64,000 nucleotides of DNA from a bacterium CG10_46_32 (GTDB lineage: Bacteria; Patescibacteriota; Patescibacteriia; UBA2169): NCBI GenBank assembly GCA_001889965.1, contig MOEI01000006.1:17494-81493 (forward strand), in the 5' to 3' direction. The notes below the pieces were generated by a model. The model was not told the origin of the DNA. It did not search any database and saw nothing but the letters and a program-made list of their open reading frames with translations. How positions within the stretch are numbered: the first letter of the stretch is position 1; each line of letters starts with the position of its first letter. The translations under genes were made by a program, and so were the position numbers. Below are positions 1 to 64,000 of this stretch, in pieces.

Positions 1-741
1 GAGTTTATTAATAAGCGAACTTGGTTTTGGAGAAAGACATATGCAAAAATTTATACCAAAGCAGATATAATAATCGCCATTAGTTCGTGGCTTAAGGATC
101 GCGCCAAGAGGTACGGATATGCGGGCGAGGTTGTTATTATTCCCAATGGCGTTGATGTTTCTAGTTTTAGCGGATCACAGCGTAGTGATGAACGCGCGTT
201 TATACGCAAATCATGGGGGCTTTTAGATAGTGATTTTGCCGTAGTTACTGCCTCCCGACTGGTGCACAAGAATGGTGTGGATATCCTTATTGCCAGCCTT
301 ATGCATTTGCCTGAGCACGTAAAGATTGTTATTGCGGGTTCCGGGGAGGACGAAGAAAAATTAAAAGTTCAAAGCGAAGAATTTAACAACAGGGTAGTAT
401 TTTTAGGCCAGATGCGGCACGAGGATCTTCCGCGCGTGCTAAAAGCATGCGATGTGTTTGTACGGCCCTCTCGTTCCGAAGGATTAGGAAATTCGTTTAT
501 AGAGGCAAAGGCTGCGGGTTTGCCGGTTATTGGAACAGCAGTAGGCGGCATTAAAGATTTAATCCAAGTAGGCATTGTTGAGCCCACAGAAGGAACTCCA
601 GAGGCTATTGCAGAAAAAATTAAATTTGTCATGCAGGACCCGAACCATTCATCATCCAGACAAGAAATCATAGTACAGCGCTATTCATGGGATGTGATTG
701 CCCGGCAGTATGACGAGGAATATAAAAAATTAATAGCATAA
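1..741 (+). CDS. Glycosyltransferase family 1 (GT4-like), 5'-truncated by the window edge (C-terminal half)
   Basis: Frame +1 is open from nt 1. The C-terminal GT-B region has an EX7E-like motif (RPSRSEGLGNSFIEAKAAGLPVIGTAVGG). Confidence 0.7.
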   Translation, partial: EFINKRTWFWRKTYAKIYTKADIIIAISSWLKDRAKRYGYAGEVVIIPNGVDVSSFSGSQRSDERAFIRKSWGLLDSDFAVVTASRLVHKNGVDILIASLMHLPEHVKIVIAGSGEDEEKLKVQSEEFNNRVVFLGQMRHEDLPRVLKACDVFVRPSRSEGLGNSFIEAKAAGLPVIGTAVGGIKDLIQVGIVEPTEGTPEAIAEKIKFVMQDPNHSSSRQEIIVQRYSWDVIARQYDEEYKKLIA

Positions 742-744
742 TTC

Positions 745-1230
745 ATGTATCAAACAGTTAAGCAGAGCCTTAAATCTTTTTTTGCAGAAAAAGCCCCTCG
801 TTTTTTAGAATGTGTCCATACACATAAGACGATCATTAAGTATTTTTTATCCGGGGTCACAGCCGTACTTGCTAATTTGTTTGTGTTGTACGTATTAACT
901 GATATTTTTGGCGTGTGGTATGTGGTTTCCGGTATTGCGGCTTTTTTTGTTTCTATTTCGGTCGGTTTTTCATTGCAGAAATTTTGGACGTTTCGCGCCA
1001 CTGGTGTGCGTCACATTAAACGGCAAATGGCCATGTATATGGCTGTGGGAGCGATGAATCTTGCACTGGGTCCGGTGATGCTCTATACAATCGTGGAAAC
1101 GTTTGGCCTATGGTATGTTGTTGCGCAAGTTGTAGTTATGGCTCTATTAGCGGTTGGGAGTTATTTTATTAATCGGTTTATTACGTTTAAACAAGAGGTT
1201 TCCTATGAACGTACTGATGTTATCAACTGA
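745..1230 (+). CDS. GtrA-like small integral membrane protein (polysaccharide synthesis/flippase-associated)
   Basis: 161 aa with four predicted TM helices. Size and hydrophobic pattern are typical of the GtrA family, and it sits next to glycosyltransferases. Confidence 0.55.
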   Translation: MYQTVKQSLKSFFAEKAPRFLECVHTHKTIIKYFLSGVTAVLANLFVLYVLTDIFGVWYVVSGIAAFFVSISVGFSLQKFWTFRATGVRHIKRQMAMYMAVGAMNLALGPVMLYTIVETFGLWYVVAQVVVMALLAVGSYFINRFITFKQEVSYERTDVIN

Positions 1231-2311
1231 TGTTTCTATATTGGCTGTTGGCAGCGAGGCGCAGAATCGAATGAAAGAGTATGGGTCACTTGCTGATCGG
1301 CTTGCTATTGTTGTGTGCACAACCGGCGCGCCACGGCAGGAATTTGAAATTTCTAATATGGTGCGCGCCATTCCCACAAATTCGCGCACAAAAATTTTGT
1401 ACGCGTGGGATATACTGCGTGTTGTTAAGCAGTTGGTTCGTGGAACTATTGACGTGATTACAGCGCAAGATCCTTTTGAAACCGGTTTAGCCGGATGGCT
1501 TATTAGCCGCCGATTAAAATCAAAACTACAACTGCAGGTGCATACGGATTTTCTGAGTCCCTATTTTAGGCGCGAGTCGTTCAAGAATCGCATTCGCGTC
1601 TTGCTCGCGAAATGGCTCCTAGCGAAGGCTGATTCAATTCGCGTGGTAAGTGAGCGCATTAAGCAATCGCTTATTGGTCTGGGATTGCCCGAGGAAAAAA
1701 TTGTTGTGCTGCCTATTTTTGTTGATGTTGAAAAGATTCAGTCAGAACAAGTTGCTGTTCGCGCGCATAAAAAGTATCCCCAGTTTGATGTTGTTATTCT
1801 TATGGTTTCACGGCTTGAGCCGGAAAAAAATATTACTCTCGCGCTTCGTGCTTTTGCGGAAGTTGCGCGAAAGCATTCTAACACAGGGCTTGTTATACTT
1901 GGAGCCGGATCGCAGGAAACATCACTCAAACAACTTGTTGTGAGATATCAGCTCCAAAGCTCGGTTGTGTTTGAGGGAGCAGTTCAGCATACTATTCCCT
2001 ATTATCAGTCTGCTGATATATTTTTAAACACTTCAAATTACGAAGGATATGGACGTACGCTGATTGAAGCGGCTGCATCTGGTTGCCCAATCATCACAAC
2101 GGACGTGGGAGTTGTCGGGGAACGTATCAATAAAGATACGAGCTTGGTTGTTCCGGTAGGCGATTCGGCAGCGGTTGAGGAGGCTATGTCAAAGTTAATT
2201 ACAGATGAAAAAAAACGAAACGACTTGGGCCGTGCCGCTCAAGAGTCTGTGCAAAAGTTAGGCGATGCGCAATCGTATCTGGAGCAGTATAAACAATCAT
2301 GGCAGATATAA
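1205..2311 (+). CDS. Glycosyltransferase family 1
   Basis: GT-B C-terminal motif EGYGRTLIEAAASGCPIITTDVG. I chose the internal ATG at 1205 (MNVLMLSTDV) to avoid overlapping the upstream gene. Confidence 0.75.
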   Translation: MNVLMLSTDVSILAVGSEAQNRMKEYGSLADRLAIVVCTTGAPRQEFEISNMVRAIPTNSRTKILYAWDILRVVKQLVRGTIDVITAQDPFETGLAGWLISRRLKSKLQLQVHTDFLSPYFRRESFKNRIRVLLAKWLLAKADSIRVVSERIKQSLIGLGLPEEKIVVLPIFVDVEKIQSEQVAVRAHKKYPQFDVVILMVSRLEPEKNITLALRAFAEVARKHSNTGLVILGAGSQETSLKQLVVRYQLQSSVVFEGAVQHTIPYYQSADIFLNTSNYEGYGRTLIEAAASGCPIITTDVGVVGERINKDTSLVVPVGDSAAVEEAMSKLITDEKKRNDLGRAAQESVQKLGDAQSYLEQYKQSWQI

Positions 2312-3324
2312 ATCAAAAACCATCAGTCCTATTTATCACTCAAAAAATTCATGAGAATGATGATGATTTAGGATTTGTGATTTTGTGGGTAAAAGAATTT
2401 ATTAAACAGGGTGTAGATGTAAAAGTTATTTGTTTAGAAAAAGGTGATTTTAATAATTCATTTCCTGTATATTCATTAGGCAAGGAAAAAGGGTATGGGA
2501 AAGTGCGCCTTAGTTTAAGATTTTTAAAATTGATTTTGACACTCAAGTACAACCGCGTGTTTGTGCACATGAATCCGGAGTATTTTACTTTGGGCGGATG
2601 GTATTGGTTTTTAAAACGCATCCCCATGTATCTATGGTATACGCATTATACGATGCATGTACATCTGCGTTTGGCGGGTTGGTTGTGCAAGCGCATGTTT
2701 GCGGCAACACCACAAAGTTTACCGCAGTACAATGGAAGCCCCAAAAAAATTATTACTGGTCATGGCATTGATTTGGTTTTTTGGGGAGCTGCCCTATCGG
2801 AAAATCGTCAACCCCCGGAGAAGCTGCTTAGCGTGCATCGGTTGTGCCGATCAAAACGGCTTGAGCTTGGTATTCGCGCGTTGAAGCATTTGCCAGACGA
2901 ATATTCTCTGACTGTATATGGCAGGGATGTGGAAAAGGATTATGTGCAAGAGCTGCATAATTTGGTGAGCACAGAAGGATTGTCGGAACGAGTTGAGTTC
3001 AAAGGTCCTGTTCCTATGCACGAGCTCAAAGCCGTGTATCAAGGGCATCGCATTGTGGTGAATATGGCAAGCGAGACCATTGATAAAACCATGCTGGAGG
3101 CTATGTTGTTCGGCATGTATCCCATCACCACCAAAGCAAATTCACAAGCCATTGGTTTGCCGGTTTCGATTGAACATGATGATCCGAAAGAGATTGCGGA
3201 TTTTATTCTGTCAAAAAAATGGGAACAGTACGATGCCACGTATTTGCAGAATAGTGTGAAAGAGCGACACAGTTTGGCATCATTAATACGGCAGATAAAC
3301 GAGTACATAAAACCGGGAAATTGA
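2299..3324 (+). CDS. Glycosyltransferase family 1
   Basis: GT-B architecture with C-terminal motif (ETIDKTMLEAMLFGMYPITT). Start overlaps the upstream stop. Confidence 0.65.
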   Translation: MADINQKPSVLFITQKIHENDDDLGFVILWVKEFIKQGVDVKVICLEKGDFNNSFPVYSLGKEKGYGKVRLSLRFLKLILTLKYNRVFVHMNPEYFTLGGWYWFLKRIPMYLWYTHYTMHVHLRLAGWLCKRMFAATPQSLPQYNGSPKKIITGHGIDLVFWGAALSENRQPPEKLLSVHRLCRSKRLELGIRALKHLPDEYSLTVYGRDVEKDYVQELHNLVSTEGLSERVEFKGPVPMHELKAVYQGHRIVVNMASETIDKTMLEAMLFGMYPITTKANSQAIGLPVSIEHDDPKEIADFILSKKWEQYDATYLQNSVKERHSLASLIRQINEYIKPGN

Positions 3325-3328
3325 GTAT

Positions 3329-4441
3329 ATGCGAAAAGATTCACGAGATTCTTCGACTCCGCGAGTACGCTCCGCTCAGAATGACGGTGTTGGCAAGATT
3401 GCGATTATTGCAGGCGCGCGGCCGAATTTTATGAAAGTCGCGCCATTGGTGGCTGAGTTAAAAAAACAAAAGCTGCGCTATTTTTTGGTGAACACGGGAC
3501 AGCATTTTAGTAGCTCAATGGCTGGCTTGTTTTTGAAAGAGTTCCGTCTCAAACCCGATTACACGTTCAAACCGTCTCATGTATCAAGTAGACAGCAGGA
3601 GCGCGATATCAAAGTAGGGCTTGAAAAGGTTTTTAAAAAAGAGGATCCCACTATAGTCATGGTGGTTGGTGATGTGAACTCAACGCTGTGGGCTGCAGAA
3701 GTCAGCCACCGGATGCATATTCCGCTTGGGCACATTGAGGCAGGATTGCGGTCATGTAACAAAAAAATGCCGGAAGAGCGCAACCGAATTAAAATCGACC
3801 ATTTATCCGACATGCTGTTTGTGACGCAAGAAGAGGGTATTAAAAATCTTAAACGCGAGGGCATTGTTAAAAACGTTTATTTTGTAGGAAACATCATGAT
3901 TGATACGCTTGTCTTGTTCGCTAAAGGCGCAAAAAAGATTTCCGATAAATATTATTTTTGCACATTGCACCGCGCCGAAAATGTGGATAGTAAAAAAGTT
4001 TTTTTCGAAATTGTTGCGGCGCTTGAGGAAATTTCAAAGGACGCGCCAATCTATTTGCCATTGCATCCGCGCACTAAAAAGATGGCAGAGAAGTTCGGGT
4101 TGATGATTCGGCTTAAAAAAGCGTGCCGCATACTGCCGCCACTTTCGTACTCACAGTCAGTCGTATACCAAAAGGGAGCTAAACTCGTGCTTACGGATTC
4201 CGGCGGCGTGCAGGAAGAGGCAAGCTATTTGGGAGTTCCTTGCCTCACGTTGCGCACGGAAACCGAGCGTCCTGTTACTATTACACATGGAACCAACATC
4301 ATCGGTGGCGTCAGCATGGCGTCGATTATAAAAGCGTATCATTCCATTAAGTTTAAAAAACGAAAATCAGCCATCAAGTACTGGGACGGAAAAACATCTA
4401 AGCGGATCGTATCTATTTTAAAGAAAGAACTGCATGCATAG
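3329..4441 (+). CDS. UDP-N-acetylglucosamine 2-epimerase (WecB/NeuC superfamily)
   Basis: Motifs GARPNFMKVAPL, VNTGQHF, VGDVNSTL, HIEAGLRS and TDSGGVQEEA. Confidence 0.8.
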   Translation: MRKDSRDSSTPRVRSAQNDGVGKIAIIAGARPNFMKVAPLVAELKKQKLRYFLVNTGQHFSSSMAGLFLKEFRLKPDYTFKPSHVSSRQQERDIKVGLEKVFKKEDPTIVMVVGDVNSTLWAAEVSHRMHIPLGHIEAGLRSCNKKMPEERNRIKIDHLSDMLFVTQEEGIKNLKREGIVKNVYFVGNIMIDTLVLFAKGAKKISDKYYFCTLHRAENVDSKKVFFEIVAALEEISKDAPIYLPLHPRTKKMAEKFGLMIRLKKACRILPPLSYSQSVVYQKGAKLVLTDSGGVQEEASYLGVPCLTLRTETERPVTITHGTNIIGGVSMASIIKAYHSIKFKKRKSAIKYWDGKTSKRIVSILKKELHA

Positions 4442-6146
4442 CGTCGCATTTTTGAAAAAATATTGGCTTGTCATTTTAACAACGATAGCGGTATCCGCGT
4501 TCACGGCGCTACCGTCATTTTTCTTTTTTCAGAACGTGGGGGATGATTTTCGAGGTATATATCCGGTATTCAACAGCGACGCGCTGTATTACCAGACGCG
4601 TATACAGGAAATCAGCGACGGGCATGGTGAGCTCAATCACCCCTATTTTTTTGAGCACAAAGACGCAGTCTACCCGCAGGCAATAGGTGCAGAATATTTT
4701 TTGTATGGCATCACCAAGTTGTTCGGCATAGCGGCTCCGGCGCTGCAAATCATCCTTGATATCATTGCGCCAGCGCTCATTTTTTTGTTGACATATCTGC
4801 TATTGAAGCGATTTTCACCAAATGAATACACTGCGGTTCTGCTTCCAAGTTTTTTGTATACAGTCGTAATGGGTGGCTTGTTTAAACCCGTGAATCCACA
4901 AATAACGCTCCCCATACTGCTGTTATTTTTAATTTTTTGGGTCAAACTGATTTTAGATGATAAGAAAAAATTGCGCAACAGCATGATTGCAGGCGTGTTG
5001 TGGGGACTGCTGTTTTTAACGTACTTCTACCACTGGTCTTTTGTGGTTGTTATTGTCGGGCTGTACGGTCTCATACTTCTCGCTAAAAAGTCGTACGCGG
5101 AGCTGAAGTATCATAGCATCATGGTGGGTATTGCGGCGCTCATCGGCATTCCGTACTTTGTCCGTGTGTGTCAGGGGGTGGATGCGCCATTCCACGCGGA
5201 AACTGCGGTACGCGTGGGCTTATACTTTTCTCATTTGCCCGAAAGCTATCCGCGGCTTATGGTTGCGATCGTATGGTTTTTATTTTTTCTTTGGTTCCGC
5301 CATTATTATCGCCTCCAGCATGATACGCGGGCGACTATCGTGGGCGTATTGCTCGCGGGAAACATTATCTACCCGAACCATCAGATTATTACGGGAATGA
5401 TTATAGAAAATGCAGTGCACTGGTCATGGATGCCAATTTTGATTTTTGCGGTAAGCGGCCATTACCTGTTTTCCGTCGTTCGGAAACACCAGCCAACGGT
5501 AAAAAATATCTCTGTTTTTTTCGTCATCGCGGTTCTACTGATACTGCCTGCATGGCGGCTGTACACATTTACGTGGAAGCCATATCTAGGACACTATGCT
5601 GATGGGGCTACCGAACAGCGCCAGTACTATGCGGACGTGTTTAATTGGGTTAACGCGCATACGCAAAAAGACGACACAATACTCTCTGATCCGCGCTTAA
5701 TGCGTTTTATTCCCGCATATACGCATGCTAATGTTTATAATACGGAGTATGCATTTAATTTACCCGCAAGCGATGATGAGGTTGTCGAGCGCTACCTGCT
5801 TGCCCGGTTTTTTGATTCCGACTCCGGCGCCTCGGGCGTGAACGGCCAGGCTCGGATTCTGTGGTCGTTTGCGTATGAATCAGAAAAGAATACGCATACC
5901 ATAGCAGGCACATTAGCTATTCCATATGAGCCGAAGTATAGCCTTGCGCAGGAGCGCGAAAAAATTGAAGGCGTGCGTGCTGGGCTTGTCAAGCAGGGTT
6001 GGGGCATCGCATTGCTTAATAAATATCGGATTGACTACATTGTGTGGGATCGAAACGAAAAACCGGAGTGGAGCCTTGGGCGCTATGCGGAGCTTGAAGA
6101 AGTTGCGCGCATCGGGGATGTGAGTGTCTATCAGTTTAAAAGTTAA
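4434..6146 (+). CDS. Large polytopic membrane protein (about 11-13 TM helices plus a soluble C-terminal domain); possible GT-C-like glycosyltransferase or polymerase
   Basis: 570 aa with many hydrophobic helices and a hydrophilic about 170-aa C-terminus. No recognisable catalytic motif. Confidence 0.3.
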   Translation: MHSVAFLKKYWLVILTTIAVSAFTALPSFFFFQNVGDDFRGIYPVFNSDALYYQTRIQEISDGHGELNHPYFFEHKDAVYPQAIGAEYFLYGITKLFGIAAPALQIILDIIAPALIFLLTYLLLKRFSPNEYTAVLLPSFLYTVVMGGLFKPVNPQITLPILLLFLIFWVKLILDDKKKLRNSMIAGVLWGLLFLTYFYHWSFVVVIVGLYGLILLAKKSYAELKYHSIMVGIAALIGIPYFVRVCQGVDAPFHAETAVRVGLYFSHLPESYPRLMVAIVWFLFFLWFRHYYRLQHDTRATIVGVLLAGNIIYPNHQIITGMIIENAVHWSWMPILIFAVSGHYLFSVVRKHQPTVKNISVFFVIAVLLILPAWRLYTFTWKPYLGHYADGATEQRQYYADVFNWVNAHTQKDDTILSDPRLMRFIPAYTHANVYNTEYAFNLPASDDEVVERYLLARFFDSDSGASGVNGQARILWSFAYESEKNTHTIAGTLAIPYEPKYSLAQEREKIEGVRAGLVKQGWGIALLNKYRIDYIVWDRNEKPEWSLGRYAELEEVARIGDVSVYQFKS

Positions 6147-6149
6147 AGT

Positions 6150-8006
6150 ATGTGTGGCATAAACGGTTTTAATTCAAACAACGAGACGCTGATTCAAAAG
6201 ATGAACACCGCCACAAAGCACCGTGGCCCGGATGATGCGGGAGTGTTTTTGTCGAATGCATGGTCCTTGGGGCACAATCGTTTATCAATTATTGATTTAA
6301 GCGAAAAAGGCCACCAGCCCATGATAACGCCCGACAAAAAATTTGCTATAACCTTTAATGGAGAGATCTATAATTTTTTGGACATCAGAAAAGAGCTTGA
6401 AGTTAAGGGATACAAGTTTTTGTCGCAGACTGACACCGAGGTGGTTCTGTATGCGTACCAAGAGTGGGGACCGGAATGCCTGCAGAAATTCAACGGCATG
6501 TTTGCTTTGGCTATTTTGAATACAGAAACCGAGGAACTGTTTATAGCTCGTGACCGCATCGGCATTAAGCCATTGTATTACTATCACAAAGACAATCAAT
6601 TTATTTTTTCGTCAGAAGTTAAAGCGATTCTTGCGCACGATGTTGATATGTCGTTGGATTACAACAGTTTGAATATCTATTTTAGGCTGTTGTACGTGCC
6701 ATCTCCAAAAACCATGTGGCAGAACATCTATAAGCTCGAGCCTGGGCACTATGCGTTGGTTAGTAAACAGGGGGATGTCAAAAAAACGCGCTATTGGGAA
6801 ATTAAGAACCAACCATTGTTCCACGACAAAGAGGCAATTAAAAAAGATATTTCAGAACTATTGCATGATTCTGTTAAAAAGCGTTTGATGTCTGACCGGC
6901 CGGTTGGAGTATTTTTGAGCGGTGGAATTGATTCCACTATCATCGCGGGAATCATGTCTAAGATGTCAGGTAAGGTGAATACTTTTTCCATTGGATTTGA
7001 AGAAACCGAAGAGGCAGATAAGTATAACAATGATTTTTTAATCGCAAGGCGCACTGCAAAGCACTTTAAGACAAATCATCATGAGTACGTGGTTTCGGCG
7101 CAAGATGTGCTGGATAACCTTGAGTCCGCAATGTACCACATGGATGAGCCGGTCTCGAACCATATCCAGGCAGTAAATCTGCTTTTGGCGCGCCATACAA
7201 GCGAGGAGGTTAAAGTCGTATTAGGGGGCGACGGTGGCGATGAATTATTTGGCGGATACGAGCGGTACTACTATAACGCGGTTGTGGAAGTCATGCGTCG
7301 CTTGCCTGGGACAAAATTTGCTGCCTCTATTCTCGGAAAGTCTTCCTTGCGAGAAAAACTAGAAACAGAGCCTGGTGTTGGGCGGTATGTGAGTTTTTTC
7401 GCGCAAAAAGAGGGTATTGTCTCGTCATTTTTAAAACAGCACAATAATGCCGCAGTGCTGCCGCATTATTTATCAGAACGATTTTTTGGAACGGTTGATA
7501 CAAAAGATTTTACGCGCCAGTTCATGCGTACGGATATTTTAAGCTGGCTTCCGGATGAATCGTTATTGCGCAGCGATAAGATGTCCATGGCATATGGATT
7601 AGAGCAGCGCGTGCCATTTTTAGATCATCGTCTTGTTGCATTGGCGGACCGCATTCCAGTTGCATGGAAGCTGGGTAGCAAAGGGATGGGGTTTATGAAT
7701 ATCGGAAAAAATTATCAAGGCAAAGTGATTTTGCGCGAGGCAATGGCTGAGTATCTTCCTGAGTATGTTTCTAATCAGCCAAAATGGGGGTGGTTTTCGC
7801 CGGCCAGTAAGTGGATGCGCGGGCCGTTCGGGCCATTGATGCGCGAGGTACTGTCTCAATCCTATTGCGCTGGCACTAGTGAGTTATTCGATTTTAATGT
7901 TTTGCGTAAATTGCTGGATGACCACATCAATAAAAAAACATATGCCTTAAACACGCTTTGGTCGGTTATGACGTTCCAGCTGTGGTACAAACGATTTATA
8001 CAATAA
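6150..8006 (+). CDS. asnB: Asparagine synthase (glutamine-hydrolysing) family amidotransferase
   Basis: N-terminal MCGI nucleophile and the PP-loop SGGIDS. Length is 618 aa. Confidence 0.85.
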   Translation: MCGINGFNSNNETLIQKMNTATKHRGPDDAGVFLSNAWSLGHNRLSIIDLSEKGHQPMITPDKKFAITFNGEIYNFLDIRKELEVKGYKFLSQTDTEVVLYAYQEWGPECLQKFNGMFALAILNTETEELFIARDRIGIKPLYYYHKDNQFIFSSEVKAILAHDVDMSLDYNSLNIYFRLLYVPSPKTMWQNIYKLEPGHYALVSKQGDVKKTRYWEIKNQPLFHDKEAIKKDISELLHDSVKKRLMSDRPVGVFLSGGIDSTIIAGIMSKMSGKVNTFSIGFEETEEADKYNNDFLIARRTAKHFKTNHHEYVVSAQDVLDNLESAMYHMDEPVSNHIQAVNLLLARHTSEEVKVVLGGDGGDELFGGYERYYYNAVVEVMRRLPGTKFAASILGKSSLREKLETEPGVGRYVSFFAQKEGIVSSFLKQHNNAAVLPHYLSERFFGTVDTKDFTRQFMRTDILSWLPDESLLRSDKMSMAYGLEQRVPFLDHRLVALADRIPVAWKLGSKGMGFMNIGKNYQGKVILREAMAEYLPEYVSNQPKWGWFSPASKWMRGPFGPLMREVLSQSYCAGTSELFDFNVLRKLLDDHINKKTYALNTLWSVMTFQLWYKRFIQ

Positions 8007-8014
8007 TTTTTTGT

Positions 8015-8145
8015 GTCATTGCGAGGGAGTGTATTCACGACTGTGGCAATCCTAACGTCGCAATGCAGTCAATTGCACACTGGGCTCTCATCAATGATAA
8101 GATTGCCACGTCGCTCACTGAGTACAGCTTACTCCTCGCAATGAC
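8015..8145. repeat. Nested imperfect inverted repeat (long hairpin) in the 150-bp spacer between asnB and the next GT gene
   Basis: Outer arms gtcattgcgagg (8015-8026) and cctcgcaatgac (8134-8145) are a perfect 12-bp match, extendable to about 17 bp with one bulge. Inner arms cgactgtggcaatc (8038-8051) and gattgccacgtcg (8101-8113) pair with one bulge. Confidence 0.5.
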
Positions 8146-8156
8146 AACGAAAACAT

Positions 8157-9344
8157 ATGTCTAAAAAAATACTCATCATCTCACCCAAATTTCCTTTGCC
8201 AACCACGGGCGCCTGCGAACAAGAGCGCATGGCTGGGTTTTTGCAATTGCAACGTTTGGGGTACGAAGTGCGCATCATCTCTAAAATTTTTGATTGGCAG
8301 GACAAGGAGGCAATTCTTGCATGGGGACAAAAGCACGGCATTATAGTGGATCTTATTCCCTATACGCGAAAAAGTTTTTTTCAAAGGCTTGCGCAGGTTA
8401 TTAATCCCATATACTGGGATGGAGCTGCATACGAATACCGGCTTCCTGCAACGTGGCGCACTGTTAAAAAAATAGCAGAAGAATATGCGCCAGATATTGC
8501 TTGGTTTGATTATACGTACTTATACCCGCTGTATAATATATTCCACGAGAAGCGCATTCCTATTATTACCCGTTCGATTAATGTCGAGCCATTACATTTT
8601 TTACAGGAAGATGGCAGAAGCCTGCCAAATCTCATTAAATTTCTTTCCAAGTGGTACTCAGAGCTCACCAGCATCCGCACGAGCGATTATGTGTTTGCAA
8701 TTACTCCCAAGGAGGAGGTTTTGTATCGAACATTAGGCGCAAAGCGAATCGCGACATTGCCGTTGCGCAGTTTACCGGGGTTAGTAAAAAAAGAGCGCAA
8801 AATAAAAGAGCGCGATACTTTGCATCTGTTTTTTATGGGAGCTTCATACAATGTACACCACAACCGTTATGCCGCGGAATTTGTGATTAAAGATATTGCG
8901 CCGGAAGTGGAAAAACGCGCTCCAGGAAAGTTTTTTTTCCATATCCTCGGGAAAAAATTGCCGCAAGATTTATCAAAACTTTGTCATGGCAATATAAAAG
9001 AAGAAGGCTTTGTGGATGATCTAGATGTGTTTTTGCGCGAGGAAGTTGATGGAGCAGTTATTCCATCGCTTATGGGTGCTGGGATGCAGCAAAAGATTTT
9101 TGAGCCATTAGTGTATGGCATTCCATCTGTTGTATCGCCGCGCGGCATTGCAGGGTATCCATATCAGAATGGCGAGCATGCGCTGTTTGCAGAAACAAAA
9201 GATGAGTTTGTAGAGCAGATTTTAAGACTACAAGACATTGGCCTGCGTCAGACACTTTCAAAAAATTCACTGCAACTGAGCCAAGAATTGTTTTCACAAG
9301 AGCGGTTTGATGCTATTGTCACACAAGGAGTAATACTAGTATGA
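8157..9344 (+). CDS. Glycosyltransferase family 1
   Basis: GT-B fold. The C-terminal half has the acidic/Gly-rich region (GAVIPSLMGAGMQQKIFEPLVYGIPSVVS). Confidence 0.6.
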   Translation: MSKKILIISPKFPLPTTGACEQERMAGFLQLQRLGYEVRIISKIFDWQDKEAILAWGQKHGIIVDLIPYTRKSFFQRLAQVINPIYWDGAAYEYRLPATWRTVKKIAEEYAPDIAWFDYTYLYPLYNIFHEKRIPIITRSINVEPLHFLQEDGRSLPNLIKFLSKWYSELTSIRTSDYVFAITPKEEVLYRTLGAKRIATLPLRSLPGLVKKERKIKERDTLHLFFMGASYNVHHNRYAAEFVIKDIAPEVEKRAPGKFFFHILGKKLPQDLSKLCHGNIKEEGFVDDLDVFLREEVDGAVIPSLMGAGMQQKIFEPLVYGIPSVVSPRGIAGYPYQNGEHALFAETKDEFVEQILRLQDIGLRQTLSKNSLQLSQELFSQERFDAIVTQGVILV

Positions 9345-10099
9345 ACAATAAAGAGGCATTGCAAAAAGCATACGAGATATTGTCGCCGTATAGCAATAAA
9401 CAGCGCTGGGAATTAAACAATAATCTTGTGCACTTGCGGTTTATAACCAAGCATATTTCAAAGGAGAGCAGTATTTTAGATGTGGGATGCGGCATTGGAA
9501 TTTTAGATATTGCACTCATACTGCTTGGATATCATGTAGCCGGCGTTGATAAGTATCTCTTTGAATCGAACAATAGTTTTAGTATTAGCGATATTGATGG
9601 ACTGAAACGTATTTGGGAATCACAGGGGCTTTCAATTTTACCAAAGGATATATTGCAGGATGATGTCCTTGAGATGTATGGTGCAGTTATCAGTATCGCA
9701 ACCATAGAGCACCAGAAAGACCCAAAGAGGTTTTTGGAGCGCATACTTGGCGTCATTAGGCCGGGCGGGTTTATCTATATTGCAACACCAAACATCAGCC
9801 ATCTACTGAATCGAATTAGATTTTTGTTTGGCATGTCGCCTATGTCTGGGCATCTACAAAATTTTTTTAATCGCGGAGAATTATACGAAGGCCATTGGCG
9901 CGAGTATACATTGGGCGAATTGCGGCAGATATTTGTGTGGGTTAGTATTTTAGTTGTTTCAAGCCGAAACGTGCAGAGTATGCGGCCTGGATTCAGGGCG
10001 TTGTCTCCGCGTTCGTGGTACGTGAGTCTGTTTCGCGTGTTGTCTTATGTTATTCTTGGAACGCGGGACACGAATATTATTATCGGAAAAAAAGATTAA
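9341..10099 (+). CDS. Class I SAM-dependent methyltransferase
   Basis: Motif I LDVGCGIGILD. The post-I acidic residue is present. Confidence 0.7.
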   Translation: MNNKEALQKAYEILSPYSNKQRWELNNNLVHLRFITKHISKESSILDVGCGIGILDIALILLGYHVAGVDKYLFESNNSFSISDIDGLKRIWESQGLSILPKDILQDDVLEMYGAVISIATIEHQKDPKRFLERILGVIRPGGFIYIATPNISHLLNRIRFLFGMSPMSGHLQNFFNRGELYEGHWREYTLGELRQIFVWVSILVVSSRNVQSMRPGFRALSPRSWYVSLFRVLSYVILGTRDTNIIIGKKD

Positions 10100-10102
10100 T
10101 GT

Positions 10103-10915
10103 ATGGAAAATAAAAAAATACCATGCAGCGTACAAGTGCTTACTTTAAATTCAGGCGAAACTCTTTTGACGTGTTTGAAAAGTGTAAGGGATTTTGCGGA
10201 AATTGTTATTTTGGACGGAAATAGCACGGATAATACTGTTGAAATCGCCAAGGGCTATAGGACTAAGATATATCCGCAGTTCGATTCAAATGAGTCAAAT
10301 ATCCGTATTACAGATTTTGCCGCGGTACGGAACCGTGGATTGAAGATTGCGACTTATGATTGGTGCTTGATTCTTGATAGTGATGAATATTTGTCTCCAC
10401 AAGCGGCAGATGAAATTCGAGAAATTGTTGCGCGCGGCAGAGAGAACGAATATTTTATTTATAATCTTCCTCGCAAGTATGTGCTTGAAGGTAAGGAGGT
10501 GGCGAGCCTTAAGCCCACCTATCAGTTACGATTTTTTTACCGTCCGGCAACACTTGGATTTAGCAAGCGCGTGCACGAACGCATTAAGCCAAAAGAAGGC
10601 TTTGGTGTTGGCACGCTTATGTATCCCGAGTTCGTGCCCTTGGAAGACATTAAAACTTTGCGGATCAAGTGGGCGCACTATTTGGACATTGAACAGGATA
10701 AAATGCGCGATATAACCTTTGGTATGTTTTTGATTAAGGTTCGGGCAAATGTAGTTAAGTTTTTAAAATATATGCTAAAGGCCGCTTATAACACAATGCG
10801 GCATCCTCGAGCTGGGGTTCCATTTAAGTATGAATTCTATAACGCGGTGTACCATTTGCAGATAATCCATCGGCTTTTTATTAATTTAATACACAATACG
10901 CTCAAGAGAAAGTAG
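10103..10915 (+). CDS. Glycosyltransferase family 2 (GT-A)
   Basis: N-terminal VLTLNSGETL...ILDGNSTDNT, with DSDE as the DXD motif. Confidence 0.7.
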   Translation: MENKKIPCSVQVLTLNSGETLLTCLKSVRDFAEIVILDGNSTDNTVEIAKGYRTKIYPQFDSNESNIRITDFAAVRNRGLKIATYDWCLILDSDEYLSPQAADEIREIVARGRENEYFIYNLPRKYVLEGKEVASLKPTYQLRFFYRPATLGFSKRVHERIKPKEGFGVGTLMYPEFVPLEDIKTLRIKWAHYLDIEQDKMRDITFGMFLIKVRANVVKFLKYMLKAAYNTMRHPRAGVPFKYEFYNAVYHLQIIHRLFINLIHNTLKRK

Positions 10916-10928
10916 TACAAATAAAATT

Positions 10929-11888
10929 ATGAATAGCACCAATACATCAACAGATTTAACAGCACTAGAACACTCCAAAGCTATGTATCTTGCTTTTGAA
11001 AATCCTATAACAAAATTTTTCAAAAACTTTCTGCGTGAAAACGCTTTGTTGCGAAAATACCCAAGTTTTTTGTTGCAGTATAAATTTATGGCGTTTTTTC
11101 ATCACATGCTGTTTCCTTTTATGTATATTAAAAAAGGCGACACATGCGTGCAAGTAGGGTGCGCGGAGTGGATGCTTGATTTTGGAGTTTCCATGCCATT
11201 AATAATGTCGGCTATTGTTGGTGAGAGAGGCAGAGTGATTGTGGTTGAGCCGGACCAGCGGAATATCGAGGCACTGCGCTCGTACATGAAAAAAAACTAC
11301 ATACACAACATCACTATTGTTCCAAAAGCGGCATGGAGAGAAAAAACAACCAATCAATTTACCTTTTACGAAGACCGTTCCAGCACGAACATCATTACCG
11401 AGGTGGAGGAATCCGTGCCATGGAAAAACGATCCACAGTACCAAGGCCGCAAAAAGCGTATTGAAACCATTGAAATGGATACCATTGATAATATCATTCA
11501 AGAACTCGGCATTACACCTGATTTTGTGAATTTAACCATTAATTCCGCTGAATTTGATGTTATACATGGAATGACGGAGGTTATCCGGAAAGGTGTTATA
11601 GTGGCATGGCTCTTTGGGGATCGACCGTGGTGGCGGGAGGCGATTGATTATTTTAGAGTCAAGAACTACAGCATTATCGCCTGCGATTCCGCATATTCCC
11701 ACCGCGCTCCCACGGTTAATGGACGGGTGAGGATGTATTCGCATAAAGAGATCAGTGGCTTGTTTGATATCATGCATGCTGTTGCCATGCCGAGCGTTGG
11801 TAGGGTTCCTGACCATAGGGAATTTCCGGCAATATTGTACAAACGTAAGGATTTTGACTTTTTTGTGCAAAAAATTGACACCTTTTGA
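10929..11888 (+). CDS. FkbM-family methyltransferase (putative sugar O-methyltransferase)
   Basis: VQVGCAEW and VVVEPDQRNIEALR resemble FkbM domain motifs. Confidence 0.5.
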   Translation: MNSTNTSTDLTALEHSKAMYLAFENPITKFFKNFLRENALLRKYPSFLLQYKFMAFFHHMLFPFMYIKKGDTCVQVGCAEWMLDFGVSMPLIMSAIVGERGRVIVVEPDQRNIEALRSYMKKNYIHNITIVPKAAWREKTTNQFTFYEDRSSTNIITEVEESVPWKNDPQYQGRKKRIETIEMDTIDNIIQELGITPDFVNLTINSAEFDVIHGMTEVIRKGVIVAWLFGDRPWWREAIDYFRVKNYSIIACDSAYSHRAPTVNGRVRMYSHKEISGLFDIMHAVAMPSVGRVPDHREFPAILYKRKDFDFFVQKIDTF

Positions 11889-11913
11889 CACTTTCTGACA
11901 CTTTTGCTATAGT
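11885..11913 (+). promoter_or_regulatory. Sigma70-type promoter: -35 TTGACA (11885-11890), 17-bp spacer, -10 TATAGT (11908-11913)
   Basis: Both hexamers are read directly from the sequence. The -35 overlaps the upstream stop codon, and the ATG of the HTH gene lies 27 nt downstream of the -10. Confidence 0.6.
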
Positions 11914-11939
11914 AAAGGCATATTATAACTTATCCACAT

Positions 11940-12194
11940 ATGCCTCAAGAAATCAAGGAAAATGCGGTTTATACGACGCATGAAGCACAAGATTTGCTTA
12001 AAATTAGCGATAGTACGGTAAAACGGCTCTTAAAGCGGGGAGTTTTGCGCGCAAATAAGGTTGGGGGTCAGTACCGGATTTTAGGCAAGGAGATATTAAG
12101 GATTATCTCCCCAGAGCTGGAAAAACAGTCAGAAGATGTATACTTAAAAATCAAAAAGCGGGCGGTTGATGTTATCAATAAATGGCCGCAATAA
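11940..12194 (+). CDS. Excisionase-family / MerR-like helix-turn-helix DNA-binding protein
   Basis: 84 aa. YTTHEAQDLLKISDSTVKRLLKRGVLRANKVGGQYRI matches the excisionase-type HTH (TIGR01764-like) pattern. Confidence 0.6.
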   Translation: MPQEIKENAVYTTHEAQDLLKISDSTVKRLLKRGVLRANKVGGQYRILGKEILRIISPELEKQSEDVYLKIKKRAVDVINKWPQ

Positions 12195-12195
12195 T

Positions 12196-13356
12196 ATGCG
12201 TCTGCTTTACATTACTAACGCAAGAATGCCCACTGAAAAAGCGCATGGTTGGCAGATTGTAAAGATGTGCGAGGCATTTGCCAAAGCAGGTGCATATGTT
12301 GAGTTGTTTGTGCCTAAGCGGCGCAATCATATTAAAGAAGACGCGTTTTCCTACTACGGAATTGAAAAAAGATTCAATATACAGTACCTACCGTGCCTTG
12401 ATTTGGTCAGATTCGGAAAGTTGGGTTTTTACGTTCAGGTTTTTACGTTCACCGTATCGGCAGTCTTGGTTTCGCTGTTTAAAAAATCAGATGCAATCTA
12501 CTCCCGTGATGAAGTATTTTCCTGGGCGGAAAGCTTTTTCCGGAAGAACGTTTTTTACGAAATGCATGATTATCCGCGGAGCCATGGTTGGCTCTATAAG
12601 GGGCTGTTTAAAAGGGTTGCAAAGATCGTTTCAACGAACCAGATAAAAAAGAATCAATTAATGAAAGAGTTTGGTGTTCCTGAAGAAAAGATCATTGTTG
12701 CATCAAACGGGATTGATCTTGCTAACTTTACACCGGCATCAAAAGAGAGTTTGAGAAATAAATTTCCATTTCAGACCGCTACTATTCCTCAACATAAAAA
12801 GATTGTTAGTTATATTGGAAATAAAACATTTGGTCAACCTAAAGGTGAGGCTCGTCTGGTTGAGGCTTTTTCTCAATTATCTAAAAAACGAGACGACATT
12901 TTTTTCTTACTGACTGTCATTAATCACCGCGAATTTAAAGAGGTTGAAAGTATTTTTCAGAAGCATAGTGTCCCGCATTCGTCATATTGGATTCAAGCTC
13001 ATGCTCCTCGTCCGGTGGCCCATATGCTAATGCAATTATCTGATGTTCTAGTTATGAATTATCCAAATACAGAGCATTATGCACAGTTTATGAGTCCAAT
13101 CAAAATGTTTGAATACATGGCAAGCGGTACGCCGATTGTATCGTCCGATTTGCCGAGTATTCGCGAGGTGTTGAATGAAAATAATGCGGTATTGGTTGAG
13201 CCAGGTAATACGGAAGCTCTGGCAGCGGGTATCAACAAAGTGTTAAACGATGAAGCATTTGCAAAAAGGATTGCAGCACAAGCACAGGAAGATGTAAAAA
13301 AATATGGTTGGAACAAGCGGGCGAAAGCGTTGATTAGTATGATGCACGCGATATGA
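12196..13356 (+). CDS. Glycosyltransferase family 1 (GT4)
   Basis: N-terminal MRLLYITNARMPTEKAHGW and C-terminal EYMASGTPIVSSDLPSIREV. I chose the ATG at 12196, immediately after the upstream stop. Confidence 0.75.
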   Translation: MRLLYITNARMPTEKAHGWQIVKMCEAFAKAGAYVELFVPKRRNHIKEDAFSYYGIEKRFNIQYLPCLDLVRFGKLGFYVQVFTFTVSAVLVSLFKKSDAIYSRDEVFSWAESFFRKNVFYEMHDYPRSHGWLYKGLFKRVAKIVSTNQIKKNQLMKEFGVPEEKIIVASNGIDLANFTPASKESLRNKFPFQTATIPQHKKIVSYIGNKTFGQPKGEARLVEAFSQLSKKRDDIFFLLTVINHREFKEVESIFQKHSVPHSSYWIQAHAPRPVAHMLMQLSDVLVMNYPNTEHYAQFMSPIKMFEYMASGTPIVSSDLPSIREVLNENNAVLVEPGNTEALAAGINKVLNDEAFAKRIAAQAQEDVKKYGWNKRAKALISMMHAI

Positions 13357-14117
13357 AATACGCTTTAGTAAATATAATCTCTACATTACTTGATGTTCTT
13401 TTTTTTCAAAAGCGTTTGTCGGGTATTCCAGTGCTTATGTATCACGCAATCGGGGATGCTGATTCAAAGGTATATATCCCTGTAAAGGCCTTTAAAGAAC
13501 AGATGGAATTTTTGGCAAAGCAGGGGTATCACAGCATGTTGCCGAATGCACTTGAGAATGTTGCGCCACGGGAAAAGTTTTTTTTAATCACGTTTGACGA
13601 TGGATTCAAATCAGTACGCGACGTTGCACTTCCTATTCTTGAGCAGTACGGATTCAAAGCCACGGTGTTCGTCACAACAGATTATATTGGTAAAACAAGC
13701 GAATACGCGAAATCAGAATCAGATAAACAGTTCGGACTTATGGATGAAAACGATCTACAGATGCTTGCGGAATCTGGGTGGTGCGTTGCGAACCATTTTG
13801 CATCCCATAAAAATCTTACCGAGCTTTCGATGGATGGCGTTCTGGGAGAATATAAAAAAGCATGTGCAGTACTCGAAGCAATGGGGCTTGGTAAGGATAA
13901 GAATATTGTTGCATACCCATTTAATCGGCACAGTCAACATGTTGTAGACGTGTTAAAAAAAGCAGGCGCAGCCATGGGATTCAATGGCAACAATCAGCTT
14001 CATTCTGCATCAGAACATCCGCTCGTAATTTCGCGCATTGAAGCCGATGGGAATATCGTAAAGTTTAAACTTAATTTTTCACCTTCATTCAATCGCATCA
14101 AACAGTATGTCCGATAA
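13353..14117 (+). CDS. Polysaccharide deacetylase (NodB homology domain)
   Basis: FLITFDDGFKSV motif. His-containing motifs lie downstream. Confidence 0.7.
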   Translation: MKYALVNIISTLLDVLFFQKRLSGIPVLMYHAIGDADSKVYIPVKAFKEQMEFLAKQGYHSMLPNALENVAPREKFFLITFDDGFKSVRDVALPILEQYGFKATVFVTTDYIGKTSEYAKSESDKQFGLMDENDLQMLAESGWCVANHFASHKNLTELSMDGVLGEYKKACAVLEAMGLGKDKNIVAYPFNRHSQHVVDVLKKAGAAMGFNGNNQLHSASEHPLVISRIEADGNIVKFKLNFSPSFNRIKQYVR

Positions 14118-14730
14118 CCAGAAAAACAAGTACTACGACTTTCTCTACGAACCCTTGCCAAGGTGGTCGAGTTACTGGTACCAGATACATGAGGTGCTCT
14201 CACGCAATCCGAAGACGGTTTTGGAAGTGGGTGTGGGAAACCATGTGGTAACAGAGTATTTAAAACATGCCGGAGTTTCTGTAACCACGCTGGATGTAGA
14301 AAAAAAGCTCGCGCCGGATGTGGTCGCGTCGGTCACCGCCATACCCCTTGCGGACGCAAGCCATGATGTGGTTCTTGCAGCCGAAGTTCTAGAGCATCTT
14401 CCGTTCGAAGATTTTTCAAAAGCGCTTGCAGAAATCAATCGCGTCACAAAACAGCATGCCGTTATTTCTTTGCCACACTGGGGGTCAGTCATTGCTGGCA
14501 CGCTTAAAGTTCCAATGTTTCCGTGGCTGCGGTTTGTGTGGAAACTTAAGGGGTTTAAGCGCCATATACTGTCCCAAAATGGGCACTATTGGGAAATCGG
14601 AAAAGCCGGATATCCGCTCGGCCGCGTCAAGCGTGAAATGCACAAAGCAGGTTTTGAAATCATTAAAGATTATGTCATTATAGAGTATCCGTACCACCAC
14701 TTTTTTATTTTAAAGAAGCAAGCAGTATGA
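14107..14730 (+). CDS. Class I SAM-dependent methyltransferase
   Basis: VLEVGVGNHVV as motif I and LAAEVLEHLP as motif II/III. Confidence 0.65.
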   Translation: MSDNQKNKYYDFLYEPLPRWSSYWYQIHEVLSRNPKTVLEVGVGNHVVTEYLKHAGVSVTTLDVEKKLAPDVVASVTAIPLADASHDVVLAAEVLEHLPFEDFSKALAEINRVTKQHAVISLPHWGSVIAGTLKVPMFPWLRFVWKLKGFKRHILSQNGHYWEIGKAGYPLGRVKREMHKAGFEIIKDYVIIEYPYHHFFILKKQAV

Positions 14731-16379
14731 ACATAGTAGGTATCAATCAAATTCCAGGCATGCTCTCTTGGACGCACGACAGCTCTTCTGCGCTTGTTGC
14801 GAATGGGAAGATTGTGGCAGCCGCAGAAGAAGAGCGGTTCAGCCGCTTGCGTCACCACAGGGGGTATCCACACCAGTCGTCTGCGTTTTGCCTTACACAA
14901 GGCAAGATTAATCTTAAAGATGTGGATTATATCGGGGTTCCGTACAATCCGTACGCATTTTTAAAGCATCCAAACTTACGACTAGAATCAATCGCCCGTA
15001 ATTTGTTTAATATGGCTGCGTGCTGGCACTATGCGCGGCGTATGCGCAAAGAGGCGGGGGCAAGGACTATATTTGTTCCTCATCATGTAGCCCATGCCGC
15101 AAGCGCATTTTATGGCTCTGGTTTTGAAAAGGCGAATATTTTAACAGTGGATGGATCTGGAGAAACCGAGAGTTTTGCGTTTTTTGTGGGTGATTCAAAC
15201 GGCATTCGTCGAGTATGGGATATTCCGCTTTCTGGATTCTTTAGTGGTGGCAAGTGGCGTTCAATTGGGCTTATTTATACTAGCGTTACTTCACTTTTGA
15301 ATCTTGGGGTAAATGGAGAAGGAAAAACTATGGGCTTAGCAAGCTATGGTAAGCCTGAGTATGATTTTTCAGACATCCTCAATATTCAATCTCATACCAA
15401 CTACCGCATTGACCGAAGGCGGCTGCTTGAGCGGTATGGGCATTTGCAACGCAAAGAAAGTGAGTCGCTCACACAAGAGCATAAGAATCTTGCCGCAAGC
15501 TTGCAGCACGCTTTGGAGCGCTCCATTGTTAATCTCGCACATGAAGCGTTTCAGTATAACGGCATTAAAAACTTTTGTTTGGCCGGAGGTGTTACGTTGA
15601 ATTGCAATACGAACAGTGAAATATTAAAACAGGATTTCTGCGATGCGCTTTTTATTCAGCCCGCGGCAAACGACGGCGGCATCGCGTTGGGCGCGGCGCT
15701 CGAGGTTGCGGCGCGCAAGGGAGAGCCTGCGACAGATGCGCTTGAAAACGCATATCTAGGTCCGGAATTTTCCAACGAAGCAATTGAAGCGGTATTGAGC
15801 GGAGCAAAGGTCAAGTATCACAAGGAGGATACTATTGCCCAGGCGGCGGCTCGCCTCATTAACGAAGGCAAGATTGTGGCCTGGTTCCAAGGCAGGATGG
15901 AAATGGGTCCGCGCGCTTTAGGCAACCGCTCTATTCTTGCGGATCCATCCGTTCTAGGAATGGATGAGAAAATTAATACATTTGTAAAACATCGAGAATC
16001 ATGGCGGCCGTTTGCACCTTCGGTTATCGAAGAAGCTGCGCCTACGTATTTTGAAGGCGTGGAAAAAGCAAGCAAGAAGAGCCCCTACATGCTGCACACA
16101 TTTTACGTTAAAGAAGAATACAGCAGCGCATTTCCAGCGATTACGCATGTGGATGGCTCCAGCCGCATCCAGACTGTACGCAGGGACCAGAACGAACGGT
16201 ATTATGATTTGCTCAAAGCGCTTGAAGCAATCAATGGGCATCCTATGGTGCTTAACACGTCCTTTAATGATAAGGGTGAGCCAATTGTATGCACGCCCCA
16301 GGATGCGTTGCGATGTTTTTTTGCGACTGGTATGGATGCGCTTGCTATTGGAGATTTTATCGTAGAAAAATCATCATAA
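14727..16379 (+). CDS. Carbamoyltransferase (NodU/CmcH/NovN family), probable sugar O-carbamoyltransferase
   Basis: N-terminal IVGINQ...HDSSSALVANGKIVAAAEEERFSRLRHH and the C-terminal YrdC-like half. Length is 550 aa. Confidence 0.8.
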   Translation: MNIVGINQIPGMLSWTHDSSSALVANGKIVAAAEEERFSRLRHHRGYPHQSSAFCLTQGKINLKDVDYIGVPYNPYAFLKHPNLRLESIARNLFNMAACWHYARRMRKEAGARTIFVPHHVAHAASAFYGSGFEKANILTVDGSGETESFAFFVGDSNGIRRVWDIPLSGFFSGGKWRSIGLIYTSVTSLLNLGVNGEGKTMGLASYGKPEYDFSDILNIQSHTNYRIDRRRLLERYGHLQRKESESLTQEHKNLAASLQHALERSIVNLAHEAFQYNGIKNFCLAGGVTLNCNTNSEILKQDFCDALFIQPAANDGGIALGAALEVAARKGEPATDALENAYLGPEFSNEAIEAVLSGAKVKYHKEDTIAQAAARLINEGKIVAWFQGRMEMGPRALGNRSILADPSVLGMDEKINTFVKHRESWRPFAPSVIEEAAPTYFEGVEKASKKSPYMLHTFYVKEEYSSAFPAITHVDGSSRIQTVRRDQNERYYDLLKALEAINGHPMVLNTSFNDKGEPIVCTPQDALRCFFATGMDALAIGDFIVEKSS

Positions 16380-16385
16380 TTATAT

Positions 16386-17132
16386 ATGTCTTCACCTACA
16401 GCATCAAACCAAGAAATTAAGGAATTGTATGAGCGTTCCATCGCGGAAAAATATCAGAACGATTACGAGTTTCGCCGTTGGTTTTTAACTGACCGGTTGC
16501 GTTTGGATTATTTTATGACGCGCACTGCCATTGCGCACCATTTGCAAGGGGTCATGTTTTCTTCGTGTCTTGAGTTTGGGCCGGGTTCGGGCATTTTTAC
16601 GGCAACCGCGTATCGCCGTAACCCAAGCGCGCGTTTTGACCTCATCGATATTTCTGAGGCAATGAAAAAACAGTTTGTACTGGAAATGCGTCCTATTCCT
16701 AATGTGAGTTATATGATTGGGGATATTATGGAGCACGATTTTGGAGACAGCACCTATGATTTGTTTTACAGCGTGCGCGCGGTTGAGTATGTGGACGACC
16801 AAGAAGGATTTTTTAAGAAGGTGCATGGATTGCTCAATGCAGGAGGCCATGGAGTTATTGTAACCAAGAACCCTCATTACGGATCTGCGGAGCGGGGTGA
16901 GAGTACGCGGAGTCAGCATCGCGGCAAATTGGGGGTTAATCAAACAGAGCAGCTTTTGGCTGAGGTCGGCTTTAAGAATATCCAGATCTATCCGGTTATT
17001 ATCCGTTTGCCAATTATTGAGCGGCTCACGCTTCGGTTTACAGAAAAGTATTTCCAGCGCGCGTACCAAAAGCCGTTTAACAAAAATATGTCGCGATTTG
17101 TGGAAAGTTATATTGTCATTTTTGAGAAATAG
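16386..17132 (+). CDS. Class I SAM-dependent methyltransferase
   Basis: LEFGPGSGIFT as motif I. Confidence 0.65.
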   Translation: MSSPTASNQEIKELYERSIAEKYQNDYEFRRWFLTDRLRLDYFMTRTAIAHHLQGVMFSSCLEFGPGSGIFTATAYRRNPSARFDLIDISEAMKKQFVLEMRPIPNVSYMIGDIMEHDFGDSTYDLFYSVRAVEYVDDQEGFFKKVHGLLNAGGHGVIVTKNPHYGSAERGESTRSQHRGKLGVNQTEQLLAEVGFKNIQIYPVIIRLPIIERLTLRFTEKYFQRAYQKPFNKNMSRFVESYIVIFEK

Positions 17133-17133
17133 T

Positions 17134-17709
17134 ATGATACACGAATTTATTGGCCTTCCTGGGGCCGGAAAAAGTTATATGGCGAATCAGATTGCACAAT
17201 CTAAAGGAATTGTAGGAGTTGAGATCAAAAACACTAAAGAACGTTTGGCGCGCTCGTTGTTGTTTTTTATTAGCCATCCTTTTTTTTCGGCACGGCTGTT
17301 GGCGATATTTATACAAGAGAATTATAAAAATTCAAAACTGCTTAAACATAAGTTTGCCACCATTGTGTTAGAAATTATGGCACGCGAACAAAAGGTGAAA
17401 CAAGGGGAGATGATTGAAACAGGATTTTTTCAGCTTTTGCTTTCGATCTACGAAAGAGAAATCAGCGAAAAAGATGTTGCCTCTCTATTTTACTGGCTCA
17501 AAAAGCGGGATTACATGGTATATATTGTTGAAGCGAGTAGGGAAATCCGTGAAAAACGCATACAAGAACGAGGCCGCATTCCGCGCGGTGGAGTGGTTAC
17601 AGATACTTCTAAGCTTGTGGCATGGTTTGGACTGTTGGAGCATAATTTTGAAACCGTCAAACAAGGAATTATAAAAGATTTTTTATATGAACGTATTCAA
17701 AACAATTAA
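17134..17709 (+). CDS. P-loop NTPase, function unknown (small kinase- or ATPase-like)
   Basis: Walker A GLPGAGKSY at the N-terminus of about 191 aa. I chose the ATG at 17134. Confidence 0.45.
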   Translation: MIHEFIGLPGAGKSYMANQIAQSKGIVGVEIKNTKERLARSLLFFISHPFFSARLLAIFIQENYKNSKLLKHKFATIVLEIMAREQKVKQGEMIETGFFQLLLSIYEREISEKDVASLFYWLKKRDYMVYIVEASREIREKRIQERGRIPRGGVVTDTSKLVAWFGLLEHNFETVKQGIIKDFLYERIQNN

Positions 17710-20362
17710 ACATTTGGTATGGCGCAGGGCGTTTTGGGTGGCGCTTTTTGTAGTGATGGTCGCGGTGAATGCCGTGCTGGTGCTTGCGTATATGAGTAAC
17801 AATCGCAATCAACTGATTTACAGCCCCATAGCCAAAGCCGGATTGCCATTCTATCGTTCGGCGCGGGAAGTGATTAATGCAGCCATCGACAGCACCTATG
17901 TGTTTGCCATGCGCAGGGACGTAGGGATTCCGCAGTACCGTTTAGAGATTGCAACCGATGATTTGCGCAAACTCAACAATGCACTCCCCAGCTCGCTTGA
18001 TAACGAGGTGATTGCAGGTAGCATCCTTTTTGACGAGGCTTTAAAAGATACAGTTAAAGGGGTATTGCATTATGGAGACAAAGCCTATGATGTAAAAGTG
18101 CGTTACCGTGGATTAAATCCAAACCATTGGACTCGCCCAAAAAAATCCTGGCAGATTAAATTTAACAAAGACACGCCGTTCCAAGGAATCCGCACGCTTA
18201 AACTTATTATTCCGGTTGACCGCGGGTACTTTGCCGAGGCTCTCAACAACTACCGCGCCAAAAAATTAGGCTTATCCTACCCTGCCGCGGAGTTTGTCCA
18301 GCTGTATGTAAATAATAATTACCAGGGCGTATATTTTAGCGTGGAAGATTTTTCCGCTGCGTTTTTGGAGCGCAGCCAACTTCCGCCGGACGCGAATATC
18401 TACGCGACCGACGAGCCGCTTAGTACGGACCAAGAGGACGCAATAGCGTATGACAGTGTTTCGTTCTGGAACAAGCAGACGAGTGACACACTGTTTAATT
18501 TTGATAATTTTTCAGAATTGGATTTTTTATTGAGCCGCATGCAGCAAGATAATTTTGCAGATGTTGCGCCGGATATTATTGACATGGACAATTTTTATAG
18601 CTGGAACATAGTGGCGCTTTTGGCAGGGAGTAACCATCAGAGCGACTGGGGAAACATGCGTCTGTATTTTAATAATGTAAAAGGAAAATTTGAATTTATC
18701 CCTTGGGACGTGGGGCTCAAAAATACCATGCCGGATCAATTAGCCAATGAGCTCACAGAGAAACTCCTTTCCAATCCCACATTCTACCAGGAACGAAATC
18801 GCCGGTTATGGGAATATGTAAGCAACGAAAAAAATTTGCAGGATGATGTAACGTACTATGACGGATTATACAACCAGCTTAAAGGCGCTTTTTATAGTGA
18901 TTTTAAAAAGCATGAGAACAATCACACGTTTAACGGGCGCGTTGTAGAAATCCGAAACCAGTATGCGGGATTGTTTGGTACGCTCAAAGGATTGTTTGGA
19001 GAAGATATTATTAATCTGACAGTGCGGCATGATGCATCTAAAAAAATACTCGCGCTTTCGTTTGAGGTGGATAGTTTTGCGGGAGTGACTCTTGCGGGCA
19101 TAACCCTTCCCCAAGGATCGCAACTGGTTTCCAATACGGGCCAATACCTGTTTCGACCGAATGAAGATGTTGCAATAACATATTCCGGTGTCCCCATTGG
19201 CGATATTTCCAGTATTATATTCAATCTTATACATGCAGTGACTGGCGAGCCGGTTGGTATCGGTTCTATCCGGTTTATCGACAACTCTACCTTTGCCAAG
19301 TTTGACGATGTGCGCGCCTCTGCGGAATCATTTGTCGCTGCGCATGCGCAGTTTAGGCTGGAGAATAATGAGATTATACTACCTTCTGGAATACATGTTT
19401 TTTTGGAGGACATAGTAGCTCCCAAAGATGTTTTAGTCAGCATCCAACCTGGCACAACCATTTATTTTGCTCCTGGAGTTTCGTTTGTTTCGTATAGTCC
19501 GATTGAGGCGCTGGGAACAGCGGGTAGGCCCATTGTGCTCCGCCGACTTAATCCAAATGAGCCATGGGGAAGTTTCGCAATATTGAACGCTGGGTCAAAT
19601 AAGAGCACAATTGAGTACTTGGATGCTGATGGTGGAGGAAGTGACTACATCAACGGATCGTTTATAAGCGGCATGGTATCTGTATATTATTCGGATATCG
19701 AAGCGCGCAATCTCACCATTTCTCGGTCAGCAAGCGACGATGGCATGAATCTTAAATATTCAAAAGTTTTGGTTATGCAGAGCACCTTTAATAATAATTC
19801 CGCAGACGGATTAGACGGAGATTATATTTCCGGTACTATTGATGGAAGTGTATTTTTAGATAATGGTAATGATGGTATTGATTTAAGCGGCTCACGCATC
19901 ATGATAAGCAATAATCGCCTTGCTGGTTCCGGCGACAAATGCGTCAGCATCGGCGAAGGCACGAATAACACAGTTATTTTTAATACCATACTGGATGGTT
20001 GCCATATTGGCGTGCAGGCAAAGGATGGATCCTATCCGGCAGTCATCAATTCCATTATCATCAATAATGATATCGGTATTGATACATACCGCAAGAAAGA
20101 GTTGTATATAACCGGCGGGCATATAGTAGTGAGCAATTCCATTATTCGCGGCAATGCAGAGGCTGTGCACCAGGATGAATTTTCGGATATTGCGGTTTCT
20201 TTTTCCAATATTCAAGGCGCATATTCCGGCGAAGGAAATTTTGATGAAGATAAAAATTATTTTTTGGTTCAAGATATTGGCAAGGGAGACACACATACAG
20301 TTATCCAGTATGCGGGTATTAATGTAGAGCAGGCGCCGGTTGGTTTGTTTGAAGCATTTTAA
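17687..20362 (+). CDS. CotH-kinase-family protein with N-terminal TM anchor and C-terminal right-handed beta-helix (pectin-lyase-like) repeats
   Basis: CotH core VKVRYRGLNPNHWTRPKKSWQIKFNK...LKLI...LYVNNNYQGVYFSVEDFSAAFLER. C-terminal repeated N/G/D/I-rich beta-helix turns (NNRLAGSGDKCVSIGEGTNNTVIFNTILDGCHIGV...). Confidence 0.7.
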   Translation: MNVFKTIKHLVWRRAFWVALFVVMVAVNAVLVLAYMSNNRNQLIYSPIAKAGLPFYRSAREVINAAIDSTYVFAMRRDVGIPQYRLEIATDDLRKLNNALPSSLDNEVIAGSILFDEALKDTVKGVLHYGDKAYDVKVRYRGLNPNHWTRPKKSWQIKFNKDTPFQGIRTLKLIIPVDRGYFAEALNNYRAKKLGLSYPAAEFVQLYVNNNYQGVYFSVEDFSAAFLERSQLPPDANIYATDEPLSTDQEDAIAYDSVSFWNKQTSDTLFNFDNFSELDFLLSRMQQDNFADVAPDIIDMDNFYSWNIVALLAGSNHQSDWGNMRLYFNNVKGKFEFIPWDVGLKNTMPDQLANELTEKLLSNPTFYQERNRRLWEYVSNEKNLQDDVTYYDGLYNQLKGAFYSDFKKHENNHTFNGRVVEIRNQYAGLFGTLKGLFGEDIINLTVRHDASKKILALSFEVDSFAGVTLAGITLPQGSQLVSNTGQYLFRPNEDVAITYSGVPIGDISSIIFNLIHAVTGEPVGIGSIRFIDNSTFAKFDDVRASAESFVAAHAQFRLENNEIILPSGIHVFLEDIVAPKDVLVSIQPGTTIYFAPGVSFVSYSPIEALGTAGRPIVLRRLNPNEPWGSFAILNAGSNKSTIEYLDADGGGSDYINGSFISGMVSVYYSDIEARNLTISRSASDDGMNLKYSKVLVMQSTFNNNSADGLDGDYISGTIDGSVFLDNGNDGIDLSGSRIMISNNRLAGSGDKCVSIGEGTNNTVIFNTILDGCHIGVQAKDGSYPAVINSIIINNDIGIDTYRKKELYITGGHIVVSNSIIRGNAEAVHQDEFSDIAVSFSNIQGAYSGEGNFDEDKNYFLVQDIGKGDTHTVIQYAGINVEQAPVGLFEAF

Positions 20363-20371
20363 ATAGAAGAC

Positions 20372-21175
20372 ATGCAAGAGACTAAATTACATTTTCAGCG
20401 TTTCGAATTCAAATACCTTTTGAGTTTTCAGGAATGTGCGGAAATAAGAAAACGAATCAGCAGGTATGTTGCTTTGGATGGGTTTGCCAAGGATTCAGCT
20501 CAGGGGTTTTACAAGGTGGTCAGCCTGTATTACGACAGCCCTACCTTTTATTACTACCACCAAAAAATCGATGGCACCCGCAACCGCAAAAAGTTTAGAC
20601 TACGCACCTATTGCGTGGATGGCTCATTTGCAAAGCCGATATTTTTTGAGATTAAACGCAAATTTGATTCAGTAATCCTTAAAGATCGGTTTTTATTGGA
20701 TATGCCTCTCTATGAAGACTTTATTAAGGACGGCAGATTTGCGGGCATGGAATCTCGAGGAGGCAACAGCACGCATGTTGCGGAAGAATACGAGGAAACG
20801 GCGGCTCGGCGCAGTTTGGGGCCCAAAGTGCTTATTACATACCGTAGGGAGCCGTATCTTGGGGCATTTAATAAAAATTTTCGCATTACTTTTGATTATG
20901 ATATTAAAGCGTGCGAAGGCACGAGCTTATTCGAGAAAAAATGCGATACACCAGTGCTTGCGGATGGAGTAATTATGGAGATTAAATTTAACGGCAGGCT
21001 TCCGCATTACATTAAAGAAATTATTGATGGATATAATCTAGAGCGGGTTGCGTATTCAAAATACTGCCACGCAGTGGAAGCATGCTATGCGCTGCCGTAC
21101 ATTGCCGCGCCGCGCAATTATTTTTTCAACATTGATCAACCATTATTAATGCAACCATATGAACGAATTATTTAA
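20372..21175 (+). CDS. VTC-domain (CYTH-like, polyphosphate-polymerase-like) protein
   Basis: LHFQRFEFKYLL...VVSLYYDSP...RNRKKFRLRTY matches the bacterial VTC domain pattern. Confidence 0.65.
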   Translation: MQETKLHFQRFEFKYLLSFQECAEIRKRISRYVALDGFAKDSAQGFYKVVSLYYDSPTFYYYHQKIDGTRNRKKFRLRTYCVDGSFAKPIFFEIKRKFDSVILKDRFLLDMPLYEDFIKDGRFAGMESRGGNSTHVAEEYEETAARRSLGPKVLITYRREPYLGAFNKNFRITFDYDIKACEGTSLFEKKCDTPVLADGVIMEIKFNGRLPHYIKEIIDGYNLERVAYSKYCHAVEACYALPYIAAPRNYFFNIDQPLLMQPYERII

Positions 21176-21839
21176 CGCAACAACCGGAGGAAATTTTACG
21201 CTTTTGAATATCCTCGTAAATCTTGGTCTTACCTTGGTGTTATCCCTGTTTATTGCCTGGATGTACAAAAAGACGCACCGTGGACTCTCGTATTCCCAGA
21301 GTTTTATATTCACGCTGATTTTGATCAGCATGATTACTACCATTGCCATGATGGTGATCGGAAACAGCCTTGCGGTCGCGTTTGGACTTTTGGGCGCGTT
21401 TTCCATTATCCGATTCCGGACGCCAGTCAAGGACACAAAGGATACAGGATACATTTTTTTCAGCCTAGTGGAAGGCATGGCCGTAGGAACAAATAATCAT
21501 TTAATCGCTTTTGTTTCAACACTTGTCGTTTTGGTTGTTATATGGGCGCTGTATAAGAGCAATTTCGGCGCGTTGCACAAGAACGAGTTTTTGCTCATCT
21601 TTAGCGTTGATTACCAAAAACGGGAGAATGATTCATTTGCAGGTATCTTCGAAAAATATCTCAAGAACAGCATGCTCTTGAACATCAACGCAAAAGAGCA
21701 TACGCATAAATCCGAAATGGTATATAGTGTTTCATTCATCGATGAATCCGAAAGCAATGCGCTTATCCAAGGATTAATGGCTGTTGATGGGGTTTCGGAG
21801 GCGCGGGTTATTAGTTCCAAAGCAGACATTGAATACTAG
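21159..21839 (+). CDS. DUF4956-family integral membrane protein
   Basis: GNSLAVAFGLLGAFSIIRFRTPVKDTKDTGYIFFSLVEGMAVG matches the DUF4956 signature. Three to four TM helices. Confidence 0.6.
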   Translation: MNELFNATTGGNFTLLNILVNLGLTLVLSLFIAWMYKKTHRGLSYSQSFIFTLILISMITTIAMMVIGNSLAVAFGLLGAFSIIRFRTPVKDTKDTGYIFFSLVEGMAVGTNNHLIAFVSTLVVLVVIWALYKSNFGALHKNEFLLIFSVDYQKRENDSFAGIFEKYLKNSMLLNINAKEHTHKSEMVYSVSFIDESESNALIQGLMAVDGVSEARVISSKADIEY

Positions 21840-21846
21840 GAGATAT

Positions 21847-23640
21847 ATGGCACTATCGCTTAAAGACAATCGAATTTCCAAAATCCTGTCGCTCTCGCGG
21901 CGCGCGTTTGGACGCTACAAATGGCAGATCGCGACATTGGCGGTTCTTGGACTTGTTACTGGCATTCTGGAGGGCGTTGGCGTTAACGCGTTGATCCCGC
22001 TGTTTTCGTTTGTTATCGGCACCAACGATGCCTCGATTGACCCGATTACGCGAAACATAGAAAGATTTTTTATTTTTATCCATATTCCATTTTCTCTTAA
22101 GTACCTGCTTATGTTCATCGTAGTGCTGTTTGTGCTTAAAGCGGTGATTATTTTGATTTTTAACTACATCAGAATCAAGATCGACACGAATTACGAAGAA
22201 ACTGTCCGGAATGACTTGTTTAAAAGCGTTTTGCTTGCGCAGTGGCCATACCTTCTTACACAAAAGATCGGCTATCTGGAAACAGTGCTAATGACTGATG
22301 TACTGCGTGGTTCTGTAATGTTGCGCCAAATAGGGAATATTATTATGGTAACAACCGGTCTTTTAGTGTATGCGCTGGTGGCAATCAATATTTCTCCAAT
22401 TATCACTATAAGCACGCTTGCGCTGGGTGCGGTTTTATTCCTGTTTTTTAAGCCGCTTCTGTATCGGACGCGTGTATGCGCGGTACGTGCGTCCGAGGCA
22501 AATAAAGAAGTTTCTCATTATGTGAATGAGAGTATTCTGGGGATGAAGACGATTAAGTCTATGCACGCGCATAGATGGGTGATTGCCAAAGGCGGAGAAT
22601 TTTTTGATGAATTAAAACGTTTAAAAATGATCACGCTTATTTTGAGCAGTGTTTCGAGCTCCCTGTTGCAGCCGATTAGTTTGATATTTATTGTTATTGT
22701 GTTTGCTCTAGCGTACAAAATGCCGGGATTTAGCGTTGCCGCGCTCATTGCGATTGTGTACTTGATTCAGAGGATTTTTCAGTACATTCAGCAGTTACAG
22801 TCCAATTTGCATGAGGCAAGCGATGCAGTGCCGTATTTGCAAAATCTCCTCGCATACCAGCAAAAAGCAGATGACCATCGAGAAAAAGATTTAGGGAAGA
22901 GCGAGTATTTATTTAAGCGCACGTTGTCGTTTAACAACGTCAGTTTTTCCTATCAGTTGGATCGGCCGGTATTGGATGGTCTCAGCTTTTCTATGAATAA
23001 GGGTGAAATGGTTGGTTTAATTGGCGAGTCTGGTTCCGGAAAAACCACTATTGTTGATTTGCTTTTACGTTTGTTTGATGCAAGCAAAGGGGAGATATTG
23101 CTTGATGGAAAAGATATTCGCGATGTGCGGCTCGGAGCATGGCGAAAGAACATTGGGTATGTTTCGCAAGATGTGTTTTTAATTAATGATACGATTGCTA
23201 ATAATATCAAGTTTTTTGATTCCGCTGTCTCGGACGCAGACGTTGTTGTTGCCGCAAAAATGGCGAATATTTATGAATTCATACAAAGCTGTCCAGATGG
23301 ATTTAAAACGATGGTGGGGGAGCGGGGGGTTATGCTTTCTGCGGGCCAGCGCCAGCGCGTTGCCATTGCCCGGGTATTGGCGCGCAAGCCAAAGATTTTG
23401 ATACTGGATGAAGCTACTAGTGCGCTTGATAATGAGTCTGAAGCGAAAATTCAGGAGGTTATCGAGAATCTTCGGCACAAGGTTACGGTTTTGGTTGTTG
23501 CGCATCGGCTTTCTACGGTTATGAGCGCGGACAAGCTTATTGTGTTGGAAAAAGGGATTATTATTGAAGAAGGCAAGCCGAAAGATTTGCTTAATGATGC
23601 ACATTCTTATTTTTACAAACTGAGTAATATGGTGAAGTAA
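21847..23640 (+). CDS. ABC transporter, fused permease/ATPase (type IV exporter, MsbA/PglK-like); candidate lipid-linked glycan flippase
   Basis: Six N-terminal TM helices, Walker A GESGSGKTT, signature LSAGQRQR, Walker B ILILDEATSALD. Confidence 0.85.
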   Translation: MALSLKDNRISKILSLSRRAFGRYKWQIATLAVLGLVTGILEGVGVNALIPLFSFVIGTNDASIDPITRNIERFFIFIHIPFSLKYLLMFIVVLFVLKAVIILIFNYIRIKIDTNYEETVRNDLFKSVLLAQWPYLLTQKIGYLETVLMTDVLRGSVMLRQIGNIIMVTTGLLVYALVAINISPIITISTLALGAVLFLFFKPLLYRTRVCAVRASEANKEVSHYVNESILGMKTIKSMHAHRWVIAKGGEFFDELKRLKMITLILSSVSSSLLQPISLIFIVIVFALAYKMPGFSVAALIAIVYLIQRIFQYIQQLQSNLHEASDAVPYLQNLLAYQQKADDHREKDLGKSEYLFKRTLSFNNVSFSYQLDRPVLDGLSFSMNKGEMVGLIGESGSGKTTIVDLLLRLFDASKGEILLDGKDIRDVRLGAWRKNIGYVSQDVFLINDTIANNIKFFDSAVSDADVVVAAKMANIYEFIQSCPDGFKTMVGERGVMLSAGQRQRVAIARVLARKPKILILDEATSALDNESEAKIQEVIENLRHKVTVLVVAHRLSTVMSADKLIVLEKGIIIEEGKPKDLLNDAHSYFYKLSNMVK

Positions 23641-25166
23641 TGAATATGAAAAAAGTTTTTTTAATAAATTTTTCTTCACAAATTCTCATTAACGTCGCTA
23701 ATAATTTAAAGGCGAATGGATCAGAGATTGTGTATTGGCAGGGTTATCGTGATGATTTTGACCATATGGATCGGAGTGAACATCCGGAAACCATATTTCA
23801 TCATGCGTTTGATGCCATTAAGAATATTTCACCCGAAGGAGTTGATGTATCTGAATTTGAACCAGTGAGCCATGAATTGGTCAGCCGGCTCTATGAGAGC
23901 GGCTGGCAGGCTTTAGCCATGATGAGCCGGGCTGATCATGCTGATTCTGTTTTTACTGAAAAACGGAATTATTATTATCAGTATTTAAAATTTTGGCAAG
24001 GCATGCTTAAAAGATTAAAGCCAGATGTGATTGTTTTTTCTGCCATCCCGCATTCAGCAACTAGCCATGTCCTGTATGCACTGGCAAAATTAATGAACAT
24101 CGAGACCATTATGATTAATCAGCTGACTATTGAGACGCGTGCCCTACTTATGACAGATTATCAAACCGATTCCGCAGCATTGCGGGACGAAGTAAAAAAA
24201 CATCGGTCGGCCAAGATCGGTATTGATACCTTGAGTCTGGATTTAAAAACATATTATTTAAACCACCTTGATCCGGCTATTGACTCAACGCCGCAATACA
24301 AAAAAGTTTACGCAAAAAGCAAGATGCCATTTGCTTTTCCGAGCGTGCCAACCATTATAAAACACCTATACCGATTGACTTTTTTTAACGTTGCGCGCTC
24401 GTACTTGACCATGATTTTAACCAAGAGAAAAATGAGTCACATCGGCCCGGTATTACGAGGTCAGTCGTACAAAAGTAAGATAAAAAAATGGAAGAAAGAA
24501 ATCGAGTGCGTTAAAAAAGAGTACGAAGCCCTGCAGCAACAGCCAGATTTGAATAAAAAGTTTGTTTATTTGCCTTTAAGTTTCCAGCCGGAGCAGACAA
24601 CTTGTCCTCGTGGTGATGTTTTTGACGATCAATTGCTTATGATAGATATCATATCTGCGTCGCTTCCAGAGGGATGGGTTTTGTATATTAAAGAACATGC
24701 GCCGCAGTGGTATCCGAAAAGCATTGAGGCATACCAGTACCGATATCAGGGCTACTATGAGAGAATTGCGTGCATGAAAAACACCATGTTGATTCCCGTG
24801 ACTACTTCAACATTTGATTTGATTGAACGAGCACAGGCTATTGCAACGGTTACTGGCACTGCAGGATGGGAGTCGCTGATACGATCCAAGCCAGTGTTGC
24901 TGTTTGGGTATATTTGGTATATGTACTGTGATGGCGTGTTTCAGGTGCAGGATGCGACTTCCTGCGCTAGAGCGTTTGAAGAAATATGCACCGGGTATCG
25001 CGTCGAATCGCAGAAAGTGATTAATTTTTTGGCCGCACTAGACTTGGTAAGCTTAAAAATTAAAAATTATAAAACACGTTTTTTTGTAGAGAGCGATGGC
25101 ATAACATTCGACGATAACGTTCGCGCGCTTACCAATGGTATTAGTAATATGATAAACAATTCGTAA
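23640..25166 (+). CDS. Capsule_synth-like (KpsS/KpsC/LpsZ-type) putative CMP-sugar-dependent GT-B glycosyltransferase
   Basis: C-terminal VYLPLSFQPEQT...WVLYIKEHAPQWYP resembles the HP-motif region of beta-Kdo and sialyl transferases. This is a weak call. Confidence 0.35.
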   Translation: MNMKKVFLINFSSQILINVANNLKANGSEIVYWQGYRDDFDHMDRSEHPETIFHHAFDAIKNISPEGVDVSEFEPVSHELVSRLYESGWQALAMMSRADHADSVFTEKRNYYYQYLKFWQGMLKRLKPDVIVFSAIPHSATSHVLYALAKLMNIETIMINQLTIETRALLMTDYQTDSAALRDEVKKHRSAKIGIDTLSLDLKTYYLNHLDPAIDSTPQYKKVYAKSKMPFAFPSVPTIIKHLYRLTFFNVARSYLTMILTKRKMSHIGPVLRGQSYKSKIKKWKKEIECVKKEYEALQQQPDLNKKFVYLPLSFQPEQTTCPRGDVFDDQLLMIDIISASLPEGWVLYIKEHAPQWYPKSIEAYQYRYQGYYERIACMKNTMLIPVTTSTFDLIERAQAIATVTGTAGWESLIRSKPVLLFGYIWYMYCDGVFQVQDATSCARAFEEICTGYRVESQKVINFLAALDLVSLKIKNYKTRFFVESDGITFDDNVRALTNGISNMINNS

Positions 25167-25169
25167 CCT

Positions 25170-26165
25170 ATGAACACCATGAACACACTCAAAGACAAAA
25201 CCATTTTAATTACCGGCGGCACAGGTTCGTTTGGTAAGAATTTTATACGATTTTTACTGGACCAATCGGAAGTAAAAAAAATTATTGTATTCAGCCGTGA
25301 CGAACTTAAACAGTCGGAAATGCAGCGCGAGATTCAAGATGTCCGATTACGTTTTTTTCTGGGGGATGTTCGTGATTTGGAGCGACTTAGGCGCGCGTTT
25401 TTTGAAGTTGATGTTGTGGTCCATGCCGCTGCGCTCAAACAGGTGCCTACGCTTGAGTATAATCCGTTTGAGGCGGTAAAAACCAACATCATGGGAACCC
25501 AGAACGTTATTGACGCGGCCATTGATTTGGGGGTTGAAAAAGTGGTATTGATTTCAACCGATAAAGCCGCGCAACCCATTAATTTATATGGTTCCACTAA
25601 GCAGTGCGCGGAAAAATTGTTCGTGGCCGGCAATTCGTACGCTGCCGGGCGTACGCGTTTTAGCTGTGTGCGATATGGAAATGTCATTGGAAGTCGAGGC
25701 AGTATTATTGAGATGTTGTTGCGGGAGAAAGATGCGCGCGAGGTGACAGTTACCGACGAGGGCATGACTAGGTTTTGGCTTTCTTTGGACGAAAGTTTCA
25801 AGTTGGTATGTTTCGCGCTTGAGCATATGGTTGGTGGAGAAATTTTTATACCGAAGGATATTCCCAGCATGCGCATGGGTGACGTATTTGCCGCGCTTGC
25901 TCCGAATGCTAAAAAGAAAATTATCGGCATCCGACCCGGAGAAAAGATGCACGAGGTACTATTGACCGAAGAAGAAGCACGCCGCGCTGTGGTGTTGGGA
26001 AAGTATTTTGTTGTGTTGCCCGAATATCATCACGCAGTCAGCATGGAGAAGTTTGAGCCATACAGGGCACAAGGGGAAACATTGCCCGATGGTTTTTCTT
26101 TTCGGAGCGATACAAATACTTTGCAAATGAGCAAGGAAGACCTGTGCGCCGTGGCGCAAAAATAA
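25170..26165 (+). CDS. pseB: UDP-N-acetylglucosamine 4,6-dehydratase (PseB/FlaA1-type short-chain enzyme)
   Basis: ILITGGTGSFGKNF Rossmann motif, YGSTK catalytic motif and about 331 aa. It sits next to a PseC-like transaminase. Confidence 0.75.
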   Translation: MNTMNTLKDKTILITGGTGSFGKNFIRFLLDQSEVKKIIVFSRDELKQSEMQREIQDVRLRFFLGDVRDLERLRRAFFEVDVVVHAAALKQVPTLEYNPFEAVKTNIMGTQNVIDAAIDLGVEKVVLISTDKAAQPINLYGSTKQCAEKLFVAGNSYAAGRTRFSCVRYGNVIGSRGSIIEMLLREKDAREVTVTDEGMTRFWLSLDESFKLVCFALEHMVGGEIFIPKDIPSMRMGDVFAALAPNAKKKIIGIRPGEKMHEVLLTEEEARRAVVLGKYFVVLPEYHHAVSMEKFEPYRAQGETLPDGFSFRSDTNTLQMSKEDLCAVAQK

Positions 26166-26168
26166 TTT

Positions 26169-27278
26169 ATGATACCCTACGCACGACAACATATTAGTCA
26201 GGACGACATTGCGGCGGTTGCTTCCGCACTTCGTTCGGATTGGCTCACCCAAGGTCCTCAAGTTGCTGTGTTTGAAAAGGCTTTGGCTTTGTACTGCGGT
26301 GTCAAGTACGTGGTTGCTGTTTCTAACGGGACGGCCGCGTTGCATATAGCATACCTTGCGGCCGGCATTGTCAGCGGAGATGAGGCTATCACAACTCCAA
26401 ACACGTTTGTCGCAACTACTAATATGCTTTTGGCTGTGGGTGTTAAGCCCGTGTTTTCAGATATCCGTCTAGATACGTATAACCTGAACCAGGAGGAAAT
26501 TGAAAAGCATATTACTAAAAAGACCAAAGTAATCGTGCCGGTGCATTTTGCCGGGCAGTCGTGTGACATGTCCGCCATTAGGTCAATTGCCAAAAAGCAC
26601 AAGCTCTTGGTCATCGAAGATGCCTGCCATGCACTAGGTGGGCAATATAGGCAGAAAAAAATCGGCAGTTGCGCGTATTCGGATATGGCGGTGTTTAGCT
26701 TCCATGCTATTAAATCAATTACCACGGCGGAAGGTGGCGCAGTGCTTACAAATAATAAAAAGTTTTATGAAAAAATGCTGCGCGTGCGGAGCCATGGAAT
26801 CCATAAAGACAAGAGCGGATTTAATGTGATGTCTGAGTTTGGGTACAACTACCGGCTGACAGAGTTACAGGCGGCCCTAGGCTTGTCGCAACTTAAGCAG
26901 TTAAATCGTTTTATTGCGGCTCGACGCAAGGTTGCACGAGCATACCAGGTCGCGCTTGAAGGCATTCCAGGAATCATAGCGCCCACGGAGCTGGATCAGA
27001 ACACTTCTGCATGGCACCTGTACGTTATCCGAACCAAGAAAGCATCCGACCGATTGCCGCTGTATCGGCATTTGCAACAATCCGGGATTGGCATCAATTT
27101 TCATTATCCGGCAGTGTACAGCCATCCCTACTATAAAAAATTGGGTTTTAAAGGGCGTCAGTGTCCTCATATGGAGTTGTACGGCAAGACAGCAATTACT
27201 TTGCCGATGCATGTTTCTGTTTCCGAGCGCGATATTAAAACTATTGCTCAAGCTATCAAATTGTATTTTAACGTATGA
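26169..27278 (+). CDS. pseC: DegT/DnrJ/EryC1/StrS-family PLP aminotransferase (PseC-like)
   Basis: N-terminal pattern typical of sugar aminotransferases and the SFHAIKSITTAEGG Lys motif. Confidence 0.75.
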   Translation: MIPYARQHISQDDIAAVASALRSDWLTQGPQVAVFEKALALYCGVKYVVAVSNGTAALHIAYLAAGIVSGDEAITTPNTFVATTNMLLAVGVKPVFSDIRLDTYNLNQEEIEKHITKKTKVIVPVHFAGQSCDMSAIRSIAKKHKLLVIEDACHALGGQYRQKKIGSCAYSDMAVFSFHAIKSITTAEGGAVLTNNKKFYEKMLRVRSHGIHKDKSGFNVMSEFGYNYRLTELQAALGLSQLKQLNRFIAARRKVARAYQVALEGIPGIIAPTELDQNTSAWHLYVIRTKKASDRLPLYRHLQQSGIGINFHYPAVYSHPYYKKLGFKGRQCPHMELYGKTAITLPMHVSVSERDIKTIAQAIKLYFNV

Positions 27279-28393
27279 GAGTGTGTAAAAAATGCATTCA
27301 GCCGGACACCAGGCCAGGCATACGGTTCGATGAAAAAGGTGTTTGTCCGCCCTGTCGTTTTTCTGAAGTGCACGAAAAAATTAATTGGAAAAAACGACGC
27401 ACAGAACTTGAAAAACTTGCGGATTTTGGCAGGAGCCAGAATGTCTCGGGTTATGATTGTATTGTATCGGTCAGTGGAGGAAAAGACAGCATGCGGCAGG
27501 CTCTGTATATACGTGATGAATTAAGAATGAAGCCGTTGCTAGTATCATGCGCCTATCCTCCTGAGCATGTAACTGAACGGGGCGTGTATAATCTTGCGAA
27601 CCTTATTGAGATTGGTTTTGACTGCATTACCGCGACTCCAAATCCGCAGGCGTGGAAACAAATGGTAAAGGCTGGATTTTATCAGCATGGCAACCTTTTA
27701 AAATCATGTGAAATGGCTCTGTATATTACCGCGCCGAAAGTTGCCATTGCGTATCATATTCCTTTGATTTGTTTGGGCGAGAACCCCGCAATCACTATCG
27801 GCGCTTTAGAGGTTGGTTCCGTAACCGGAGACGCTAACCGCATGAAGCGTTCCAATACTTTGGCGGGCGGCCCGGAATCCGTCAAAACAAAAGACATTAC
27901 TGAACGCGATTTGTATTGGTACCACTACCCTAGTGACGACGAAATGTCCTGGGCGGGCATGAAGATTTTTTATCTTGGATATTATGTTAAGGATTTTAAT
28001 AAATTTAAAAATGCCTCTTTTTCAATCAAGCATGGGCTGGAAGTGCGTAAGGACACGCCGGCGAATACGGGCAACTATTATAATTTTGAATCCCTTGATA
28101 ATGACTTTTCTTTAATCAACCAGATGCTTAAATATTTCAAATATGGGTTTGGCCGAATTACGGATCAACTTTCCGAAGCAATTCGGCTTGGTATGATGAC
28201 CCGAGATCGAGCCATTGTAATCGCAAAAAGATACGATGGTGCATGTTCGGATGTATATATTAAACGTTTCTGCAAGTACATAGGCATTACTCAGAAAGAA
28301 TTTTGGCGGGTCGCTGATTTGTATCGGAATCGCGAGATTTGGGAAAAAGACAAAAAAGGCGCCTGGCATATTAAGCCCGCATATCAGTTATGA
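27275..28393 (+). CDS. N-acetyl sugar amidotransferase (WbpG/PseA-like PP-loop ATP pyrophosphatase)
   Basis: CxxC zinc ribbon (CKKC...CPPC) and the PP-loop SVSGGKDS. HisH/HisF homologues lie downstream. Confidence 0.7.
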   Translation: MRVCKKCIQPDTRPGIRFDEKGVCPPCRFSEVHEKINWKKRRTELEKLADFGRSQNVSGYDCIVSVSGGKDSMRQALYIRDELRMKPLLVSCAYPPEHVTERGVYNLANLIEIGFDCITATPNPQAWKQMVKAGFYQHGNLLKSCEMALYITAPKVAIAYHIPLICLGENPAITIGALEVGSVTGDANRMKRSNTLAGGPESVKTKDITERDLYWYHYPSDDEMSWAGMKIFYLGYYVKDFNKFKNASFSIKHGLEVRKDTPANTGNYYNFESLDNDFSLINQMLKYFKYGFGRITDQLSEAIRLGMMTRDRAIVIAKRYDGACSDVYIKRFCKYIGITQKEFWRVADLYRNREIWEKDKKGAWHIKPAYQL

Positions 28394-29013
28394 AGAATAC
28401 AATTGTTATAATTGATTACGGAGTCGGCAATGTTCGTTCTGTAAAAAATGCACTTTCGTCTTTGGGGTATACTACTGTAATTTCGCAAGAAAAACGGGAT
28501 ATACAGGGGGCGGCATGTGTAGTGTTGCCGGGAGTCGGGGCATTTGCAGAAGGAATGAAAAATTTAAAAGCGTTGGGCCTTTTGCCTATTTTACATGATG
28601 CGGCTATAAAAAATAAAAAGCCTTTTTTGGGGATTTGCCTGGGCATGCAGCTTTTGGCTGAATCGTCGGAAGAGGGTGGGGTGCATGCCGGCCTCGGATA
28701 TATTCCCGGGCACGTGGTTCGGTTTCCAGAAAAGAAAACGCCTCGAATTCCGCATGTAGGCTGGAATACGGTTTCCGTATCAAAAACATACCCCTTGTTT
28801 GGAGATTTTGAAGCAGGAGCGCATTATTATTTTGATCACAGTTTTTATTTTAACGCGCCTAAAAAACATGTCTTGGCAACGTGCGAGTACGGAATCCAAT
28901 TTCCCGCCGCGGTTGGATTTGGCAATATTTACGGCGTGCAGTTCCATCCAGAGAAAAGTCAAGCAAACGGATTAAAGCTGTTTAGAAGTTTTTTTAAGAG
29001 CCACAACCTTTAA
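28390..29013 (+). CDS. hisH: Imidazole glycerol phosphate synthase HisH-like glutamine amidotransferase subunit
   Basis: IDYGVGNVRSV, GVGAF, GICLGMQ and the His/Glu triad region. Confidence 0.8.
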   Translation: MKNTIVIIDYGVGNVRSVKNALSSLGYTTVISQEKRDIQGAACVVLPGVGAFAEGMKNLKALGLLPILHDAAIKNKKPFLGICLGMQLLAESSEEGGVHAGLGYIPGHVVRFPEKKTPRIPHVGWNTVSVSKTYPLFGDFEAGAHYYFDHSFYFNAPKKHVLATCEYGIQFPAAVGFGNIYGVQFHPEKSQANGLKLFRSFFKSHNL

Positions 29014-29017
29014 CCAT

Positions 29018-29887
29018 ATGCTTAAGAAAAGGATAATCGCATGCATGACCGTAAAAGACAACATAGTTGTCCAGAGTATTGGTTTTAAGCAATACTTGCC
29101 GGTTGGAAGACTTGCGGTAGCAATTGAATTCTTAAGCCAGTGGGGAATTGACGAAATTGCGATTCTGGATATTTCTGCCACGGCTGAAAAACGCGGTCCA
29201 AATTTCAAACTAATTGCCCAGGCCGCGAAAAAGTGTTTCACGCCTTTGGCCGTGGGTGGCGGCATTAGGGATATTGCTGACATGAGAAAATTGAACCAAT
29301 TAGGCGCGGAAAAAATTATTATAAATAATTTGGCTTTGAGTCAGGGCGAAATTATTAAAAAAGCTGCAGAGATTTTTGGCAGCCAATTTATAGTGGTTTC
29401 CATTGACGCAAAAAAAGTCGGCGGAACATATGAAGTATTTTCTGATGGCGGGCAAAAGCCAATCGGGCTGGAGGTTGGGGTTTTTGCTAGAAAAGTTGAA
29501 CAACTAGGCGCGGGCGAGATATTTTTGAATTCTATTGATCAAGATGGATCAAAAAAAGGCTTTGACTTGAGGCTCATTGATGCAGTTGTTTCCAAGGTTA
29601 CTGTTCCGGTTATAGCGTGTGGAGGCGCGGGCGAGCCTGATCATTTTAGGGAGGCGATCATCAAAACAAAAGCGTCCGCAATTGCGGCTGGAAACTTTTT
29701 TCATTTTACCGAACACAGCCCCATTGTGCTGAAATCGTTTTTAAAAAGTACGCGCGTTCCCGTGCGTCTCGAAACATATGCGCAGTACAATGACGCAACA
29801 TTCGACAGAAGCGGCCGGCTTCAGAAGCGGCCGGAGCAGTATTTGAATACGTTACGATTTACTTATTTGCCAGAGGAGATTATATGA
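29018..29887 (+). CDS. hisF: Imidazole glycerol phosphate synthase HisF-like cyclase subunit (WbuZ-type)
   Basis: RIIACMTV...GIDEIAILDISA...PLAVGGGIRD (TIM-barrel HisF motifs). Confidence 0.75.
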   Translation: MLKKRIIACMTVKDNIVVQSIGFKQYLPVGRLAVAIEFLSQWGIDEIAILDISATAEKRGPNFKLIAQAAKKCFTPLAVGGGIRDIADMRKLNQLGAEKIIINNLALSQGEIIKKAAEIFGSQFIVVSIDAKKVGGTYEVFSDGGQKPIGLEVGVFARKVEQLGAGEIFLNSIDQDGSKKGFDLRLIDAVVSKVTVPVIACGGAGEPDHFREAIIKTKASAIAAGNFFHFTEHSPIVLKSFLKSTRVPVRLETYAQYNDATFDRSGRLQKRPEQYLNTLRFTYLPEEII

Positions 29888-31140
29888 GATATTGTACTCG
29901 ATGTTTATATCCAGAAAATCATCCGCTCAATATTACATTTGACGAGCATGGCGTGTGCAGTGGCTGCCACGTGCACGAAGAAAAAGATAAGCTCAACTGG
30001 AAGCAGCGGTCAAAAAAACTGGGTGATATTTTGTACAGTTATACTACAAAATCAGGCAAAAGCTACGATTGCATTATTCCAGTTTCAGGTGCGCGCGATT
30101 CTTATTTTATTGTTCATACCATTAAGAATGTATATAAAAAAAATCCATTGCTTGTCACCTATAATAAACAATACAACACTGCTCTGGGTATCAGGAATTT
30201 GGCCTATTTAAAAACGCTTTTTGGGTGCGACATGCTCACGCTCACCGTAAACCCTGATGCTGTGAAAAAAATCACCAGGCGCACGCTACAAAAAATGGGC
30301 AGCATGTACTGGCATTGCCTGGCCGGCACTACGGCGTATCCTGTGCAGACTGCAGTTCGGTTTAAAATTCCCCTTATTATATGGGGAGCGCATCAGGGGT
30401 GCGATCAGGTTGGCATGTTTTCGCATATGGATGAGGTGGAAATGACGCACAAGTACCGTAAAGACCATGATCTTATGGGATATGAGGCTGAAGATTTGAT
30501 TGGCGGCGGCGTCACCAAAGAAGATGTGCGGCCGTTTGTGTACCCTTCGGATAAAGAAATCGAAAAGGTCGGAGTGCGCGGCATCTATCTTTCCAACTAT
30601 ATCCGCTGGGATTCTAAAAAACAGCACGAAGACATGATAGCGCAGTACGGTTACGAAACAGCCTACCAAGAGAGAACGTTTGATACATATAATGACGTGG
30701 ATTGCTTTAACTATTCCAGTGTGCATGATTATATTAAATTTTTAAAGCACGGTTATGGAAAAGTTACTGATCATGCATCCAGGGAAATCCGTCTCAAGCG
30801 TCTTACGCGCGAGCAGGGGATTGATTTGGTCAAAAAGTATCAGAACCTGAAGCCAAGTAAAAAATCGTTATCCTTGTTTCTGAAATGGGTTGGTATGAAT
30901 AAAAAAGATTTTTATAAATCCATTGACGCATTTCGTTCTTCTGTGGTCTGGGAAAAGTCGGGAATGGCCTGGAAACTCAAGGATTCTATAGTGTGCCATG
31001 CTGGCGACGAAGGTGTTGATTCTGTCCGTCTGAGAAAGAAAGGTCGTTGTGAATTTAAATTGACCAAGCCCAAGAAAACATTAAAAGATGATACATATAC
31101 CCTGCTCGGCCGCGGCTGGGCAGATGATTGGAAACAGTAA
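29884..31140 (+). CDS. Second N-acetyl sugar amidotransferase (WbpG/PseA-like), paralog of 27275-28393
   Basis: CTRC...CSGC zinc ribbon and the PP-loop IIPVSGARDS. Same domain order as the upstream paralog. Confidence 0.65.
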   Translation: MRYCTRCLYPENHPLNITFDEHGVCSGCHVHEEKDKLNWKQRSKKLGDILYSYTTKSGKSYDCIIPVSGARDSYFIVHTIKNVYKKNPLLVTYNKQYNTALGIRNLAYLKTLFGCDMLTLTVNPDAVKKITRRTLQKMGSMYWHCLAGTTAYPVQTAVRFKIPLIIWGAHQGCDQVGMFSHMDEVEMTHKYRKDHDLMGYEAEDLIGGGVTKEDVRPFVYPSDKEIEKVGVRGIYLSNYIRWDSKKQHEDMIAQYGYETAYQERTFDTYNDVDCFNYSSVHDYIKFLKHGYGKVTDHASREIRLKRLTREQGIDLVKKYQNLKPSKKSLSLFLKWVGMNKKDFYKSIDAFRSSVVWEKSGMAWKLKDSIVCHAGDEGVDSVRLRKKGRCEFKLTKPKKTLKDDTYTLLGRGWADDWKQ

Positions 31141-31141
31141 T

Positions 31142-32053
31142 ATGAAAAAGATTCGCACAGCAATAATTGGATTAGGAAACATCGCTCATGGATATGACGA
31201 TATCGCGAGCGTAAAAAAACGGTTAACGTATCCGACACACGTAAGTGTGCTTAAGCAGGACAAGCGGTTTGTGCTTGTTGCGGCAAGCGATGCAAGCGCG
31301 CGCCAGAGAGATATTTTTAAGAAAAAAGTTTCCAAAGAAGTGGTGCTCTATGCTGATTATCGTGCCATGCTTAATAAAGAAAAGATCGATTTGATGGTTG
31401 TTGCAGTGCCGACTGATTTACACCTAAAAGTGTGTTCAGTGGCTCTTGCTGCAGGCATTAAGTATATACTTTGCGAAAAGCCTATGGTGAGCACTGTGGC
31501 TGAAGCTAAAAAGTTATTAGCACTCGTAAAGCGCTATGCTGGGCATATTATGGTTAACTATCAGCGATCATACAGTGCGGATACTCAAAAGTTTATGAGC
31601 GTTGTGGAGAAAAAAAAGCGCGGTCGGCTTGTGTTTGCAACGGTACAGTACTCGGGTGGAATTTTTAACACTGCCACGCACATGATTCATTTAGTGGAAA
31701 AAATGTTTGGCCCTATTCAAAAGATTTGTAGCATTGCTGCTTCTGTTTGCGAACAGCGGGATCCGAATATCAGTTTTACGGCATTTGGCCGCGGGTTTGA
31801 AATAGTATTTAAAGGAATTAATAATTCTGTCGGGCAAATTTTTGAAATTGATATGCAGTTTACCAAAAAGAACATTACGCTGCACGGAGATTTTTTTGCT
31901 CAGACCAGTATGCGGGATGTATACGAGAGTGCATATCAATTTATTACGCGGCGCAAAAAACCGGTTGCGGATATGTTTTCGTCTGTCCATGCGCTCGCGG
32001 TTGCCGAAAAAGCGCTTGCATCCGCAAAGAACGGTAAAACAATAATCATATGA
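31142..32053 (+). CDS. Gfo/Idh/MocA-family NAD(P)-dependent oxidoreductase
   Basis: N-terminal Rossmann IRTAIIGLGNIAHGY and the EKP motif (CEKPMVSTVAEA). I chose the ATG at 31142. Confidence 0.75.
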   Translation: MKKIRTAIIGLGNIAHGYDDIASVKKRLTYPTHVSVLKQDKRFVLVAASDASARQRDIFKKKVSKEVVLYADYRAMLNKEKIDLMVVAVPTDLHLKVCSVALAAGIKYILCEKPMVSTVAEAKKLLALVKRYAGHIMVNYQRSYSADTQKFMSVVEKKKRGRLVFATVQYSGGIFNTATHMIHLVEKMFGPIQKICSIAASVCEQRDPNISFTAFGRGFEIVFKGINNSVGQIFEIDMQFTKKNITLHGDFFAQTSMRDVYESAYQFITRRKKPVADMFSSVHALAVAEKALASAKNGKTIII

Positions 32054-33351
32054 CCACAATGCCTATGCTCGCAATAAAAGGAGGTGCTCCAGTGAGAACC
32101 AAGCTGTTCCCCGGCTATAATACCATTGGCCAAGAAGAAAAAGACGCAGTAAACCGCGTGTTAGATTCAGGTGTGCTTTCGCGCTATGTGGGTGCTGCTG
32201 GCCCGGATTTTAACGGCGGCACAGAAGTCCAGGCACTGGAAAAGGAATGGGCTGCGCATTTTGGGGTCAAGTATGCTATTGCGGTTAATTCTTGCACTAC
32301 GGGCCTCCAGGCGGCTGTGGGTGCATGCGGCATTGAGCCGGGGGACGAAGTGATTGTCTCACCCTACACCATGTCTGCTTCCGCGGTCGCACCGCTGTGG
32401 TATGGGGCGGTGCCCGTATTTGCGGATATTGAGGATGAGTATTTTTGCCTGGATCCGAAATCAGTGGCATCTAAAATCACCGAACGCACTAAGGCCATTA
32501 TTGTGGTTGATTTATTTGGGCAGTCCTATGACCGCGATGCAATAAATGCCATTGCTAAAAAGCATAATGTGCTCGTTATAGAGGATTGCGCGCAAGCGCC
32601 TGGGGCGGCATATAAAGATCAATACGCGGGCACGCTCGGCGATGTTGGCGTGTTTTCACTCAACTATCATAAGCATATCCATGCAGGCGAAGGCGGTATA
32701 GTGGTTACCAATAACGATGCTATTGCGGAGCGAGTGCGATTAATCCGCAACCATGCAGAATCAGTTGTTGCGGGCAAGGGGATTACCGATATTGCTAATA
32801 TGGTGGGCAGTAATTTTCGACTTACGGAGATTCAGGCAGCTATTGCGCGGGTTCAGTTATTATCGTTGCAAAAACTCACAGAGGAGCGCATCCGCAATGC
32901 GGGGTATCTTGCCGAAACATTGGGCGCTCTTCCTGGAATTCGTGCTGCATCGGTTCGCACAGGTGCCACGCATGTCTACTATACCCAGGCATTTTTGTAT
33001 GATGAAGATAAGGTTGGTGTTCCTCGCGACGCATTTATAGCTGCAGTGAAAGCAGAGCTTCCTGCGTGCGAGCTTCGGGAGCACGAGGGAGCTCTTATCA
33101 GTACTGGGTATGTAAAGCCTTTGTATATGTTGCCCTTATTTCAAAAAAAGATCGCTATTGGAAAGGCTGGGTATCCATTTAGTGGTTCGGAGAATTATCA
33201 AAAGGGCCTATGTCCGATTGCTGAGCGCATGCACGAAAAAGAATTAATCATTCACGAATTGATGCGGCCTGGCATGCACAAGGGAGATATGGATGATGTG
33301 GTTGCGGCATTTAAGAAAGTGTATGACCACCGAAAGGAGCTGGAGTCATGA
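32050..33351 (+). CDS. DegT/DnrJ/EryC1-family PLP-dependent sugar aminotransferase
   Basis: 433 aa. The fold pattern and the NYHKHIHAGEGG Lys region are typical of the family. Confidence 0.7.
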   Translation: MTTMPMLAIKGGAPVRTKLFPGYNTIGQEEKDAVNRVLDSGVLSRYVGAAGPDFNGGTEVQALEKEWAAHFGVKYAIAVNSCTTGLQAAVGACGIEPGDEVIVSPYTMSASAVAPLWYGAVPVFADIEDEYFCLDPKSVASKITERTKAIIVVDLFGQSYDRDAINAIAKKHNVLVIEDCAQAPGAAYKDQYAGTLGDVGVFSLNYHKHIHAGEGGIVVTNNDAIAERVRLIRNHAESVVAGKGITDIANMVGSNFRLTEIQAAIARVQLLSLQKLTEERIRNAGYLAETLGALPGIRAASVRTGATHVYYTQAFLYDEDKVGVPRDAFIAAVKAELPACELREHEGALISTGYVKPLYMLPLFQKKIAIGKAGYPFSGSENYQKGLCPIAERMHEKELIIHELMRPGMHKGDMDDVVAAFKKVYDHRKELES

Positions 33352-34265
33352 AAAAGTTACTAGTAATATGCCATGATGCCGGCGGGTCGGAGATTGTATC
33401 AGCTTTTATTAAAAAGAATATTTCGCGGTACCATGTTACGTGTTTTGTCGCAGGCCCTGGCGTAAAGATTTTTAAAGGTAAAGGACTTGGCAGGCATCTG
33501 GTGAGTAAGCAAAAAGCATGGATGGCGCTGCGTTCGACGGATATGGTGCTCACTGGCACCAGCTGGGGGTCAGACATTGAGCTTGAGTTTATTTGCGAAG
33601 CAAAAAAACATGGCATTAAAACGGCAAGCTACTTAGACCATTGGGTTAATTATCGAGAACGGTTTGGGTATCCTTCCAAGCAATGGCAACGTAATCTTCC
33701 GGATGAAATATGGACTGGAGATACCTATGCCTCCCGATTGGCTAAAATATTTTTCCCAAAAACACTGCATCGGTTCGTCATAAACCAATATTTTCAAGAA
33801 GTAAAGCGAGCATACAAGCACGGCGTGCGCCGCCAAAAACAGGGAGCGCACATACTGTTTTTAAGCCAGCCTATGTCTTTGGCAAATACAGCACTTAAGA
33901 AACAGCGTTCCGCGTTTGATGAGTATAGTGTTTTAGAAGAGTTATTTCGCGTATTAGAAGGATGCCGCATTCAAAGTAGTGTTATTATTCGGTACCACCC
34001 ATCGGAAAAGCAAGACAAATATAAAACATTGCTTACCCGTTACGGCAGTGTGCTCCAATTTAAAAAACAAAATAAGAGTTTGATGCAAGATTTTCGTGAA
34101 GCGCGCGTCGTGGTTGGTATGACAACTATGGGATTAGTGCTTGCTGTGTTGTGCGGAAAGCAGGCAATCAGTTTTATGCCCCATACTAAAGCACTGTGCC
34201 CAATTCCATTTAAAGAAATTTTAAAGATTCATAGCAGTAAAAAACTACATAACGCACTATGTTAA
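33348..34265 (+). CDS. GT-B-like hypothetical protein; candidate PseG-type UDP-sugar hydrolase / surface carbohydrate biosynthesis protein
   Basis: Two Rossmann-like halves. Its position between the aminotransferase and NeuA/NeuB in a Pse-like gene order fits. No firm motif. Confidence 0.3.
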   Translation: MKKLLVICHDAGGSEIVSAFIKKNISRYHVTCFVAGPGVKIFKGKGLGRHLVSKQKAWMALRSTDMVLTGTSWGSDIELEFICEAKKHGIKTASYLDHWVNYRERFGYPSKQWQRNLPDEIWTGDTYASRLAKIFFPKTLHRFVINQYFQEVKRAYKHGVRRQKQGAHILFLSQPMSLANTALKKQRSAFDEYSVLEELFRVLEGCRIQSSVIIRYHPSEKQDKYKTLLTRYGSVLQFKKQNKSLMQDFREARVVVGMTTMGLVLAVLCGKQAISFMPHTKALCPIPFKEILKIHSSKKLHNALC

Positions 34266-34954
34266 AAACTGGAGAACAGGTATTGGCTATTATTATCGCA
34301 CGCGGAGGCTCTAAATCCATTCCGCGGAAGAACGTGTTGTCATTGCATGGCAAGCCGCTGGTTGCGTGGCCTATTGATTTAGCAACATCGGTTGATCGTG
34401 TTGATCGTATTGTCGTTTCTACAGATGATGATGAAATTATGGATATTGCCAAGCAATATGGTGCAGAGGTTCCATTTAAGCGTCCTGCAAAACTCGCACA
34501 AGATGAAACAGAAACATTGCCGGTAGTGCAGCATTGCTTGAGTTATTTTTTTGAAAAAGAGCACTATAGGCCAGGCATTGTACTCCTTTTATATCCAACG
34601 GCTCCGTTTCTTAAAAAAGCGCGCATAGAGAAGGCTTTAGACTTATTTGAACAGAAGCAGTGTAATAGTGTCATGAGTATCGTTGAGGATTGGGGAAGGT
34701 TTTGGAGGCTAGATGAATTCTCTGGACGGTATGTTCCACTACATCCAGAGAAACGGGTTAATAGGCAGTATTATACACCCCTTTACCGTGAAGATGGCGC
34801 AGTGTATTTTAATCGATATGATGTTATTATGAAGAAAGGTGCTATTATCGATGAGGCGAATGTTGAGTTTTTGGTAATGGAAGAAGGAGAAAATATTGAT
34901 ATTGATGAGCCTCAAGATTTTAAGCAAGCTGAGCGTAAAAAAATTTCCTCATAG
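34259..34954 (+). CDS. Acylneuraminate (nonulosonate) cytidylyltransferase (NeuA/PseF/LegF family)
   Basis: IIIARGGSKSIPRKN motif of CMP-NeuAc synthetases. Length is 231 aa. Confidence 0.8.
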   Translation: MLKTGEQVLAIIIARGGSKSIPRKNVLSLHGKPLVAWPIDLATSVDRVDRIVVSTDDDEIMDIAKQYGAEVPFKRPAKLAQDETETLPVVQHCLSYFFEKEHYRPGIVLLLYPTAPFLKKARIEKALDLFEQKQCNSVMSIVEDWGRFWRLDEFSGRYVPLHPEKRVNRQYYTPLYREDGAVYFNRYDVIMKKGAIIDEANVEFLVMEEGENIDIDEPQDFKQAERKKISS

Positions 34955-34955
34955 T

Positions 34956-36014
34956 ATGAAATATATTACCATTAGAACTCCAAAAGCAGTGCGAAAAATC
35001 GGTCCACACGAACCTGTATTTATTATTGCTGAGCTTTCTGGAAATCATAACCAATCTTACGCCAAGGCTGAAAAATTAATTGATGCAGCGGCCAAGGCGG
35101 GTGTTGATGCCATAAAATTACAAACATACACAGCAGATACGTTAACTATTGATTCGGATAAAAAATATTTTTGCATCACTTCTGGTAAATGGAAAGGGCA
35201 GACGCTTTATCAGTTATATCAAAAGGCATACACCCCATGGGAGTGGCAGCCAAGACTCAAAAAGTATGCAGAAAAAAAGGGTTTGGTTTTATTCTCGACT
35301 CCTTTTGATGTGAGTGCAGTTGATTTTTTGGAAAAAATGCGCGTGTCACTTTATAAAGTTTCGTCGTTTGAGATTGGGGATATTCCATTGCTTAAAAGAA
35401 TCGGAACAACAAAAAAACCTGTTATTATTTCTCGTGGTATGGCTTCGGTTTCAGAAATTACGCTTGCTGTTAAAGCGCTTAAGGCGAGCGGCGCACCTCA
35501 GGTGGCGGTGCTGCACTGCATAAGTTCGTACCCAGCAGAACCAGAAGAAATGAACCTTGCAACCATTCCGGATATTACAAAAAAATTCAATGTTATTTCG
35601 GGGCTTTCAGATCATACGATTGGAACGAGCAGCGCGATTGCAGGTGTTGCTTTAGGTGCATCAATTATCGAAAAGCATATTACTCTCAAGCGGTCTGATG
35701 GAGGTCCTGATGCAGCATTTTCTCTTGAACCTCAAGAGTACACAGAATTAGTTGCCGCAATTCGGGATACGGAAAAAGCCATAGGATTACCATCGTACCA
35801 AATCGGAAAAAAAGAATCTCAAAATTTCGCATTTAGAAAATCAATATTTGTAATTAAAGATATCCCAAAAGGTTCTTTGTTTACTAAAGAAAATATAAAA
35901 ATAATTCGCCCGGGCCAGGGATTGCCTCCAAAGTATTGGGAGCGTATTTTAGGAAAGCAATCCAAGAGGAGTATAAATCGAGGCACTCCGCTTAATAGGC
36001 GCGATGTGGGATAG
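34956..36014 (+). CDS. N-acetylneuraminate synthase family (NeuB/PseI/LegI)
   Basis: PVFIIAELSGNHNQS...AGVDAIKLQTY...LSDHT motifs and a C-terminal SAF domain. ATG at 34956. Confidence 0.85.
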   Translation: MKYITIRTPKAVRKIGPHEPVFIIAELSGNHNQSYAKAEKLIDAAAKAGVDAIKLQTYTADTLTIDSDKKYFCITSGKWKGQTLYQLYQKAYTPWEWQPRLKKYAEKKGLVLFSTPFDVSAVDFLEKMRVSLYKVSSFEIGDIPLLKRIGTTKKPVIISRGMASVSEITLAVKALKASGAPQVAVLHCISSYPAEPEEMNLATIPDITKKFNVISGLSDHTIGTSSAIAGVALGASIIEKHITLKRSDGGPDAAFSLEPQEYTELVAAIRDTEKAIGLPSYQIGKKESQNFAFRKSIFVIKDIPKGSLFTKENIKIIRPGQGLPPKYWERILGKQSKRSINRGTPLNRRDVG

Positions 36015-36487
36015 TGCGCATGCAATATACTCAGCAACACAGTACCATTCGTCCTATAATGCCAGAAGACGCTAAGCGTGTATGGGAAATTCGCAATCAC
36101 CCATCTGCTCGCTCGCATTCGGGAAATCCGGAGGCTATTTCTTATCAGCAGCATGCATCTTGGTTTGCAAATAAGTATTTTAGCGGCCTGGACAATACAG
36201 CGTTTGTGCTCGTCGTTGATGCGGGGCAGGTTGTTGGATATTGTCGGTTTGATTGCAATAAAGAACAGGGCGGTTATATTGTTTCTATTGCTATCGATTC
36301 TGATTTTCAGGGCAAAGGCTTTGGGCATGCATTATTGCGTGGCGCGTTGGATCAATATGCGCAGGGAAAAGTGATTTTTGCAGAAATTCAGAAAGATAAC
36401 ATTGCTTCTGTTCATTTGTTTAAAAAAAATGGATTTTCTATAGAAAGTGAAGATGAAAAAAAATATTATCTTTTGTTGAGAATGTAG
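36014..36487 (+). CDS. GNAT N-acetyltransferase, PseH-like
   Basis: VWEIRNHPSARSHS (PseH-like) and the GNAT motif A QGKGFGHALL. Length is 157 aa. Confidence 0.6.
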   Translation: MRMQYTQQHSTIRPIMPEDAKRVWEIRNHPSARSHSGNPEAISYQQHASWFANKYFSGLDNTAFVLVVDAGQVVGYCRFDCNKEQGGYIVSIAIDSDFQGKGFGHALLRGALDQYAQGKVIFAEIQKDNIASVHLFKKNGFSIESEDEKKYYLLLRM

Positions 36488-36488
36488 T

Positions 36489-37901
36489 ATGTCTAAAGCG
36501 CAAAAAACAATCTTCATCGTCGTGACCCGCGGGTTTATTATCCGAAACATTCTGCGGTCTGGCACTCTTGCATTGCTTAAAAAAGCTGGTTGGCGCGTGG
36601 TGATATTTTTTGATGTCGCAGAAGTTCCTGCGCACTTGCGCCGTGAGTTTGAGGACGAGCAGGTGAGTGTGCACGGGATGCGCGTATCTGTTGCCCGGCC
36701 GCACCGATTATTTTTACGGCTGAGAAAGTATCTTCTCTCAACAAGCTCAACCAAGATTTTGGTGGATTTCCGACAAGGGAGCAAGGATAGACAAAAGTTC
36801 CGCGAAGGATTTTTACCTAAAAAATCTTCGCTTGCAAGCCAGACGCAAAAGCTAAGCATGTCTGTATTGAGCACCATCCCTTTACTTAAGCCTATATACC
36901 GATGGATTGAATATCATATGTTTTCCGAAAAAAATCCCGTGATCCAGCGTTATTTTGACGAATACCAGCCGAACGAAGTGTTTGGCACTTCGGTTGTTTC
37001 TTCTTTGGATATTGCCTTTATGAAAGAGGCTCGCCGCAGAAACATAGTTACCATCGCGATGCCAAAAACCTGGGATAATATTATGAACGGTTATTTCCGT
37101 TTTACCCCGGATTATTTTTTGGTGCATAACGAAATGGCACGTGGCTTAACAGCGCAGTATCAGCATATGCCAAAAGAAAAGATGTTTGTGGTTGGTATGC
37201 CGCAGTTTGACTGGTACCGCAAGGAGGGCGTTCTTAATTCGCGTGCGGAACATTGGAAGAGCAAGGGTCTAGATCCGAATCAAGCGGTCATCTTTTTTGG
37301 TTCAGCGGGTATTTGGGCGGCGCATGACCACGCTATTCCGGAATTAATTTACGGATGGATAGAGCACGGTGAGCTCGCAAAACCGTGCCAGTTATTTTTG
37401 CGTCCGCATTTTAGTAATGTACATGATGACATGTTTAAAAATCTTCGAGGCAAAAAAGGGATTGCTATTGATGATTATAAGATGGTGAATACGTTTAGTG
37501 ATAATTGGGATCCTACAGTTCAGGATACGATTGATTTTACTAATTCCGTTGTATATTGTGATATTATGATAAATATCGGTTCAACGCTTTCTCTGGACGC
37601 ATCCTGCGTTGATCGGCCCATATTAAATCCCGCATTCGGGTGCTCGTTTCAAGGGGGGGAAGATGTGACCTATCCGTACCAGTATGGGGCGGACCACTAT
37701 CAGTGGGTGCTTTCTGAGAACGCAACTAAGCTCTCTTTTAACCCAAAAGAGCTTAAGCAGCAACTGAATGAATATCTTGTGCATCCGGAAGAAGAACAAG
37801 AAGAACGAAAAAATCTTATTAACAAGCTTTGTTATCGCGTAGACGGGCTTGCATCACAGAGGATTGTTGATGCCATTAACAGCAGTGTACGTACTGCGTA
37901 A
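36489..37901 (+). CDS. GT-B-fold transferase with HP-like motif (TagF/CDP-glycerol glycerophosphotransferase-like or sialyl/CMP-sugar transferase-like); paralog of 47997-49400
   Basis: CQLFLRPHFSNVHDD and VGMPQFDWY are shared with the paralog. Length is 470 aa. Confidence 0.4.
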   Translation: MSKAQKTIFIVVTRGFIIRNILRSGTLALLKKAGWRVVIFFDVAEVPAHLRREFEDEQVSVHGMRVSVARPHRLFLRLRKYLLSTSSTKILVDFRQGSKDRQKFREGFLPKKSSLASQTQKLSMSVLSTIPLLKPIYRWIEYHMFSEKNPVIQRYFDEYQPNEVFGTSVVSSLDIAFMKEARRRNIVTIAMPKTWDNIMNGYFRFTPDYFLVHNEMARGLTAQYQHMPKEKMFVVGMPQFDWYRKEGVLNSRAEHWKSKGLDPNQAVIFFGSAGIWAAHDHAIPELIYGWIEHGELAKPCQLFLRPHFSNVHDDMFKNLRGKKGIAIDDYKMVNTFSDNWDPTVQDTIDFTNSVVYCDIMINIGSTLSLDASCVDRPILNPAFGCSFQGGEDVTYPYQYGADHYQWVLSENATKLSFNPKELKQQLNEYLVHPEEEQEERKNLINKLCYRVDGLASQRIVDAINSSVRTA

Positions 37902-38589
37902 TCATATATATAAGAAGAAAAATATTATAGCTATTATTCCGGCGCGGGGTGGATCCAAAACTATCCCCAATAAAAACCTGGCCCCACTCGGCGGCAAGCC
38001 ATTGATGAGTTACAGTATTGCGCAAGCGCAGCAGTCTCGTTATGTGGATATGATTGTTGTGTCGAGTGACAGCGAAGCTATTCTTGCGGAGGCAAAACAG
38101 CTCGGCGCAGAGGCTATTCGCAGGCCTAAGCAGATGAGTGGCGACACTTCCAAAATGGATCTTGCATTAAGGCATGCGTTGCTGCAGCTCGATTCCATTA
38201 AAGGCTATGTGCCGGATTATATTGTGCTTCTGCAACCCACGAGCCCGTTGCGGAGTGTGGCTACTATTGATCGCGCTATTGTCGCTTTTGTGGATAATGC
38301 AAAAAAATTCGATTCGCTTATTGGTTTGTGCGCAATAGAGTCCAAGATCGGGCACATTAAAAATGGCCGCTATATAGCACTCAATAAGATGAATATGCAG
38401 CGTCAGCAACTTAAGCATATGTACCAGGAGTGCGGCACTATTTTTGTGTTTAAGCCGAGTCGAATTTTAAAGAAGCAATCACTCTATGGCGCGCGCGTAA
38501 TGCCATTTATTGTTGAAAAGAGGCACGAAGCTTTAGATATTAATGACAGCCATGATATGAATATGGCGAATTATTTTTTAACCATATGA
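37849..38589 (+). CDS. Second acylneuraminate cytidylyltransferase (NeuA/LegF-like)
   Basis: IIAIIPARGGSKTIPNKN motif. The exact start is uncertain because the ORF's N-terminus overlaps the upstream gene by about 50 nt, and a later or non-ATG start is possible. Confidence 0.75.
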   Translation: MHHRGLLMPLTAVYVLRNHIYKKKNIIAIIPARGGSKTIPNKNLAPLGGKPLMSYSIAQAQQSRYVDMIVVSSDSEAILAEAKQLGAEAIRRPKQMSGDTSKMDLALRHALLQLDSIKGYVPDYIVLLQPTSPLRSVATIDRAIVAFVDNAKKFDSLIGLCAIESKIGHIKNGRYIALNKMNMQRQQLKHMYQECGTIFVFKPSRILKKQSLYGARVMPFIVEKRHEALDINDSHDMNMANYFLTI

Positions 38590-39620
38590 ATGAAATCAAT
38601 ATAGGTAGTAGAAAAATAGGGCCGCGCCATGCGCCGTTCGTTATTGCGGAGATCGGCATTAACCATGAGGGAAGCATGGCAAAAGCAAAGCGCATGATTC
38701 GCGATGCCGCAAAGGCGGGGGCGGAGTGCGTTAAATTCCAAGCGCACGTGATAAGTGATGAAATGGTTCCTGTCGCAAAAAAAGTCATCCCAGGAAATGC
38801 CAAGGAGTCCATTTGGGACATTATGTCGCGGTGCGCGTTTTCCGAAAAGCAAGATCATGAGCTTAAGGCATACACCGAAAAATTAGGCATGCTGTATCTT
38901 TCTACGCCGTTTTCGCGCGCAGGCGCAGATCAACTCCATAAGATGCAAGTGAAAGCCTATAAAATTGGTTCCGGTGAATGCAACAACTATCCGCTTATCG
39001 AACATATTGCACGGTTTAAAAAACCAGTCATCCTTTCCACAGGTATGAATGATATTGCAAGCGTAAAAAAGAGCGTGGCAATTTTACGCACACACAGTGT
39101 TCCGTTTGCACTTTTACATTGCACAAGTATGTACCCAACGCCGTACGACAAAGTGCGTCTTGGTGCGCTTGCGGATTTAGCGAAAGCGTTTCCAGATGCG
39201 GTTGTTGGACTTTCGGATCATTCGTTTGGTAACTATACGTCATTTGGCGCCATTCCTCTTGGCGCATCAATTTTAGAAAAACATTTTACGTCGTATAAAG
39301 AGTGGCCTGGCCCGGATGTGTCTATTTCTATTGATCCGGCAGAGCTTAAAGAATTAATACAGGGCTCTCGAGCTATTCATGCGGCTTTGGGCGGCAAAAA
39401 AGATATTCTAAAAGAGGAGCAGCCTACTATTAATTTTGCCTATGCATGCGTGGTAACAACCAAGCCCATTGCCAAAGGTGAAAAGTTTACTCAGGACAAC
39501 CTCTGGGTAAAGCGTCCGGGTACCGGGGAAATTAAGGCAATTGAGTATAAAAAAATTATTGGGAAAAAAGCAAAACGAGGTATTAAAGCCGATATGCAAC
39601 TTAAACGGAAGGATATATAG
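38586..39620 (+). CDS. Second N-acetylneuraminate synthase family protein (NeuB/LegI-like)
   Basis: PFVIAEIGINHEGS...AGAECVKFQAH...LSDHS and a C-terminal SAF domain. Confidence 0.85.
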   Translation: MNEINIGSRKIGPRHAPFVIAEIGINHEGSMAKAKRMIRDAAKAGAECVKFQAHVISDEMVPVAKKVIPGNAKESIWDIMSRCAFSEKQDHELKAYTEKLGMLYLSTPFSRAGADQLHKMQVKAYKIGSGECNNYPLIEHIARFKKPVILSTGMNDIASVKKSVAILRTHSVPFALLHCTSMYPTPYDKVRLGALADLAKAFPDAVVGLSDHSFGNYTSFGAIPLGASILEKHFTSYKEWPGPDVSISIDPAELKELIQGSRAIHAALGGKKDILKEEQPTINFAYACVVTTKPIAKGEKFTQDNLWVKRPGTGEIKAIEYKKIIGKKAKRGIKADMQLKRKDI

Positions 39621-39624
39621 TACT

Positions 39625-40782
39625 ATGTCAAATAAAAAGCGAACCGTTTTATTTATTAGCGAACGAAGGGCAGACTATAGTCGCTTAAAGCCCATTATGA
39701 AAGCCGTTCAAAAGAGCACAAAGCTTAATTTGAAGCTTGTGGTAACTGGCACGCACCTACTTAAGAATTTTGGAGAAACCAAGCGCGTTGTCGAGAAAGA
39801 TGGATTCTGGATAGATGCGAAAGTTCCTATGTTTAAACCTCGCGGAGCAGACGATGGGGCTGCTATGGTAGAGGCAATGGCGCGAGTACTTGGCGGCCTG
39901 CCAAAGGTGTACAAAAAACTCAAGCCAGACATTGTGTTCTGCGGATTTGATTTAGGTGCGCACCTTGCGGCTGCGATTACGGCAATGCACATGAATATCC
40001 ACGTGGCGCACATACAGGGCGGCGAACGTTCCGGCACTATAGATGAAGTGTTGCGTCATGCGTGCACTAAATTCTCACATATTCATTTTGTCGCAACCGA
40101 GAAAAGCCGAAAGCGTGTTATCAAGCTCGGAGAAGATTCGAAGTATGTATACAATGTAGGGAGCCCAAGTTTGGATACTATCAAATCTATATCTTATCCC
40201 AGTAAAAAAATTATATTTAAAAAATATCATCTTGATCCAGAAAAAAAACTTATTATTTTTCTGCAGCATCCAGTAACCACGGAAGTGGATGAGGTGGTTG
40301 TTCAGATACACCAGACCATAGACGCTGTGCATACTGTTAACCGAAAGTATGGAACTCAAGCGCTGGCCATTTACTCAAATAACGATGCCGGAGGCAAGCG
40401 CATTGTTGCATATCTCAAGAAATCGGGAATTGCAGTCCTGCCGCACGTGGTGTATGAAGATTTTTTGCGACTTTTAAAACATGCGAGCGTGCTGGTTGGA
40501 AATTCCTCAACAGGCATCCACGAGGCTCCTTCGTTTGGATTGCCAACTGTGAATGTTGGTACTCGGCAGCAATTTAGAGAACGCGGGAAAAATGTTATCG
40601 ATACGCCTAATAATAAAGGAAAAATCTTACAGGCAATTGAAAAATCATTATTTGACAAAAAGTATATAAAAATGGTAGAATCTGGTTCTAATCCGTACGA
40701 TAATGGAGATACCGCAAAACAAGTGGTTCACATTCTTGAAAGCGAAACACTGCCCTCAATTCAGAAAGTTATTACCTATTAA
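39625..40782 (+). CDS. UDP-N-acetylglucosamine 2-epimerase, hydrolysing type (NeuC/LegG-like)
   Basis: VLFISERRADYSRLKPI, HIQGGERSGTIDE and VGNSSTGIHEAP motifs. ATG at 39625. Confidence 0.8.
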   Translation: MSNKKRTVLFISERRADYSRLKPIMKAVQKSTKLNLKLVVTGTHLLKNFGETKRVVEKDGFWIDAKVPMFKPRGADDGAAMVEAMARVLGGLPKVYKKLKPDIVFCGFDLGAHLAAAITAMHMNIHVAHIQGGERSGTIDEVLRHACTKFSHIHFVATEKSRKRVIKLGEDSKYVYNVGSPSLDTIKSISYPSKKIIFKKYHLDPEKKLIIFLQHPVTTEVDEVVVQIHQTIDAVHTVNRKYGTQALAIYSNNDAGGKRIVAYLKKSGIAVLPHVVYEDFLRLLKHASVLVGNSSTGIHEAPSFGLPTVNVGTRQQFRERGKNVIDTPNNKGKILQAIEKSLFDKKYIKMVESGSNPYDNGDTAKQVVHILESETLPSIQKVITY

Positions 40783-40793
40783 TTACTACGCAT

Positions 40794-41792
40794 ATGCACG
40801 AGCAATTTAAAGACAAAGTTATTCTTATTACTGGAGGGACAGGAACTATTGGATCTGAATTAGTTCAGCAGCTTTTAAAATGCCACCCAAAACAGGTGCG
40901 TATTTTGTCTCGTGAAGAGGGAAAGCAGTATGAGCTTTTGGAGCGGCTTAAGTACCCTAAAAATTTACGGCTTTTAATTGGTGATATCCGAGATCGTGAC
41001 CGCATTGATTATGCGTTTAAAGACGTGGATATCGTGCTGCATACCGCAGCCATGAAGCAGGTTCCGCTCTGCGAATACAATCCGGCTGAGGCGGTAAAAA
41101 CAAATATTGTTGGCAGCCAAAATGTGATTGACGCAAGCCTCAAGAATCAAGTGGAAAAGGTTATTGCGATTTCCACAGACAAGGCAGTATATCCAACGAA
41201 CGTTATGGGAACTTCCAAGCTCATGATGGAAAAAATGTTTATTAACGCCAATTGGACATCTGGTAAAGCGGTAACCAAATTTGCATGTGTACGTTTCGGA
41301 AATGTGGCATGGGCGCGCGGTAGCGTGCTTCCGCTTTGGAAGAAGCAGGCTGAAAATGAAAGTCGCATTAATATTACTAATCCAAACATGACGCGTTTTA
41401 TGATGTCTATTGAGCAGGCAGTTAATCTTGTGCTGAAAGCCGTAGAGCTTGTGCAGGTTGGAGAAATTTTTGTTCTTAAAATGTCGTCCATCACAATTGG
41501 AGAGCTAGGAAATATGTTTACTGCAAAGTATTATCCGGATAAAAAAATTGCCATTTCAGTAAGCGGCGACCGCGTAGGGGATAAAATGCACGAAGAGTTG
41601 GTAGATGACAACGATCGGACAAGCTATATTCTTGAAGATAAAGATATGTATATTTTTGTTCCTCGTTTTTTAGAGCTTTACGGGGTTGAGCAAGATGTGC
41701 CACAGTATGCCGGATTTACAAAGATTGATACGATTGGGCGGTATTCATCCGATGAGCATATTAATTCAGAAAAAATTAAATCTATTGTGTAA
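40794..41792 (+). CDS. Second UDP-sugar 4,6-dehydratase (PseB/LegB-type short enzyme)
   Basis: ILITGGTGTIGSEL, MGTSK and about 332 aa. Paralog of 25170-26165. Confidence 0.7.
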   Translation: MHEQFKDKVILITGGTGTIGSELVQQLLKCHPKQVRILSREEGKQYELLERLKYPKNLRLLIGDIRDRDRIDYAFKDVDIVLHTAAMKQVPLCEYNPAEAVKTNIVGSQNVIDASLKNQVEKVIAISTDKAVYPTNVMGTSKLMMEKMFINANWTSGKAVTKFACVRFGNVAWARGSVLPLWKKQAENESRINITNPNMTRFMMSIEQAVNLVLKAVELVQVGEIFVLKMSSITIGELGNMFTAKYYPDKKIAISVSGDRVGDKMHEELVDDNDRTSYILEDKDMYIFVPRFLELYGVEQDVPQYAGFTKIDTIGRYSSDEHINSEKIKSIV

Positions 41793-41801
41793 GAGTTTTA
41801 T

Positions 41802-42842
41802 ATGGCAACACACAATGATCTGGCGCGCGCGTATCTCACGCTCGGGTACCATTATATTAGACAGCCGGCTCAAAAAGATCCGTTTCCGCGGGTTAAGGGA
41901 AGCACGTGGAGTGATTTTGGAGCGCATCTGCGGATGATACAAAAATATTTTAATATCATCAGTCTAGATGATGTGTTGCGTTTTCATAGAAATGAGATTG
42001 AATTGTCGCTGACTAAGCCAAATATACTGCTAACTTTTGATGATGGTCTGGAGGAACATTGTAGGGTTGCTCAGATATTGGCTGAGTGTAAAATTCAAGC
42101 GGTGTTTTTTATTCCAACGTGTCTTTTGACAGATAGAGTTCCTATAAATACAACCATTCTGCATTATTCACTAGCTCGGTATGGATTAACTATTTTTTTG
42201 GATGCGTTTCATAAAGCTTTAATAGCGCACGGACTTAAGAACGAAGACTATCCGCTGTATTTTGCTAAAGGAATAGATAATCCTCCCGACAAAATTGTAG
42301 AGATAAAAAAAACCTTTAAGTATGGATTAAGCTACGAGAATTCGCAGGGTATTATTATGCATATTTATCAAGCTTTATTGCTCAAAGACTATCCGAATGC
42401 ATTTGAACTCATGCATATTGACGAAGACAAAGCGAAGAAGATTGTGGATTTTGGTCACAATATAGGAGCGCATACCCATTCACATATATCAGTAGGATCT
42501 ACTGATTTATCAGATGACGCTTTTCAGAAAGAAATTATTCATTCCAAAAATATTTTAGAAAGCAAGCTTGGCGTAAAAGTTGAAAGTATCTCTTATCCTT
42601 TTGGAGAAAAACGAGATTATGACTCTATTGAAGAAAAAATAAGAAAAATGGGGACCTATCAAGCAGGTTTTACGGCCGAGCCGTCTCTTAACACAAAAGA
42701 AACATCACCATTAAAGATTGGGCGATATCTACCTCTTAAAGCTGATACTTCTGATATTTTATTTGATAAATTAAAATCATTACAGATGGGTAAGGAGATA
42801 CTATGGAAATATTGGGAGTTGGCACGGACATCGAAATCATAA
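41802..42842 (+). CDS. Polysaccharide deacetylase (NodB homology domain)
   Basis: ILLTFDDGLEEH motif. Confidence 0.65.
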   Translation: MATHNDLARAYLTLGYHYIRQPAQKDPFPRVKGSTWSDFGAHLRMIQKYFNIISLDDVLRFHRNEIELSLTKPNILLTFDDGLEEHCRVAQILAECKIQAVFFIPTCLLTDRVPINTTILHYSLARYGLTIFLDAFHKALIAHGLKNEDYPLYFAKGIDNPPDKIVEIKKTFKYGLSYENSQGIIMHIYQALLLKDYPNAFELMHIDEDKAKKIVDFGHNIGAHTHSHISVGSTDLSDDAFQKEIIHSKNILESKLGVKVESISYPFGEKRDYDSIEEKIRKMGTYQAGFTAEPSLNTKETSPLKIGRYLPLKADTSDILFDKLKSLQMGKEILWKYWELARTSKS

Positions 42843-43150
42843 ATTCGTTTAGGGCTAAGCCGTATGATGGGCACAAGGTATTGTACAATAAGATTTTTAG
42901 CAAAGCTGAAATTAGTTACTGCTTAAACAAAAATGATAGCTACGCTAGTTTTGCGGGAAAGTTTTGCGCCAAAGAAGCCGTGATAAAAGCGTTTAAGCAT
43001 ACTAATCTTTTTGATATTATATCTGTTGAAATTATAAATAATGCAAACGGCGAACCCGAAGCGTTTACAAACGGAAATAAATTACATTGTTTTTTGTCGA
43101 TTTCACATACCAACGATCAAGCGCTCGCGTTCTGCGTGGCGTATGCGTAA
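42803..43150 (+). CDS. acpS: Holo-[acyl-carrier-protein] synthase (4'-phosphopantetheinyl transferase, AcpS type)
   Basis: GVGTDIEII...FAGKFCAKEAVIKA motifs. Length is 115 aa. Confidence 0.7.
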   Translation: MEILGVGTDIEIINSFRAKPYDGHKVLYNKIFSKAEISYCLNKNDSYASFAGKFCAKEAVIKAFKHTNLFDIISVEIINNANGEPEAFTNGNKLHCFLSISHTNDQALAFCVAYA

Positions 43151-43151
43151 T

Positions 43152-44687
43152 ATGGCTCATCTTGTACAACAATATATTGATCGTAATGCACGACAGAATC
43201 CAAAAAAGACGGCTGTAGTGTTTAACGATGAAAGTATAACGTATAAGGATTTGGAGGAATATACAAACCAGCTTGGCCGCGTGCTTAAAAAAGCTGGTGT
43301 AGGCAAAGGGGATCGAGTTTGTTTTTGCCTATATAAATCAATCAATTCCATTAAAGCCATTTTTGGTATTCTAAAAGCGGATGCAAGCTATGTGCCTTTG
43401 GATGCGTTTTCTCCGGCCGCGCGTTTAAAAAAAATTACACAAGACGCCGAACCCAAGGTGCTGGTCTGCGATACAGATACTATGGCACTGGTTAAATCCA
43501 TTATTCCTGTATCTGTCACTGTAGTGTGCTTAGGGAAGAAACGGGTAGATGACAGTATTCTTGCAGAAAAAAAAATCAGCCCTTCTTGTACAAATACTCC
43601 GGAAGACGTAGCATATATTTTTTACACCTCCGGCTCGACCGGAACCCCCAAAGGTGTTATGATAACTCATCGTAATCTTAATGGATGCGCAGATTGGGCT
43701 GTGCGTGAGTTCGGCATTACCAAAAAGGACACGCTCTCTTCCCACCCACCGTTTCATTTTGACCTATCAACGTTTGATATATATGCATGCTTTAAGGCAG
43801 GCGCAACATTGGTTATTGTTCCTGAAAAATTTTCTGTATTTCCGGGCGCGCTTTTAGACTATATTGAGCACCATAGTATGACCATTTGGAATTCCGTGCC
43901 GTCACTCCTCTCGTATGTGGCGCGTTCCGGAGTTTTAACCAAAGATCGTATCCCGCTCGTTAAAAAGATTTTTTTTAACGGTGAAGTGTTTTCACCAAAA
44001 TATCTTGCCCAATGGATGACAATGTATCCTAAAAAAGAATTCGTAAACATGTATGGGCCAACAGAAGCAACAGTGCAGTGCAGTTTTTATCGAATTAAAA
44101 GAGTGCCGAAAAATTTGAAAAAGCCAGTACCTATTGGAAAATCTTGCAGCAACGCTAAAATTTTTGCGGTTACAGTGGATGGCAAAATCGCACGGCCGGG
44201 TCAGCGCGGCGAATTATACATTGGCGGTAGCGGGGTTGGTCGTGGATATTGGAGGAATAGGGAAAAAACCAAAGAATCCTTTGTGCAAAATCCTTTTGCC
44301 GCACCCAAAGGAATCGTGTATAAAACCGGAGACTTTGTATTATACAATAAAAATAAGGAGTACGAGTTTTTAGGAAGGATCGACCACCAGGTGAAGCATA
44401 TGGGCTACCGCATTGAATTAGGAGAGGTGGAGTCCGCGCTTTTGTCTATCTCATACATAAAAGAAGCAATCGTGGTTGCATACGAGAAAGAAACTGGAAA
44501 TGAACTGGCCGCATTTGTAGTTACATCCGGTAAGCGTTCTGCGGCGAGCATAATAGCAGACCTCCGCACGATTGTCCCTGCGTACATGGTTCCGGGCAAG
44601 GTGCTCATGCTTCCGTCATTACCAAAAACCAGCACTGGAAAAACAGACCGTGTGACATTAAAGGAACAGTATGTCGCAAAAGTATAA
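43152..44687 (+). CDS. Adenylate-forming enzyme (AMP-dependent ligase; DltA / amino-acid-or-acyl carrier protein ligase-like)
   Basis: YTSGSTGTPKGV A3 motif, YGPTEAT, and the YKTGD...GRxDxQVKxxGxRIELGE A8-A10 region. ATG at 43152, right after the acpS stop. Confidence 0.8.
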   Translation: MAHLVQQYIDRNARQNPKKTAVVFNDESITYKDLEEYTNQLGRVLKKAGVGKGDRVCFCLYKSINSIKAIFGILKADASYVPLDAFSPAARLKKITQDAEPKVLVCDTDTMALVKSIIPVSVTVVCLGKKRVDDSILAEKKISPSCTNTPEDVAYIFYTSGSTGTPKGVMITHRNLNGCADWAVREFGITKKDTLSSHPPFHFDLSTFDIYACFKAGATLVIVPEKFSVFPGALLDYIEHHSMTIWNSVPSLLSYVARSGVLTKDRIPLVKKIFFNGEVFSPKYLAQWMTMYPKKEFVNMYGPTEATVQCSFYRIKRVPKNLKKPVPIGKSCSNAKIFAVTVDGKIARPGQRGELYIGGSGVGRGYWRNREKTKESFVQNPFAAPKGIVYKTGDFVLYNKNKEYEFLGRIDHQVKHMGYRIELGEVESALLSISYIKEAIVVAYEKETGNELAAFVVTSGKRSAASIIADLRTIVPAYMVPGKVLMLPSLPKTSTGKTDRVTLKEQYVAKV

Positions 44688-44928
44688 CATTCAAAAAATC
44701 GAATCAAGCCTAAAATCTTTTTTGGAAAAAGAAACCAAGAGTGTTATCGCGAGCCGCGACACTGATTTGGTCAAGAAAGGCATTATCAGCTCCTTGGATA
44801 TGTTTTTACTGATTGAATTTATAGAAAAAAAATTCAAAGTGAGTGTGGACATCACCACGCTTAATCCAGAAAATTTTAATTCACTCCGGTCTATCGCCGC
44901 GCACATCGCACTATGGACATCGATATAA
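44671..44928 (+). CDS. Acyl/peptidyl carrier protein (DltC-like)
   Basis: 85 aa with the GIISSLDMFLLIEFIE phosphopantetheine attachment site. Confidence 0.65.
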   Translation: MSQKYNIQKIESSLKSFLEKETKSVIASRDTDLVKKGIISSLDMFLLIEFIEKKFKVSVDITTLNPENFNSLRSIAAHIALWTSI

Positions 44929-45983
44929 GATACGTCAAAAAAAATGAAGTAAAAAAGCTTGTCGCTTTTAACAAGGCGCAGTATCGTCCAGGCCACATCC
45001 TTACGAATAAGCGATATCTGGACTGGCAGTTCGGCAGCCTGAACGCCCTGCGTTCCGAGTATACAGTCCTTGGGGTTTTTGACGCAAAAGAAAATCTGCT
45101 GGGAACATTTGGATTCACTTTTTTGGATTTTTTGTGTTTTGGGAAAAAGGTTACTGCCACCAGTTGTGCTAATTTGATGGTGAATAGCTCGCTTCGTAAT
45201 ATGGGATTGGGATATGCGCTCTTGCGCAAAGCACAGGAACTGCACCGCATTACGCTGGATCATGGGCTGAATGCAGATGCGCTGCGTCTTTTTTTGGGGA
45301 TGGGTTGGTCTGGTGGAGATTTAAATCGGCATGCGTTTATCGTCAATAGCGCGGGGATTAAAAAAATAATCAAGAAGCAGGGTGCGCTAATCCAAGACTC
45401 AACAGCAGTTCCGGTTAATCCGAATGGGTTGGAGCTGGTTGCCCTTAAAAAGTATGATGTGCGACTTGAGGCCTTATTTAAAAAAACAAAATCAAAATAT
45501 CCCATTACCGTGGCGCGGAGCAAGAAATATCTTAATTGGCGTTATTTTAAACACCCACTTATTACGTACTCTGTTTTTGTCGCTACAAAAAACGGGAAGT
45601 TCGAATCGTTTGTAGTTGTTCGCATGGAGGGATCAAAACAGTTAAAAGCTGGCAGGATTGTTGATTTTATTTCCACAGATAGCGCGGAGGCGTTTTCTTT
45701 TGCGGGTGTTGTAGATTTTTGTCGGATACAGGGCGCACATTTTATTGATTATTATTTTTCTGGGAATTTTCATGTGCGCGGATTAGCGCGTGCAAGGTTT
45801 GTTGATTGTTCATCCGGATCGTTTGTTTTATTGCCAAAGTTTTTAAATCCTGTAGTTGTGACAGAATATAATGCCATTAATATGGTAGTTTGCACAACGA
45901 TGCGTACTATTAGTAAAAAAATTAGGAATATTAATAATTGGTACACTACCAAAGGAGGTGGTGACCAGGATCGTGCGTACTAG
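44913..45983 (+). CDS. GNAT-fold (FemAB/Acetyltransf_6-like) acyltransferase, hypothetical
   Basis: NMGLGYALL GNAT motif A-like. About 356 aa could hold two GNAT-like halves. Its position after the ligase and carrier protein supports the call. Confidence 0.35.
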   Translation: MDIDIRYVKKNEVKKLVAFNKAQYRPGHILTNKRYLDWQFGSLNALRSEYTVLGVFDAKENLLGTFGFTFLDFLCFGKKVTATSCANLMVNSSLRNMGLGYALLRKAQELHRITLDHGLNADALRLFLGMGWSGGDLNRHAFIVNSAGIKKIIKKQGALIQDSTAVPVNPNGLELVALKKYDVRLEALFKKTKSKYPITVARSKKYLNWRYFKHPLITYSVFVATKNGKFESFVVVRMEGSKQLKAGRIVDFISTDSAEAFSFAGVVDFCRIQGAHFIDYYFSGNFHVRGLARARFVDCSSGSFVLLPKFLNPVVVTEYNAINMVVCTTMRTISKKIRNINNWYTTKGGGDQDRAY

Positions 45984-45989
45984 ATAACT

Positions 45990-46835
45990 ATGAATACGAA
46001 TAAAAATTATTTAGAATGGAAAAAACAGTCCGATCCAGATAAGGGCTTTGCGGTACGAGGTACGCTCGTAGAACATGCGGCAAAAAAAGGTTTTAACGCC
46101 ATCATCGATGAGTATGTTTATATTTATCCCGAAAATATAGAACGAACATTTCGGTTGTTGCCTTTGGCGTGGGAATCTTTTAAAGGTGTAGGAGTTGATT
46201 TGGGTGGCGGTGTTGGGTGCGTCGCAGCTACTATAGCCAGAAAACCTGAAGTGGAGAAAATATACTGTGTCGAGTTTACAAAAGAAGTTGTTGAACTGTG
46301 TCAGTCGATTGTAAAACAGGTTGTTTTGCCAGGCAAGGAGGACAAGGTGGTTTCTGTTCTTGGTGATTTTGACAACCTAGAGCTTGCGGATGGCTCTATT
46401 GATTTTGCGATTGATTGGGATTCTCTACATCATTCTTATGATGTAATAAAAACATTGCGCGAGTGTCATCGTGTTTTAAAACCGAGCGGCCGGCTTATTA
46501 TGGTTGATCGAGTACACAACAATAATACGCCGGAGTCTGAACTCGAACGCCGTCGTACTATTGTGTACGATAAAGAATTTTTGCGGAGAAATTATTTGGA
46601 CGAAAATATAGTACTCACTCGAAAGGATTTAGGCGAACATGAATGGCGATTTCGTGAGTGGGAAAGTTTTTTTTCCGCAGCGGGTTTTAAGGTGCTAGAT
46701 ACCATAATTATTAAAACAGATACTGAGGATAATCGGGCAATAAAGAATGACAAAAATTTAGTCGAAATTTTAACAAACTATAATTTAGGCGGTTTTGGAA
46801 GCCGTAAAGTTGGCTATATTCTTGAGGCCCTATAA
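45990..46835 (+). CDS. Class I SAM-dependent methyltransferase
   Basis: VGVDLGGGVGCVA motif I and VLKPSGRLIM. Confidence 0.65.
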   Translation: MNTNKNYLEWKKQSDPDKGFAVRGTLVEHAAKKGFNAIIDEYVYIYPENIERTFRLLPLAWESFKGVGVDLGGGVGCVAATIARKPEVEKIYCVEFTKEVVELCQSIVKQVVLPGKEDKVVSVLGDFDNLELADGSIDFAIDWDSLHHSYDVIKTLRECHRVLKPSGRLIMVDRVHNNNTPESELERRRTIVYDKEFLRRNYLDENIVLTRKDLGEHEWRFREWESFFSAAGFKVLDTIIIKTDTEDNRAIKNDKNLVEILTNYNLGGFGSRKVGYILEAL

Positions 46836-46848
46836 TACGACATTGATT

Positions 46849-47997
46849 ATGCAAAAAAAGAAGATTATTTTTTTAACGGGCACACGAGCCGATTTTGGAA
46901 AAATAAAGCCGTTGATTGATGTGACGATGCGTGCAAATATATTTGAAGTGCATATTTTTGCAACAGGCATGCACTTGAGCAAAAAATACGGATACACAAT
47001 GAACGAAATAAAAAAGTGCGGCTTTGAGAATATCTATCCGTTTGATAATGACGTTGAAAGCGGAAGCCTGAGCAGCGTCCTTGCAAACACGATTAATGGT
47101 TTTGGCGATTATGTACAAGCGTTGCAGCCAAATTTGATTATTGTTCATGGGGATCGAGTTGAAGCGCTCGCCGGCGCATTAGTCGGCTCCCTGAATAATA
47201 TTATTGTTGCACACGTGGAAGGCGGAGAGGTTTCCGGAACCATTGATGAACATATACGGCATGCAATAAGCAAAATGTCACATATTCATTTTGTGGCAAA
47301 TGCGGAAGCCCAGAAACGCCTCGTGCAGATGGGGGAATCAGATGAGGTGATTCATGTTATCGGTTCACCGGATCTAGACATAATGACTTCTTCGGATTTG
47401 CCCAGTATGGAGGAAGCCAAGCAGAAATACAGCATACCTTTTGGTCGCTATGCTATTTTACTCTACCATCCTGTAACTTCGGAGTTGGATAAACTTCAGG
47501 TGCATGCTGATGACTTGGTTTCTGAAGTGTTTGATTCAGGGCTCAATTATATCGTTGTATATCCGAATAGCGATCCGGGTTCGGATTGCATTCTTAAAAG
47601 CTATCAGGAACACTTAGAGGTGAATGATCGTTTTCGAGTTATCCCTTCGGTTCGGTTTGAGCATTTTTTGACGCTCATCAAGCATGCTAAATTTATTATT
47701 GGAAACTCAAGCGTTGGCATTCGGGAGGCGCCTTTTTACGGAGTTCCCAGTATTAATATCGGTACGCGTCAGCATCGACGGCTTAAGCCTGGCACTGCCA
47801 AGAGTATTGTGGATGTGCCAGATGATCGGAGTGAAATAGCGCGCGCTATCCGCGATGCAGCTAAGATCGAAAAACGGTATGAAAAGAATCAGTACTTTGG
47901 AGACGGTAACAGTGCCAAGCGTTTTTATAGCATTATCACTCGGGATGATTTTTGGAACACCAACGCCCAGAAATTTTTTGTTGATTTATACGAGTAA
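46849..47997 (+). CDS. Third UDP-GlcNAc 2-epimerase homologue (NeuC-like, hydrolysing type)
   Basis: IIFLTGTRADFGKIKPL, HVEGGEVSGTIDE and IGNSSVGIREAP motifs. ATG at 46849. Confidence 0.75.
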   Translation: MQKKKIIFLTGTRADFGKIKPLIDVTMRANIFEVHIFATGMHLSKKYGYTMNEIKKCGFENIYPFDNDVESGSLSSVLANTINGFGDYVQALQPNLIIVHGDRVEALAGALVGSLNNIIVAHVEGGEVSGTIDEHIRHAISKMSHIHFVANAEAQKRLVQMGESDEVIHVIGSPDLDIMTSSDLPSMEEAKQKYSIPFGRYAILLYHPVTSELDKLQVHADDLVSEVFDSGLNYIVVYPNSDPGSDCILKSYQEHLEVNDRFRVIPSVRFEHFLTLIKHAKFIIGNSSVGIREAPFYGVPSINIGTRQHRRLKPGTAKSIVDVPDDRSEIARAIRDAAKIEKRYEKNQYFGDGNSAKRFYSIITRDDFWNTNAQKFFVDLYE

Positions 47998-49400
47998 TGA
48001 GAGGCATGACTATTTTTATTACCATTGCCAAAGGATTAATTGCTCGCAACCTCCTGCAGAATGATTTTTATGCACTCGTAAAAAAACATTTCGACAAAGT
48101 GGTTGTATTGAGCACTGCGTGGAGCGATGAACGATTTGTTACTGAGTTTGGCGGCAGTAATGTGGTATTTTTGCCACTACCTCAGGCGCCGGATACGTTT
48201 GCGAGTAAGCTTATTGGCAACCTAAGCCGGTATATTATCTATAACGGCAGGACCGAAATGATGAGTGCGTATAATTTTGATCGCGGCAAGGATGTGCCTG
48301 TTATATGGTGGTACCCAAAATACCTCATTCTTAAGGCGGTGTTTGTACCGCTTTCAAAAATTACTTCTTTGCGAAAATTATTGCGCAAGATTGATGTTGC
48401 ATTTTTACATAAAAAGACCGTGGCAAAGTACCGCGCGCTTATTAAAGAGCATGCTCCAAATGTGGTATTTGTTTCTAATATAGTGGATAATACCGAAGCT
48501 GCTTTGGTAAAAGCAGCACGCCGAGAAAGGGTTCCCAGCGTTGCTATGGTTAAGAGCTGGGATAATTTTTCCAAGCAATATTTTGGCGCATCCGCAGATA
48601 CGTTTGCCGTGTGGAATCAGTTTATGGCGGAACAGGCGCATGCGCTGCAGGATTATAAAAAGGAAGCTATTGCTATTGTGGGCGTTCCTCAGTTTGATTA
48701 CTATGCAGACCATTTCTGTATTGTGCCACGAGAGGTGTTTTGTAAGCGCGCGGGTTTGGATCCGAATAAAAAGATTATTTTTTTCGGGTCAGAGGGCAAG
48801 CTTATGCCTACAGATCCAAATATCGTAGAGGTGATGCGTGATTTTATAAAAAATAACGAACTTGCCGAGGAGTGCCAGGTGTTTGTGCGGCCGCATTTTG
48901 CCTACACACATGACCGCGAAAAATTTAAAGATTTTTTTAGTTCAAAAGAAGTGGTGGTAGATGCATCTCATAAATCCTCTTCGGGTTTTTCGGATGGCTG
49001 GGATTATTCTAGAGAACAAATGGAGTACTTCCTCAATGCCATTCATCATGCTGCTGTGGTTGTCAATACTGCGTCTACGCTTACGGCAGATGCCTTAGCG
49101 CTCAATCGACCTGTTATTTTAATTGCGTTTGAGGGATACGAGAAAAAAACAACTTACGAATCTGTTGCCGGGTGGTATACAAGCGATTATTACCAAAAAA
49201 TTGTTTCGTTTCATGCCGCGCTCATGGCAGATAGCGTTGCGCGCTTGCGTTCTGCGATTAATGAGTGTCTTGCCGATCCCGACATACTCTCCCCGGCGCG
49301 CAAAAAGTTTAAAGATTATTTTTGTTTTAAGGTGGATGGCGGCGCAGGCAAACGTTTATTTAGTGTAGTATATCAAGAAACAAATAGTATTAAAAATTAA
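47997..49400 (+). CDS. GT-B-fold HP-motif transferase, paralog of 36489-37901
   Basis: CQVFVRPHFAYTHDRE and VGVPQFDYY. Length is 467 aa. Confidence 0.4.
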   Translation: MRGMTIFITIAKGLIARNLLQNDFYALVKKHFDKVVVLSTAWSDERFVTEFGGSNVVFLPLPQAPDTFASKLIGNLSRYIIYNGRTEMMSAYNFDRGKDVPVIWWYPKYLILKAVFVPLSKITSLRKLLRKIDVAFLHKKTVAKYRALIKEHAPNVVFVSNIVDNTEAALVKAARRERVPSVAMVKSWDNFSKQYFGASADTFAVWNQFMAEQAHALQDYKKEAIAIVGVPQFDYYADHFCIVPREVFCKRAGLDPNKKIIFFGSEGKLMPTDPNIVEVMRDFIKNNELAEECQVFVRPHFAYTHDREKFKDFFSSKEVVVDASHKSSSGFSDGWDYSREQMEYFLNAIHHAAVVVNTASTLTADALALNRPVILIAFEGYEKKTTYESVAGWYTSDYYQKIVSFHAALMADSVARLRSAINECLADPDILSPARKKFKDYFCFKVDGGAGKRLFSVVYQETNSIKN

Positions 49401-49428
49401 TCTAATTTATTAGTTGTAAAATTTATGT

Positions 49429-50109
49429 ATGAAGCTTAGCATAATAGTTCCGGCACATAATGAATCAGCAAATTTAAAACTTCTCGTGCCGCAGATTGAC
49501 ACTATCTTATCAACACTTAATGAGGAATATGAAATTATTGTGGTTGATAATGCATCAACCGATGATACGTTGGAAATACTGAATATACTTAAGCGACAGT
49601 TTTCTTCGGTTATTAGTGTTTTTGAGCCCAAAAAAGGATTTGGAAGTGCGATACTTGCCGGATTAGCGCGTTCACAAGGGGATGTTATTGGATACATTCA
49701 TGCAGACAACCAGATGGAGGCAATGGACATTGTTCGAATATACCAGAAGCTTAAGTTGGAGAATTTGGACATATGCAAAGCTACGCGCGCGGATCGGTAT
49801 GATGGTATTATGAGATGGGTTATCAGTAGGGTGTATAATTTGCTTTTTCGCGCCATGTTTCATGTTCGCTTGCGTGATATTAATGGCAGTCCGAAACTGT
49901 TTACCAGGAATTTTTTTTACGCCGCACATATAACTTCGCGTGATTGGTTTATTGATCCGGAAATTATCATTAAAGCGCAGCGCCGAGGCGCGCGAATGGG
50001 AGAGGTTATGATACACACTAAACCACGCGAACACGGTTCATCACAGGTTCGTGCAACTACTGTTTTAGAATTTTTAAAAAATATGTTTTACTACTGGAGG
50101 CAAAAATAA
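49429..50109 (+). CDS. Glycosyltransferase family 2, polyprenyl-phosphate sugar transferase type (ArnC/GtrB/DPM1-like)
   Basis: LSIIVPAHNESANL...VVDNASTDDT and 226 aa. Confidence 0.65.
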   Translation: MKLSIIVPAHNESANLKLLVPQIDTILSTLNEEYEIIVVDNASTDDTLEILNILKRQFSSVISVFEPKKGFGSAILAGLARSQGDVIGYIHADNQMEAMDIVRIYQKLKLENLDICKATRADRYDGIMRWVISRVYNLLFRAMFHVRLRDINGSPKLFTRNFFYAAHITSRDWFIDPEIIIKAQRRGARMGEVMIHTKPREHGSSQVRATTVLEFLKNMFYYWRQK

Positions 50110-50110
50110 T

Positions 50111-51097
50111 ATGCAAAATTTTTGGAAAAATCGAAGGGTGCTTATTACCGGCGCTAACGGATTTTTGGCTGGTTGGCTGGCCAAGGACTTGGTTGGACGT
50201 GGCGCGAATTTAACCGCGCTCATATATAAAAAAAATCCGGTTTCCGTGTTTGAAACAGAAAAGATTAATAGGAAATCAGATGTGATATACGCGGATATAC
50301 TGGATTTGCGTTCCATGAAACGGATTATGAAAGAGCACCGGATTCAAACGGTTTTCCATCTCGGCGCGCAAGCTATTTGCCAAGTGGCTATTAAGGATCC
50401 TGTGGGAACCTTGGATGCGAACATTCGCGGCACCATGAACGTTTTGGAAGCGGTGCGCGCGGTAAATGCCAACATACATGTTGTGGTCGCCTCTTCTGAC
50501 AAAGCCTATGGGATCCATAAAAAACTTCCCTATCTGGAGACGTATGCGCTTCATGGAGAATTTCCGTACGAAGTGTCAAAGAGCTGCGCTGATTTAATCA
50601 GCCAGATGTATTATGCTACGTACAATATACCTATATGCGTCATTAGAAGCGGCAACCTATATGGAGGCGGGGATTCTCATTTTTCACGTATTTATCCTAA
50701 AACAATTTATCGCCTTTCCCGGGGCTTACGGCCGCAACTCCGGGACAATAGCATTAGAGATTATGTGTATGTTGAAGATGCGGCTCGCGCGTACCGTATG
50801 GTTGCCGAAAAAATGAAACATGGTTTGGTTGGAGAAGTGTTTAATCTTGGCTGGAACCGCCCTGTGTCGGTTTTACGCGTGCTGCGTTTAATAGCCAAGA
50901 CAATGAAAAAGCCTCATTTAAAGCCAGAAACTTCAAACAGAAGCAGTTCTCATATTCCAAAACAGTACCTTTCGGCAGCCAAAATAAAAAAGATGGTTGG
51001 CTGGAAGGCGGAAATTTCATTAGAAGAGGGAACAAAAAGAACCGTGGCTTGGTATATTGATTTTTTAAAAACTCACAAGTTCCGTTTGCACGATTAG
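50111..51097 (+). CDS. NDP-sugar 4,6-dehydratase, CDP-glucose 4,6-dehydratase-like (extended SDR)
   Basis: N-terminal FWKNRRVLITGANGFLAGWL resembles the RfbG/DdhB N-terminus. Downstream YEVSK catalytic motif. Confidence 0.5.
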   Translation: MQNFWKNRRVLITGANGFLAGWLAKDLVGRGANLTALIYKKNPVSVFETEKINRKSDVIYADILDLRSMKRIMKEHRIQTVFHLGAQAICQVAIKDPVGTLDANIRGTMNVLEAVRAVNANIHVVVASSDKAYGIHKKLPYLETYALHGEFPYEVSKSCADLISQMYYATYNIPICVIRSGNLYGGGDSHFSRIYPKTIYRLSRGLRPQLRDNSIRDYVYVEDAARAYRMVAEKMKHGLVGEVFNLGWNRPVSVLRVLRLIAKTMKKPHLKPETSNRSSSHIPKQYLSAAKIKKMVGWKAEISLEEGTKRTVAWYIDFLKTHKFRLHD

Positions 51098-51100
51098 TGT

Positions 51101-52066
51101 ATGAGAAATTTTTTTACCGACAAACAAGTGGTGGTTACTGGAGGGGGTGGATTTATTGGTTCGTATTTGGTGCGGGAATTAATTCGGTTGGGAGCTTCGG
51201 TGCATGCTTTAGTTGACGAGGGCGGATCCACGAATCGCCTTGATTCTTTTGCGCTTCGTGCGCATATTCACCGCGTTTCAGTATGGAACAGAGATGCACT
51301 TAAGCCTATGCTTCAACGCATTAAGCCGCAAATTATTTTTCATTTGCGCGCAGCCATTCATCAGGCATCCAACCAAGAAAGGAAAGAGTATTTTTTTAAG
51401 ACCAATGTAGGCGACACCAAGGAACTGGCAAACGCGGCATTGGCACTTGAATTAGAATCGTTTGTTAACGCTGGAACCATTGCTGAATATGGAGGCGCGC
51501 CAGCTCCTTTTGAGGAAGACGAAATAGCCGCGCCAATATCAGAATATGGCGAGAGTAAGCTGGCGGCAACCATATGGTTGAAATCTTTGCACAAAACACA
51601 TGGATTCCCAGCCATACTGGTGCGGTCATCTGTGGTGTATGGGCCAGGCCAACATCCGCATTCATATTTAATCCCTAATGTTATTATGAGTTGTTTGCAA
51701 AAAAAAGATTTTCAAATCAAATCATCAGGATTGCAAACGCGCGATCCATTGTATATCAGCGATGATGTGGCGGGTTTGCTTATGGCCGCCGCTAACACTC
51801 AAAAAACCCAGGGAGAAATTATCAACCTTGGTCTGGGTAGGGAATATACTGTATTTGAGATTGCTCAACTTATTAATCAAAAGCTAGGCAATCTAGTTAA
51901 TATCAGCACTGGTTCAGATGACGACAGGCCAGGAGAGAATAAAAATTATTGGCAGAATATCAGCAAAGCGGAGAAATTATTTGGTTGGACGCCAAAAATA
52001 TCTCTGGAAAAAGGGATTAACGAAACAGTTACTTGGTATAAAGAACATTATAAAGATGGTATATGA
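51101..52066 (+). CDS. NAD-dependent epimerase/dehydratase or reductase (extended SDR)
   Basis: VVVTGGGGFIGSYL and YGESK. Confidence 0.6.
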   Translation: MRNFFTDKQVVVTGGGGFIGSYLVRELIRLGASVHALVDEGGSTNRLDSFALRAHIHRVSVWNRDALKPMLQRIKPQIIFHLRAAIHQASNQERKEYFFKTNVGDTKELANAALALELESFVNAGTIAEYGGAPAPFEEDEIAAPISEYGESKLAATIWLKSLHKTHGFPAILVRSSVVYGPGQHPHSYLIPNVIMSCLQKKDFQIKSSGLQTRDPLYISDDVAGLLMAAANTQKTQGEIINLGLGREYTVFEIAQLINQKLGNLVNISTGSDDDRPGENKNYWQNISKAEKLFGWTPKISLEKGINETVTWYKEHYKDGI

Positions 52067-53277
52067 CAAAAAAGAAACAGAGCAACATACGGGTTCCATA
52101 TGCGCTGGCGGTTTTTGGCAAAGAAGAGCGCGAGGCAGTCCAAAAAGTTTTATCCACTCCCATGATTGTTCCGGGTCCATATGCGCGAACATTTGAACAG
52201 AAAATATCCCATTTGTTTAAGAAGCGTTATGGTGTTTTGGTTAATTCTGGTTCGTCCGCTAATTTGCTCGCTTTTGAAATTCTAGACTTACCTAAAGGAT
52301 CGGAGGTTATTACCCCTGTGTTGACATTTAGCACCACGTTAGCGCCTATTATCCAAAAAGGACTTGTTCCTGTATTTGTGGATGTGGTCTTGGGCGAATA
52401 TACTATTGATATAAAACAAGTTGAAGCGTTAATCACTAAAAAAACAAAAGCTCTGATGATTCCTTCGCTCATCGGAAATATTCCTGATTACCGCGCATTG
52501 TCTCGGTTGGCAAAAAAGTATAAGTTGTATTTAATTGAAGATTCTTGTGATACACTTGGGAGTCGGATATATGGCAAGCCAACAGGTTGCTATACCGACA
52601 TATCCACGACCAGTTTTTATGCTTCGCATATTATTACAGCGGCTGGAAATGGCGGTATGATTTGCGTTAATAATCCTGAATGGCATAGGCGCGCAAAAAT
52701 GTTGGCTGGCTGGGGCAGATCTTCGGCTATACATGAATCAGAAAAAGCAGAGTACCGATTTGGGGTTGCGGTCGACGGCATTCCGTATGATAGAAAATTT
52801 CTTTTTACGGAGATTGGATATAATTTTCAATCGACCGACATTGCGGCCGCTTTTGGTTTAGCGCAGTTGACGAAGTTTAAAGATTTTTTCCGCGCCCGCG
52901 AGCTTAATTTTAGGGCGTTGGCAAATTTTTTTAAAGCATATGAACAGTTTTTTGTTTTGCCGCATCAAAATAAAAACGTTATAACTGCTTGGTTAGCTTT
53001 TCCGTTGGTTGTGCGTCCTAATGCGCCATTTACGCGCCAGGTGCTTGTAAAATTTTTAGAGGAGAGCAATATACAAACCAGACCTATGTTTACCGGCAAT
53101 GTTTTACGCCAAAGTGCGTTTAAGAAAATTAAAGCCAGGCGGCGCGCCGGCGGCTATCCGAACGCGGACTTGGTCATGAGGGGGTCACTGCTTATTGGGT
53201 GCCATCAGGGAATTAAGCGCGAGCATTTGACATACATGAAAAATATTTTTACCGAATTTTTAAGCAATTATAAATAA
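52063..53277 (+). CDS. DegT/DnrJ/EryC1-family PLP enzyme (sugar aminotransferase or RfbH-like 3-dehydratase)
   Basis: 404 aa. The fold pattern and the SFYASHIITAAGNGG Lys/His region are typical of the family. Confidence 0.65.
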   Translation: MTKKKQSNIRVPYALAVFGKEEREAVQKVLSTPMIVPGPYARTFEQKISHLFKKRYGVLVNSGSSANLLAFEILDLPKGSEVITPVLTFSTTLAPIIQKGLVPVFVDVVLGEYTIDIKQVEALITKKTKALMIPSLIGNIPDYRALSRLAKKYKLYLIEDSCDTLGSRIYGKPTGCYTDISTTSFYASHIITAAGNGGMICVNNPEWHRRAKMLAGWGRSSAIHESEKAEYRFGVAVDGIPYDRKFLFTEIGYNFQSTDIAAAFGLAQLTKFKDFFRARELNFRALANFFKAYEQFFVLPHQNKNVITAWLAFPLVVRPNAPFTRQVLVKFLEESNIQTRPMFTGNVLRQSAFKKIKARRRAGGYPNADLVMRGSLLIGCHQGIKREHLTYMKNIFTEFLSNYK

Positions 53278-53283
53278 TCCATA

Positions 53284-54510
53284 ATGGAAAAAGCTAGAGA
53301 AAAAAGACCGATATTTATTGTCGGATGCACTCGCAGCGGCACCAAGCTCGTATCCCGCATTGTGGGCGGGCATCTTGATAATTTTTTAATTACCGAGCAC
53401 CGCGAAAAATTCCACATTCCCGAGGACCGTTCCGGCGTGTGCGAAGAGCACTTGTGGTTTAATAATTTTGAATTTAAGCATTGGGGAAAAAACGGGGATC
53501 CTTTAGTACGGACACCTATCTACAATAAAGCAGATATTGCCCGCATGAAAGAGATATTATTGTCTCTTTCTGGAGCCAAGCGGTTGGTGGTTAAAAATCC
53601 GCAGGATATTTTACGAATCCGTTTTATTAAAAAAATGTTCCCAGATGCCTTGTTTGTTTTTTGCGTGCGGAACCCATGGCATGGTTTGCAGTCTCGAATT
53701 ATTGGTGGCGAGGCAAAGTATTTAATCCCATCGGAGAAGAATTTTGAATTGCCGGATGATCTGTTGCTTAAGTCCGTGTATTCATGGAAAGAGAGTATTG
53801 ATATTTACCAGAACGAGCATGATGAAAACTGGTGCGCAATCCGGTATGAGGATGTTGTGTTTAGCACCAAGGATACACTTGCTAAGTTGTTTGAGTTTTT
53901 AGGAATGGATTCGCATTCTGAATACTTCAATAGGGCGTGCTCCTTGCCGCGGGATTTAGAACATCAGTATTATCCGGTTAAAAAAGCATTTAAGAAGAGT
54001 GCATTTAAAAAAGAAATAATGGATATTGTTCATGACGGATGTGCCGTATTTCCGTATGAGACATCTATTGATTTGGTTCCCGGAAGCGCGTGGCACTACT
54101 ATTTATTAGAGAAGGATATCATTAACATCAAGTGGCTTAAAGCGCGTTTTATTGGAATCACTAAGTGCATGTCTAAAAGCATTTTGCGGATTGTTTTTTA
54201 CGTAGTGGGTGGTGTCCGTAAAACCATAGTGAGCCACATTATGTTTGCCGCTCTTTCCGAAGGGGCAAGCGCGTTTGTTTCCACGGAGGATGCCAAAATC
54301 GCGGATGTTGCTGGGCATAGTAAAAAAGATGAAACAGCATCATTTATTGTTTCGCAAATGCAGTATCAGCGCCTTAGGCATTTTAATCGTGTGATTGTTT
54401 TAGATAGCACAGGATCTTCGTGGCTATTGCTTAAGAATATTGACTTTTTTCCGGAAAAACAGTATAATTATATACTTAATGGAAAGGTAGAATACATAAA
54501 ACATGCTTGA
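53284..54510 (+). CDS. Sulfotransferase-domain protein (PAPS-dependent) with a C-terminal extension
   Basis: 5'-PSB-like PIFIVGCTRSGTKLV and 3'-PB-like FVFCVRNPWHGLQS. Confidence 0.5.
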   Translation: MEKAREKRPIFIVGCTRSGTKLVSRIVGGHLDNFLITEHREKFHIPEDRSGVCEEHLWFNNFEFKHWGKNGDPLVRTPIYNKADIARMKEILLSLSGAKRLVVKNPQDILRIRFIKKMFPDALFVFCVRNPWHGLQSRIIGGEAKYLIPSEKNFELPDDLLLKSVYSWKESIDIYQNEHDENWCAIRYEDVVFSTKDTLAKLFEFLGMDSHSEYFNRACSLPRDLEHQYYPVKKAFKKSAFKKEIMDIVHDGCAVFPYETSIDLVPGSAWHYYLLEKDIINIKWLKARFIGITKCMSKSILRIVFYVVGGVRKTIVSHIMFAALSEGASAFVSTEDAKIADVAGHSKKDETASFIVSQMQYQRLRHFNRVIVLDSTGSSWLLLKNIDFFPEKQYNYILNGKVEYIKHA

Positions 54511-57295
54511 TATGGCGCAAAAAACTAAGCTCATTGTGACGCTCGGCCCGGCAACGCGGACTCTTGAAGATTTGTGTCTTTTAAAAGATCGAGACGTTGA
54601 TTTTGTGCGCATCAACATGTCGCATTCCACTTTAGAAGATTTAGAATATTTTATTGCGCTTGCAAAAAAGGTTGGCATTCCGTTTGTGCTGGATACCGAA
54701 GGCTCGCAGATACGCACTGGAGAGCTAGCTGAAAACTCTGCACACATTAAAGAGGGCGCATCTGTAAAAATTTATCGCGATGCGATTATTGGAGATAGTG
54801 AGCGCATCAACCTGCGCCCTTCAATTGCGGTCGAGCAGCTTGTTTCCGGGGACATTATTCACATTGATTTTAATTCTCTCATTTTGCGCGTTTCCGAAAC
54901 TGCGCTGCTCGCAACCGAAGGCTATATCATGGCAACCGCAATTACGAGCGGCACGCTCGGTCGAAATAAGGCGGTGGTGGTTGATAGCGCTTTGGAAACT
55001 ATGTTCCGCTTGCCAGTTTTGTCCGAAAAAGATTACCAAGCAATTGAGATCGGATTACGGGAGGGCGTTGAATATATTGCCGCCTCGTTTATGCGCAACG
55101 AGCAGTTTGTAGACGAAGTACGTAAGGCAACAAACAACAAAATGAAAATTATTTCCAAAATAGAGTGCAAAGACGCGCTCCAGAATCTCGAACCTATTAT
55201 CAATGCATCTGATTTTATTCTTATTGATCGTGGAGATTTAAGCAAAGAGATAGCAATCGAAAAAATCCCTTTGGTACAAAAAACCATTATGAGCCTTGCA
55301 CGCAAACAGCAGAAGGGTGTGTTTGTCGCCACAAACCTTTTGGAGAGCATGATAGAGAAAAAACAGCCCACGCGTGCAGAAGCGCACGATGTGATTGCAA
55401 CTATTTTGGATGGAGCGTATGGATTGGCTTTATCCGCAGAAACCGCCATCGGGAAAAACCCAATTGCGTGTGTGAATATGATGAACCGCTTGTGCCGCCA
55501 AACAGCGCTTGTGCACGAGGATACTCATTACCAAAAAGCAAATGACGGAATTGCGGAGGACATGTTGGATATGAACTATCTGCTTTCGGATGACGACTCT
55601 TCGATTCTTATTAAGCCTCATGGCGGAACATTAGTTGATTGCGTTTTGCGGGAGGTGCCTGATGCTAGTTATCTGGAGTCGCTCCCTCGCATTGTGCTGG
55701 ACCAAGAGCGGCAAATGGATGTTGAGCAGATTGCAATTGGAACATTTAGCCCGATTGAGGGGTTTATGGGCAAAAAGGATTTTGACGGCGTGCTCAATGA
55801 TATGCGCCTTGTGAACGGTTCGGCGTGGACTATTCCTATTATATTAGATGTTTCAGAACATACAGCCAATAACCTTAAAGAGGGTTCAGACGTGGTTTTG
55901 TGTGATAGCGAAGGCCCAATGGCTATTTTACATTTGGAGGAAAAGTTTAATTTTAATAAGAGTGAAACTAACCAAAAACTGTATGGCACCGAGAGCATAG
56001 AACATCCAGGTGTGCGCTGGATTAATTCTTTGAACCCAATTCTACTTGGCGGAAAAATCAGCCTTATCCGCAGACGCGTGTCCGAACAGAAGGAGTACGA
56101 ACTTACTCCGCGCCAGGTGCGCAGGATGTTCGAAGAGCGCGGTTGGTCGCGTGTGGTTGGATTCCATACGCGCAATGTAATTCACCGCAGCCATGAATTC
56201 ATTCAATTAGAGGCTATGCGTCGTGCGAACGCGGACGGCTTGTTTATTCATCCGGTTATCGGTAAAAAGAAGCCTGGAGATTTTCATGCTAAGTACATTA
56301 TTGGCGCGTACGAGCAGATGGTAAAGCATTTTTATCCGCGGGACAAAGTGGTATTTGCGACATATGCCACGTTTTCCCGTTATGCGGGTCCGCGCGAGGC
56401 TATTTTTACGGCGCTCTGCCGAAAGAATTTCGGATGCAGCCATTTTGTTGTGGGCCGTGATCATACTGGAGTCGGGGATTTTTACTATCCTAAAGCATCC
56501 CATGAAATTTTTAATCAATTCAAAGATTTAGGTATTGAGCCGATTCGGTTTGATCAAGTATTCTATTCAAAAAAACTCAATGCGCATGTGCATGAAACTG
56601 ATGATACAGAACATTCCGAGGAAGAAAAAATGCATATCAGCGGCACGCAAGCCAGGCAGATGATAGAGCAGGGTCAGCAGCCGCCAGAATGGTTTATGCG
56701 TCCGGAGATTTCCGCAATGATTCTTGAGGCCATCGCGTCCGGAGAAGAGGTGTTTGTGTCGGAACAGGCAGCGCCGCAGCGTGGAGTTGTGCTGTGGTTT
56801 ACGGGTCTTTCTGGAAGCGGCAAGACTACTATTGCAAGTAGGATTGCGTGTACTTTGGGAGAACGTGGCGCGCGTGTTACCATGCTCGACGGGGATACGG
56901 TTCGCGAACAGTTTAAAGTCCAACTTGGGTTCTCCAGAGAAGACATAAGAGAAAATAACCGCCGTATCGCCGAACTCGCAAAGGAAGAGTCAGCGCGCTT
57001 TAATGTGGTGATTGTGTCTATTATTTCTCCATATGCCGAGGACCGAACAATGGCGCGTTCCATTATTGGCAAGGGATTTGTTGAGGTATTTATCAACGCG
57101 TCTCTTGAGGCGTGTATGGCTCGGGATACTAAAGGATTATATGGTCGCGCTCAACGGGGCGAGATGGACAACCTTATCGGATTCAGTCCGTCCAACCCAT
57201 ACGAGGCGCCGATTAATCCGGATATAGAGATAAAAACGGACGAACTATCTATAGAGCAGGCTATCATTCAAATTATCAATAGCTTACCAAACTAA
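54503..57295 (+). CDS. Tri-domain fusion: pyruvate-kinase-like barrel domain + sulfate adenylyltransferase (ATP sulfurylase) + adenylylsulfate (APS) kinase
   Basis: PK-like region (aa 1-330): KLIVTLGPAT, RINMSHS, LDTEGSQIRTG, ISKIECKD, IDRGDLSKEI, ATNLLESM...PTRAE, LSAETAIGKNP. ATP sulfurylase region: PUA-like IKPHGGTLVD...GTFSPIEGFMG and catalytic GFHTRNVIHRSHE. APS kinase region: VLWFTGLSGSGKTTIA. Confidence 0.75.
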   Translation: MLDMAQKTKLIVTLGPATRTLEDLCLLKDRDVDFVRINMSHSTLEDLEYFIALAKKVGIPFVLDTEGSQIRTGELAENSAHIKEGASVKIYRDAIIGDSERINLRPSIAVEQLVSGDIIHIDFNSLILRVSETALLATEGYIMATAITSGTLGRNKAVVVDSALETMFRLPVLSEKDYQAIEIGLREGVEYIAASFMRNEQFVDEVRKATNNKMKIISKIECKDALQNLEPIINASDFILIDRGDLSKEIAIEKIPLVQKTIMSLARKQQKGVFVATNLLESMIEKKQPTRAEAHDVIATILDGAYGLALSAETAIGKNPIACVNMMNRLCRQTALVHEDTHYQKANDGIAEDMLDMNYLLSDDDSSILIKPHGGTLVDCVLREVPDASYLESLPRIVLDQERQMDVEQIAIGTFSPIEGFMGKKDFDGVLNDMRLVNGSAWTIPIILDVSEHTANNLKEGSDVVLCDSEGPMAILHLEEKFNFNKSETNQKLYGTESIEHPGVRWINSLNPILLGGKISLIRRRVSEQKEYELTPRQVRRMFEERGWSRVVGFHTRNVIHRSHEFIQLEAMRRANADGLFIHPVIGKKKPGDFHAKYIIGAYEQMVKHFYPRDKVVFATYATFSRYAGPREAIFTALCRKNFGCSHFVVGRDHTGVGDFYYPKASHEIFNQFKDLGIEPIRFDQVFYSKKLNAHVHETDDTEHSEEEKMHISGTQARQMIEQGQQPPEWFMRPEISAMILEAIASGEEVFVSEQAAPQRGVVLWFTGLSGSGKTTIASRIACTLGERGARVTMLDGDTVREQFKVQLGFSREDIRENNRRIAELAKEESARFNVVIVSIISPYAEDRTMARSIIGKGFVEVFINASLEACMARDTKGLYGRAQRGEMDNLIGFSPSNPYEAPINPDIEIKTDELSIEQAIIQIINSLPN

Positions 57296-57304
57296 AATAA
57301 AAAT

Positions 57305-57604
57305 ATGAATATTGATATTACCCAGATCCTCGGTTGGATAGCCACGTTTCTTTTTTCAGTAATGCTCATACCACAGATGATTAAAACTATTAAAGTCAAA
57401 GACACAAGTGGGGTGAGTTTGTTTTTGTTTATAATTTACTTCGTTGCAAATATTGTGGCACTCGCATATGCTTTATTAATCGACCAAATGCCGCTCATCA
57501 TAAAATATTCAATAGCAATCGGAACTGCGGCAGCATACTTGTCCATATTTGCGTATTATTATCAAAAGCAGCAAAAGAAAAGCCATGAATCTTCCGAAAA
57601 ATGA
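57305..57604 (+). CDS. PQ-loop / SemiSWEET-like 3-TM membrane protein
   Basis: 99 aa, three TM helices, LIPQMIKTIK PQ motif after TM1. Confidence 0.45.
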   Translation: MNIDITQILGWIATFLFSVMLIPQMIKTIKVKDTSGVSLFLFIIYFVANIVALAYALLIDQMPLIIKYSIAIGTAAAYLSIFAYYYQKQQKKSHESSEK

Positions 57605-58391
57605 TTTTTTACCCGAGCTTTTTTTGGCAGTAGAAGCCGCGAAAACAGCCGGGGACGCAGTGCTTGTAATTTACAAAACGGATTTTGACGTGGCCGAAAA
57701 AGAGCCGGGCCAACTCATAACGCTTGCGGATACAGATGCTGACGCGGTTATTCATGCGATGCTTAGAAAAACAGGGTATCCCATTCTTTCGGAAGAGAGC
57801 GCGGACGATTTTGTTCGTTTGCAAGCGGAGCGCGTGTGGATTATTGATCCCTTGGACGGAACTGCGGATTTTGTGGAAAAGACCGGCGAATTTTCTATAA
57901 TGATTGCGCTCATAGAAAATCATGAGCCAATTATAGGAGTAGTGTACGCTCCAGCAACTGACACTCTGTATGTTGCAGAAAAAGGGAAGGGTGCCTTCTG
58001 TTGCACTCATGGCGGATGGAATCAGATTTATGTGAGCAACACCGCGCAGATGCCATCTGCAAAAGCAGTCACCAGCAGGCATCATTTTACCGAAGAAGAG
58101 CATAATATACTTGATGCACTTGAGGTTGGAGAATTTATTCAAAAAGGGAGCGCGGGATTGAAAATTGCAGACATAGCGCAAGGGAGTGCAGATTTTTATT
58201 TTACACTGACTAACCAAATTAAGCAGTGGGATACTGCAGCTGGTTATTGCATTCTTGCAGAGGCAGGGGGCTGTATGACTGACATGCAAGGCAATGCGCT
58301 TATATACAATACCGAGGACGTCTACCATAAAAATGGAATTTTAGTTACCAATAGTGTACTACATAGCGTTGTTTTGCAATCATATGCCTGA
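57585..58391 (+). CDS. cysQ: Inositol monophosphatase family; probable 3'(2'),5'-bisphosphate nucleotidase (CysQ-like PAP phosphatase)
   Basis: LSEES...WIIDPLDGTADFV metal-binding motifs and the WDTAAG motif. ATG at 57585. Confidence 0.6.
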   Translation: MNLPKNDFLPELFLAVEAAKTAGDAVLVIYKTDFDVAEKEPGQLITLADTDADAVIHAMLRKTGYPILSEESADDFVRLQAERVWIIDPLDGTADFVEKTGEFSIMIALIENHEPIIGVVYAPATDTLYVAEKGKGAFCCTHGGWNQIYVSNTAQMPSAKAVTSRHHFTEEEHNILDALEVGEFIQKGSAGLKIADIAQGSADFYFTLTNQIKQWDTAAGYCILAEAGGCMTDMQGNALIYNTEDVYHKNGILVTNSVLHSVVLQSYA

Positions 58392-60252
58392 TATTTTTTT
58401 TCCGAGCGATGCAATAAAAAATCAAGCGCATATAACCGAAGATGAATACAATCGGTTGTATGCAGAATCTCTGGGCGATCCAGAGGCTTTTTGGGATAGG
58501 GTTGCGCGCACCGAGCTTGAATGGTTTTCCCCATGGGAAATGGTTTTGGATTGGCAGTATCCACAGTACAAATGGTTCGTCGGCGGCAAGCTTAATATTA
58601 CGCATAACTGCCTTGATCGCCATGTTAACGGAATCAATAAGTACAAAAAAGCCTTTATCCATATTGATGAAGAAGGTGTGGAGACTTCGGTGACGTATAT
58701 GGAGCTCTTGGAGCGTGTAAATAGATGTGCAAATGCGTTACGTTCTTTGGGGGTAGCAAAAGGCGATCGCGTGGTTTTATATATGCCGCTGGTTATAGAG
58801 CAGGTTGTGGTAATGCTCGCCTGTGCGCGCATTGGTGCTGTTCATTCTGTGGTGTTTGCAGGTTTGAGCGATAAAGCCTTGCGCGAGAGAATTGTAGACT
58901 CAGAAGCGAAGGTTGTTATTACTGCAAATTGGACTAAGCGGCGTGGCAAAAAAATAGACCTCAAGGGTGTTGTTGGGCGTGCAACCGAGGGCTTAGACAC
59001 TGTTCAGAGCATTGTGGTGCTTGTGCGGGATGGCGATGCGTGCGAACTGCACACAAAAGAAGTTAATTTTGATGATATTGTAGCAAAACAATCCGCAGTA
59101 TGCGTACCCGTGCCCATGGATTCGGAGGATCCGCTTTTTGTGCTGTATACATCTGGATCTACCGGTAAACCAAAAGGCATCGTGCATACTACAGGCGGGT
59201 ACAGCGTGTATACGCATTACACCACTAAAATTGTTTTTGATTTAAAAGATAACGATACGTACTGGTGCACTGCCGATCCGGGATGGATTACCGGACATAG
59301 TTATGTGGTGTATGGCCCGCTTTCTATAGGCGCCACATCTCTCTTAGTTGAGGGTGCTCCTGATTACCCTAAGCCAGACCGATGGTGGGAGATTATTGCA
59401 AAGTATCATGTGAATATTTTTTATACATCGCCGACAGCTATTCGTCTCTTGCGCAAGCATGGTGAGCAGTATGTGTCGCCCCATGATCTTAGTTCGTTAC
59501 GTGTTCTTGGAACCGTTGGAGAGCCAATTAGCGAAGAGGTATGGGGGTGGTTTTATGAGCGCATTGGAAAAGGCAGGTGTGTGCTTATTGATACCTGGTG
59601 GCAGACTGAAACAGGCGGGCATATGATTGTTTCTTTGCCTTCGTTGCCGCAAAAGCCAGGTATTGCAGGCAGGCCGTTTTTTGGTATTGAGGCGGATGTT
59701 GTCGATGTTCAAGGTACGCGCCTGCGTGATGGTGAAAAAGGGCTTTTAGTAATACGTAAGCCATGGCCTTCGGCGTTGCGCACCTGTTGGAATGATGAAG
59801 AGCGGTTCGAGCAGTATTGGAGCGAGATTAAAGGTGTGTATTGTGCCGGTGATTTAGCTATTAGAGATTCGGACGGATATATTAAAATCATCGGCCGCAG
59901 CGATGATGTGATTAATATTTCTGGGCACCGGATTGGCACTGCGGAGGCAGAGAGCGCAATTGGAACGCACCCGGCGGTTGCGGAAGTTGCGGTTATCGCA
60001 AAATCGCACGAAATAAAAGGGCAGGCTATTAAGGCGTTTGTGGTGCTAAAATCAGGCCACAGCGAGTCCGACCAATTACGTAATGAGATTAAGCTCCAAG
60101 TGAAGAGTGAAATAGGTTCGTACGCGGTTCCAGAGGAGGTTGTGTTTGTTCCGACATTGCCTAAAACGAGAAGCGGGAAAATAATGCGCCGCGTTTTGCG
60201 CGCACAAGAATCTGGAGAAGATGTTGGGGATTTGTCTACGATCGAGGACTAG
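58384..60252 (+). CDS. acs: Acetyl-coenzyme A synthetase (acetate--CoA ligase)
   Basis: N-terminal FWDRVARTELEWFSPWEMVLDW...KWFVGGKLNITHNCLDRHV, YTSGSTGKPKG, and the C-terminal PKTRSGKIMRRVLR. Confidence 0.85.
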   Translation: MPDIFFPSDAIKNQAHITEDEYNRLYAESLGDPEAFWDRVARTELEWFSPWEMVLDWQYPQYKWFVGGKLNITHNCLDRHVNGINKYKKAFIHIDEEGVETSVTYMELLERVNRCANALRSLGVAKGDRVVLYMPLVIEQVVVMLACARIGAVHSVVFAGLSDKALRERIVDSEAKVVITANWTKRRGKKIDLKGVVGRATEGLDTVQSIVVLVRDGDACELHTKEVNFDDIVAKQSAVCVPVPMDSEDPLFVLYTSGSTGKPKGIVHTTGGYSVYTHYTTKIVFDLKDNDTYWCTADPGWITGHSYVVYGPLSIGATSLLVEGAPDYPKPDRWWEIIAKYHVNIFYTSPTAIRLLRKHGEQYVSPHDLSSLRVLGTVGEPISEEVWGWFYERIGKGRCVLIDTWWQTETGGHMIVSLPSLPQKPGIAGRPFFGIEADVVDVQGTRLRDGEKGLLVIRKPWPSALRTCWNDEERFEQYWSEIKGVYCAGDLAIRDSDGYIKIIGRSDDVINISGHRIGTAEAESAIGTHPAVAEVAVIAKSHEIKGQAIKAFVVLKSGHSESDQLRNEIKLQVKSEIGSYAVPEEVVFVPTLPKTRSGKIMRRVLRAQESGEDVGDLSTIED

Positions 60253-61199
60253 ACGTTGTAGTACTCCTTATACCAATCCACAAATTTTTTAATTCCCTCA
60301 TCCAAACGCGTCTTGGGTAGAAACCCTAAGTCGCGTTTTGCCTTATCTATATCTGCAAAGTTTTCTAAAAAGTCTCCCGCTTGCATAGGGAGAAGATTTT
60401 TTTGCGCTTTTTTGCCGAGACCTTCTTCAATCAAGCTAATCATGGTTCCAAGCTCTTCACTTTGATGGTTGCCGAGATTGTAGATTTCGTAGGTGTGTGG
60501 ATTATCAATCGCTGCGAGCGTGCCTGCTACAATATCATCCACAAACGTAAAATCCCGTTTCATATTGCCGTTGTTGTATACATCAATAGGCTTGCCTTGG
60601 GTGATAGCATGTGCCCATTTAAAGTACGCCATATCCGGCCTGCCCCAAGGGCCGTACACCGTAAAAAATCGCAATGCAATCATATTAAGTCCATACAGTT
60701 TATGGTAGGTGTATGCAAATAGTTCAGTAGCTTTTTTTGATGCACCATAGGGATTAATCTGCTCATTCGTTTCTTGGGATTCGCTCCAAGGAACGGGGTT
60801 TGCGCCGTATACGGAAGAGCTGGACGCGAACACAATATTTTTCACGTCGTGGCTGCGTGCTGCTTCAAAAATGTTTATTGTGCCTTTCACGTTTGTTTCT
60901 ATGTATTCATCCGGGTGGTCAATGGAGTAGCGTGCGCCTGCCTGTGCCGCAAGGTGGCAGATAGTGTCAATTTTTTCTTTGTCACATACATCATTGAGTG
61001 CCTTTTGATCAGTTATGTCTGTGCGGTAGATTTTGAAGTGTTCGTATTTCTCCAGAATCGCATTACGGTCTTCTTTGAGTTTGGGATCGTAATACGAATT
61101 AAAATTATCAATGCCAATCACAACATCGCCGCGCTCAAGCAGTGCGCGGGATACATGGAATCCGATAAATCCGGCAGGGCCGGTTACTAGTATAGTCAT
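60249..61199 (-). CDS. UDP-glucuronate 4-epimerase-like NAD-dependent epimerase (CapI/Cap1J/LpsL family)
   Basis: ILVTGPAGFIGFHV, YYDPKLK, YGASK, RFFTVYGPWGRPDMA. I took the ATG at 61199 as the start because the ORF track's first codon at 61220 is TTG. Confidence 0.65.
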   Translation of the reverse strand: MTILVTGPAGFIGFHVSRALLERGDVVIGIDNFNSYYDPKLKEDRNAILEKYEHFKIYRTDITDQKALNDVCDKEKIDTICHLAAQAGARYSIDHPDEYIETNVKGTINIFEAARSHDVKNIVFASSSSVYGANPVPWSESQETNEQINPYGASKKATELFAYTYHKLYGLNMIALRFFTVYGPWGRPDMAYFKWAHAITQGKPIDVYNNGNMKRDFTFVDDIVAGTLAAIDNPHTYEIYNLGNHQSEELGTMISLIEEGLGKKAQKNLLPMQAGDFLENFADIDKAKRDLGFLPKTRLDEGIKKFVDWYKEYYNV

Positions 61200-61299
61200 A
61201 AAAATAATGTCAAATATCAAAATTAAAAGTTCAAATGAATACTAAATGACAAATGATTTAACATTTTGATTTTGGATTTGATTTGGTATTTGAGCTTTG

Positions 61300-62232
61300 T
61301 CATTTGGATTTAAAATATTCAATGGTTTTTTGTAATCCAGCCTCAAGATCAATACTCGGCTGCCATGTTAGTTTTTCTTGGGCGAGCGAGATGTCTGGCT
61401 TTCGGCGATGCGGATCATCCGAAGGCAGGGGCTTACATGTCAATTCTGATTTTGAGTTCGTCAGACGAATGATGGTTTCAGCCAAAGATCGCATAGTAAT
61501 TTCAGCAGGGTTGCCAAGGTTCACCGGACCGGTAAATTTTGCATCATTATTGATCATGGTAATTAAGCCGGAAACCATATCATCAACATAGCAGAAACTA
61601 CGCGTTTGGTCACCAGTGCCGTAGATTGTAATTGGTTCATTAGCAAGGGATTGGAGTACGAAGTTTGGAACGACCCGACCATCATTTTTTGCCATTCTTG
61701 GGCCATAGGTGTTAAAGATGCGCACCACGCGGATAGCCACGTTTTCTTGCCTATGGTAGGCGAATGAGAGCGCCTCTGCCGCGCGCTTGCCCTCGTCGTA
61801 ACAGCTTCGCTCTCCAATGGGGTTTACATTGCCCCAGTATTTTTCGTTCTGCGGATGCTCCAGTGGGTCGCCATAGATTTCCGAGGTTGATGTGTACAGG
61901 ATTGTTGCGTTTTTTCGCATTGCCAAATCAAGAAGATTTTTTGTGCCAATGAACGCGGTACTCAGCGTTTTGATTGGATTTTTTTGGTAGTGGACCGGCG
62001 CGGCAGGGCAGGCAAGATGATATATCTGATCAAGCGCATCCCCGACTTTTATAGGCTCTTCAATATCCTGTTTAACAAATACAAAATTTTCGTTATCAAT
62101 AAACGAGAGCATGTTTTTCATGGCACCGGTTTGGAAATTGTCTATGCCGAGCACGCGATGGCCTTCGTTTAAAAGCTTTTCAGTTAAGTGGCTGCCGATA
62201 AATCCGGCACAGCCGGTAACAAGTATGGTCAT
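61300..62232 (-). CDS. uxs: UDP-glucuronate decarboxylase (UDP-xylose synthase, UXS/ArnA-C-like)
   Basis: ILVTGCAGFIGSHL, TSTSEIYGDP, YDEGKRAAE, RIFNTYGPRM. Confidence 0.8.
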   Translation of the reverse strand: MTILVTGCAGFIGSHLTEKLLNEGHRVLGIDNFQTGAMKNMLSFIDNENFVFVKQDIEEPIKVGDALDQIYHLACPAAPVHYQKNPIKTLSTAFIGTKNLLDLAMRKNATILYTSTSEIYGDPLEHPQNEKYWGNVNPIGERSCYDEGKRAAEALSFAYHRQENVAIRVVRIFNTYGPRMAKNDGRVVPNFVLQSLANEPITIYGTGDQTRSFCYVDDMVSGLITMINNDAKFTGPVNLGNPAEITMRSLAETIIRLTNSKSELTCKPLPSDDPHRRKPDISLAQEKLTWQPSIDLEAGLQKTIEYFKSK

Positions 62233-63419
62233 AAGGTCTTTGATTGGGGTGTTCGGGGTTGCACATCTTTCAAAATTGAAACATTTTTATTAACAAAATC
62301 TTCAAGCGTGAATTGTGTAACAGTTTGCCGTGCGTTTTCGCCTAGTTGTTGTCGCAGCTCCGAATCATCCAAAAGTTTTGTTATAGCCGCTGCAATCTGC
62401 TCTTTGTTGTTGTAGTGCACCAGTATACCATTTTTGTTATTCACTAATTCCGGATTACCGCCTGCTCTGGTGGTTACAACCGGCAGACCTGCTGCCATTG
62501 CCTCAAGCAAAACATTAGACATGCTCTCGTAGAACGTGTTGAGGCTGAACACATCAGCTACTGCATAGAGCTTTTGCTTTTCTCGCGGGTCAGTAACGTT
62601 ACCTAGGAATATGACTGAATCGTTTAGGTTTTGGCCAATAGTCAGTTTTTTAAGCTCTTGTTCACTTGGACCTGTGCCTGCAATCGCTAGGCTCGTATCC
62701 GGATGCTCGCGTAGCACATCATGCATGCTCTCAATCAATAGGGAGACGCCTTTCCATGGAACCAGGCGCGCCATGGTCATAATTACATTTGTTTTAAGCC
62801 CATTTTTTTTCTTGAAATCTTCTTTGTCAAAATCTGTATGCTCAAGAGCAGAAATTGGGTTTCTGATAACCCTAACTTTGTTTGCATCGCTATTGATATT
62901 GTTGAGAAAGTTTTTAAGAAATTCACTGTCCGTGATAATTTGTTGGCTGGTTTTTAGAATGAAGTTTCTGCGCCATAGTAAAAGCCGAGTCCATAAGCCA
63001 TGGGGCTTGTTTTGAAAGTCCGTAATATTATCCGAAGTTTTTTCTGCGTTGAACGCGCTTTCCCATACTGAATCCCCACTGAACCTTTGGATCATTGGCT
63101 TGCGTAATAGGTGTGCGGCAATTGCAGCACCAAATCCACTGGAGTAGGTATCAAGGGAATAGATGATATCAGATTTGCGGGCTAGGTTGATTGTTTTAAC
63201 AATCATTACCAATAGCCGCAGGGGCTGGGGAATGCTAAAAGATACGCGCGCAACAGAAAATGGCCGATTGATTGTATCATCCCCACCAAATGTTAGTACG
63301 ATAGATTTGTACCCATTGTTGCTAAGCGCGGTTGCAAGTTGTTCAACAATTTTCCCAGGCCCGCCAATAGCAGGAGGAAACACGCCCGTGCAGAATAAAA
63401 TTCGCGGCTGTCCGGCCAT
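62229..63419 (-). CDS. Glycosyltransferase family 1 (GT4)
   Basis: C-terminal ESMSNVLLEAMAAGLPVVTTRAGGNPELV. Confidence 0.75.
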   Translation of the reverse strand: MAGQPRILFCTGVFPPAIGGPGKIVEQLATALSNNGYKSIVLTFGGDDTINRPFSVARVSFSIPQPLRLLVMIVKTINLARKSDIIYSLDTYSSGFGAAIAAHLLRKPMIQRFSGDSVWESAFNAEKTSDNITDFQNKPHGLWTRLLLWRRNFILKTSQQIITDSEFLKNFLNNINSDANKVRVIRNPISALEHTDFDKEDFKKKNGLKTNVIMTMARLVPWKGVSLLIESMHDVLREHPDTSLAIAGTGPSEQELKKLTIGQNLNDSVIFLGNVTDPREKQKLYAVADVFSLNTFYESMSNVLLEAMAAGLPVVTTRAGGNPELVNNKNGILVHYNNKEQIAAAITKLLDDSELRQQLGENARQTVTQFTLEDFVNKNVSILKDVQPRTPQSKTL

Positions 63420-63422
63420 ACG

Positions 63423-63977
63423 TTATCTTCCTGCTCCCGAGAGCACGGTTTTAATGGTTTTGAGGATGATGGTTAAATCCAAAAACAAGGATCGGTTTTT
63501 AATGTAGTACAAATCATACTGCAGTTTTTTAAGGGAATCCTGTTTGCTCGCGGAGTGATATTCCCCGGAAATTTGATCCCAGCCAGTAAGTCCTGGCTTT
63601 ACGAGCAGGCGTTCGCGGTAGAAGGGCACGTCCTGTTCTAGTTGTTCCACAAATTCAGGACGTTCTGGCCTGGGGCCTACAAAGCTCATTTCTCCGCGGA
63701 AGATGTTCCATAGTTGAGGGATTTCATCAAGCCTGGTTTTCCGCAGGAATCTGCCTACCGGGGTTATGCGGATATCGTCTTTTTTTGCCCACTGAGGGCC
63801 ATGTTTTTCCGCATCAGCAACCATTGTTCGGAATTTAATGGCAGTAAATGATTTTCCATTTTTTCCGAGGCGCAACTGTTTAAAGAATATTGGCGTTCCG
63901 GATGTTGTAAGAATCAGGAGCCCAATGGGCGGAATTAAGAGCAGGAACACAGCGCCTGCTAAAAAAGCCACTATCAC
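63423..63977 (-). CDS. Small polyprenyl-phosphate sugar phosphotransferase (PglC/WbaP C-terminal-domain type initiating PGT)
   Basis: N-terminal TM hairpin, then KFRTM...DEIPQLWNIFRGEMSFVGPRPERPEF. Length is 184 aa. Confidence 0.85.
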   Translation of the reverse strand: MIVAFLAGAVFLLLIPPIGLLILTTSGTPIFFKQLRLGKNGKSFTAIKFRTMVADAEKHGPQWAKKDDIRITPVGRFLRKTRLDEIPQLWNIFRGEMSFVGPRPERPEFVEQLEQDVPFYRERLLVKPGLTGWDQISGEYHSASKQDSLKKLQYDLYYIKNRSLFLDLTIILKTIKTVLSGAGR

Positions 63978-64000
63978 GTCTGTGAGGCGTTTTCCGAGGT

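Follow-up and report, generated by a model that had tools for sequence, protein, structure and literature searches.

In the 64,000-nucleotide stretch of DNA analysed here (the window), a pseudaminic acid-type operon holds a four-gene unit lying directly 3' of the genes for PseB, which catalyses step one of the pseudaminic acid pathway, and PseC (Table 1). The outer genes, XA and XB, encode N-acetyl sugar amidotransferases (NASATs), and between them lie genes for a HisH-type glutaminase and a HisF-like barrel. A preliminary description had two NASATs with a CxxC ribbon bracketing a HisH/HisF pair, and this arrangement was recovered: the four open reading frames are where it had placed them, on the plus strand, and both XA and XB score above the WbuX cutoff. 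Its reading of the set was also borne out: these genes make up an acetamidino module of the WbuX/HisH/HisF type, placed in a locus for an amino sugar, in this case pseudaminic acid. Open reading frames overlap by 4 bases at PseC/XA, XA/HisH and HisF/XB, and HisH and HisF are separated by 4 bases. The true start of the Gfo/Idh/MocA oxidoreductase gene is probably near 31142, gene callers beginning it right past the XB stop.

Table 1. Genes of the operon and of the second nonulosonate set, with positions in the window and family matches.
Product	Position	Strand	Family match
PseB, UDP-GlcNAc 4,6-dehydratase (inverting)	25170..26165	+	TIGR03589, 439 bits (cutoff 407.75)
PseC aminotransferase	26169..27278	+	TIGR03588, 459.2 bits (cutoff 423.5)
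XA, canonical NASAT, 372 aa	27275..28393	+	TIGR03573 (WbuX), 312.9 bits (cutoff 203.2)
HisH-type class I glutaminase (WbuY-like), 207 aa	28390..29013	+	TIGR01855, 231.5 bits (cutoff 105.4)
HisF-like TIM barrel, 289 aa	29018..29887	+	PF00977, 191 bits
XB, divergent NASAT subfamily, 418 aa	29884..31140	+	TIGR03573 (WbuX), 338.4 bits (cutoff 203.2)
Gfo/Idh/MocA oxidoreductase	31088..32053	+	PF01408, 70.6 bits
DegT2, DegT-family aminotransferase	32050..33351	+	PF01041, 286 bits
305-aa protein, kin to BFO_1060/TIGR04396 surface-carbohydrate proteins	33348..34265	+	
PseF-like CMP-nonulosonate synthetase	34259..34954	+	TIGR03584, 161 bits (under cutoff 205.7)
PseI, pseudaminic acid synthase	34896..36014	+	TIGR03586, 462.7 bits (cutoff 340.25)
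GNAT acetyltransferase, PseH candidate	36014..36487	+	TIGR03585 (PseH), 39.7 bits (under cutoff); RimI, 55.7 bits
BFO_1060-like putative nonulosonate transferase	36489..37901	+	NF046086, 49.8 bits (under 200-bit cutoff)
Second (Leg/Neu-like) nonulosonate set: cytidylyltransferase, NeuB-like synthase, NeuC-like epimerase, dehydratase	37849-41792		

PseB, PseC and PseI exceed the cutoffs of their models, and the PseF-like and PseH-like proteins fall below theirs. No gene of the operon matched a PseG model; the sole candidate is the gene for the 305-aa protein, which could possibly substitute for PseG. Five of ten members of this protein's family matched NF046086 (best 4.8e-13) and five of ten matched TIGR04396 (best 1.1e-10).

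Both NASATs cover positions 1-343 of the 344-position family model (NCBIfam TIGR03573, WbuX), and they share 28.8% identity across 375 residues (E 7e-51). The two genes had been described as duplicated; judged by their sequences, they are instead old paralogues belonging to two deeply separated subfamilies, with no recent duplication. Conservation was assessed on 59 XA and 82 XB orthologues. The four cysteines of the CxxC...CxxC zinc ribbon (C4, C7, C24 and C27 in XA; C4, C7, C25 and C28 in XB) are kept in at least 99% of the orthologues of each. An SGGKDS-type PP-loop had been claimed for both proteins. This holds for XA, in which SGGKDS is present in 100% of the clade together with a GEN motif, and fails for XB, which carries SGARDS, a clade-conserved variant of SGGxDS (A 89%, R 96%); one XB orthologue has a DGGKDS loop. 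Moreover, XB displays GAHQGxDQ where the family has GEN, as well as numerous His, Asp and Glu residues that are invariant in, and peculiar to, its clade. XB alone differs in this way, the canonical PP-loop and GEN being kept by XA and by all five single-copy NASATs compared. Since the Cys4 ribbon and PP-loop are retained in both clades, neither protein looks decayed, and the loss of motifs on alignment that the preliminary description had considered was not seen. Yet, because XB departs from the consensus at two active-site motifs, its chemistry could differ. It is also the most conserved of the four cassette genes, with a median identity of 65% against 49% for XA, and it bears a C-terminal extension of ~45 aa.

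The AF2 models of XA (pLDDT 89.5) and XB (pLDDT 80.3, with the tail 394-418 below 50) both gave as top Foldseek match the Legionella pneumophila NASAT, 8WEX, with E 3e-25 and TM 0.82 for XA and E 2e-24 and TM 0.72-0.79 for XB. The Zn(Cys)4 ribbon and PP-loop Rossmann-like fold of 8WEX are common to both proteins (TM 0.72-0.84), despite an identity to the cassette NASATs of only ~27%. Like XA, 8WEX has SGGKDS and GEN, in contrast to the SGARDS and GAHQGxDQ of XB. The Legionella enzyme also has a 15-residue insertion absent from other family members.

The two inner proteins share their folds and the glutaminase triad with the HisH/HisF of imidazole glycerol phosphate synthase. The HisH triad (Cys83, His186, Glu188) is intact in 62/62 sequences. 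In contrast, the HisF-like protein lacks Asp11, a catalytic residue of the HisF cyclase, as is Asp130: the position is Thr here and V, I, T or L elsewhere, and none of 66 cassette proteins has Asp. For these two aspartates the comparison was made with T. maritima HisF. Asp130 is kept in 65/66, as are R5 (65/66) and E167 (66/66), which we take to form the ammonia gate. A role as histidine cyclase was rejected, given a score below the HisF cutoff (TIGR00735, 243.4 < 294.55), the missing Asp11 and the location of the genes in a glycan rather than a his operon. The proposal that these are dedicated HisH/HisF copies was thus sustained. The HisF-like protein also scores below the curated cutoffs for WbuZ (TIGR03572, 261.1 < 299.7) and AglZ/HisF2 (NF038364, 233.2 < 310), and it differs from WbuZ by an extra, conserved C-terminal tail of ~36 aa; it behaves as a subfamily apart from both. 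It would serve as an ammonia channel and docking subunit.

The cassette is a fixed unit that recurs in many phyla of both bacteria and archaea. All 7 genome loci, drawn from seven lineages, and 50 of 51 metagenome loci show the order XA-HisH-HisF-XB, and Pedobacter heparinus and Desulfovibrio aminophilus have it in addition to these. The sharing of one HisH/HisF by two NASATs, previously thought unusual, is not rare in nature. Here and in 57 further loci, the gene for a HisF-like barrel adjoins those for HisH and a NASAT within a glycan locus, and XB was never found without XA in the loci sampled. Carriers include candidate-phyla (Patescibacteria-type) bacteria, DPANN archaea, Prochlorococcus, Bacteroidota and Desulfovibrio.

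The preliminary description had left two options for the paired NASATs, namely two positions or two sugars. A single nonulosonate synthase is present in 31 of 40 long loci, and a NeuC-like gene in 1/40. In locus L068, tblastn and NCBIfam annotation revealed PseB, PseC, PseF, GNAT and PseI (514 bits), with the cassette after them, and neither method found another amino-sugar pathway within 10 kb; L080, L051 and L092 resemble it by tblastn alone. Because the cassette mostly sits beside a single Pse-type pathway, some loci having canonical Pse genes only, the gene context speaks for one sugar modified twice, at N5 and N7, rather than for two different sugars. Still, two target sugars are possible in this organism, since the window holds the second, Leg/Neu-like nonulosonate set. 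The Gfo oxidoreductase (28/40) and DegT2 (29/40), present in ~70% of long loci, could add a third amino group or serve a second sugar, which counts against a two-site reading.

One NASAT per amidine is enough in C. jejuni, in which PseA converts CMP-Pse5Ac7Ac to CMP-Pse5Ac7Am and PtmG (Cj1324) converts CMP-Leg5Ac7Ac to CMP-Leg5Am7Ac (PMC13317340, PMC3766260). The flagellar glycosylation locus of that species resembles ours in having two NASAT paralogues, PseA and PtmG, in one glycan island. There, we assume, a single pair of HisH/HisF homologues (Cj1315c/Cj1314c) is present, and the PseA and PtmG genes are non-adjacent and serve two different sugars. In our cassette, by contrast, XA and XB flank HisH/HisF in fixed order and travel together. 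A NASAT with a HisH/HisF-like pair also occurs in Methanococcus maripaludis, where AglX, AglY and AglZ (NCBIfam NF038364) introduce an acetamidino group into a sugar of a glycan; both types are thus found in archaea, but that system has a single NASAT. The same combination is found in O-antigen clusters, as WbpG with HisH2/HisF2 in P. aeruginosa O5 and WbuX/WbuY/WbuZ in E. coli O145. Each of these has one NASAT and works on hexose-level substrates, whereas here two NASAT subfamilies lie in a nonulosonate operon. FucNAm is the product of WbuX, and WbpG is responsible for the 3-acetamidino group in ManNAc3NAmA (PMC10607449).

Our leading reading, to which we give slightly less than an even chance, is that of a self-contained four-gene amidination module within a pseudaminic acid-type operon, in which XA and XB amidinate one Pse-type sugar twice or act on successive intermediates. 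HisH would release ammonia from glutamine, and the HisF-like barrel would conduct it to a docked PP-loop amidotransferase without making imidazole glycerol phosphate. On an activated sugar, each NASAT would adenylate an N-acyl carbonyl oxygen at the expense of ATP, and ammonia would displace AMP to yield the amidine. XA represents the canonical form of the enzyme and XB a specialised subfamily under strong constraint, and the pair would target the N-acyl groups at N5 and N7 of a single 5,7-diamino nonulosonate of the Pse type or else two successive intermediates. The identities of the genes, their motifs, the fold, the conservation of the cassette and its genomic setting come from the analysis itself; we infer the channelling of ammonia to both enzymes, the substrate and the modification of two sites. 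In favour of such docking, HisF2 and WbpG interact physically by co-immunoprecipitation in P. aeruginosa (PMC11445079). Against the two-site outcome, one HisF barrel offers one exit, so XA and XB must share it or alternate, and no mention of a di-acetamidino nonulosonate was found in the literature searched. A bolder form, which we hold to be rather unlikely, is that the cassette makes a nonulosonate with two amidines, such as 5,7-di-acetamidino pseudaminic acid, XB being a dedicated second-site or new-chemistry enzyme always downstream of XA. If so, a normally acidic sugar would become net cationic, and widely differing microbes would carry it on their surfaces.

Another possibility, to which we attach a low probability, was that XA and XB form an obligate heteromer installing a single amidine, one being catalytic and the other binding the substrate or docking the HisF-like protein. 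Strict co-occurrence and gene order, the overlaps at XA/HisH and HisF/XB, the cassette-specific C-terminal tails on both XB and the HisF-like protein, and the non-canonical XB motifs at the PP-loop and GEN position are all consistent with it, as is the dimeric state of the Legionella NASAT in the crystal and on elution (PMC10607449). However, residues of that dimer interface are reported to be non-conserved across the family, and the NASATs of Campylobacter, Pseudomonas and Legionella act singly. Moreover, PP-loop and zinc ribbon are strongly constrained in both clades, and the atypical XB is the most conserved gene, unlike the pattern of a pseudo-enzyme.

About as improbable to us is a common ammonia supply for two sugars, a Pse-type nonulosonate and either a Leg-type nonulosonate, a 2,3-diamino hexuronate of the kind that WbpG modifies or, as with WbuX, FucNAc. 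The second nonulosonate set, the two BFO_1060-like transferases encoded in the window and the separate NASATs for Pse and Leg in C. jejuni point that way, and so does the succession of Gfo and DegT genes after XB, which resembles WbpB/WbpE beside WbpG in P. aeruginosa O5. But L068-type loci lack Gfo and DegT2, and DegT2 itself ranks nearer inosose and Kdo8N transaminases than WbpE among PDB structures. Furthermore, independent targets predict independent assortment, while XA and XB are always together, and the prevalence of one synthase per long locus and the near absence of NeuC-like genes argue the same way. We consider it more improbable still that XB performs another adenylation-dependent step on the product or substrate of XA, for instance N5-N7 ring closure or transfer to another nucleophile. 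The altered motifs peculiar to XB, its clade-specific invariant residues and its constant association with XA would fit this. On the other hand, XB outscores XA on the WbuX model, has the same fold and is encoded directly 3' of the gene for the ammonia channel, with which its own gene overlaps; nothing in the analysis spoke positively for a different chemistry. Incidentally, in one locus (L024) a homologue of the BFO_1060-like protein encoded here after the GNAT gene is fused in frame to XB.

ORF calling in the window delineated a single, tightly packed operon at 25170-37901, on the + strand. Family-model matches and ORF positions confirmed that the gene set reported there by the preliminary description, two N-acetyl sugar amidotransferases (NASATs) bracketing a HisH/HisF pair, was real and correctly placed, and its general function as an acetamidino module was right. 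Below, XA is the NASAT with canonical motifs and XB the divergent one, the cassette being XA-HisH-HisF-XB. ORFs overlapped by 4 bases at the PseC/XA, XA/HisH and HisF/XB junctions. The window sequence was also present on several groundwater metagenome contigs.

Genes of the operon, with family-model scores and cutoffs in bits
Order	Gene product	Position	Strand	Score	Cutoff
1	PseB		+	439	408
2	PseC		+	459	423
3	XA, 372 aa, WbuX family	27275-28393	+	313	203
4	HisH glutaminase	28390-29013	+	231	105
5	HisF-like barrel, 289 aa	29018-29887	+		
6	XB, 418 aa, WbuX family	29884-31140	+	338	203
7	Gfo/Idh/MocA oxidoreductase		+		
8	DegT2, second DegT aminotransferase		+		
9	305-aa protein without a name		+		
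10	PseF-like cytidylyltransferase		+		
11	PseI		+	463	340
12	GNAT acetyltransferase		+		
13	BFO_1060-like putative transferase		+		

The two NASATs had been described as duplicated. Their identity was 28.8%, and their profile-profile alignment was collinear over ~350 columns, with the N-terminal Cys4 ribbon retained in both. We compared them with 8WEX, the Legionella pneumophila NASAT structure, and with four single-copy NASATs (from Rhizobium, Azospirillum and Alistipes plasmids, and an extra copy in the groundwater locus L020). The SGGKDS and G-E-N motifs were common to XA, 8WEX and the four single-copy proteins, of which two differed by one residue (SGGKDG in Azospirillum, GES in the L020 copy). 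Within this set, SGARDS and GAHQGxDQ were found in XB only. XB was further marked by numerous invariant residues specific to its clade and by an extension of ~45 aa at its C-terminus. In a neighbour-joining tree whose reference set was limited to 8WEX and the four single-copy proteins, leaving out PseA, PtmG, WbpG and WbuX, the XA and XB clades stood apart, with the single-copy proteins in between. The predicted structures of XA (pLDDT 89.5) and XB (pLDDT 80.3, with low confidence over the last 25 residues) both had 8WEX as best match, with TM values of 0.82 and 0.72-0.79, respectively. On these sequence comparisons, XA and XB are old, distinct subfamilies, and "duplicated" does not describe them. 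XB was the most conserved protein of the cassette, with a median identity to its window counterpart of 65%, followed by HisH (51%), XA (49%) and HisF (48%). An XB orthologue from an uncultured Campylobacterales genome (L012, 12571-13833) carried DGGKDS in place of SGARDS; therefore, the loop's first Ser is not invariant within the XB clade.

The HisH glutaminase triad was invariant in 62/62 cassette proteins. The HisF-like protein retained R5, E167 and D130, had a conserved C-terminal tail of 36 aa and reached none of the curated cutoffs for the HisF, WbuZ and AglZ models. At the position of the cyclase Asp11, the window protein had Thr and the others V, I, T or L, with Asp in none of 66 sequences, as read from an alignment without offset to a Thermotoga reference sequence. 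Judging from these features, the pair is dedicated to the cassette, as previously proposed. In P. aeruginosa, HisF2 was shown to interact directly with WbpG, which was read as supporting ammonia delivery (PMC11445079). A second HisF/HisH set, guessed at 12166-14730 from ORF sizes of 396, 254 and 207 aa, turned out to encode a GT4 glycosyltransferase, a deacetylase and a methyltransferase.

Two NASATs sharing one HisH/HisF pair had been considered unusual; the arrangement is in fact a conserved two-subfamily cassette. When genomes were scanned with XA, seven loci were returned, and the order XA-HisH-HisF-XB was kept in 7/7. Their sources were Planctomycetia, two Alphaproteobacteria, a Campylobacterales genome, the cyanobacteria Spirulina and Prochlorococcus, and a Woesearchaeota archaeon. 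Scanning metagenomes with an XB-clade profile yielded 80 loci; the exact order was observed in 50 of the 51 whose sequence extended ≥3 kb upstream of XB, the single exception having a synthase gene inserted before XB. The same order was confirmed by sequence in Pedobacter heparinus, and in Desulfovibrio aminophilus GATase and His_biosynth came after the XA orthologue, and then an ORF of 441 aa that had no Pfam match and was taken as XB. Searches of E. coli genomes, plasmids and the viral contigs of IMG/VR found no XB-clade gene, and cassette DNA had no match in E. coli genomes. NASATs of the plasmid collection were only single-copy and <33% identical, and no Campylobacter jejuni protein was among the best 120 matches to the Campylobacterales XB. 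The two-enzyme cassette has spread through gene transfer over at least ten phyla.

Pedobacter and Desulfovibrio are cultured hosts whose cassette neighbours differ. The former has a formyltransferase upstream of PseI (L096, 992-11254), and the latter has SAM methyltransferases on either side of the cassette (L098, 7943-13875), which, by analogy with PtmH, may produce N-methylated amidines. L020, a 779-kb groundwater contig, carries, at ~1-2600 and 7266-11251, the cassette and an additional HisH-HisF pair, then a third NASAT, which is canonical (SGGKDS, GES), making three amidotransferases within one glycan locus.

We then considered which sugar is modified, and at how many sites. Pse-type sugars bear two N-acyl groups, N5 and N7. 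Of the 40 loci spanning ≥15 kb, 34 had a nonulosonate synthase no more than 10 kb away by tblastn annotation; a stricter recount gave one synthase in 31, two or more in 3 and none in 6. The oxidoreductase and DegT2 occurred in ~70% of these loci, and a NeuC-like gene in only one. In the locus L068, the cassette came directly after PseB, PseC, PseF, a PseH-like GNAT and PseI (514 bits), and tblastn and NCBIfam annotation recognised no further amino-sugar pathway in the surroundings. Three other loci (L080, L051 and L092) resembled it by tblastn only. According to the literature, one amidine needs just one NASAT in Campylobacter and Legionella. Since N5 and N7 are both available and one NASAT suffices per amidine, two intact, co-inherited NASATs would most simply mean two amidination events in one pathway. 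A di-amidino nonulosonate is absent from the searchable literature.

Other readings were weighed. The Legionella NASAT is a dimer, and XA and XB might form an obligate heteromer, which we regard as unlikely. A second nonulosonate gene set is present in the window, and the two enzymes might act on two different target sugars; this too seems improbable to us. Because the XB motifs are altered, we also considered that XB catalyses another adenylation-dependent reaction, to which we give only a slim chance.

Acetamidino groups confer positive charge on surface sugars, and in Campylobacter and Legionella they influence autoagglutination, phage binding and host interaction. Carriers of the cassette include abundant marine cyanobacteria, ultra-small bacteria and archaea, and the occurrence of a fixed two-enzyme system across so many phyla points to a common surface sugar, so far undescribed. 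XB is tightly conserved, has altered nucleotide-loop motifs and is always found with XA, and is therefore a concrete target for enzymology; P. heparinus and D. aminophilus provide cultured carriers. The cassette is also a test case for how a single putative ammonia channel would serve two client enzymes.

As for neighbouring genes, DegT2 resembled 2-deoxy-scyllo-inosose and Kdo8N transaminases more closely than WbpE; acting with the oxidoreductase, it could aminate a free or CMP-linked sugar. The 305-aa protein had no PDB or PseG match, its family matching only the BFO_1060 and TIGR04396 models, and it may be a PseG substitute. Over-long ORFs were rejected as fusion evidence for complexes, being mostly an artefact of upstream ORF extension. 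The only fusion present in the assembly was an 877-aa ORF on a metagenome contig with another cassette locus (L024, 10001-12634), joining XB in frame with a BFO_1060-like transferase. It hints that XB is functionally tied to a glycosyl transfer step, or at an assembly error.

Beyond the operon, the window consists of a surface-glycan island extending over >60 kb, which includes glycosyltransferases, an ABC exporter, genes for sulfation and a second Leg/Neu-like nonulosonate set. The second set (37849-41792 and 46795-49400) comprises two NeuC-type epimerases, a PseB-like dehydratase, a cytidylyltransferase and a NeuB-like synthase whose score of 382 bits was slightly below cutoff. Another BFO_1060-like transferase shares 31% identity with the copy at 36489. 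Two distinct nonulosonic acids are probably produced by this organism. A 930-aa ORF at 54503-57295 (+) combines a pyruvate-kinase-like N-terminal domain with sulfate adenylyltransferase and APS kinase. It adjoins a sulfotransferase and a CysQ-like protein of the inositol-monophosphatase family (neighbouring ORFs 53284-54510 and 57549-58391), which suggests that the island's glycan is sulfated. Mid-island, at 17687-21839, lie an 891-aa protein that combines a CotH kinase domain with a right-handed beta-helix and, after it, VTC-domain and DUF4956 proteins, all upstream of an MsbA/HepA-like ABC exporter. At 6150-8006 and 43041-44687, a glutamine-dependent amidotransferase of the AsnB type and an adenylation enzyme similar to DltA point to more amide or aminoacyl decorations on the glycan. 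Finally, ORF 58354-60252 encodes an acetyl-CoA-synthetase-like AMP-binding enzyme.

Follow-up and report, generated by a model that had tools for sequence, protein, structure and literature searches.

A predicted carrier-protein-dependent N-aminoacylation cassette within a nonulosonate locus of a Patescibacteria genome

The locus and its genes

Four overlapping genes occupy positions 42803-45983 on the + strand of the window (the whole 64-kb stretch of DNA that was analysed). A preliminary description had proposed a four-gene acylation cassette here, and an ORF check, together with matches of the phosphopantetheinyl transferase (PPTase) to PF01648 and of the adenylation (A) enzyme to TIGR01733, bears this out. 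The cassette and its neighbours read as follows:

37849-38589, +: CMP-transferase (PseF-like, 118 bits)
38586-39620, +: NeuB-like synthase (TIGR03569, 381.7 bits, just under the cut-off of 399.65)
39541-40782, +: NeuC-like hydrolysing 2-epimerase (TIGR03568, 379.3 vs 235.9)
40794-41792, +: PseB-like 4,6-dehydratase (PF02719, 328.7 bits)
41802-42842, +: CE4 (NodB-type) de-N-acetylase (PF01522, 58.3 bits)
42803-43150, +: AcpS-type 4'-phosphopantetheinyl transferase, 115 aa (PF01648 ACPS, 62.1 bits vs a cut-off of 25)
43152-44687, +: stand-alone NRPS-type adenylation enzyme (aminoacyl-carrier-protein ligase), 511 aa (TIGR01733, 379.8 bits vs 317.4)
44671-44928, +: type II peptidyl (aminoacyl) carrier protein, 85 aa (PF00550 PP-binding, 19.5 bits alone)
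44913-45983, +: tandem-GNAT (N-myristoyltransferase-like fold) acyltransferase, 356 aa (PF00583, 21.2 vs 20.7)
45990-46835, +: class I SAM methyltransferase (PF08241, 59.2 bits)
46795-47997, +: second NeuC-like epimerase (TIGR03568, 398.9 vs 235.9)
47997-49400, +: TagF/BFO_1060-like putative nonulosonate transferase (NF046086, 49.8 bits with a cut-off of 200; PF04464, 23.5 bits)

By Pfam and NCBIfam assignment, the surroundings are indeed a nonulosonate biosynthesis locus, as first described: PseI, NeuB-like, two NeuC-like, PseB-like and PseC-like proteins and CMP-transferases lie around the cassette, which itself sits between the PseB-like/NeuC/NeuB set and the second NeuC-like gene. Several further amino-sugar pathways are encoded in the same 64-kb island. 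Overlaps of 16-40 nt between cassette genes suggest translational coupling (the ATG of the A enzyme lies one base past the AcpS stop), and overlaps with flanking sugar genes, such as the 40 nt that the deacetylase gene shares with the start of the PPTase gene, point to a single operon. The methyltransferase gene starts 7 nt past the transferase; its product may add a methyl to either the acyl group or the sugar, but its link to the cassette is weak. Methyltransferase genes repeatedly adjoin homologues of the transferase, in one case as a fusion (P0165), yet comparison of these methyltransferases revealed no mutual orthology.

Loading enzyme, carrier and transferase

The PPTase carries the motifs GTDIE (7-11) and KEAVIK (57-62) and matches the NCBIfam domain model TIGR00556 (54 vs 45.35), whereas all NCBIfam AcpS equivalog models score under cut-off. 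Its gene is found beside the transferase chiefly in loci of Patescibacteria and Nanoarchaeota, and the enzyme is predicted to be dedicated to the carrier of its own cassette, which is the sole carrier in the window.

Which substrate does the A enzyme load? Its true start is the ATG at 43152 (the mechanical ORF begins at 43041), core motifs A3, A5, A7, A8 and A10 are intact, and equivalents of Asp235 and Lys517 are present. Among solved structures, the enzyme is closest to NRPS A domains, PltF and DltA; in the A4-A5 region, PltF and PigI are nearest and DltA follows among the next. Models for fatty-acyl ligases give far lower scores, and the enzyme groups with PltF, PigI, DltA and LgrA, that is, with NRPS and stand-alone aminoacyl-carrier ligases rather than with fatty-acyl-AMP ligases. 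A MAFFT alignment against GrsA-PheA yielded the specificity code DLFNFNMVQK, which is kept as DLF[ND][FCL]N[ML]VQK among Patescibacteria relatives whose A enzymes are just 47-54% identical overall. We know of no A-domain code that fits it; the best partial fits are presumably a Thr code and a cyanobacterial Ala code (5/10 each). The predicted code indicates an alpha-amino acid substrate, and since bulky and amide residues line the pocket, the side chain is probably small or polar.

Taken singly, the carrier just misses the Pfam PP-binding threshold (19.5 vs 20.8), but PF00550 is matched by all 12 syntenic orthologues, and a profile built from these retrieves type II peptidyl carrier proteins of solved structure (E=9e-16). 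Among the matches are PigG, PltL and aminoacyl carrier proteins, with DltC at about 1e-7; fatty-acid (FAS) ACPs reach only ~1e-3, so we rejected a generic fatty-acid ACP. The attachment site SSLD, already noted in the preliminary description, lies within GIISSLD, with the predicted phosphopantetheine site at Ser41 (nt 44791-44793); S41, N68 and F69 are invariant among the orthologues. That the set is no standard dlt operon likewise held: the DltA (309 vs 560) and DltC (22.9 vs 68) equivalogs stay under cut-off, no MBOAT/DltB was found among window ORFs scanned with Pfam, and neither was DltD.

The transferase is related to acyltransferases both by its PF00583 match, which clears the cut-off narrowly, and by its AlphaFold model, a confident tandem GNAT (pLDDT 92.5, pTM 0.91) whose best Foldseek matches are N-myristoyltransferases (NMTs; E~1e-14, TM~0.55, identity about 12%). 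The family profile matches GNAT structures in the N-terminal half. Conserved are R95-x-x-G98-x-G100, YLNWRY and a C-terminal TKGGGDQDR, past whose DQDR the tail varies in length among relatives. No membrane segment is predicted. The earlier suggestion "possibly FemAB-type" is fair at the level of fold, as the protein shares its structural class with FemX and NMT, but membership in the FemAB family did not stand: there is no Pfam NMT or FemAB match, no NCBIfam match, and no specific Pfam or NCBIfam model for the family, whose members are labelled "hypothetical" or "GNAT family" in the sources. We predict a carrier-protein-dependent N-acyltransferase that moves an aminoacyl group onto a sugar amine.

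Conservation of the transferase family and its neighbourhood

The transferase belongs to a large, so far unnamed and uncharacterised family (647 clusters at E<=1e-30) spread over many phyla of bacteria and some DPANN archaea. Nine independent loci repeat the gene order PPTase, A enzyme, carrier, transferase, and its retention among transferases only 36-43% identical to that of the window argues for selection rather than chance. Of 84 loci, about 64 have a carrier gene no more than 6 kb from the transferase, and as a rule the two genes abut. The two are also fused, both in four proteins (P0030, P0031, P0093, P0110) and in five ORFs at the loci; FkbH, carrier and transferase form one polypeptide in P0098 and in an ORF of locus L021, and P0109 joins an A domain to the transferase.

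These arrangements bear on whether the transferase uses the carrier at all. Its R-x-x-G-x-G is compatible with acyl-CoA too; the enzyme could be an ordinary acyl-CoA-dependent GNAT that N-acetylates either the amino acid on the carrier or the completed aminoacyl sugar, aminoacyl transfer falling to another enzyme or directly to the A enzyme. The motif is the classical CoA-pyrophosphate signature in the N-terminal half, matching acetyl-CoA-using GNATs, and at the A domain-transferase fusion locus L086 no carrier gene is visible, so carrier dependence need not hold for every family member. We nevertheless consider this alternative improbable. Carrier-dependent GNATs retain the same fold (PMC11685415), most loci have the carrier gene directly against the transferase, the thioester borne by the FkbH-carrier-transferase proteins is a glyceryl one and offers no amine for acetylation, and neither the cassette nor its relatives contain a condensation domain, thioesterase or other acyltransferase for offloading.

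The deacetylase upstream of the cassette, which the preliminary description had left out, is very probably part of the module and would expose an amine for re-acylation. Its motifs TFDDG (78-82) and HTHSH (224-228) are intact, and its N-terminus is not hydrophobic, which we read as that of a cytoplasmic enzyme. At 56 of the 84 loci, a homologue is encoded no further than 6 kb from the transferase, mostly directly adjoining it, and in 52 of these 56 the spacing between the two motifs is 144-154 residues (146 in the window copy), suggesting one distinctive subfamily into which the window copy fits. Among the closest, Patescibacteria cassettes, however, just 3 of 9 independent loci have a deacetylase within 6 kb; where it is missing, the transferase may itself perform the PseH/LegH step by direct acylation of a 4-amino intermediate. 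This pairing with a sugar-type CE4 subfamily, the repeated occurrence of the family in glycan loci and the operon-like overlaps with sugar genes make it very improbable that the four genes produce a free small molecule (an N-acyl amino acid or dipeptide-like metabolite) and lie in a glycan island incidentally, even though stand-alone trios of A enzyme, carrier and GNAT are known from secondary metabolism (SbzL/G/I, FeeM; PMC11685415).

Across the 48 loci with flanks of 5 kb or more on both sides, a loader lies near the transferase in 37 and a deacetylase in 35 (29 of these within 1.8 kb), and 30 revealed a nonulosonate core gene at a distance of up to 8 kb, a count that single-sequence phmmer renders an underestimate. 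The 18 loci in which none was detected are consistent with another acceptor: a teichoic-acid-like or other glycopolymer (as in a cytoplasmic Dlt analogue), another amino sugar of the island, whose several other pathways would supply candidates, a lipid, or a protein N-terminus as in NMT. The NMT-like fold, the DltC-like carrier, the place of DltA just behind PltF and PigI in the A4-A5 region and the weak matches of neighbouring glycosyltransferases to TagF-type PF04464 could all be read this way. Still, such an acceptor seems fairly unlikely, given the missing DltB and DltD, the position of the window transferase between nonulosonate genes, and transferases amid NeuB, NeuC and CMP-transferase genes in distant phyla (Bryobacterales loci, Psychrobacter L078, Lysinibacillus L035). 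Taken together, fusions and neighbourhoods conserved across phyla strongly back the link from carrier via transferase to the nonulosonate pathway, and the gene neighbourhood suggests a nonulosonate-pathway amine as acceptor.

The proposed route and its relation to known systems

The reading we favour, and regard as reasonably likely, is that of a minimal thiotemplate for N-aminoacylation of a nonulosonic-acid (Pse/Leg-type) intermediate, probably after de-N-acetylation; the thiotemplate N-acylation of an amino sugar or nonulosonate nitrogen proposed earlier thus gains support from genomic context. Judging from family and motifs, the AcpS-type PPTase would turn the 85-aa carrier into the holo protein by modifying Ser41, whereupon the A enzyme would adenylate an alpha-amino acid and thioesterify the carrier. 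The CE4 enzyme, by its conserved adjacency, would strip an N-acetyl group from a soluble intermediate to leave a free amine, the favoured target being the acetamido group from UDP-GlcNAc, later N5 of the sugar. The N-terminal GNAT half of the transferase would hold the aminoacyl-S-phosphopantetheine arm through R-x-x-G-x-G and the C-terminal half, with its conserved Arg, Tyr, Trp and Asp, would bind the sugar; amide formation would then free the holo-carrier, the transferase being the sole candidate offloading enzyme in the cassette. The neighbouring methyltransferase might perhaps methylate the product, and the NeuC-like, NeuB-like, CMP-transferase and TagF-like genes would complete, activate and transfer the modified sugar. 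Counting against this explanation, the putative nonulosonate transferases score far under the BFO_1060 family cut-off.

The logic of the cassette is already known from SbzL/SbzG/SbzI and Dlt, of which the window set would be a variant. In altemicidin biosynthesis, a stand-alone adenylating enzyme loads an acid on a stand-alone carrier and a GNAT-fold enzyme acylates the amine of a nucleotide-linked acceptor (PMC11685415), the same three steps as predicted here. SbzI, however, acts in secondary metabolism on an azaindane dinucleotide, whereas the window transferase lies in a glycan locus, is an NMT-like tandem GNAT with motifs of its own and shows no sequence kinship with SbzI outside the GNAT superfamily; the window donor is, moreover, predicted to be an alpha-amino acid. 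As in Dlt, a stand-alone A enzyme with a small carrier of its own would decorate a cell-surface glycopolymer with an amino acid, and both DltA and DltC count among the nearer relatives of solved structure. Yet Dlt esterifies an extracellular polymer, relying on the MBOAT DltB and on DltD, while the window set would form an amide on a sugar precursor in the cytoplasm through a soluble GNAT.

NMT and FemX/FemAB resemble the transferase in having two fused GNAT domains but take acyl-CoA or aminoacyl-tRNA rather than the predicted acyl-carrier. If NMT is a guide, the N-terminal half would receive the donor, and the acceptor would be bound mostly by the C-terminal half. NMT uses its own C-terminal carboxylate as base, a mechanism that the variable tail after DQDR makes unlikely here. 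PltF-PltL and PigI-PigG are likewise stand-alone, dedicated aminoacyl-carrier pairs, with PltF and PigI closest in the A4-A5 region and PigG and PltL among the best solved matches to the carrier profile; their proline code (DLLYLALVCK, from the alignment) differs at side-chain positions from DLFNFNMVQK, and their product is oxidised to pyrrole rather than, as predicted here, transferred to a sugar.

Loaders and carriers occur in other surface-glycan loci as well. The C. jejuni region Cj1299-Cj1308 encodes ACPs, the FkbH-domain protein Cj1302 and the 'amino acid activating enzyme' Cj1307; the tetronate genes of V. cholerae O1 are another such carrier set, and the exosortase-A (PEP-CTERM) set comprises a ligase, an ACP, a FemAB-like protein and a deacetylase. 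The window genes do not belong to the latter (TIGR03098, 267 vs 592; TIGR03006, 21.6 vs 276; TIGR03019 unmatched by the transferase). Carrier/loader sets have also been noted, without assigned role, in glycan loci including enterobacterial flagellin glycosylation islands (ACP, LuxE, LuxC, CaiC, FabG; PMC7099621, PMC4875605). FkbH and LuxC/LuxE loaders adjoin the window's transferase family too, but none of these four groups of sets has a demonstrated transferase of this family.

Nonulosonates already bear their modifications at the CMP-sugar stage, and the enzymes responsible are not known in T. forsythia (PMC5420450, PMC5378307). For a Leg-type cluster, deacetylation and subsequent re-acylation have been proposed to take place on the nucleotide sugar (bioRxiv 10.64898/2026.04.20.719630), and a natural alanyl-bearing legionaminic acid, Leg5Ac7AcAla, is cited in PMC7371886. 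No family members were found in T. forsythia, C. jejuni or V. vulnificus, which have known N-glyceroyl or N-aminoacyl nonulosonates. Among bacteria and in some DPANN archaea, the same pair of transferase and deacetylase goes with differing loaders: an A domain in some cases, an FkbH-type glyceryl loader in others, or again an A enzyme together with LuxC/LuxE. Together with the deacetylase and the sheer size of the family, this interchangeable loader extends the preliminary description; it looks like the mark of a general N-acyl editing device for nonulosonic sugars. The transferase family may thus account for unusual acyl groups on bacterial nonulosonic surface sugars.

Genes of the cassette and the surrounding island

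What machinery is embedded in this locus? Between 41.8 and 46.8 kb of the window, six plus-strand genes stand in a row, their ends overlapping or almost touching:

Genes of the cassette and its immediate neighbours (window coordinates, strand, product)
41802-42842, +, deacetylase of the CE4 (NodB) type
42803-43150, +, phosphopantetheinyl transferase (PPTase)
43152-44687, +, adenylation enzyme (A enzyme)
44671-44928, +, carrier protein
44913-45983, +, transferase
45990-46835, +, methyltransferase

All four that the preliminary description had named at 42803-45983, from PPTase to transferase, do exist. The A enzyme (511 aa) starts one base past the AcpS stop, at the ATG at 43152, where its domain alignments begin; an open reading frame at 43041-44687, which overlaps the AcpS gene out of frame, was discarded as the ligase gene. 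Further copies of carrier or transferase were sought across the window, and none was found.

The 64-kb window is one glycan-biosynthesis island. Besides the synthases and epimerases listed below, it encodes two CMP-transferases, two PseB-like dehydratases, aminotransferases of the PseC/DegT family, a HisH/HisF/WbuX acetimidoyl set, many glycosyltransferases and a sulfation module.

Nonulosonate synthases and epimerase homologues in the window (position, product)
3329-4441, Epimerase_2 homologue, unclassified
34896, nonulosonate synthase PseI
38586, NeuB-like nonulosonate synthase
39541, NeuC-like hydrolysing epimerase
46795, NeuC-like hydrolysing epimerase

Several neighbouring modules deserve mention in their own right. 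A HisH-like, a HisF-like and a WbuX-type amidotransferase gene (28390-31140) adjoin a PseB/DegT set, and since this trio is the usual mark of acetimidoyl (Am) group formation, the island probably makes an N-acetimidoyl sugar as well. The stretch 13353-16379 encodes another CE4 deacetylase, shorter (254 aa) and with a contiguous PF01522 match, and after it a methyltransferase and a carbamoyltransferase; the three may form a further deacetylate-then-redecorate module that adds N-carbamoyl or N-methyl groups. In mid-locus (17687-21839), an 891-aa protein combines a CotH kinase domain with a right-handed beta-helix, and 3′ of its gene lie those for a VTC (polyphosphate polymerase-type) domain protein and a DUF4956 protein. 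The sulfation module occupies 53284-58391 and is followed by an acetyl-CoA synthetase gene; we know of no precedent for the fusion of a pyruvate-kinase domain to a PAPS synthase that it contains.

Sulfation module and adjoining gene (window coordinates, product)
53284-54510, sulfotransferase
54503-57295, protein of 930 aa that fuses three domains: pyruvate-kinase-like, ATP sulfurylase and APS kinase
57549-58391, CysQ/inositol-monophosphatase-family gene
58354-60252, acetyl-CoA synthetase

Predicted activation and loading of the acyl group

Which group would be activated? The A enzyme passes the amino-acid adenylation model TIGR01733 (379.8 against a cut-off of 317.4), matches PF00501 with 278.5 bits and PF13193 with 50.7 bits, and has all of the core motifs A3, A5, A7, A8 and A10. 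Models of long-chain-fatty-acid-CoA ligases give 165-234 bits where their cut-offs are 476-766, the scores of fatty-acyl and aryl ligase models lie far below those of NRPS models, and every one of the top solved relatives is an NRPS or aminoacyl-carrier ligase (NRPS A domains, PltF, DltA). As for the carrier, its single 85-aa sequence falls just under the PF00550 threshold (19.5 vs 20.8), and 12 of 12 syntenic orthologues match that model (best E 9.7e-8). A profile of these 12 orthologues, run against solved structures, matches type II PCPs at 1e-11 to 1e-16 (best 9e-16) and also PigG, PltL and aminoacyl carrier proteins, with DltC at about 1e-7 and fatty-acid ACPs only at E of about 1e-3. Ser41 in the motif GIISSLD is invariant among the orthologues, in keeping with the SSLD attachment site first described. 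These model scores and solved relatives lead us to reject a fatty-acyl ligase acting with an ACP of fatty-acid synthesis, the possibility against which the preliminary description had set its own proposal: the ligase does not group with fatty-acyl-AMP ligases, and the carrier is no generic fatty-acid ACP.

The PPTase likewise turned out as described, passing PF01648 (62.1 vs a cut-off of 25) and TIGR00556 (54 vs 45.35). It is of the AcpS type (group I) with intact Mg-binding Asp/Glu motifs, and lies under the cut-off of all housekeeping AcpS equivalogs (e.g. TIGR00516, 33 vs 59.8). PPTase genes beside related modules occur mostly at patescibacterial and nanoarchaeal loci, which fits the fact that these organisms generally lack fatty-acid synthesis, and hence a housekeeping PPTase.

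Is this a variant of the dlt operon? The cassette had been called distinct from a standard one for want of an MBOAT protein (DltB), and this holds: the DltA and DltC models fail (TIGR01734, 309.1 vs 559.85; NF003464, 22.9 vs 68), and no window ORF scanned with Pfam matched MBOAT or DltD, so that a dlt reading is rejected. Neither is the exosortase-A (PEP-CTERM) set matched (TIGR03098, 267.1 vs 592.35; TIGR03006, 21.6 vs 276.2).

To narrow down the substrate, the specificity code was read by alignment to GrsA-PheA, the reference sequence being confirmed to give its canonical DAWTIAAICK. The code of the A enzyme is DLFNFNMVQK, with Asp and Lys at GrsA positions 235 and 517, which points to a substrate of the alpha-amino acid class. 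Nine independent syntenic loci have A enzymes that are only 47-54% identical overall and keep the code as DLF[ND][FCL]N[ML]VQK; given this degree of divergence, the substrate is conserved across the nine. In the specificity-determining A4-A5 region, the nearest relatives are PltF and PigI, both stand-alone proline ligases, followed by a V. cholerae EntF-related protein and DltA. Proline itself was rejected, as the PltF code taken from the alignment (DLLYLALVCK) differs at side-chain positions. We know of no published code that matches DLFNFNMVQK; the best partial matches are a Thr code and an Ala code, each at 5 of 10 positions, and a Stachelhaus assignment was abandoned for lack of a convincing match. 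The pocket combines bulky residues (F239, F299, M322) with amide side chains (N278, N301, Q331), which suggest a substrate with a small or polar side chain.

A family of tandem-GNAT transferases

The transferase (356 aa; identical in sequence to OJI07375.1/PIR56359.1) passes PF00583 narrowly (21.2 vs 20.7 bits, residues 45-112), and with its family profile solved GNATs are retrieved at E=2e-5 over the N-terminal half, so that HMM classification bears out an acyltransferase fold. Its AlphaFold model, built on a 25-sequence alignment, is a tandem GNAT (pLDDT 92.5, pTM 0.91); no membrane segment was found in the protein. The best 50 Foldseek matches in the PDB are all N-myristoyltransferases (NMTs; E ~1e-14, TM ~0.55, identity 9-14%), the textbook case of this fold, to whose structural class FemX-type enzymes also belong. 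Fold class, however, is all that the transferase has in common with NMTs and FemAB proteins: there was no match to the Pfam NMT models, none to FemAB (PF02388) or Acetyltransf_6 at E<=0.01, and none in NCBIfam, including the PEP-CTERM FemAB-like TIGR03019. The label "GNAT-like (possibly FemAB-type)" holds in its first half, and in its second at the level of the fold. Database names for the protein and its homologues are "hypothetical protein" or "GNAT family N-acetyltransferase", and the nearest named relatives are Patescibacteria (Parcubacteria, Saccharibacteria, Harrisonbacteria).

In the N-terminal half, the pantetheine-pyrophosphate motif R95-x-x-G98-x-G100 is preserved, with at least 90% conservation at each of its three fixed residues. 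Family-invariant residues of the C-terminal half are R202, Y206, W209, R210, P215, Y219, D251, F296 and D351, and the C-terminus carries a near-invariant TKGGGDQDR motif. Such conservation led us to consider catalysis by the C-terminal carboxylate, as in NMT, but this is unlikely because the tail past DQDR varies from 1 to 9 residues.

How widespread is this protein? Among 1.84 billion representative proteins, the family profile detects 647 clusters with E<=1e-30; at E<=1e-10 the number rises to 6,526. Scanning one genome per species with the C-terminal motif as query returned 80 loci, from Saccharibacteria, Parcubacteria, Nanoarchaeota, Verrucomicrobiota, Acidobacteriota, Planctomycetota, Chloroflexota and Pseudomonadota as well as cultured Paenibacillus, Cohnella, Lysinibacillus, Psychrobacillus, Psychrobacter, Bradyrhizobium and Novipirellula.

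Domain fusions provide the strongest evidence for the predicted function. The carrier is fused to the transferase in four homologues (P0030, P0031, P0093, P0110) and in five further ORFs at the scanned loci; an A domain is fused in P0109 and a methyltransferase in P0165. In P0098, a single polypeptide comprises FkbH (40-582), carrier (631-702) and transferase (718-1067), a layout repeated in an ORF of Aureliella sp. (Planctomycetota; locus L021, 1771-5154), both proteins being about 1,070-1,130 aa long. FkbH-type enzymes load a glyceryl unit onto a carrier, and the order of domains therefore reads as load, carry, transfer. In about 64 of 84 loci, two carrier profiles pick up a carrier gene no more than 6 kb from the transferase, typically abutting upstream. 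Of the 48 loci that have 5 kb or more on each side, duplicates left aside, 37 have a loader (24 FkbH, 14 A enzyme), in a count by single-sequence phmmer that is thus an underestimate. The fusions to carrier and loader argue for a carrier-bound rather than an aminoacyl-tRNA donor; the CoA-type R-x-x-G-x-G motif would suit an acyl-CoA donor as well. GNAT fold and genetically coupled carrier and loader, the marks of carrier-dependent GNATs (SbzI, FeeM, GdvG/AprG), are both found in this family, and it is SbzL/SbzG/SbzI and a few other such systems whose logic the cassette would follow (PMC11685415). Its A enzyme-carrier pair resembles PltF-PltL, PigI-PigG and DltA-DltC; a looser likeness links it to Dlt in logic, and to NMT and FemX in the fold of the transferase.

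Not all family members may be carrier-dependent: the metagenome contig with P0109 (L086, 1-8601) encodes the A domain-transferase fusion with no carrier gene detected nearby. Its neighbours include a methyltransferase, a long-insert CE4 deacetylase and a DUF4910/DUF2172 protein, of the family of C. jejuni Cj1295, which is needed for the dimethylglyceric-acid form of Pse. Methyltransferases near or fused to other homologues were compared with the copy at 45990-46835 by BLASTP, which did not support orthology, and the link of this gene to the cassette is weak.

Other loci vary the theme. Two nanoarchaeal MAGs (L013, L014) carry transferase homologues with PPTase, carrier and a loader (A enzyme plus LuxE/LuxC, or FkbH), making the module common to ultra-small bacteria and archaea. 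The variant cassette of L005 and L013 runs PPTase, carrier, A enzyme devoid of Asp235, LuxE, LuxC and transferase, with a short-chain dehydrogenase added before the transferase in L005; it resembles the ACP/LuxE/LuxC/CaiC sets of enterobacterial flagellin glycosylation islands and the V. cholerae O1 tetronate genes. In L007 and L009, an A-enzyme cassette has an FkbH-like gene just downstream of the sole detected transferase gene, and L007 has a second, FkbH-type carrier too; two different loaders may here feed one transferase.

Predicted acceptor, proposed route and implications

The acceptor, predicted solely from gene neighbourhood, would be a sugar. NeuB, PseI, NeuC or a CMP-transferase lies within 8 kb of the transferase in 30 of the 48 loci, and at Bryobacterales, Psychrobacter and Lysinibacillus loci the transferase is flanked by NeuB, NeuC and CMP-transferase. 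In a Saccharibacteria MAG (L012, 800-16443), the cassette is preceded by genes for a transaldolase-like protein, a SIS-domain (GmhA-like) protein, a HAD phosphatase, a nucleotidyltransferase and a dehydratase, a set that resembles a heptose nucleotide-sugar pathway, and followed by NeuC, CMP-transferase and NeuB; a higher-carbon ulosonic acid may thus be the acceptor in that lineage.

A frequent companion is the deacetylase, near the transferase in 35 of the 48 loci and within 1.8 kb in 29. The protein at 41802-42842 matches PF01522 with 58.3 bits (threshold 23.1), has the catalytic TFDD and H-x-x-x-H metal motifs, and is far below the cut-offs of the equivalogs PgaB, PdaB and XrtA deacetylase. 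Canonical NodB domains have about 50 residues between the two motifs; in 52 of 56 transferase-linked deacetylases the spacing is 144-154 residues, and the window protein (146) falls within this subgroup. The linked deacetylases, then, are no chance sample of CE4 enzymes. Lacking a signal peptide, the window deacetylase should act on soluble cytoplasmic intermediates.

Together, this outlines a route in which the PPTase would produce the holo-carrier and the A enzyme would form an aminoacyl-AMP, then the aminoacyl-S-carrier; the CE4 enzyme would liberate an amine on a nonulosonate-pathway intermediate, to which the tandem GNAT would move the aminoacyl group. The product might then be methylated, and the NeuC-like, NeuB-like, CMP-transferase and TagF-like genes would complete, activate and transfer the sugar. 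Since N5 can be changed only after deacetylation, the tight pairing with a deacetylase suggests that the edited position is the acetamido group derived from UDP-GlcNAc, N5 of the sugar. Alternatively, or in addition, the transferase may replace PseH/LegH on the 4-amino intermediate, which would place the group at N7; just three of the nine independent closest cassette loci, all in Patescibacteria, have a deacetylase within 6 kb. The sugar might be modified at any of several stages, as nucleotide-hexose, free hexose, free sugar acid or CMP-sugar. Whether at N5 or N7, the sequence of activation, carrier loading and transfer to an amino-sugar or nonulosonate nitrogen put forward at the outset is supported by fusions and neighbourhoods and, as far as genomes can tell, the finding is real and its earlier interpretation supported.

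How does this relate to known nonulosonate chemistry? Pseudaminic and legionaminic acids occur on flagella, S-layers, capsules and LPS, and bear N-acyl groups (acetimidoyl, glyceroyl, hydroxybutyryl, alanyl, methyl-glutamyl) that affect immune recognition, phage binding and colonisation; we know of no enzymes that install most of these groups. Studies of T. forsythia state that the modifying enzymes are unknown (PMC5378307, PMC5420450), and modified nonulosonates are already present there as CMP-sugars (PMC5420450). A deacetylase-formyltransferase pair of a Leg-type cluster was proposed to act at the nucleotide-sugar level (bioRxiv 10.64898/2026.04.20.719630), and an alanyl-bearing legionaminic acid of V. 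vulnificus is cited in PMC7371886. Carrier and loader genes of glycan loci have drawn attention before, though without a mechanism: in C. jejuni, the locus for glycosylation of the flagellum contains cj1302, a gene with an FkbH domain (PMC7099621), and flagellin islands of enterobacteria carry ACP, LuxE, LuxC and CaiC genes (PMC4875605). A 2026 paper assigns Cj1296-Cj1310 no role in flagellar glycosylation (PMC13317340). Our literature search, incomplete for subscription journals, returned no characterised member of the transferase family, no thiotemplated N-acylation of nonulosonic acids, and no characterised system of carrier protein and adenylation enzyme in pseudaminic or legionaminic acid biosynthesis. 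Searching the homologues for organisms with known modified nonulosonates gave only Bacillales and environmental proteins with generic names.

What is new, then, is that a known biochemical logic would be carried out by a large, unnamed enzyme family. Taken jointly, the data might mean that the transferase founds an unrecognised, phylum-spanning family of carrier-dependent tandem-GNAT N-acyltransferases which, joined by a long-insert CE4 deacetylase dedicated to it and by loaders that can replace one another (A domain, glyceryl-loading FkbH, or A enzyme with LuxC/LuxE), forms a general N-acyl editing machinery of nonulosonic acids, present also in ultra-small Patescibacteria and Nanoarchaeota. 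This would supply the missing enzymology for N-glyceroyl, N-aminoacyl and other exotic N-acyl groups on the pseudaminic and legionaminic acids that pathogens and environmental bacteria make. We advance this joint reading tentatively, as one that is quite possible and falls a little short of probable.

Cassette and family offer a concrete, testable mechanism, namely to deacetylate and then re-acylate from a carrier-bound thioester, with a gene signature (carrier, tandem GNAT, long-insert CE4 and loader) in which the type of loader would make the broad class of acyl group readable from genome sequence. Homologues in the cultivable genera Paenibacillus, Lysinibacillus, Brevibacillus, Cohnella, Psychrobacter and Bradyrhizobium make genetics and biochemistry feasible, and the module could possibly be used in the chemo-enzymatic synthesis of modified sialic-acid analogues. 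How pseudaminic and legionaminic acids come by their unusual N-acyl groups, long a gap, thereby becomes a directly testable hypothesis. As for the organism itself, its genome, probably of the Patescibacteria type, provides the cassette with its own PPTase, and the glycan island around it spans 64 kb or more; this points to a heavy investment of such organisms in the decoration of surface glycans.

Follow-up and report, generated by a model that had tools for sequence, protein, structure and literature searches.

A putative glycan sulfation cassette with a pyruvate kinase-ATP sulfurylase-APS kinase fusion in an uncultured groundwater bacterium

Described routes to PAPS

NodPQ/NodH of Sinorhizobium, RaxPQ/RaxST of Xanthomonas and the mycobacterial CysDNC-Stf0-CysQ system each dedicate sulfate activation to a sulfotransferase (ST) that decorates a secreted or surface molecule, and CysQ controls the level of PAP in such systems. 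The sulfurylases of NodPQ, RaxPQ and CysDNC are of the GTPase-coupled CysD/CysN type, in which GTP hydrolysis provides the pull. The cassette described here, known from its genes, resembles the NodPQ/NodH type in that the ST is genetically linked to sulfate activation outside the cys regulon, but it would combine a homo-oligomeric sulfurylase of the Sat type with a pyruvate kinase (PK), using PEP as the pull.

ATP sulfurylase (ATPS) and APS kinase (APSK) also occur on one chain, in the same order and with the same catalytic motifs as here in the bifunctional enzyme of Aquifex aeolicus (2gks; NF004040), and in the opposite order (APSK, then ATPS) in metazoan PAPSS1/2. Unlike either, the protein of the present locus has an extra 345-residue N-terminal PK domain. 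PAPS synthesis in vitro with PK and PEP (PMC9885120; An et al. 2017 cited there) combines the same four activities, although as an engineered mix of separate enzymes, whereas here they lie on one natural polypeptide or in adjacent genes. In that system PK and PEP serve to avoid the dead-end APSK-ADP-APS complex and to regenerate ATP; human PAPSS1 makes almost no PAPS unless ADP is removed in this way, and without PK the product is ‘practically missing’ (PMC9885120). The dead-end E-ADP-APS complex and the binding of ADP to the sulfurylase are documented (PMC3734648). Stramenopiles and haptophytes have an ATPS-pyrophosphatase fusion (PMC2275785), which likewise attaches a by-product remover and pulls an unfavourable equilibrium, but it removes PPi rather than ADP, is eukaryotic and assimilatory, and lacks PK. 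A PK-fused sulfate-activating enzyme is apparently new, its individual activities being already known; we could find no description of a PK-sulfurylase fusion or of CPR sulfation in the literature. A preprint on a Legionellales symbiont contains all of these terms, but separately.

Gene content of the cassette

The window is the 64-kb stretch of DNA analyzed here. Within it, four tightly packed genes on the + strand (Table 1) encode a ST, a PK-containing fusion protein, a PQ-loop membrane protein and a CysQ-type phosphatase; the first-pass annotation had placed four adjacent genes at 53284-58391, and ORF positions together with Pfam and NCBIfam matches confirm it. An acetyl-CoA synthetase (Acs) gene follows, with spacings from ST through fusion, PQ-loop and CysQ to Acs of +1, +9, -20 and -8 nt in turn. 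The JGI gene call starts the fusion at 54512 (927 aa), and the longest ORF for the CysQ-like gene runs from a TTG at 57549 (280 aa). A promoter-like site (consensus match only) lies inside the 3' end of the ST gene, ~35 nt upstream of the fusion gene; the promoter/terminator scan of the region showed no excess, with fewer promoter-like sites than in shuffled sequence (18 vs 28.9). No tRNA genes were found in a tRNA scan, and the cassette has no pyrophosphatase gene.

Table 1. Features of the cassette and the adjoining Acs gene, in window positions; activities are predicted.
Feature	Position	Strand	Details
PAPS-dependent sulfotransferase (ST)	53284..54510	+	408 aa
ST catalytic domain			residues ~9-270
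Promoter-like site	54440..54468	+	TTGACT-17-TATAAT, 11/12 matches
Tri-functional PK-ATP sulfurylase-APS kinase	54503..57295	+	930 aa
PK catalytic domain (A barrel and B lid)	54518..55537	+	residues 6-345
ATP sulfurylase	55610..56728	+	PUA_2 residues 370-523, catalytic domain residues 531-742
APS kinase domain	56780..57235	+	residues 760-911
PQ-loop/SemiSWEET-fold membrane protein	57305..57604	+	99 aa, 3 TM helices
CysQ-type 3'(2'),5'-bisphosphate nucleotidase (PAP phosphatase)	57585..58391	+	268 aa
Acetyl-CoA synthetase (Acs), AMP-forming	58384..60252	+	622 aa

Sequence and structural model indicate that the first ORF encodes a true PAPS-type ST, for which sulfuryl transfer is predicted. The HMM search proposed in the first-pass annotation (53284-54510 against Sulfotransfer_1/_3) matched both families above the gathering score over residues 9-218 (Sulfotransfer_3, PF13469, 4e-23, 83.2 bits vs a cut-off of 27; Sulfotransfer_1, PF00685, 3e-8, 33.7 bits vs 22). 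The 5'-PSB (GCTRSGTKL, residues 14-22) and 3'-PB (RNPWHGLQS, residues 129-137) motifs, the alignment of which it had also proposed, are both present and align with those of the CurM ST. Among homologues, R17, G19, R129 and P131 are 90-100% conserved and K104 is invariant, with E38/H39 as the candidate base. The AlphaFold model (pLDDT 91.9) has a sulfotransferase fold that matches those of TPST, Stf and HS 3-OST, the closest structural matches being protein-tyrosine sulfotransferases. No TM anchor was found in the ST (maximum hydropathy 1.41). At its C terminus the ST carries a further domain of ~125 aa (residues ~283-408), which the earlier annotation did not mention and which occurs only in the 408-aa subfamily.

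The second ORF had been described as a fused ATP sulfurylase/APS kinase. Both of these domains are present, but the protein is not bi-functional: an N-terminal PK domain (PF00224) was overlooked, and domain matches identify a triple fusion of PK catalytic domain, ATPS and APSK (930 aa; 100% identical to P0001). The PK domain matches PF00224 at residues 6-324 (1e-63, 215.7 bits) and TIGR01064 at residues 6-345 (model positions 1-346 of 476), in the latter case with 276.2 bits, below the 306.4 cut-off. It shares the A and B domains and the catalytic residues of canonical PKs (PykF/PykA) and is 32-39% identical to solved PKs, but it has distinct signature motifs and lacks the C-terminal allosteric, tetramer-forming domain (no PK_C, PF02887, match in the fusion); an acidic linker (residues ~346-369) follows it. 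Residue-by-residue alignment with the M. tuberculosis, Geobacillus and E. coli PKs (references 5wrp, 2e28 and E. coli PykF) places the motifs RxNxSH, DTxGxxIR, KIE, RGDL, ATxxLESM and PTRAE. Because the catalytic residues (R36, N38, S40, H41, D64, T65, R71, K156, K219, E221, D245, T277 and E281) are invariant or near-invariant across 121 PK-fusion homologues of 51-100% identity, the domain appears to be under selection for catalysis, and PEP + ADP -> pyruvate + ATP activity is predicted.

The ATPS region matches PF14306 (PUA_2, 1e-44) and PF01747 (4e-78), and its TIGR00339 sopT score (364.3 bits, above the 322.95 cut-off) assigns it to the Sat type. It contains the motifs FHTRNVIHRSHE and GRDHTG, and both HRSH (HxxH) and GRDHTG are invariant in the 121 sequences. 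The APSK domain (PF01583, 1e-49; TIGR00455 apsK, 185.9 bits, above the 138.7 cut-off) has the P-loop GLSGSGKTT, DGD (LDGD) and ISPY, motifs that every triple fusion retains. The alignment with the best PDB match, 2gks (3e-104), runs the full length of residues 365-930, while the fusion scores below the cut-off of the bifunctional Sat/CysC equivalog NF004040 (449.3 < 669 bits). In a syntenic relative (locus L015, 78% identical) PK-ATPS is followed directly by APSK as a gene of its own.

The PQ-loop membrane protein was correctly named in the first-pass annotation, with a PF04193 match (2.5e-12, 46.8 bits, above the cut-off of 22) and three TM helices. It aligns over 79-81 residues with the SemiSWEETs LbSemiSWEET (4qnc) and EcSemiSWEET (4x5m), sharing their length (~90-100 aa), three-TM PQ-loop unit, PQ motif and PQ-loop/MtN3_slv match. 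Unlike in SemiSWEETs, however, its gene context is one of sulfate activation and glycan islands, and the sugar-pocket residues Trp48 (TM2), Asn64 (TM3) and Thr13 (TM1), as defined in PMC5972207, are replaced by Ala52, Tyr68 and Phe17, each invariant in 78 homologues. An invariant Lys67 lies in TM3 beside the replaced residues, and the score for SemiSWEET_2 (NF037968) is below the cut-off (41.4 < 80 bits). These features make the protein a candidate sulfate (anion) importer.

The fourth ORF (PF00459, Inositol_P, 2e-56) had been called a CysQ-like PAP phosphatase, and that call holds: CysQ (TIGR01331) is the best NCBIfam match, at 193.7 bits against a cut-off of 228.8 (HisN 129, SuhB 90), Bacteroides CysQ (3b8b) is the best PDB match (5e-38, with the best inositol monophosphatase at 9e-27), and the metal/substrate motifs DPLDGT (88-93) and WDTAA (215-219) are present. 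Acs scores above both of its cut-offs (NF001208, 880.3 > 657 bits; TIGR02188, 857.2 > 725 bits). The first-pass annotation did not include its gene in the module. The Acs start overlaps the CysQ gene by 8 nt and has the same position in L015, and in locus L019 CysQ and Acs are fused in frame in one 888-aa ORF; Acs is probably a lineage-specific member of the unit.

The pyruvate kinase subfamily and its neighbourhoods

The PK without a C-domain defines a subfamily with the signatures DT[EQ]G[AS]Q, DRGDLS[KR][EQ] and ATN[LF]LE. Near the active site, DTEGSQIR stands for DTKGPEIR, ATN for ATQ and DRGDLSK for ARGDLGV. About 135 of the best 150 PK-domain representatives (50%-identity clusters) show the length classes of the subfamily; that search gave no sharp score gap between subfamily and canonical PKs, and the split is clean on signature motifs and length only. 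Members occur in CPR/Patescibacteria, DPANN archaea, Omnitrophota, marine lineages and two cultured rhizobia with the same gene pair (Sinorhizobium chiapasense S24 and Ensifer adhaerens CTYH.Ch1), while tblastn against phage records returned only partial, canonical-PK-like matches. NCBI lists the source, bacterium CG10_46_32 (taxid 1911907), among unclassified Bacteria. Close homologues of the fusion are named Parcubacteria/Patescibacteria, but three GTDB-representative MAGs titled ‘uncultured Gammaproteobacteria’ have fusions of 71-81% identity; the source probably belongs to the CPR.

In a non-redundant set of 45 related loci, each flanked by 5 kb or more of sequence, the co-occurrence of the cassette genes is not due to chance. 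ATPS is fused or adjacent to the C-domain-less PK in 43 of the 45, APSK is present in 31, and a ST in 26, in 24 of them within 2 kb of the PK gene; no recognizable ST was found within the locus sequence of the other 19. CysQ (9/45) lies directly 3' of the PK fusion in L001, L004, L005, L007, L008, L015, L019 and L031. The PQ-loop gene is an accessory member (6/45); in a set of 86 loci, 9 have it ≤1.2 kb from PK, and when four loci were looked up blind, starting from the PQ-loop protein, two showed it next to sulfate-activation genes. Unfused PKs (335-352 aa) occur in 11 marine loci, and APSK, the only ADP-producing step, is the next gene in 9 loci with flank. A TauE/SafE anion permease is encoded immediately upstream of the PK gene in marine loci. 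Among the loci examined, the C-domain-less PK was never found alone in a glycolytic context.

The cassette sits within a glycan island, as the first-pass annotation had noted, and this biosynthetic island exceeds 60 kb. The ST gene is one of an unbroken series of genes for sugar modification that all point the same way; two nonulosonic-acid gene sets, both complete, are present in the window, and only further glycan genes occupy the 10 kb upstream. Relatives show a similar setting: nonulosonic-acid genes are present in 15 of the 30 related loci that have flank of 12 kb or more, glycan families dominate among 230 unlabelled neighbours, and in L001, L015 and the P0022 locus the neighbour of the ST gene encodes NeuB, a CMP-transferase or a BFO_1060-like transferase.

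Proposed sulfation pathway and alternatives

The best explanation of these genes is that the cassette is real and would attach sulfate to a cell-surface sugar of an uncultured groundwater bacterium. What the analysis shows directly is the order of the genes, their domain composition, the intact catalytic motifs in all four enzymes, the conserved linkage and the ST fold; that the enzymes are active, that their domains are coupled, which acceptor is used and what the PQ-loop protein and Acs do are inferences. We consider it probable that this is a dedicated cytoplasmic sulfation module in which PK recycles ADP with PEP, relieving the dead-end inhibition of APSK by ADP and APS. The ATPS domain would convert ATP and sulfate to APS and PPi, the APSK domain would form PAPS and ADP, and the fused, unregulated PK domain would at once return ADP to ATP with PEP (net, sulfate + ATP + PEP -> PAPS + PPi + pyruvate), so that the exergonic PK step would partly pull the very unfavourable sulfurylase equilibrium. 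The adjacent ST would then transfer the sulfuryl group to an acceptor, which gene context suggests is a glycan, most likely a sugar of the island and plausibly a nonulosonic-acid-containing unit, and CysQ would degrade the inhibitory by-product PAP to AMP and Pi.

The first-pass annotation had taken dedicated PAPS synthesis and PAP removal beside a ST as a sign of sulfation rather than assimilation. We agree, since the window is without cysD, cysN and cysH and the ST/sulfate-activation/CysQ arrangement recurs in many lineages. That the fused enzyme instead feeds a CysH and a sulfite reductase encoded elsewhere, with CysQ as a housekeeping enzyme and the ST as an unrelated neighbour, is very unlikely, even though CysQ and Sat/CysC are classical cys-regulon functions. 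Genes for CysD, CysN, CysH, sulfite reductase (sir) and CysK were found neither in the 64-kb window nor in the 10 kb upstream, a PAPS_reduct/GTP_EFTU (CysD/CysN-type) pair was likewise not found in the window, and PK-ATPS resides in glycan islands at nearly all loci, with the close ST linkage noted above. Two relatives do have cys genes in the same island as the PK fusion: L001 has a bona fide cysH (NF002537, 180 > 154) with cysD and cysN, 4-7 kb upstream of the fusion, and L015 has cysDN plus cysC. Even so, these genes are internal to the glycan island and provide sulfate activation a second time, a redundancy that points to specialization. Whether the PK-like domain might be a scaffold or oligomerization module, a PEP-sensing regulator, or an enzyme with another nucleotide or phosphoryl acceptor is a separate matter, and one on which we regard a non-PK role as improbable. 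It would fit the missing C-domain, which provides half of the tetramer interfaces and the allosteric site of canonical PKs, the sub-threshold TIGR01064 score (276 < 306) and the invariant subfamily-specific substitutions adjoining catalytic motifs. The latter include Gln at residue 117 (rabbit numbering), a position that governs K+ dependence and is Glu or Lys in known PKs. Against this, the residues for PEP/Mg2+ binding and for phosphoryl and proton transfer are invariant or near-invariant in 121 sequences, which a scaffold role would not lead one to expect, the B lid domain is kept with its Lys/Arg, and the stand-alone form is paired specifically with the ADP-producing APSK.

The acceptor of the ST might also be a protein tyrosine, a lipid or a small metabolite. 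RaxST and TPSTs sulfate protein tyrosine, and protein-tyrosine sulfotransferases head the structural matches, although TPST-like matches are the generic best for the Sulfotransfer_3 fold; with the gene in a run of sugar-modifying genes, and its relatives directly beside NeuB, CMP-transferase or BFO_1060-like glycosyltransferase genes, a non-glycan acceptor seems rather unlikely. The PQ-loop protein is harder to place. It could stand outside the sulfation chemistry, as a SemiSWEET-type sugar transporter or a polyprenyl-phosphate-sugar flippase (MPDU1-/GtrA-like; MPDU1 belongs to the PQ-loop family) that merely resides in glycan islands, and we hold this to be nearly an even proposition, slightly on the doubtful side. 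Its gene is in few of the related loci; among the four blind look-ups, that of L104 immediately follows a gene for a PMT_2/ArnT-like transferase, in a glycan island without sulfur genes, and that of L099 is in an unrelated context. A place within the sulfation unit is favoured by the order PK-ATPS, PQ, APSK in L034, L044 and L050, by the position between PK fusion and ST in L101, by the replacement of all three sugar-binding residues alongside the invariant TM3 Lys, and by the anion permease encoded just upstream of PK in marine loci. No known sulfate permease or other sulfate transporter was found in the 64-kb window.

The sulfation module may be part of a larger, self-sufficient and adenylate-neutral machine, a speculative extension that we think improbable as a whole. 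In it, the SemiSWEET-fold protein, with a Lys-containing pocket in place of the sugar pocket, would import sulfate, PK would recycle ADP, and the ST would dock on the synthase via its ATP-sulfurylase-like (PUA-like) C-terminal domain. Acs would run in reverse (AMP + PPi + acetyl-CoA -> ATP + acetate + CoA), using up the sulfurylase's PPi together with the AMP derived from CysQ; Syntrophus Acs1 reportedly catalyzes this reverse reaction. The net conversion would be sulfate + acceptor + PEP + acetyl-CoA -> sulfated acceptor + pyruvate + acetate + CoA + Pi, and the product a sulfated nonulosonic-acid surface glycan on ultra-small episymbiotic bacteria and archaea.

If the proposed sulfation module is correct, it would be a natural counterpart of the PK and PEP that biochemists add by hand for PAPS synthesis, and a third drive for the very unfavourable activation of sulfate, beside the GTP that CysN hydrolyzes and the PPi cleaved by a fused pyrophosphatase. 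The fusion would also be a compact one-protein PAPS generator with ATP recycling, of direct use where heparin, chondroitin and drugs are to be sulfated enzymatically. The hypothesis is genetically testable now, because the cultured rhizobia S24 and CTYH.Ch1 have the same gene pair, and the PQ-loop subfamily is a candidate with which to test whether the SemiSWEET fold accommodates a new class of substrate. Public records label the fusion proteins ‘pyruvate kinase’ or ‘sulfate adenylyltransferase’, which can lead reconstructions of metabolism from reduced genomes to call glycolysis or sulfur assimilation wrongly. To our knowledge, CPR/Patescibacteria, DPANN archaea and Omnitrophota have a host-attached lifestyle; the cassette predicts sulfated surface glycans in these groups.

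A sulfation cassette within a glycan island

The sulfation cassette is a real feature, made up of five tightly packed genes that run in one direction at 53.3-60.3 kb of the window, with intergenic spacings, in order, of +1, +9, -20 and -8 nt; CysQ and the acetyl-CoA synthetase gene (Acs) thus overlap by 8 nt (58384-58391). Pfam and NCBIfam searches confirmed all four functions assigned in the first-pass annotation, namely sulfotransferase (ST), ATP sulfurylase (ATPS)/APS kinase (APSK), PQ-loop protein and CysQ. The protein described there as a fused ATP sulfurylase/APS kinase does contain both domains, but an N-terminal pyruvate kinase (PK) domain had been overlooked. In the NCBI record for bacterium CG10_46_32, ST and CysQ are labeled ‘hypothetical protein’; the cassette sequence is also public as JGI Ga0066639_10000049 (82 kb). 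A near-consensus sigma-70-like site (TTGACT-17-TATAAT, 54440-54468) lies inside the 3' end of the ST gene, a short distance upstream of the fusion, and is the top promoter match in 12.5 kb; across that region as a whole, such sites are fewer than in shuffled sequence.

Features of the glycan island and of the sulfation cassette (window coordinates)
Feature	Position	Strand	Length
ABC exporter	21784-23640	+	
Two WbuX amidotransferases with HisH/HisF-like pair	27275-31140	+	
CMP-transferase, copy 1	34259-34954	+	
NeuB, copy 1	34896-36014	+	
BFO_1060-like putative transferase, copy 1	36489-37901	+	~470 aa
CMP-transferase, copy 2	37849-38589	+	
NeuB, copy 2	38586-39620	+	
BFO_1060-like putative transferase, copy 2	47997-49400	+	~470 aa
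Sulfotransferase (ST)	53284-54510	+	408 aa
PK-ATPS-APSK fusion	54503/54512-57295	+	930/927 aa
PQ-loop membrane protein	57305-57604	+	99 aa
CysQ-like phosphatase	57585-58391	+	268 aa
Acetyl-CoA synthetase (Acs), AMP-forming	58384-60252	+	

The whole window is a single plus-strand glycan island. It holds two full nonulosonic-acid gene sets (region 25170-42842), both equipped with a separate NeuB and CMP-transferase, and one BFO_1060-like putative transferase follows each set; the sets also contain three Epimerase_2 genes, two PseB/LegB-like dehydratases, DegT aminotransferases and one GNAT. The WbuX amidotransferases and their HisH/HisF-like pair imply an acetamidino-type modification. Many GT2/GT4 genes, methyltransferases, one carbamoyltransferase and one ABC exporter are also present. 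Upstream of the exporter, three genes in a row (17687-21839) encode a CotH kinase/beta-helix, a VTC-domain and a DUF4956 protein of 891, 267 and 226 aa, respectively; two CotH genes likewise occur among the neighbors of PK loci elsewhere. Neither cysD, cysN, cysH or sulfite reductase genes nor a SulP/CysPTWA/CysZ-type sulfate transporter were found in the 64-kb window.

A family of pyruvate kinases without the C-domain

Residues 6-345 of the fusion form a PK barrel domain (PF00224, 1e-63; TIGR01064 positions 1-346 of 476), followed by PUA_2 (370-523), ATP sulfurylase (531-742) and APS kinase (760-911) domains; the C-terminal (allosteric) PK domain was absent from the 930-aa protein in Pfam/NCBIfam searches. 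All PK catalytic motifs are seen on alignment with solved PKs, and R36, N38, S40, H41, D64, T65, R71, K156, K219, E221, D245, T277 and E281 vary hardly or not at all among 121 fusion proteins (51-100% identity). The ATPS-APSK part can be aligned over its full length with 2gks, the bifunctional enzyme of Aquifex (3e-104). In ST, GCTRSGTKL (5'-PSB loop) and RNPWHGLQS (3'-PB motif) align with the corresponding segments of the CurM sulfotransferase, and homologs conserve both. CysQ carries both the DPLDGT and WDTAA motifs, and its nearest solved structure is Bacteroides CysQ 3b8b (5e-38; best inositol monophosphatase, 9e-27). Judged by sequence, each of these enzymes looks active.

The PK fusion recurs as a family and is no isolated accident. 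PF00224 is present in 120/120 of the best homologs, some of them triple fusions of ~930 aa and the others PK-ATPS proteins of ~750 aa, and a scan of metagenome contigs with two subfamily PK motifs ([VI]ATN[LF]LE[ST]M and DRGDLSKE) gave at least 572 confirmed contigs. The 80 loci fetched show three architectures: PK-ATPS-APSK, PK-ATPS (in many cases with an adjoining separate APSK gene) and a stand-alone PK of 335-352 aa (11 loci, marine), for which APSK is the immediate downstream gene in 9 loci with flank. We also searched the PK domain against 1.84 billion representatives and classed the best 150 matches (50%-identity cluster representatives) by length and motif. About 135 of these 150 fall into the subfamily length classes (~330-360, ~650-790 and ~900-930 aa), 112 of those ~135 with the ATN signature and most with the other signature motifs; canonical ~470-aa PKs (ATQ/ARGDLG/DTKGPE) start only below the subfamily members by score.

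By record name, hosts include many CPR/Patescibacteria groups, Woesearchaeota, Nanoarchaeota and Omnitrophota. A plasmid search added PK-ATPS proteins (726/736 aa) from two cultured rhizobia, Sinorhizobium chiapasense S24 (plasmid pA, NZ_CP144206.1 1392845-1413595) and Ensifer adhaerens CTYH.Ch1. The S. chiapasense locus has an in-frame APSK ORF 3' of PK-ATPS and is flanked by genes for a LuxR regulator, a Wzy_C protein, a 287-aa P-loop-like protein, a Na+/H+-exchanger-family protein, PqqD and NTP_transf_5; the region is unannotated in the PLSDB gene table. In two further loci (L083 and L091), too, the PK gene has Na_H_Exchanger genes as flanking neighbors. Three GTDB representative MAGs (L005, L007 and L008; fusions 71-81% identical) are titled ‘uncultured Gammaproteobacteria bacterium’; equally close homologs are Parcubacteria or Patescibacteria by NCBI name, and the source itself is unclassified Bacteria at NCBI. 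In two woesearchaeotal loci (L017 and L018), three alkaline-phosphatase-superfamily proteins (Sulfatase/Phosphodiest/SGSH_C) flank the PK-ATPS-APSK gene, and no recognizable classical sulfotransferase or CysQ was found near it.

Genomic linkage and a proposed route to PAPS

The linkage set comprised 86 non-redundant loci, with the main counts taken from 45 loci with ≥5 kb of flank. ATPS is fused or adjacent to PK in 43/45 loci, APSK is present in 31/45, a sulfotransferase in 26/45 (24 within 2 kb; iterated HMM), CysQ in 9/45 and a PQ-loop gene in 6/45; where the flank reaches ≥12 kb (30 loci), 15 loci carry nonulosonic-acid genes. Scanned against Pfam in an unbiased way, the 230 neighbors that had no other label gave chiefly glycan families (methyltransferases, SDR epimerases, GT2/GT4, Wzx, DegT, Bac_transf), together with alkaline-phosphatase-superfamily proteins and five TauE/SafE permeases. 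The most syntenic relative (L015; 78% identity, 444-kb contig) has the order BFO_1060-like glycosyltransferase, ST, PK-ATPS, APSK, PQ-loop, CysQ, epimerase, Acs; its separate APSK indicates that the triple fusion of the window is PK-ATPS joined to the neighboring APSK. APSK/PAP phosphatase fusions occur in other lineages in both orders: APSK-CysQ in L045 (440 aa) and L077 (456 aa), CysQ-APSK in L054 (444 aa).

In the route we propose, ATPS would convert ATP and sulfate to APS and PPi, APSK would form PAPS and ADP from APS and ATP, and PK would use PEP to return that ADP to ATP, releasing pyruvate; ST would then transfer sulfate from PAPS to an acceptor hydroxyl, and CysQ would hydrolyze the resulting PAP to AMP and Pi. 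We infer these activities, and the coupling between the fusion domains. Human PAPSS1 makes practically no PAPS in vitro unless PK/PEP removes ADP (PMC9885120), and eukaryotic algae and oomycetes have ATPS fused to pyrophosphatase, which likewise removes a product (PMC2275785). The pairing of unfused PK with APSK, the sole ADP-producing step, fits this ADP-removal logic, and the missing allosteric C-domain fits an enzyme meant to run whenever ADP appears.

Because subfamily-specific substitutions, among them Gln at the position of rabbit PK residue 117 (linked to K+ dependence), lie near the active site, some weight goes to a PK domain that is non-catalytic or re-purposed, which we nonetheless consider unlikely. 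From the window and related loci, we think it unlikely that PAPS from the cassette feeds an assimilatory pathway. Such a role could be read from cysH-cysD-cysN in L001, a 1.03-Mb contig (ENA ERZ26692762), and from cysDN plus cysC in L015, but both sets sit within the glycan island and come on top of the PK system. In L001 (3048-7077), a 219-aa cysH that scores over its NCBIfam cut-off, together with cysD, cysN and a 383-aa SDR gene, comes just before NeuB, ST, APSK, the PK fusion and CysQ, as a second sulfate-activation route with a PAPS reductase. One possibility is that these cys genes supply sulfite for a sulfonated (sulfoquinovose-type) sugar.

Acceptor, accessory proteins and annotation

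ST has neither a signal peptide nor a TM segment in its sequence, so sulfation is probably cytoplasmic. Immediately 5' of it are genes for an RfbH-like DegT aminotransferase, two SDRs and a small GT2; in relatives its neighbor is NeuB (L001), a 2-hydroxyacid dehydrogenase following NeuB/NeuC/CMP-transferase genes (the P0022 locus) or a BFO_1060-like transferase (L015). From this gene context, our best guess is that ST sulfates a sugar in the glycan of the island, possibly a nonulosonic-acid unit. Less probably, the acceptor is a protein or a lipid; TPSTs head the structural matches of ST.

The PQ-loop protein retains the SemiSWEET fold and the PQ motif, but the sugar-binding pocket residues of LbSemiSWEET, Trp48, Asn64 and Thr13 (PMC5972207), are replaced by invariant Ala52, Tyr68 and Phe17, next to an invariant Lys67 in TM3. 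Its gene lies ≤1.2 kb from the PK gene in 9/86 loci, often between PK-ATPS and APSK. Four blind look-ups from PQ-loop homologs gave mixed results: the gene lies between the PK fusion and ST (L101), adjoins APSK (L100), follows a PMT_2 transferase in a glycan island (L104) or has an unrelated context (L099). In five marine and other metagenome contigs (L078, L080, L085, L093, L096; order TauE, PK, APSK), a TauE/SafE (TSUP) anion permease gene lies 12-77 nt upstream of a C-domain-less PK gene; ATP sulfurylase is fused to PK in L085 and was not detected within the available sequence of the other four. The replaced pocket, the proximity to PK genes and the TauE/SafE genes at marine loci make the PQ-loop protein a tentative candidate for a sulfate importer; the chief competing reading is a flippase for lipid-linked sugars.

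Acs lies 3' of CysQ in the window, L015 and L019. In L019 (Ga0074195_1000091, 12786-15452), directly after ST and PK-ATPS-APSK, the two form an in-frame CysQ-Acs fusion (a single 888-aa ORF), which suggests a functional link between them. Since AMP-forming Acs is able to run toward ATP from AMP and PPi (PMC4992975), Acs may work in reverse, consuming AMP from CysQ and the PPi that the sulfurylase releases; more plainly, it may supply acetyl-CoA for sugar acetylation.

Dedicated sulfation cassettes are already known, and Sat-CysC fusion, CysQ and ST are ordinary family members. The new element lies in the PK domain and in a clade of PKs that lack the C-domain and are tied to sulfate activation; our literature search found no paper describing either. 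Public records label several of the fusion proteins ‘pyruvate kinase’ (JGI), whereas NCBI uses ‘sulfate adenylyltransferase’. Taken alone, either label could misdirect automated calls of glycolysis or sulfur assimilation in CPR and DPANN genomes.
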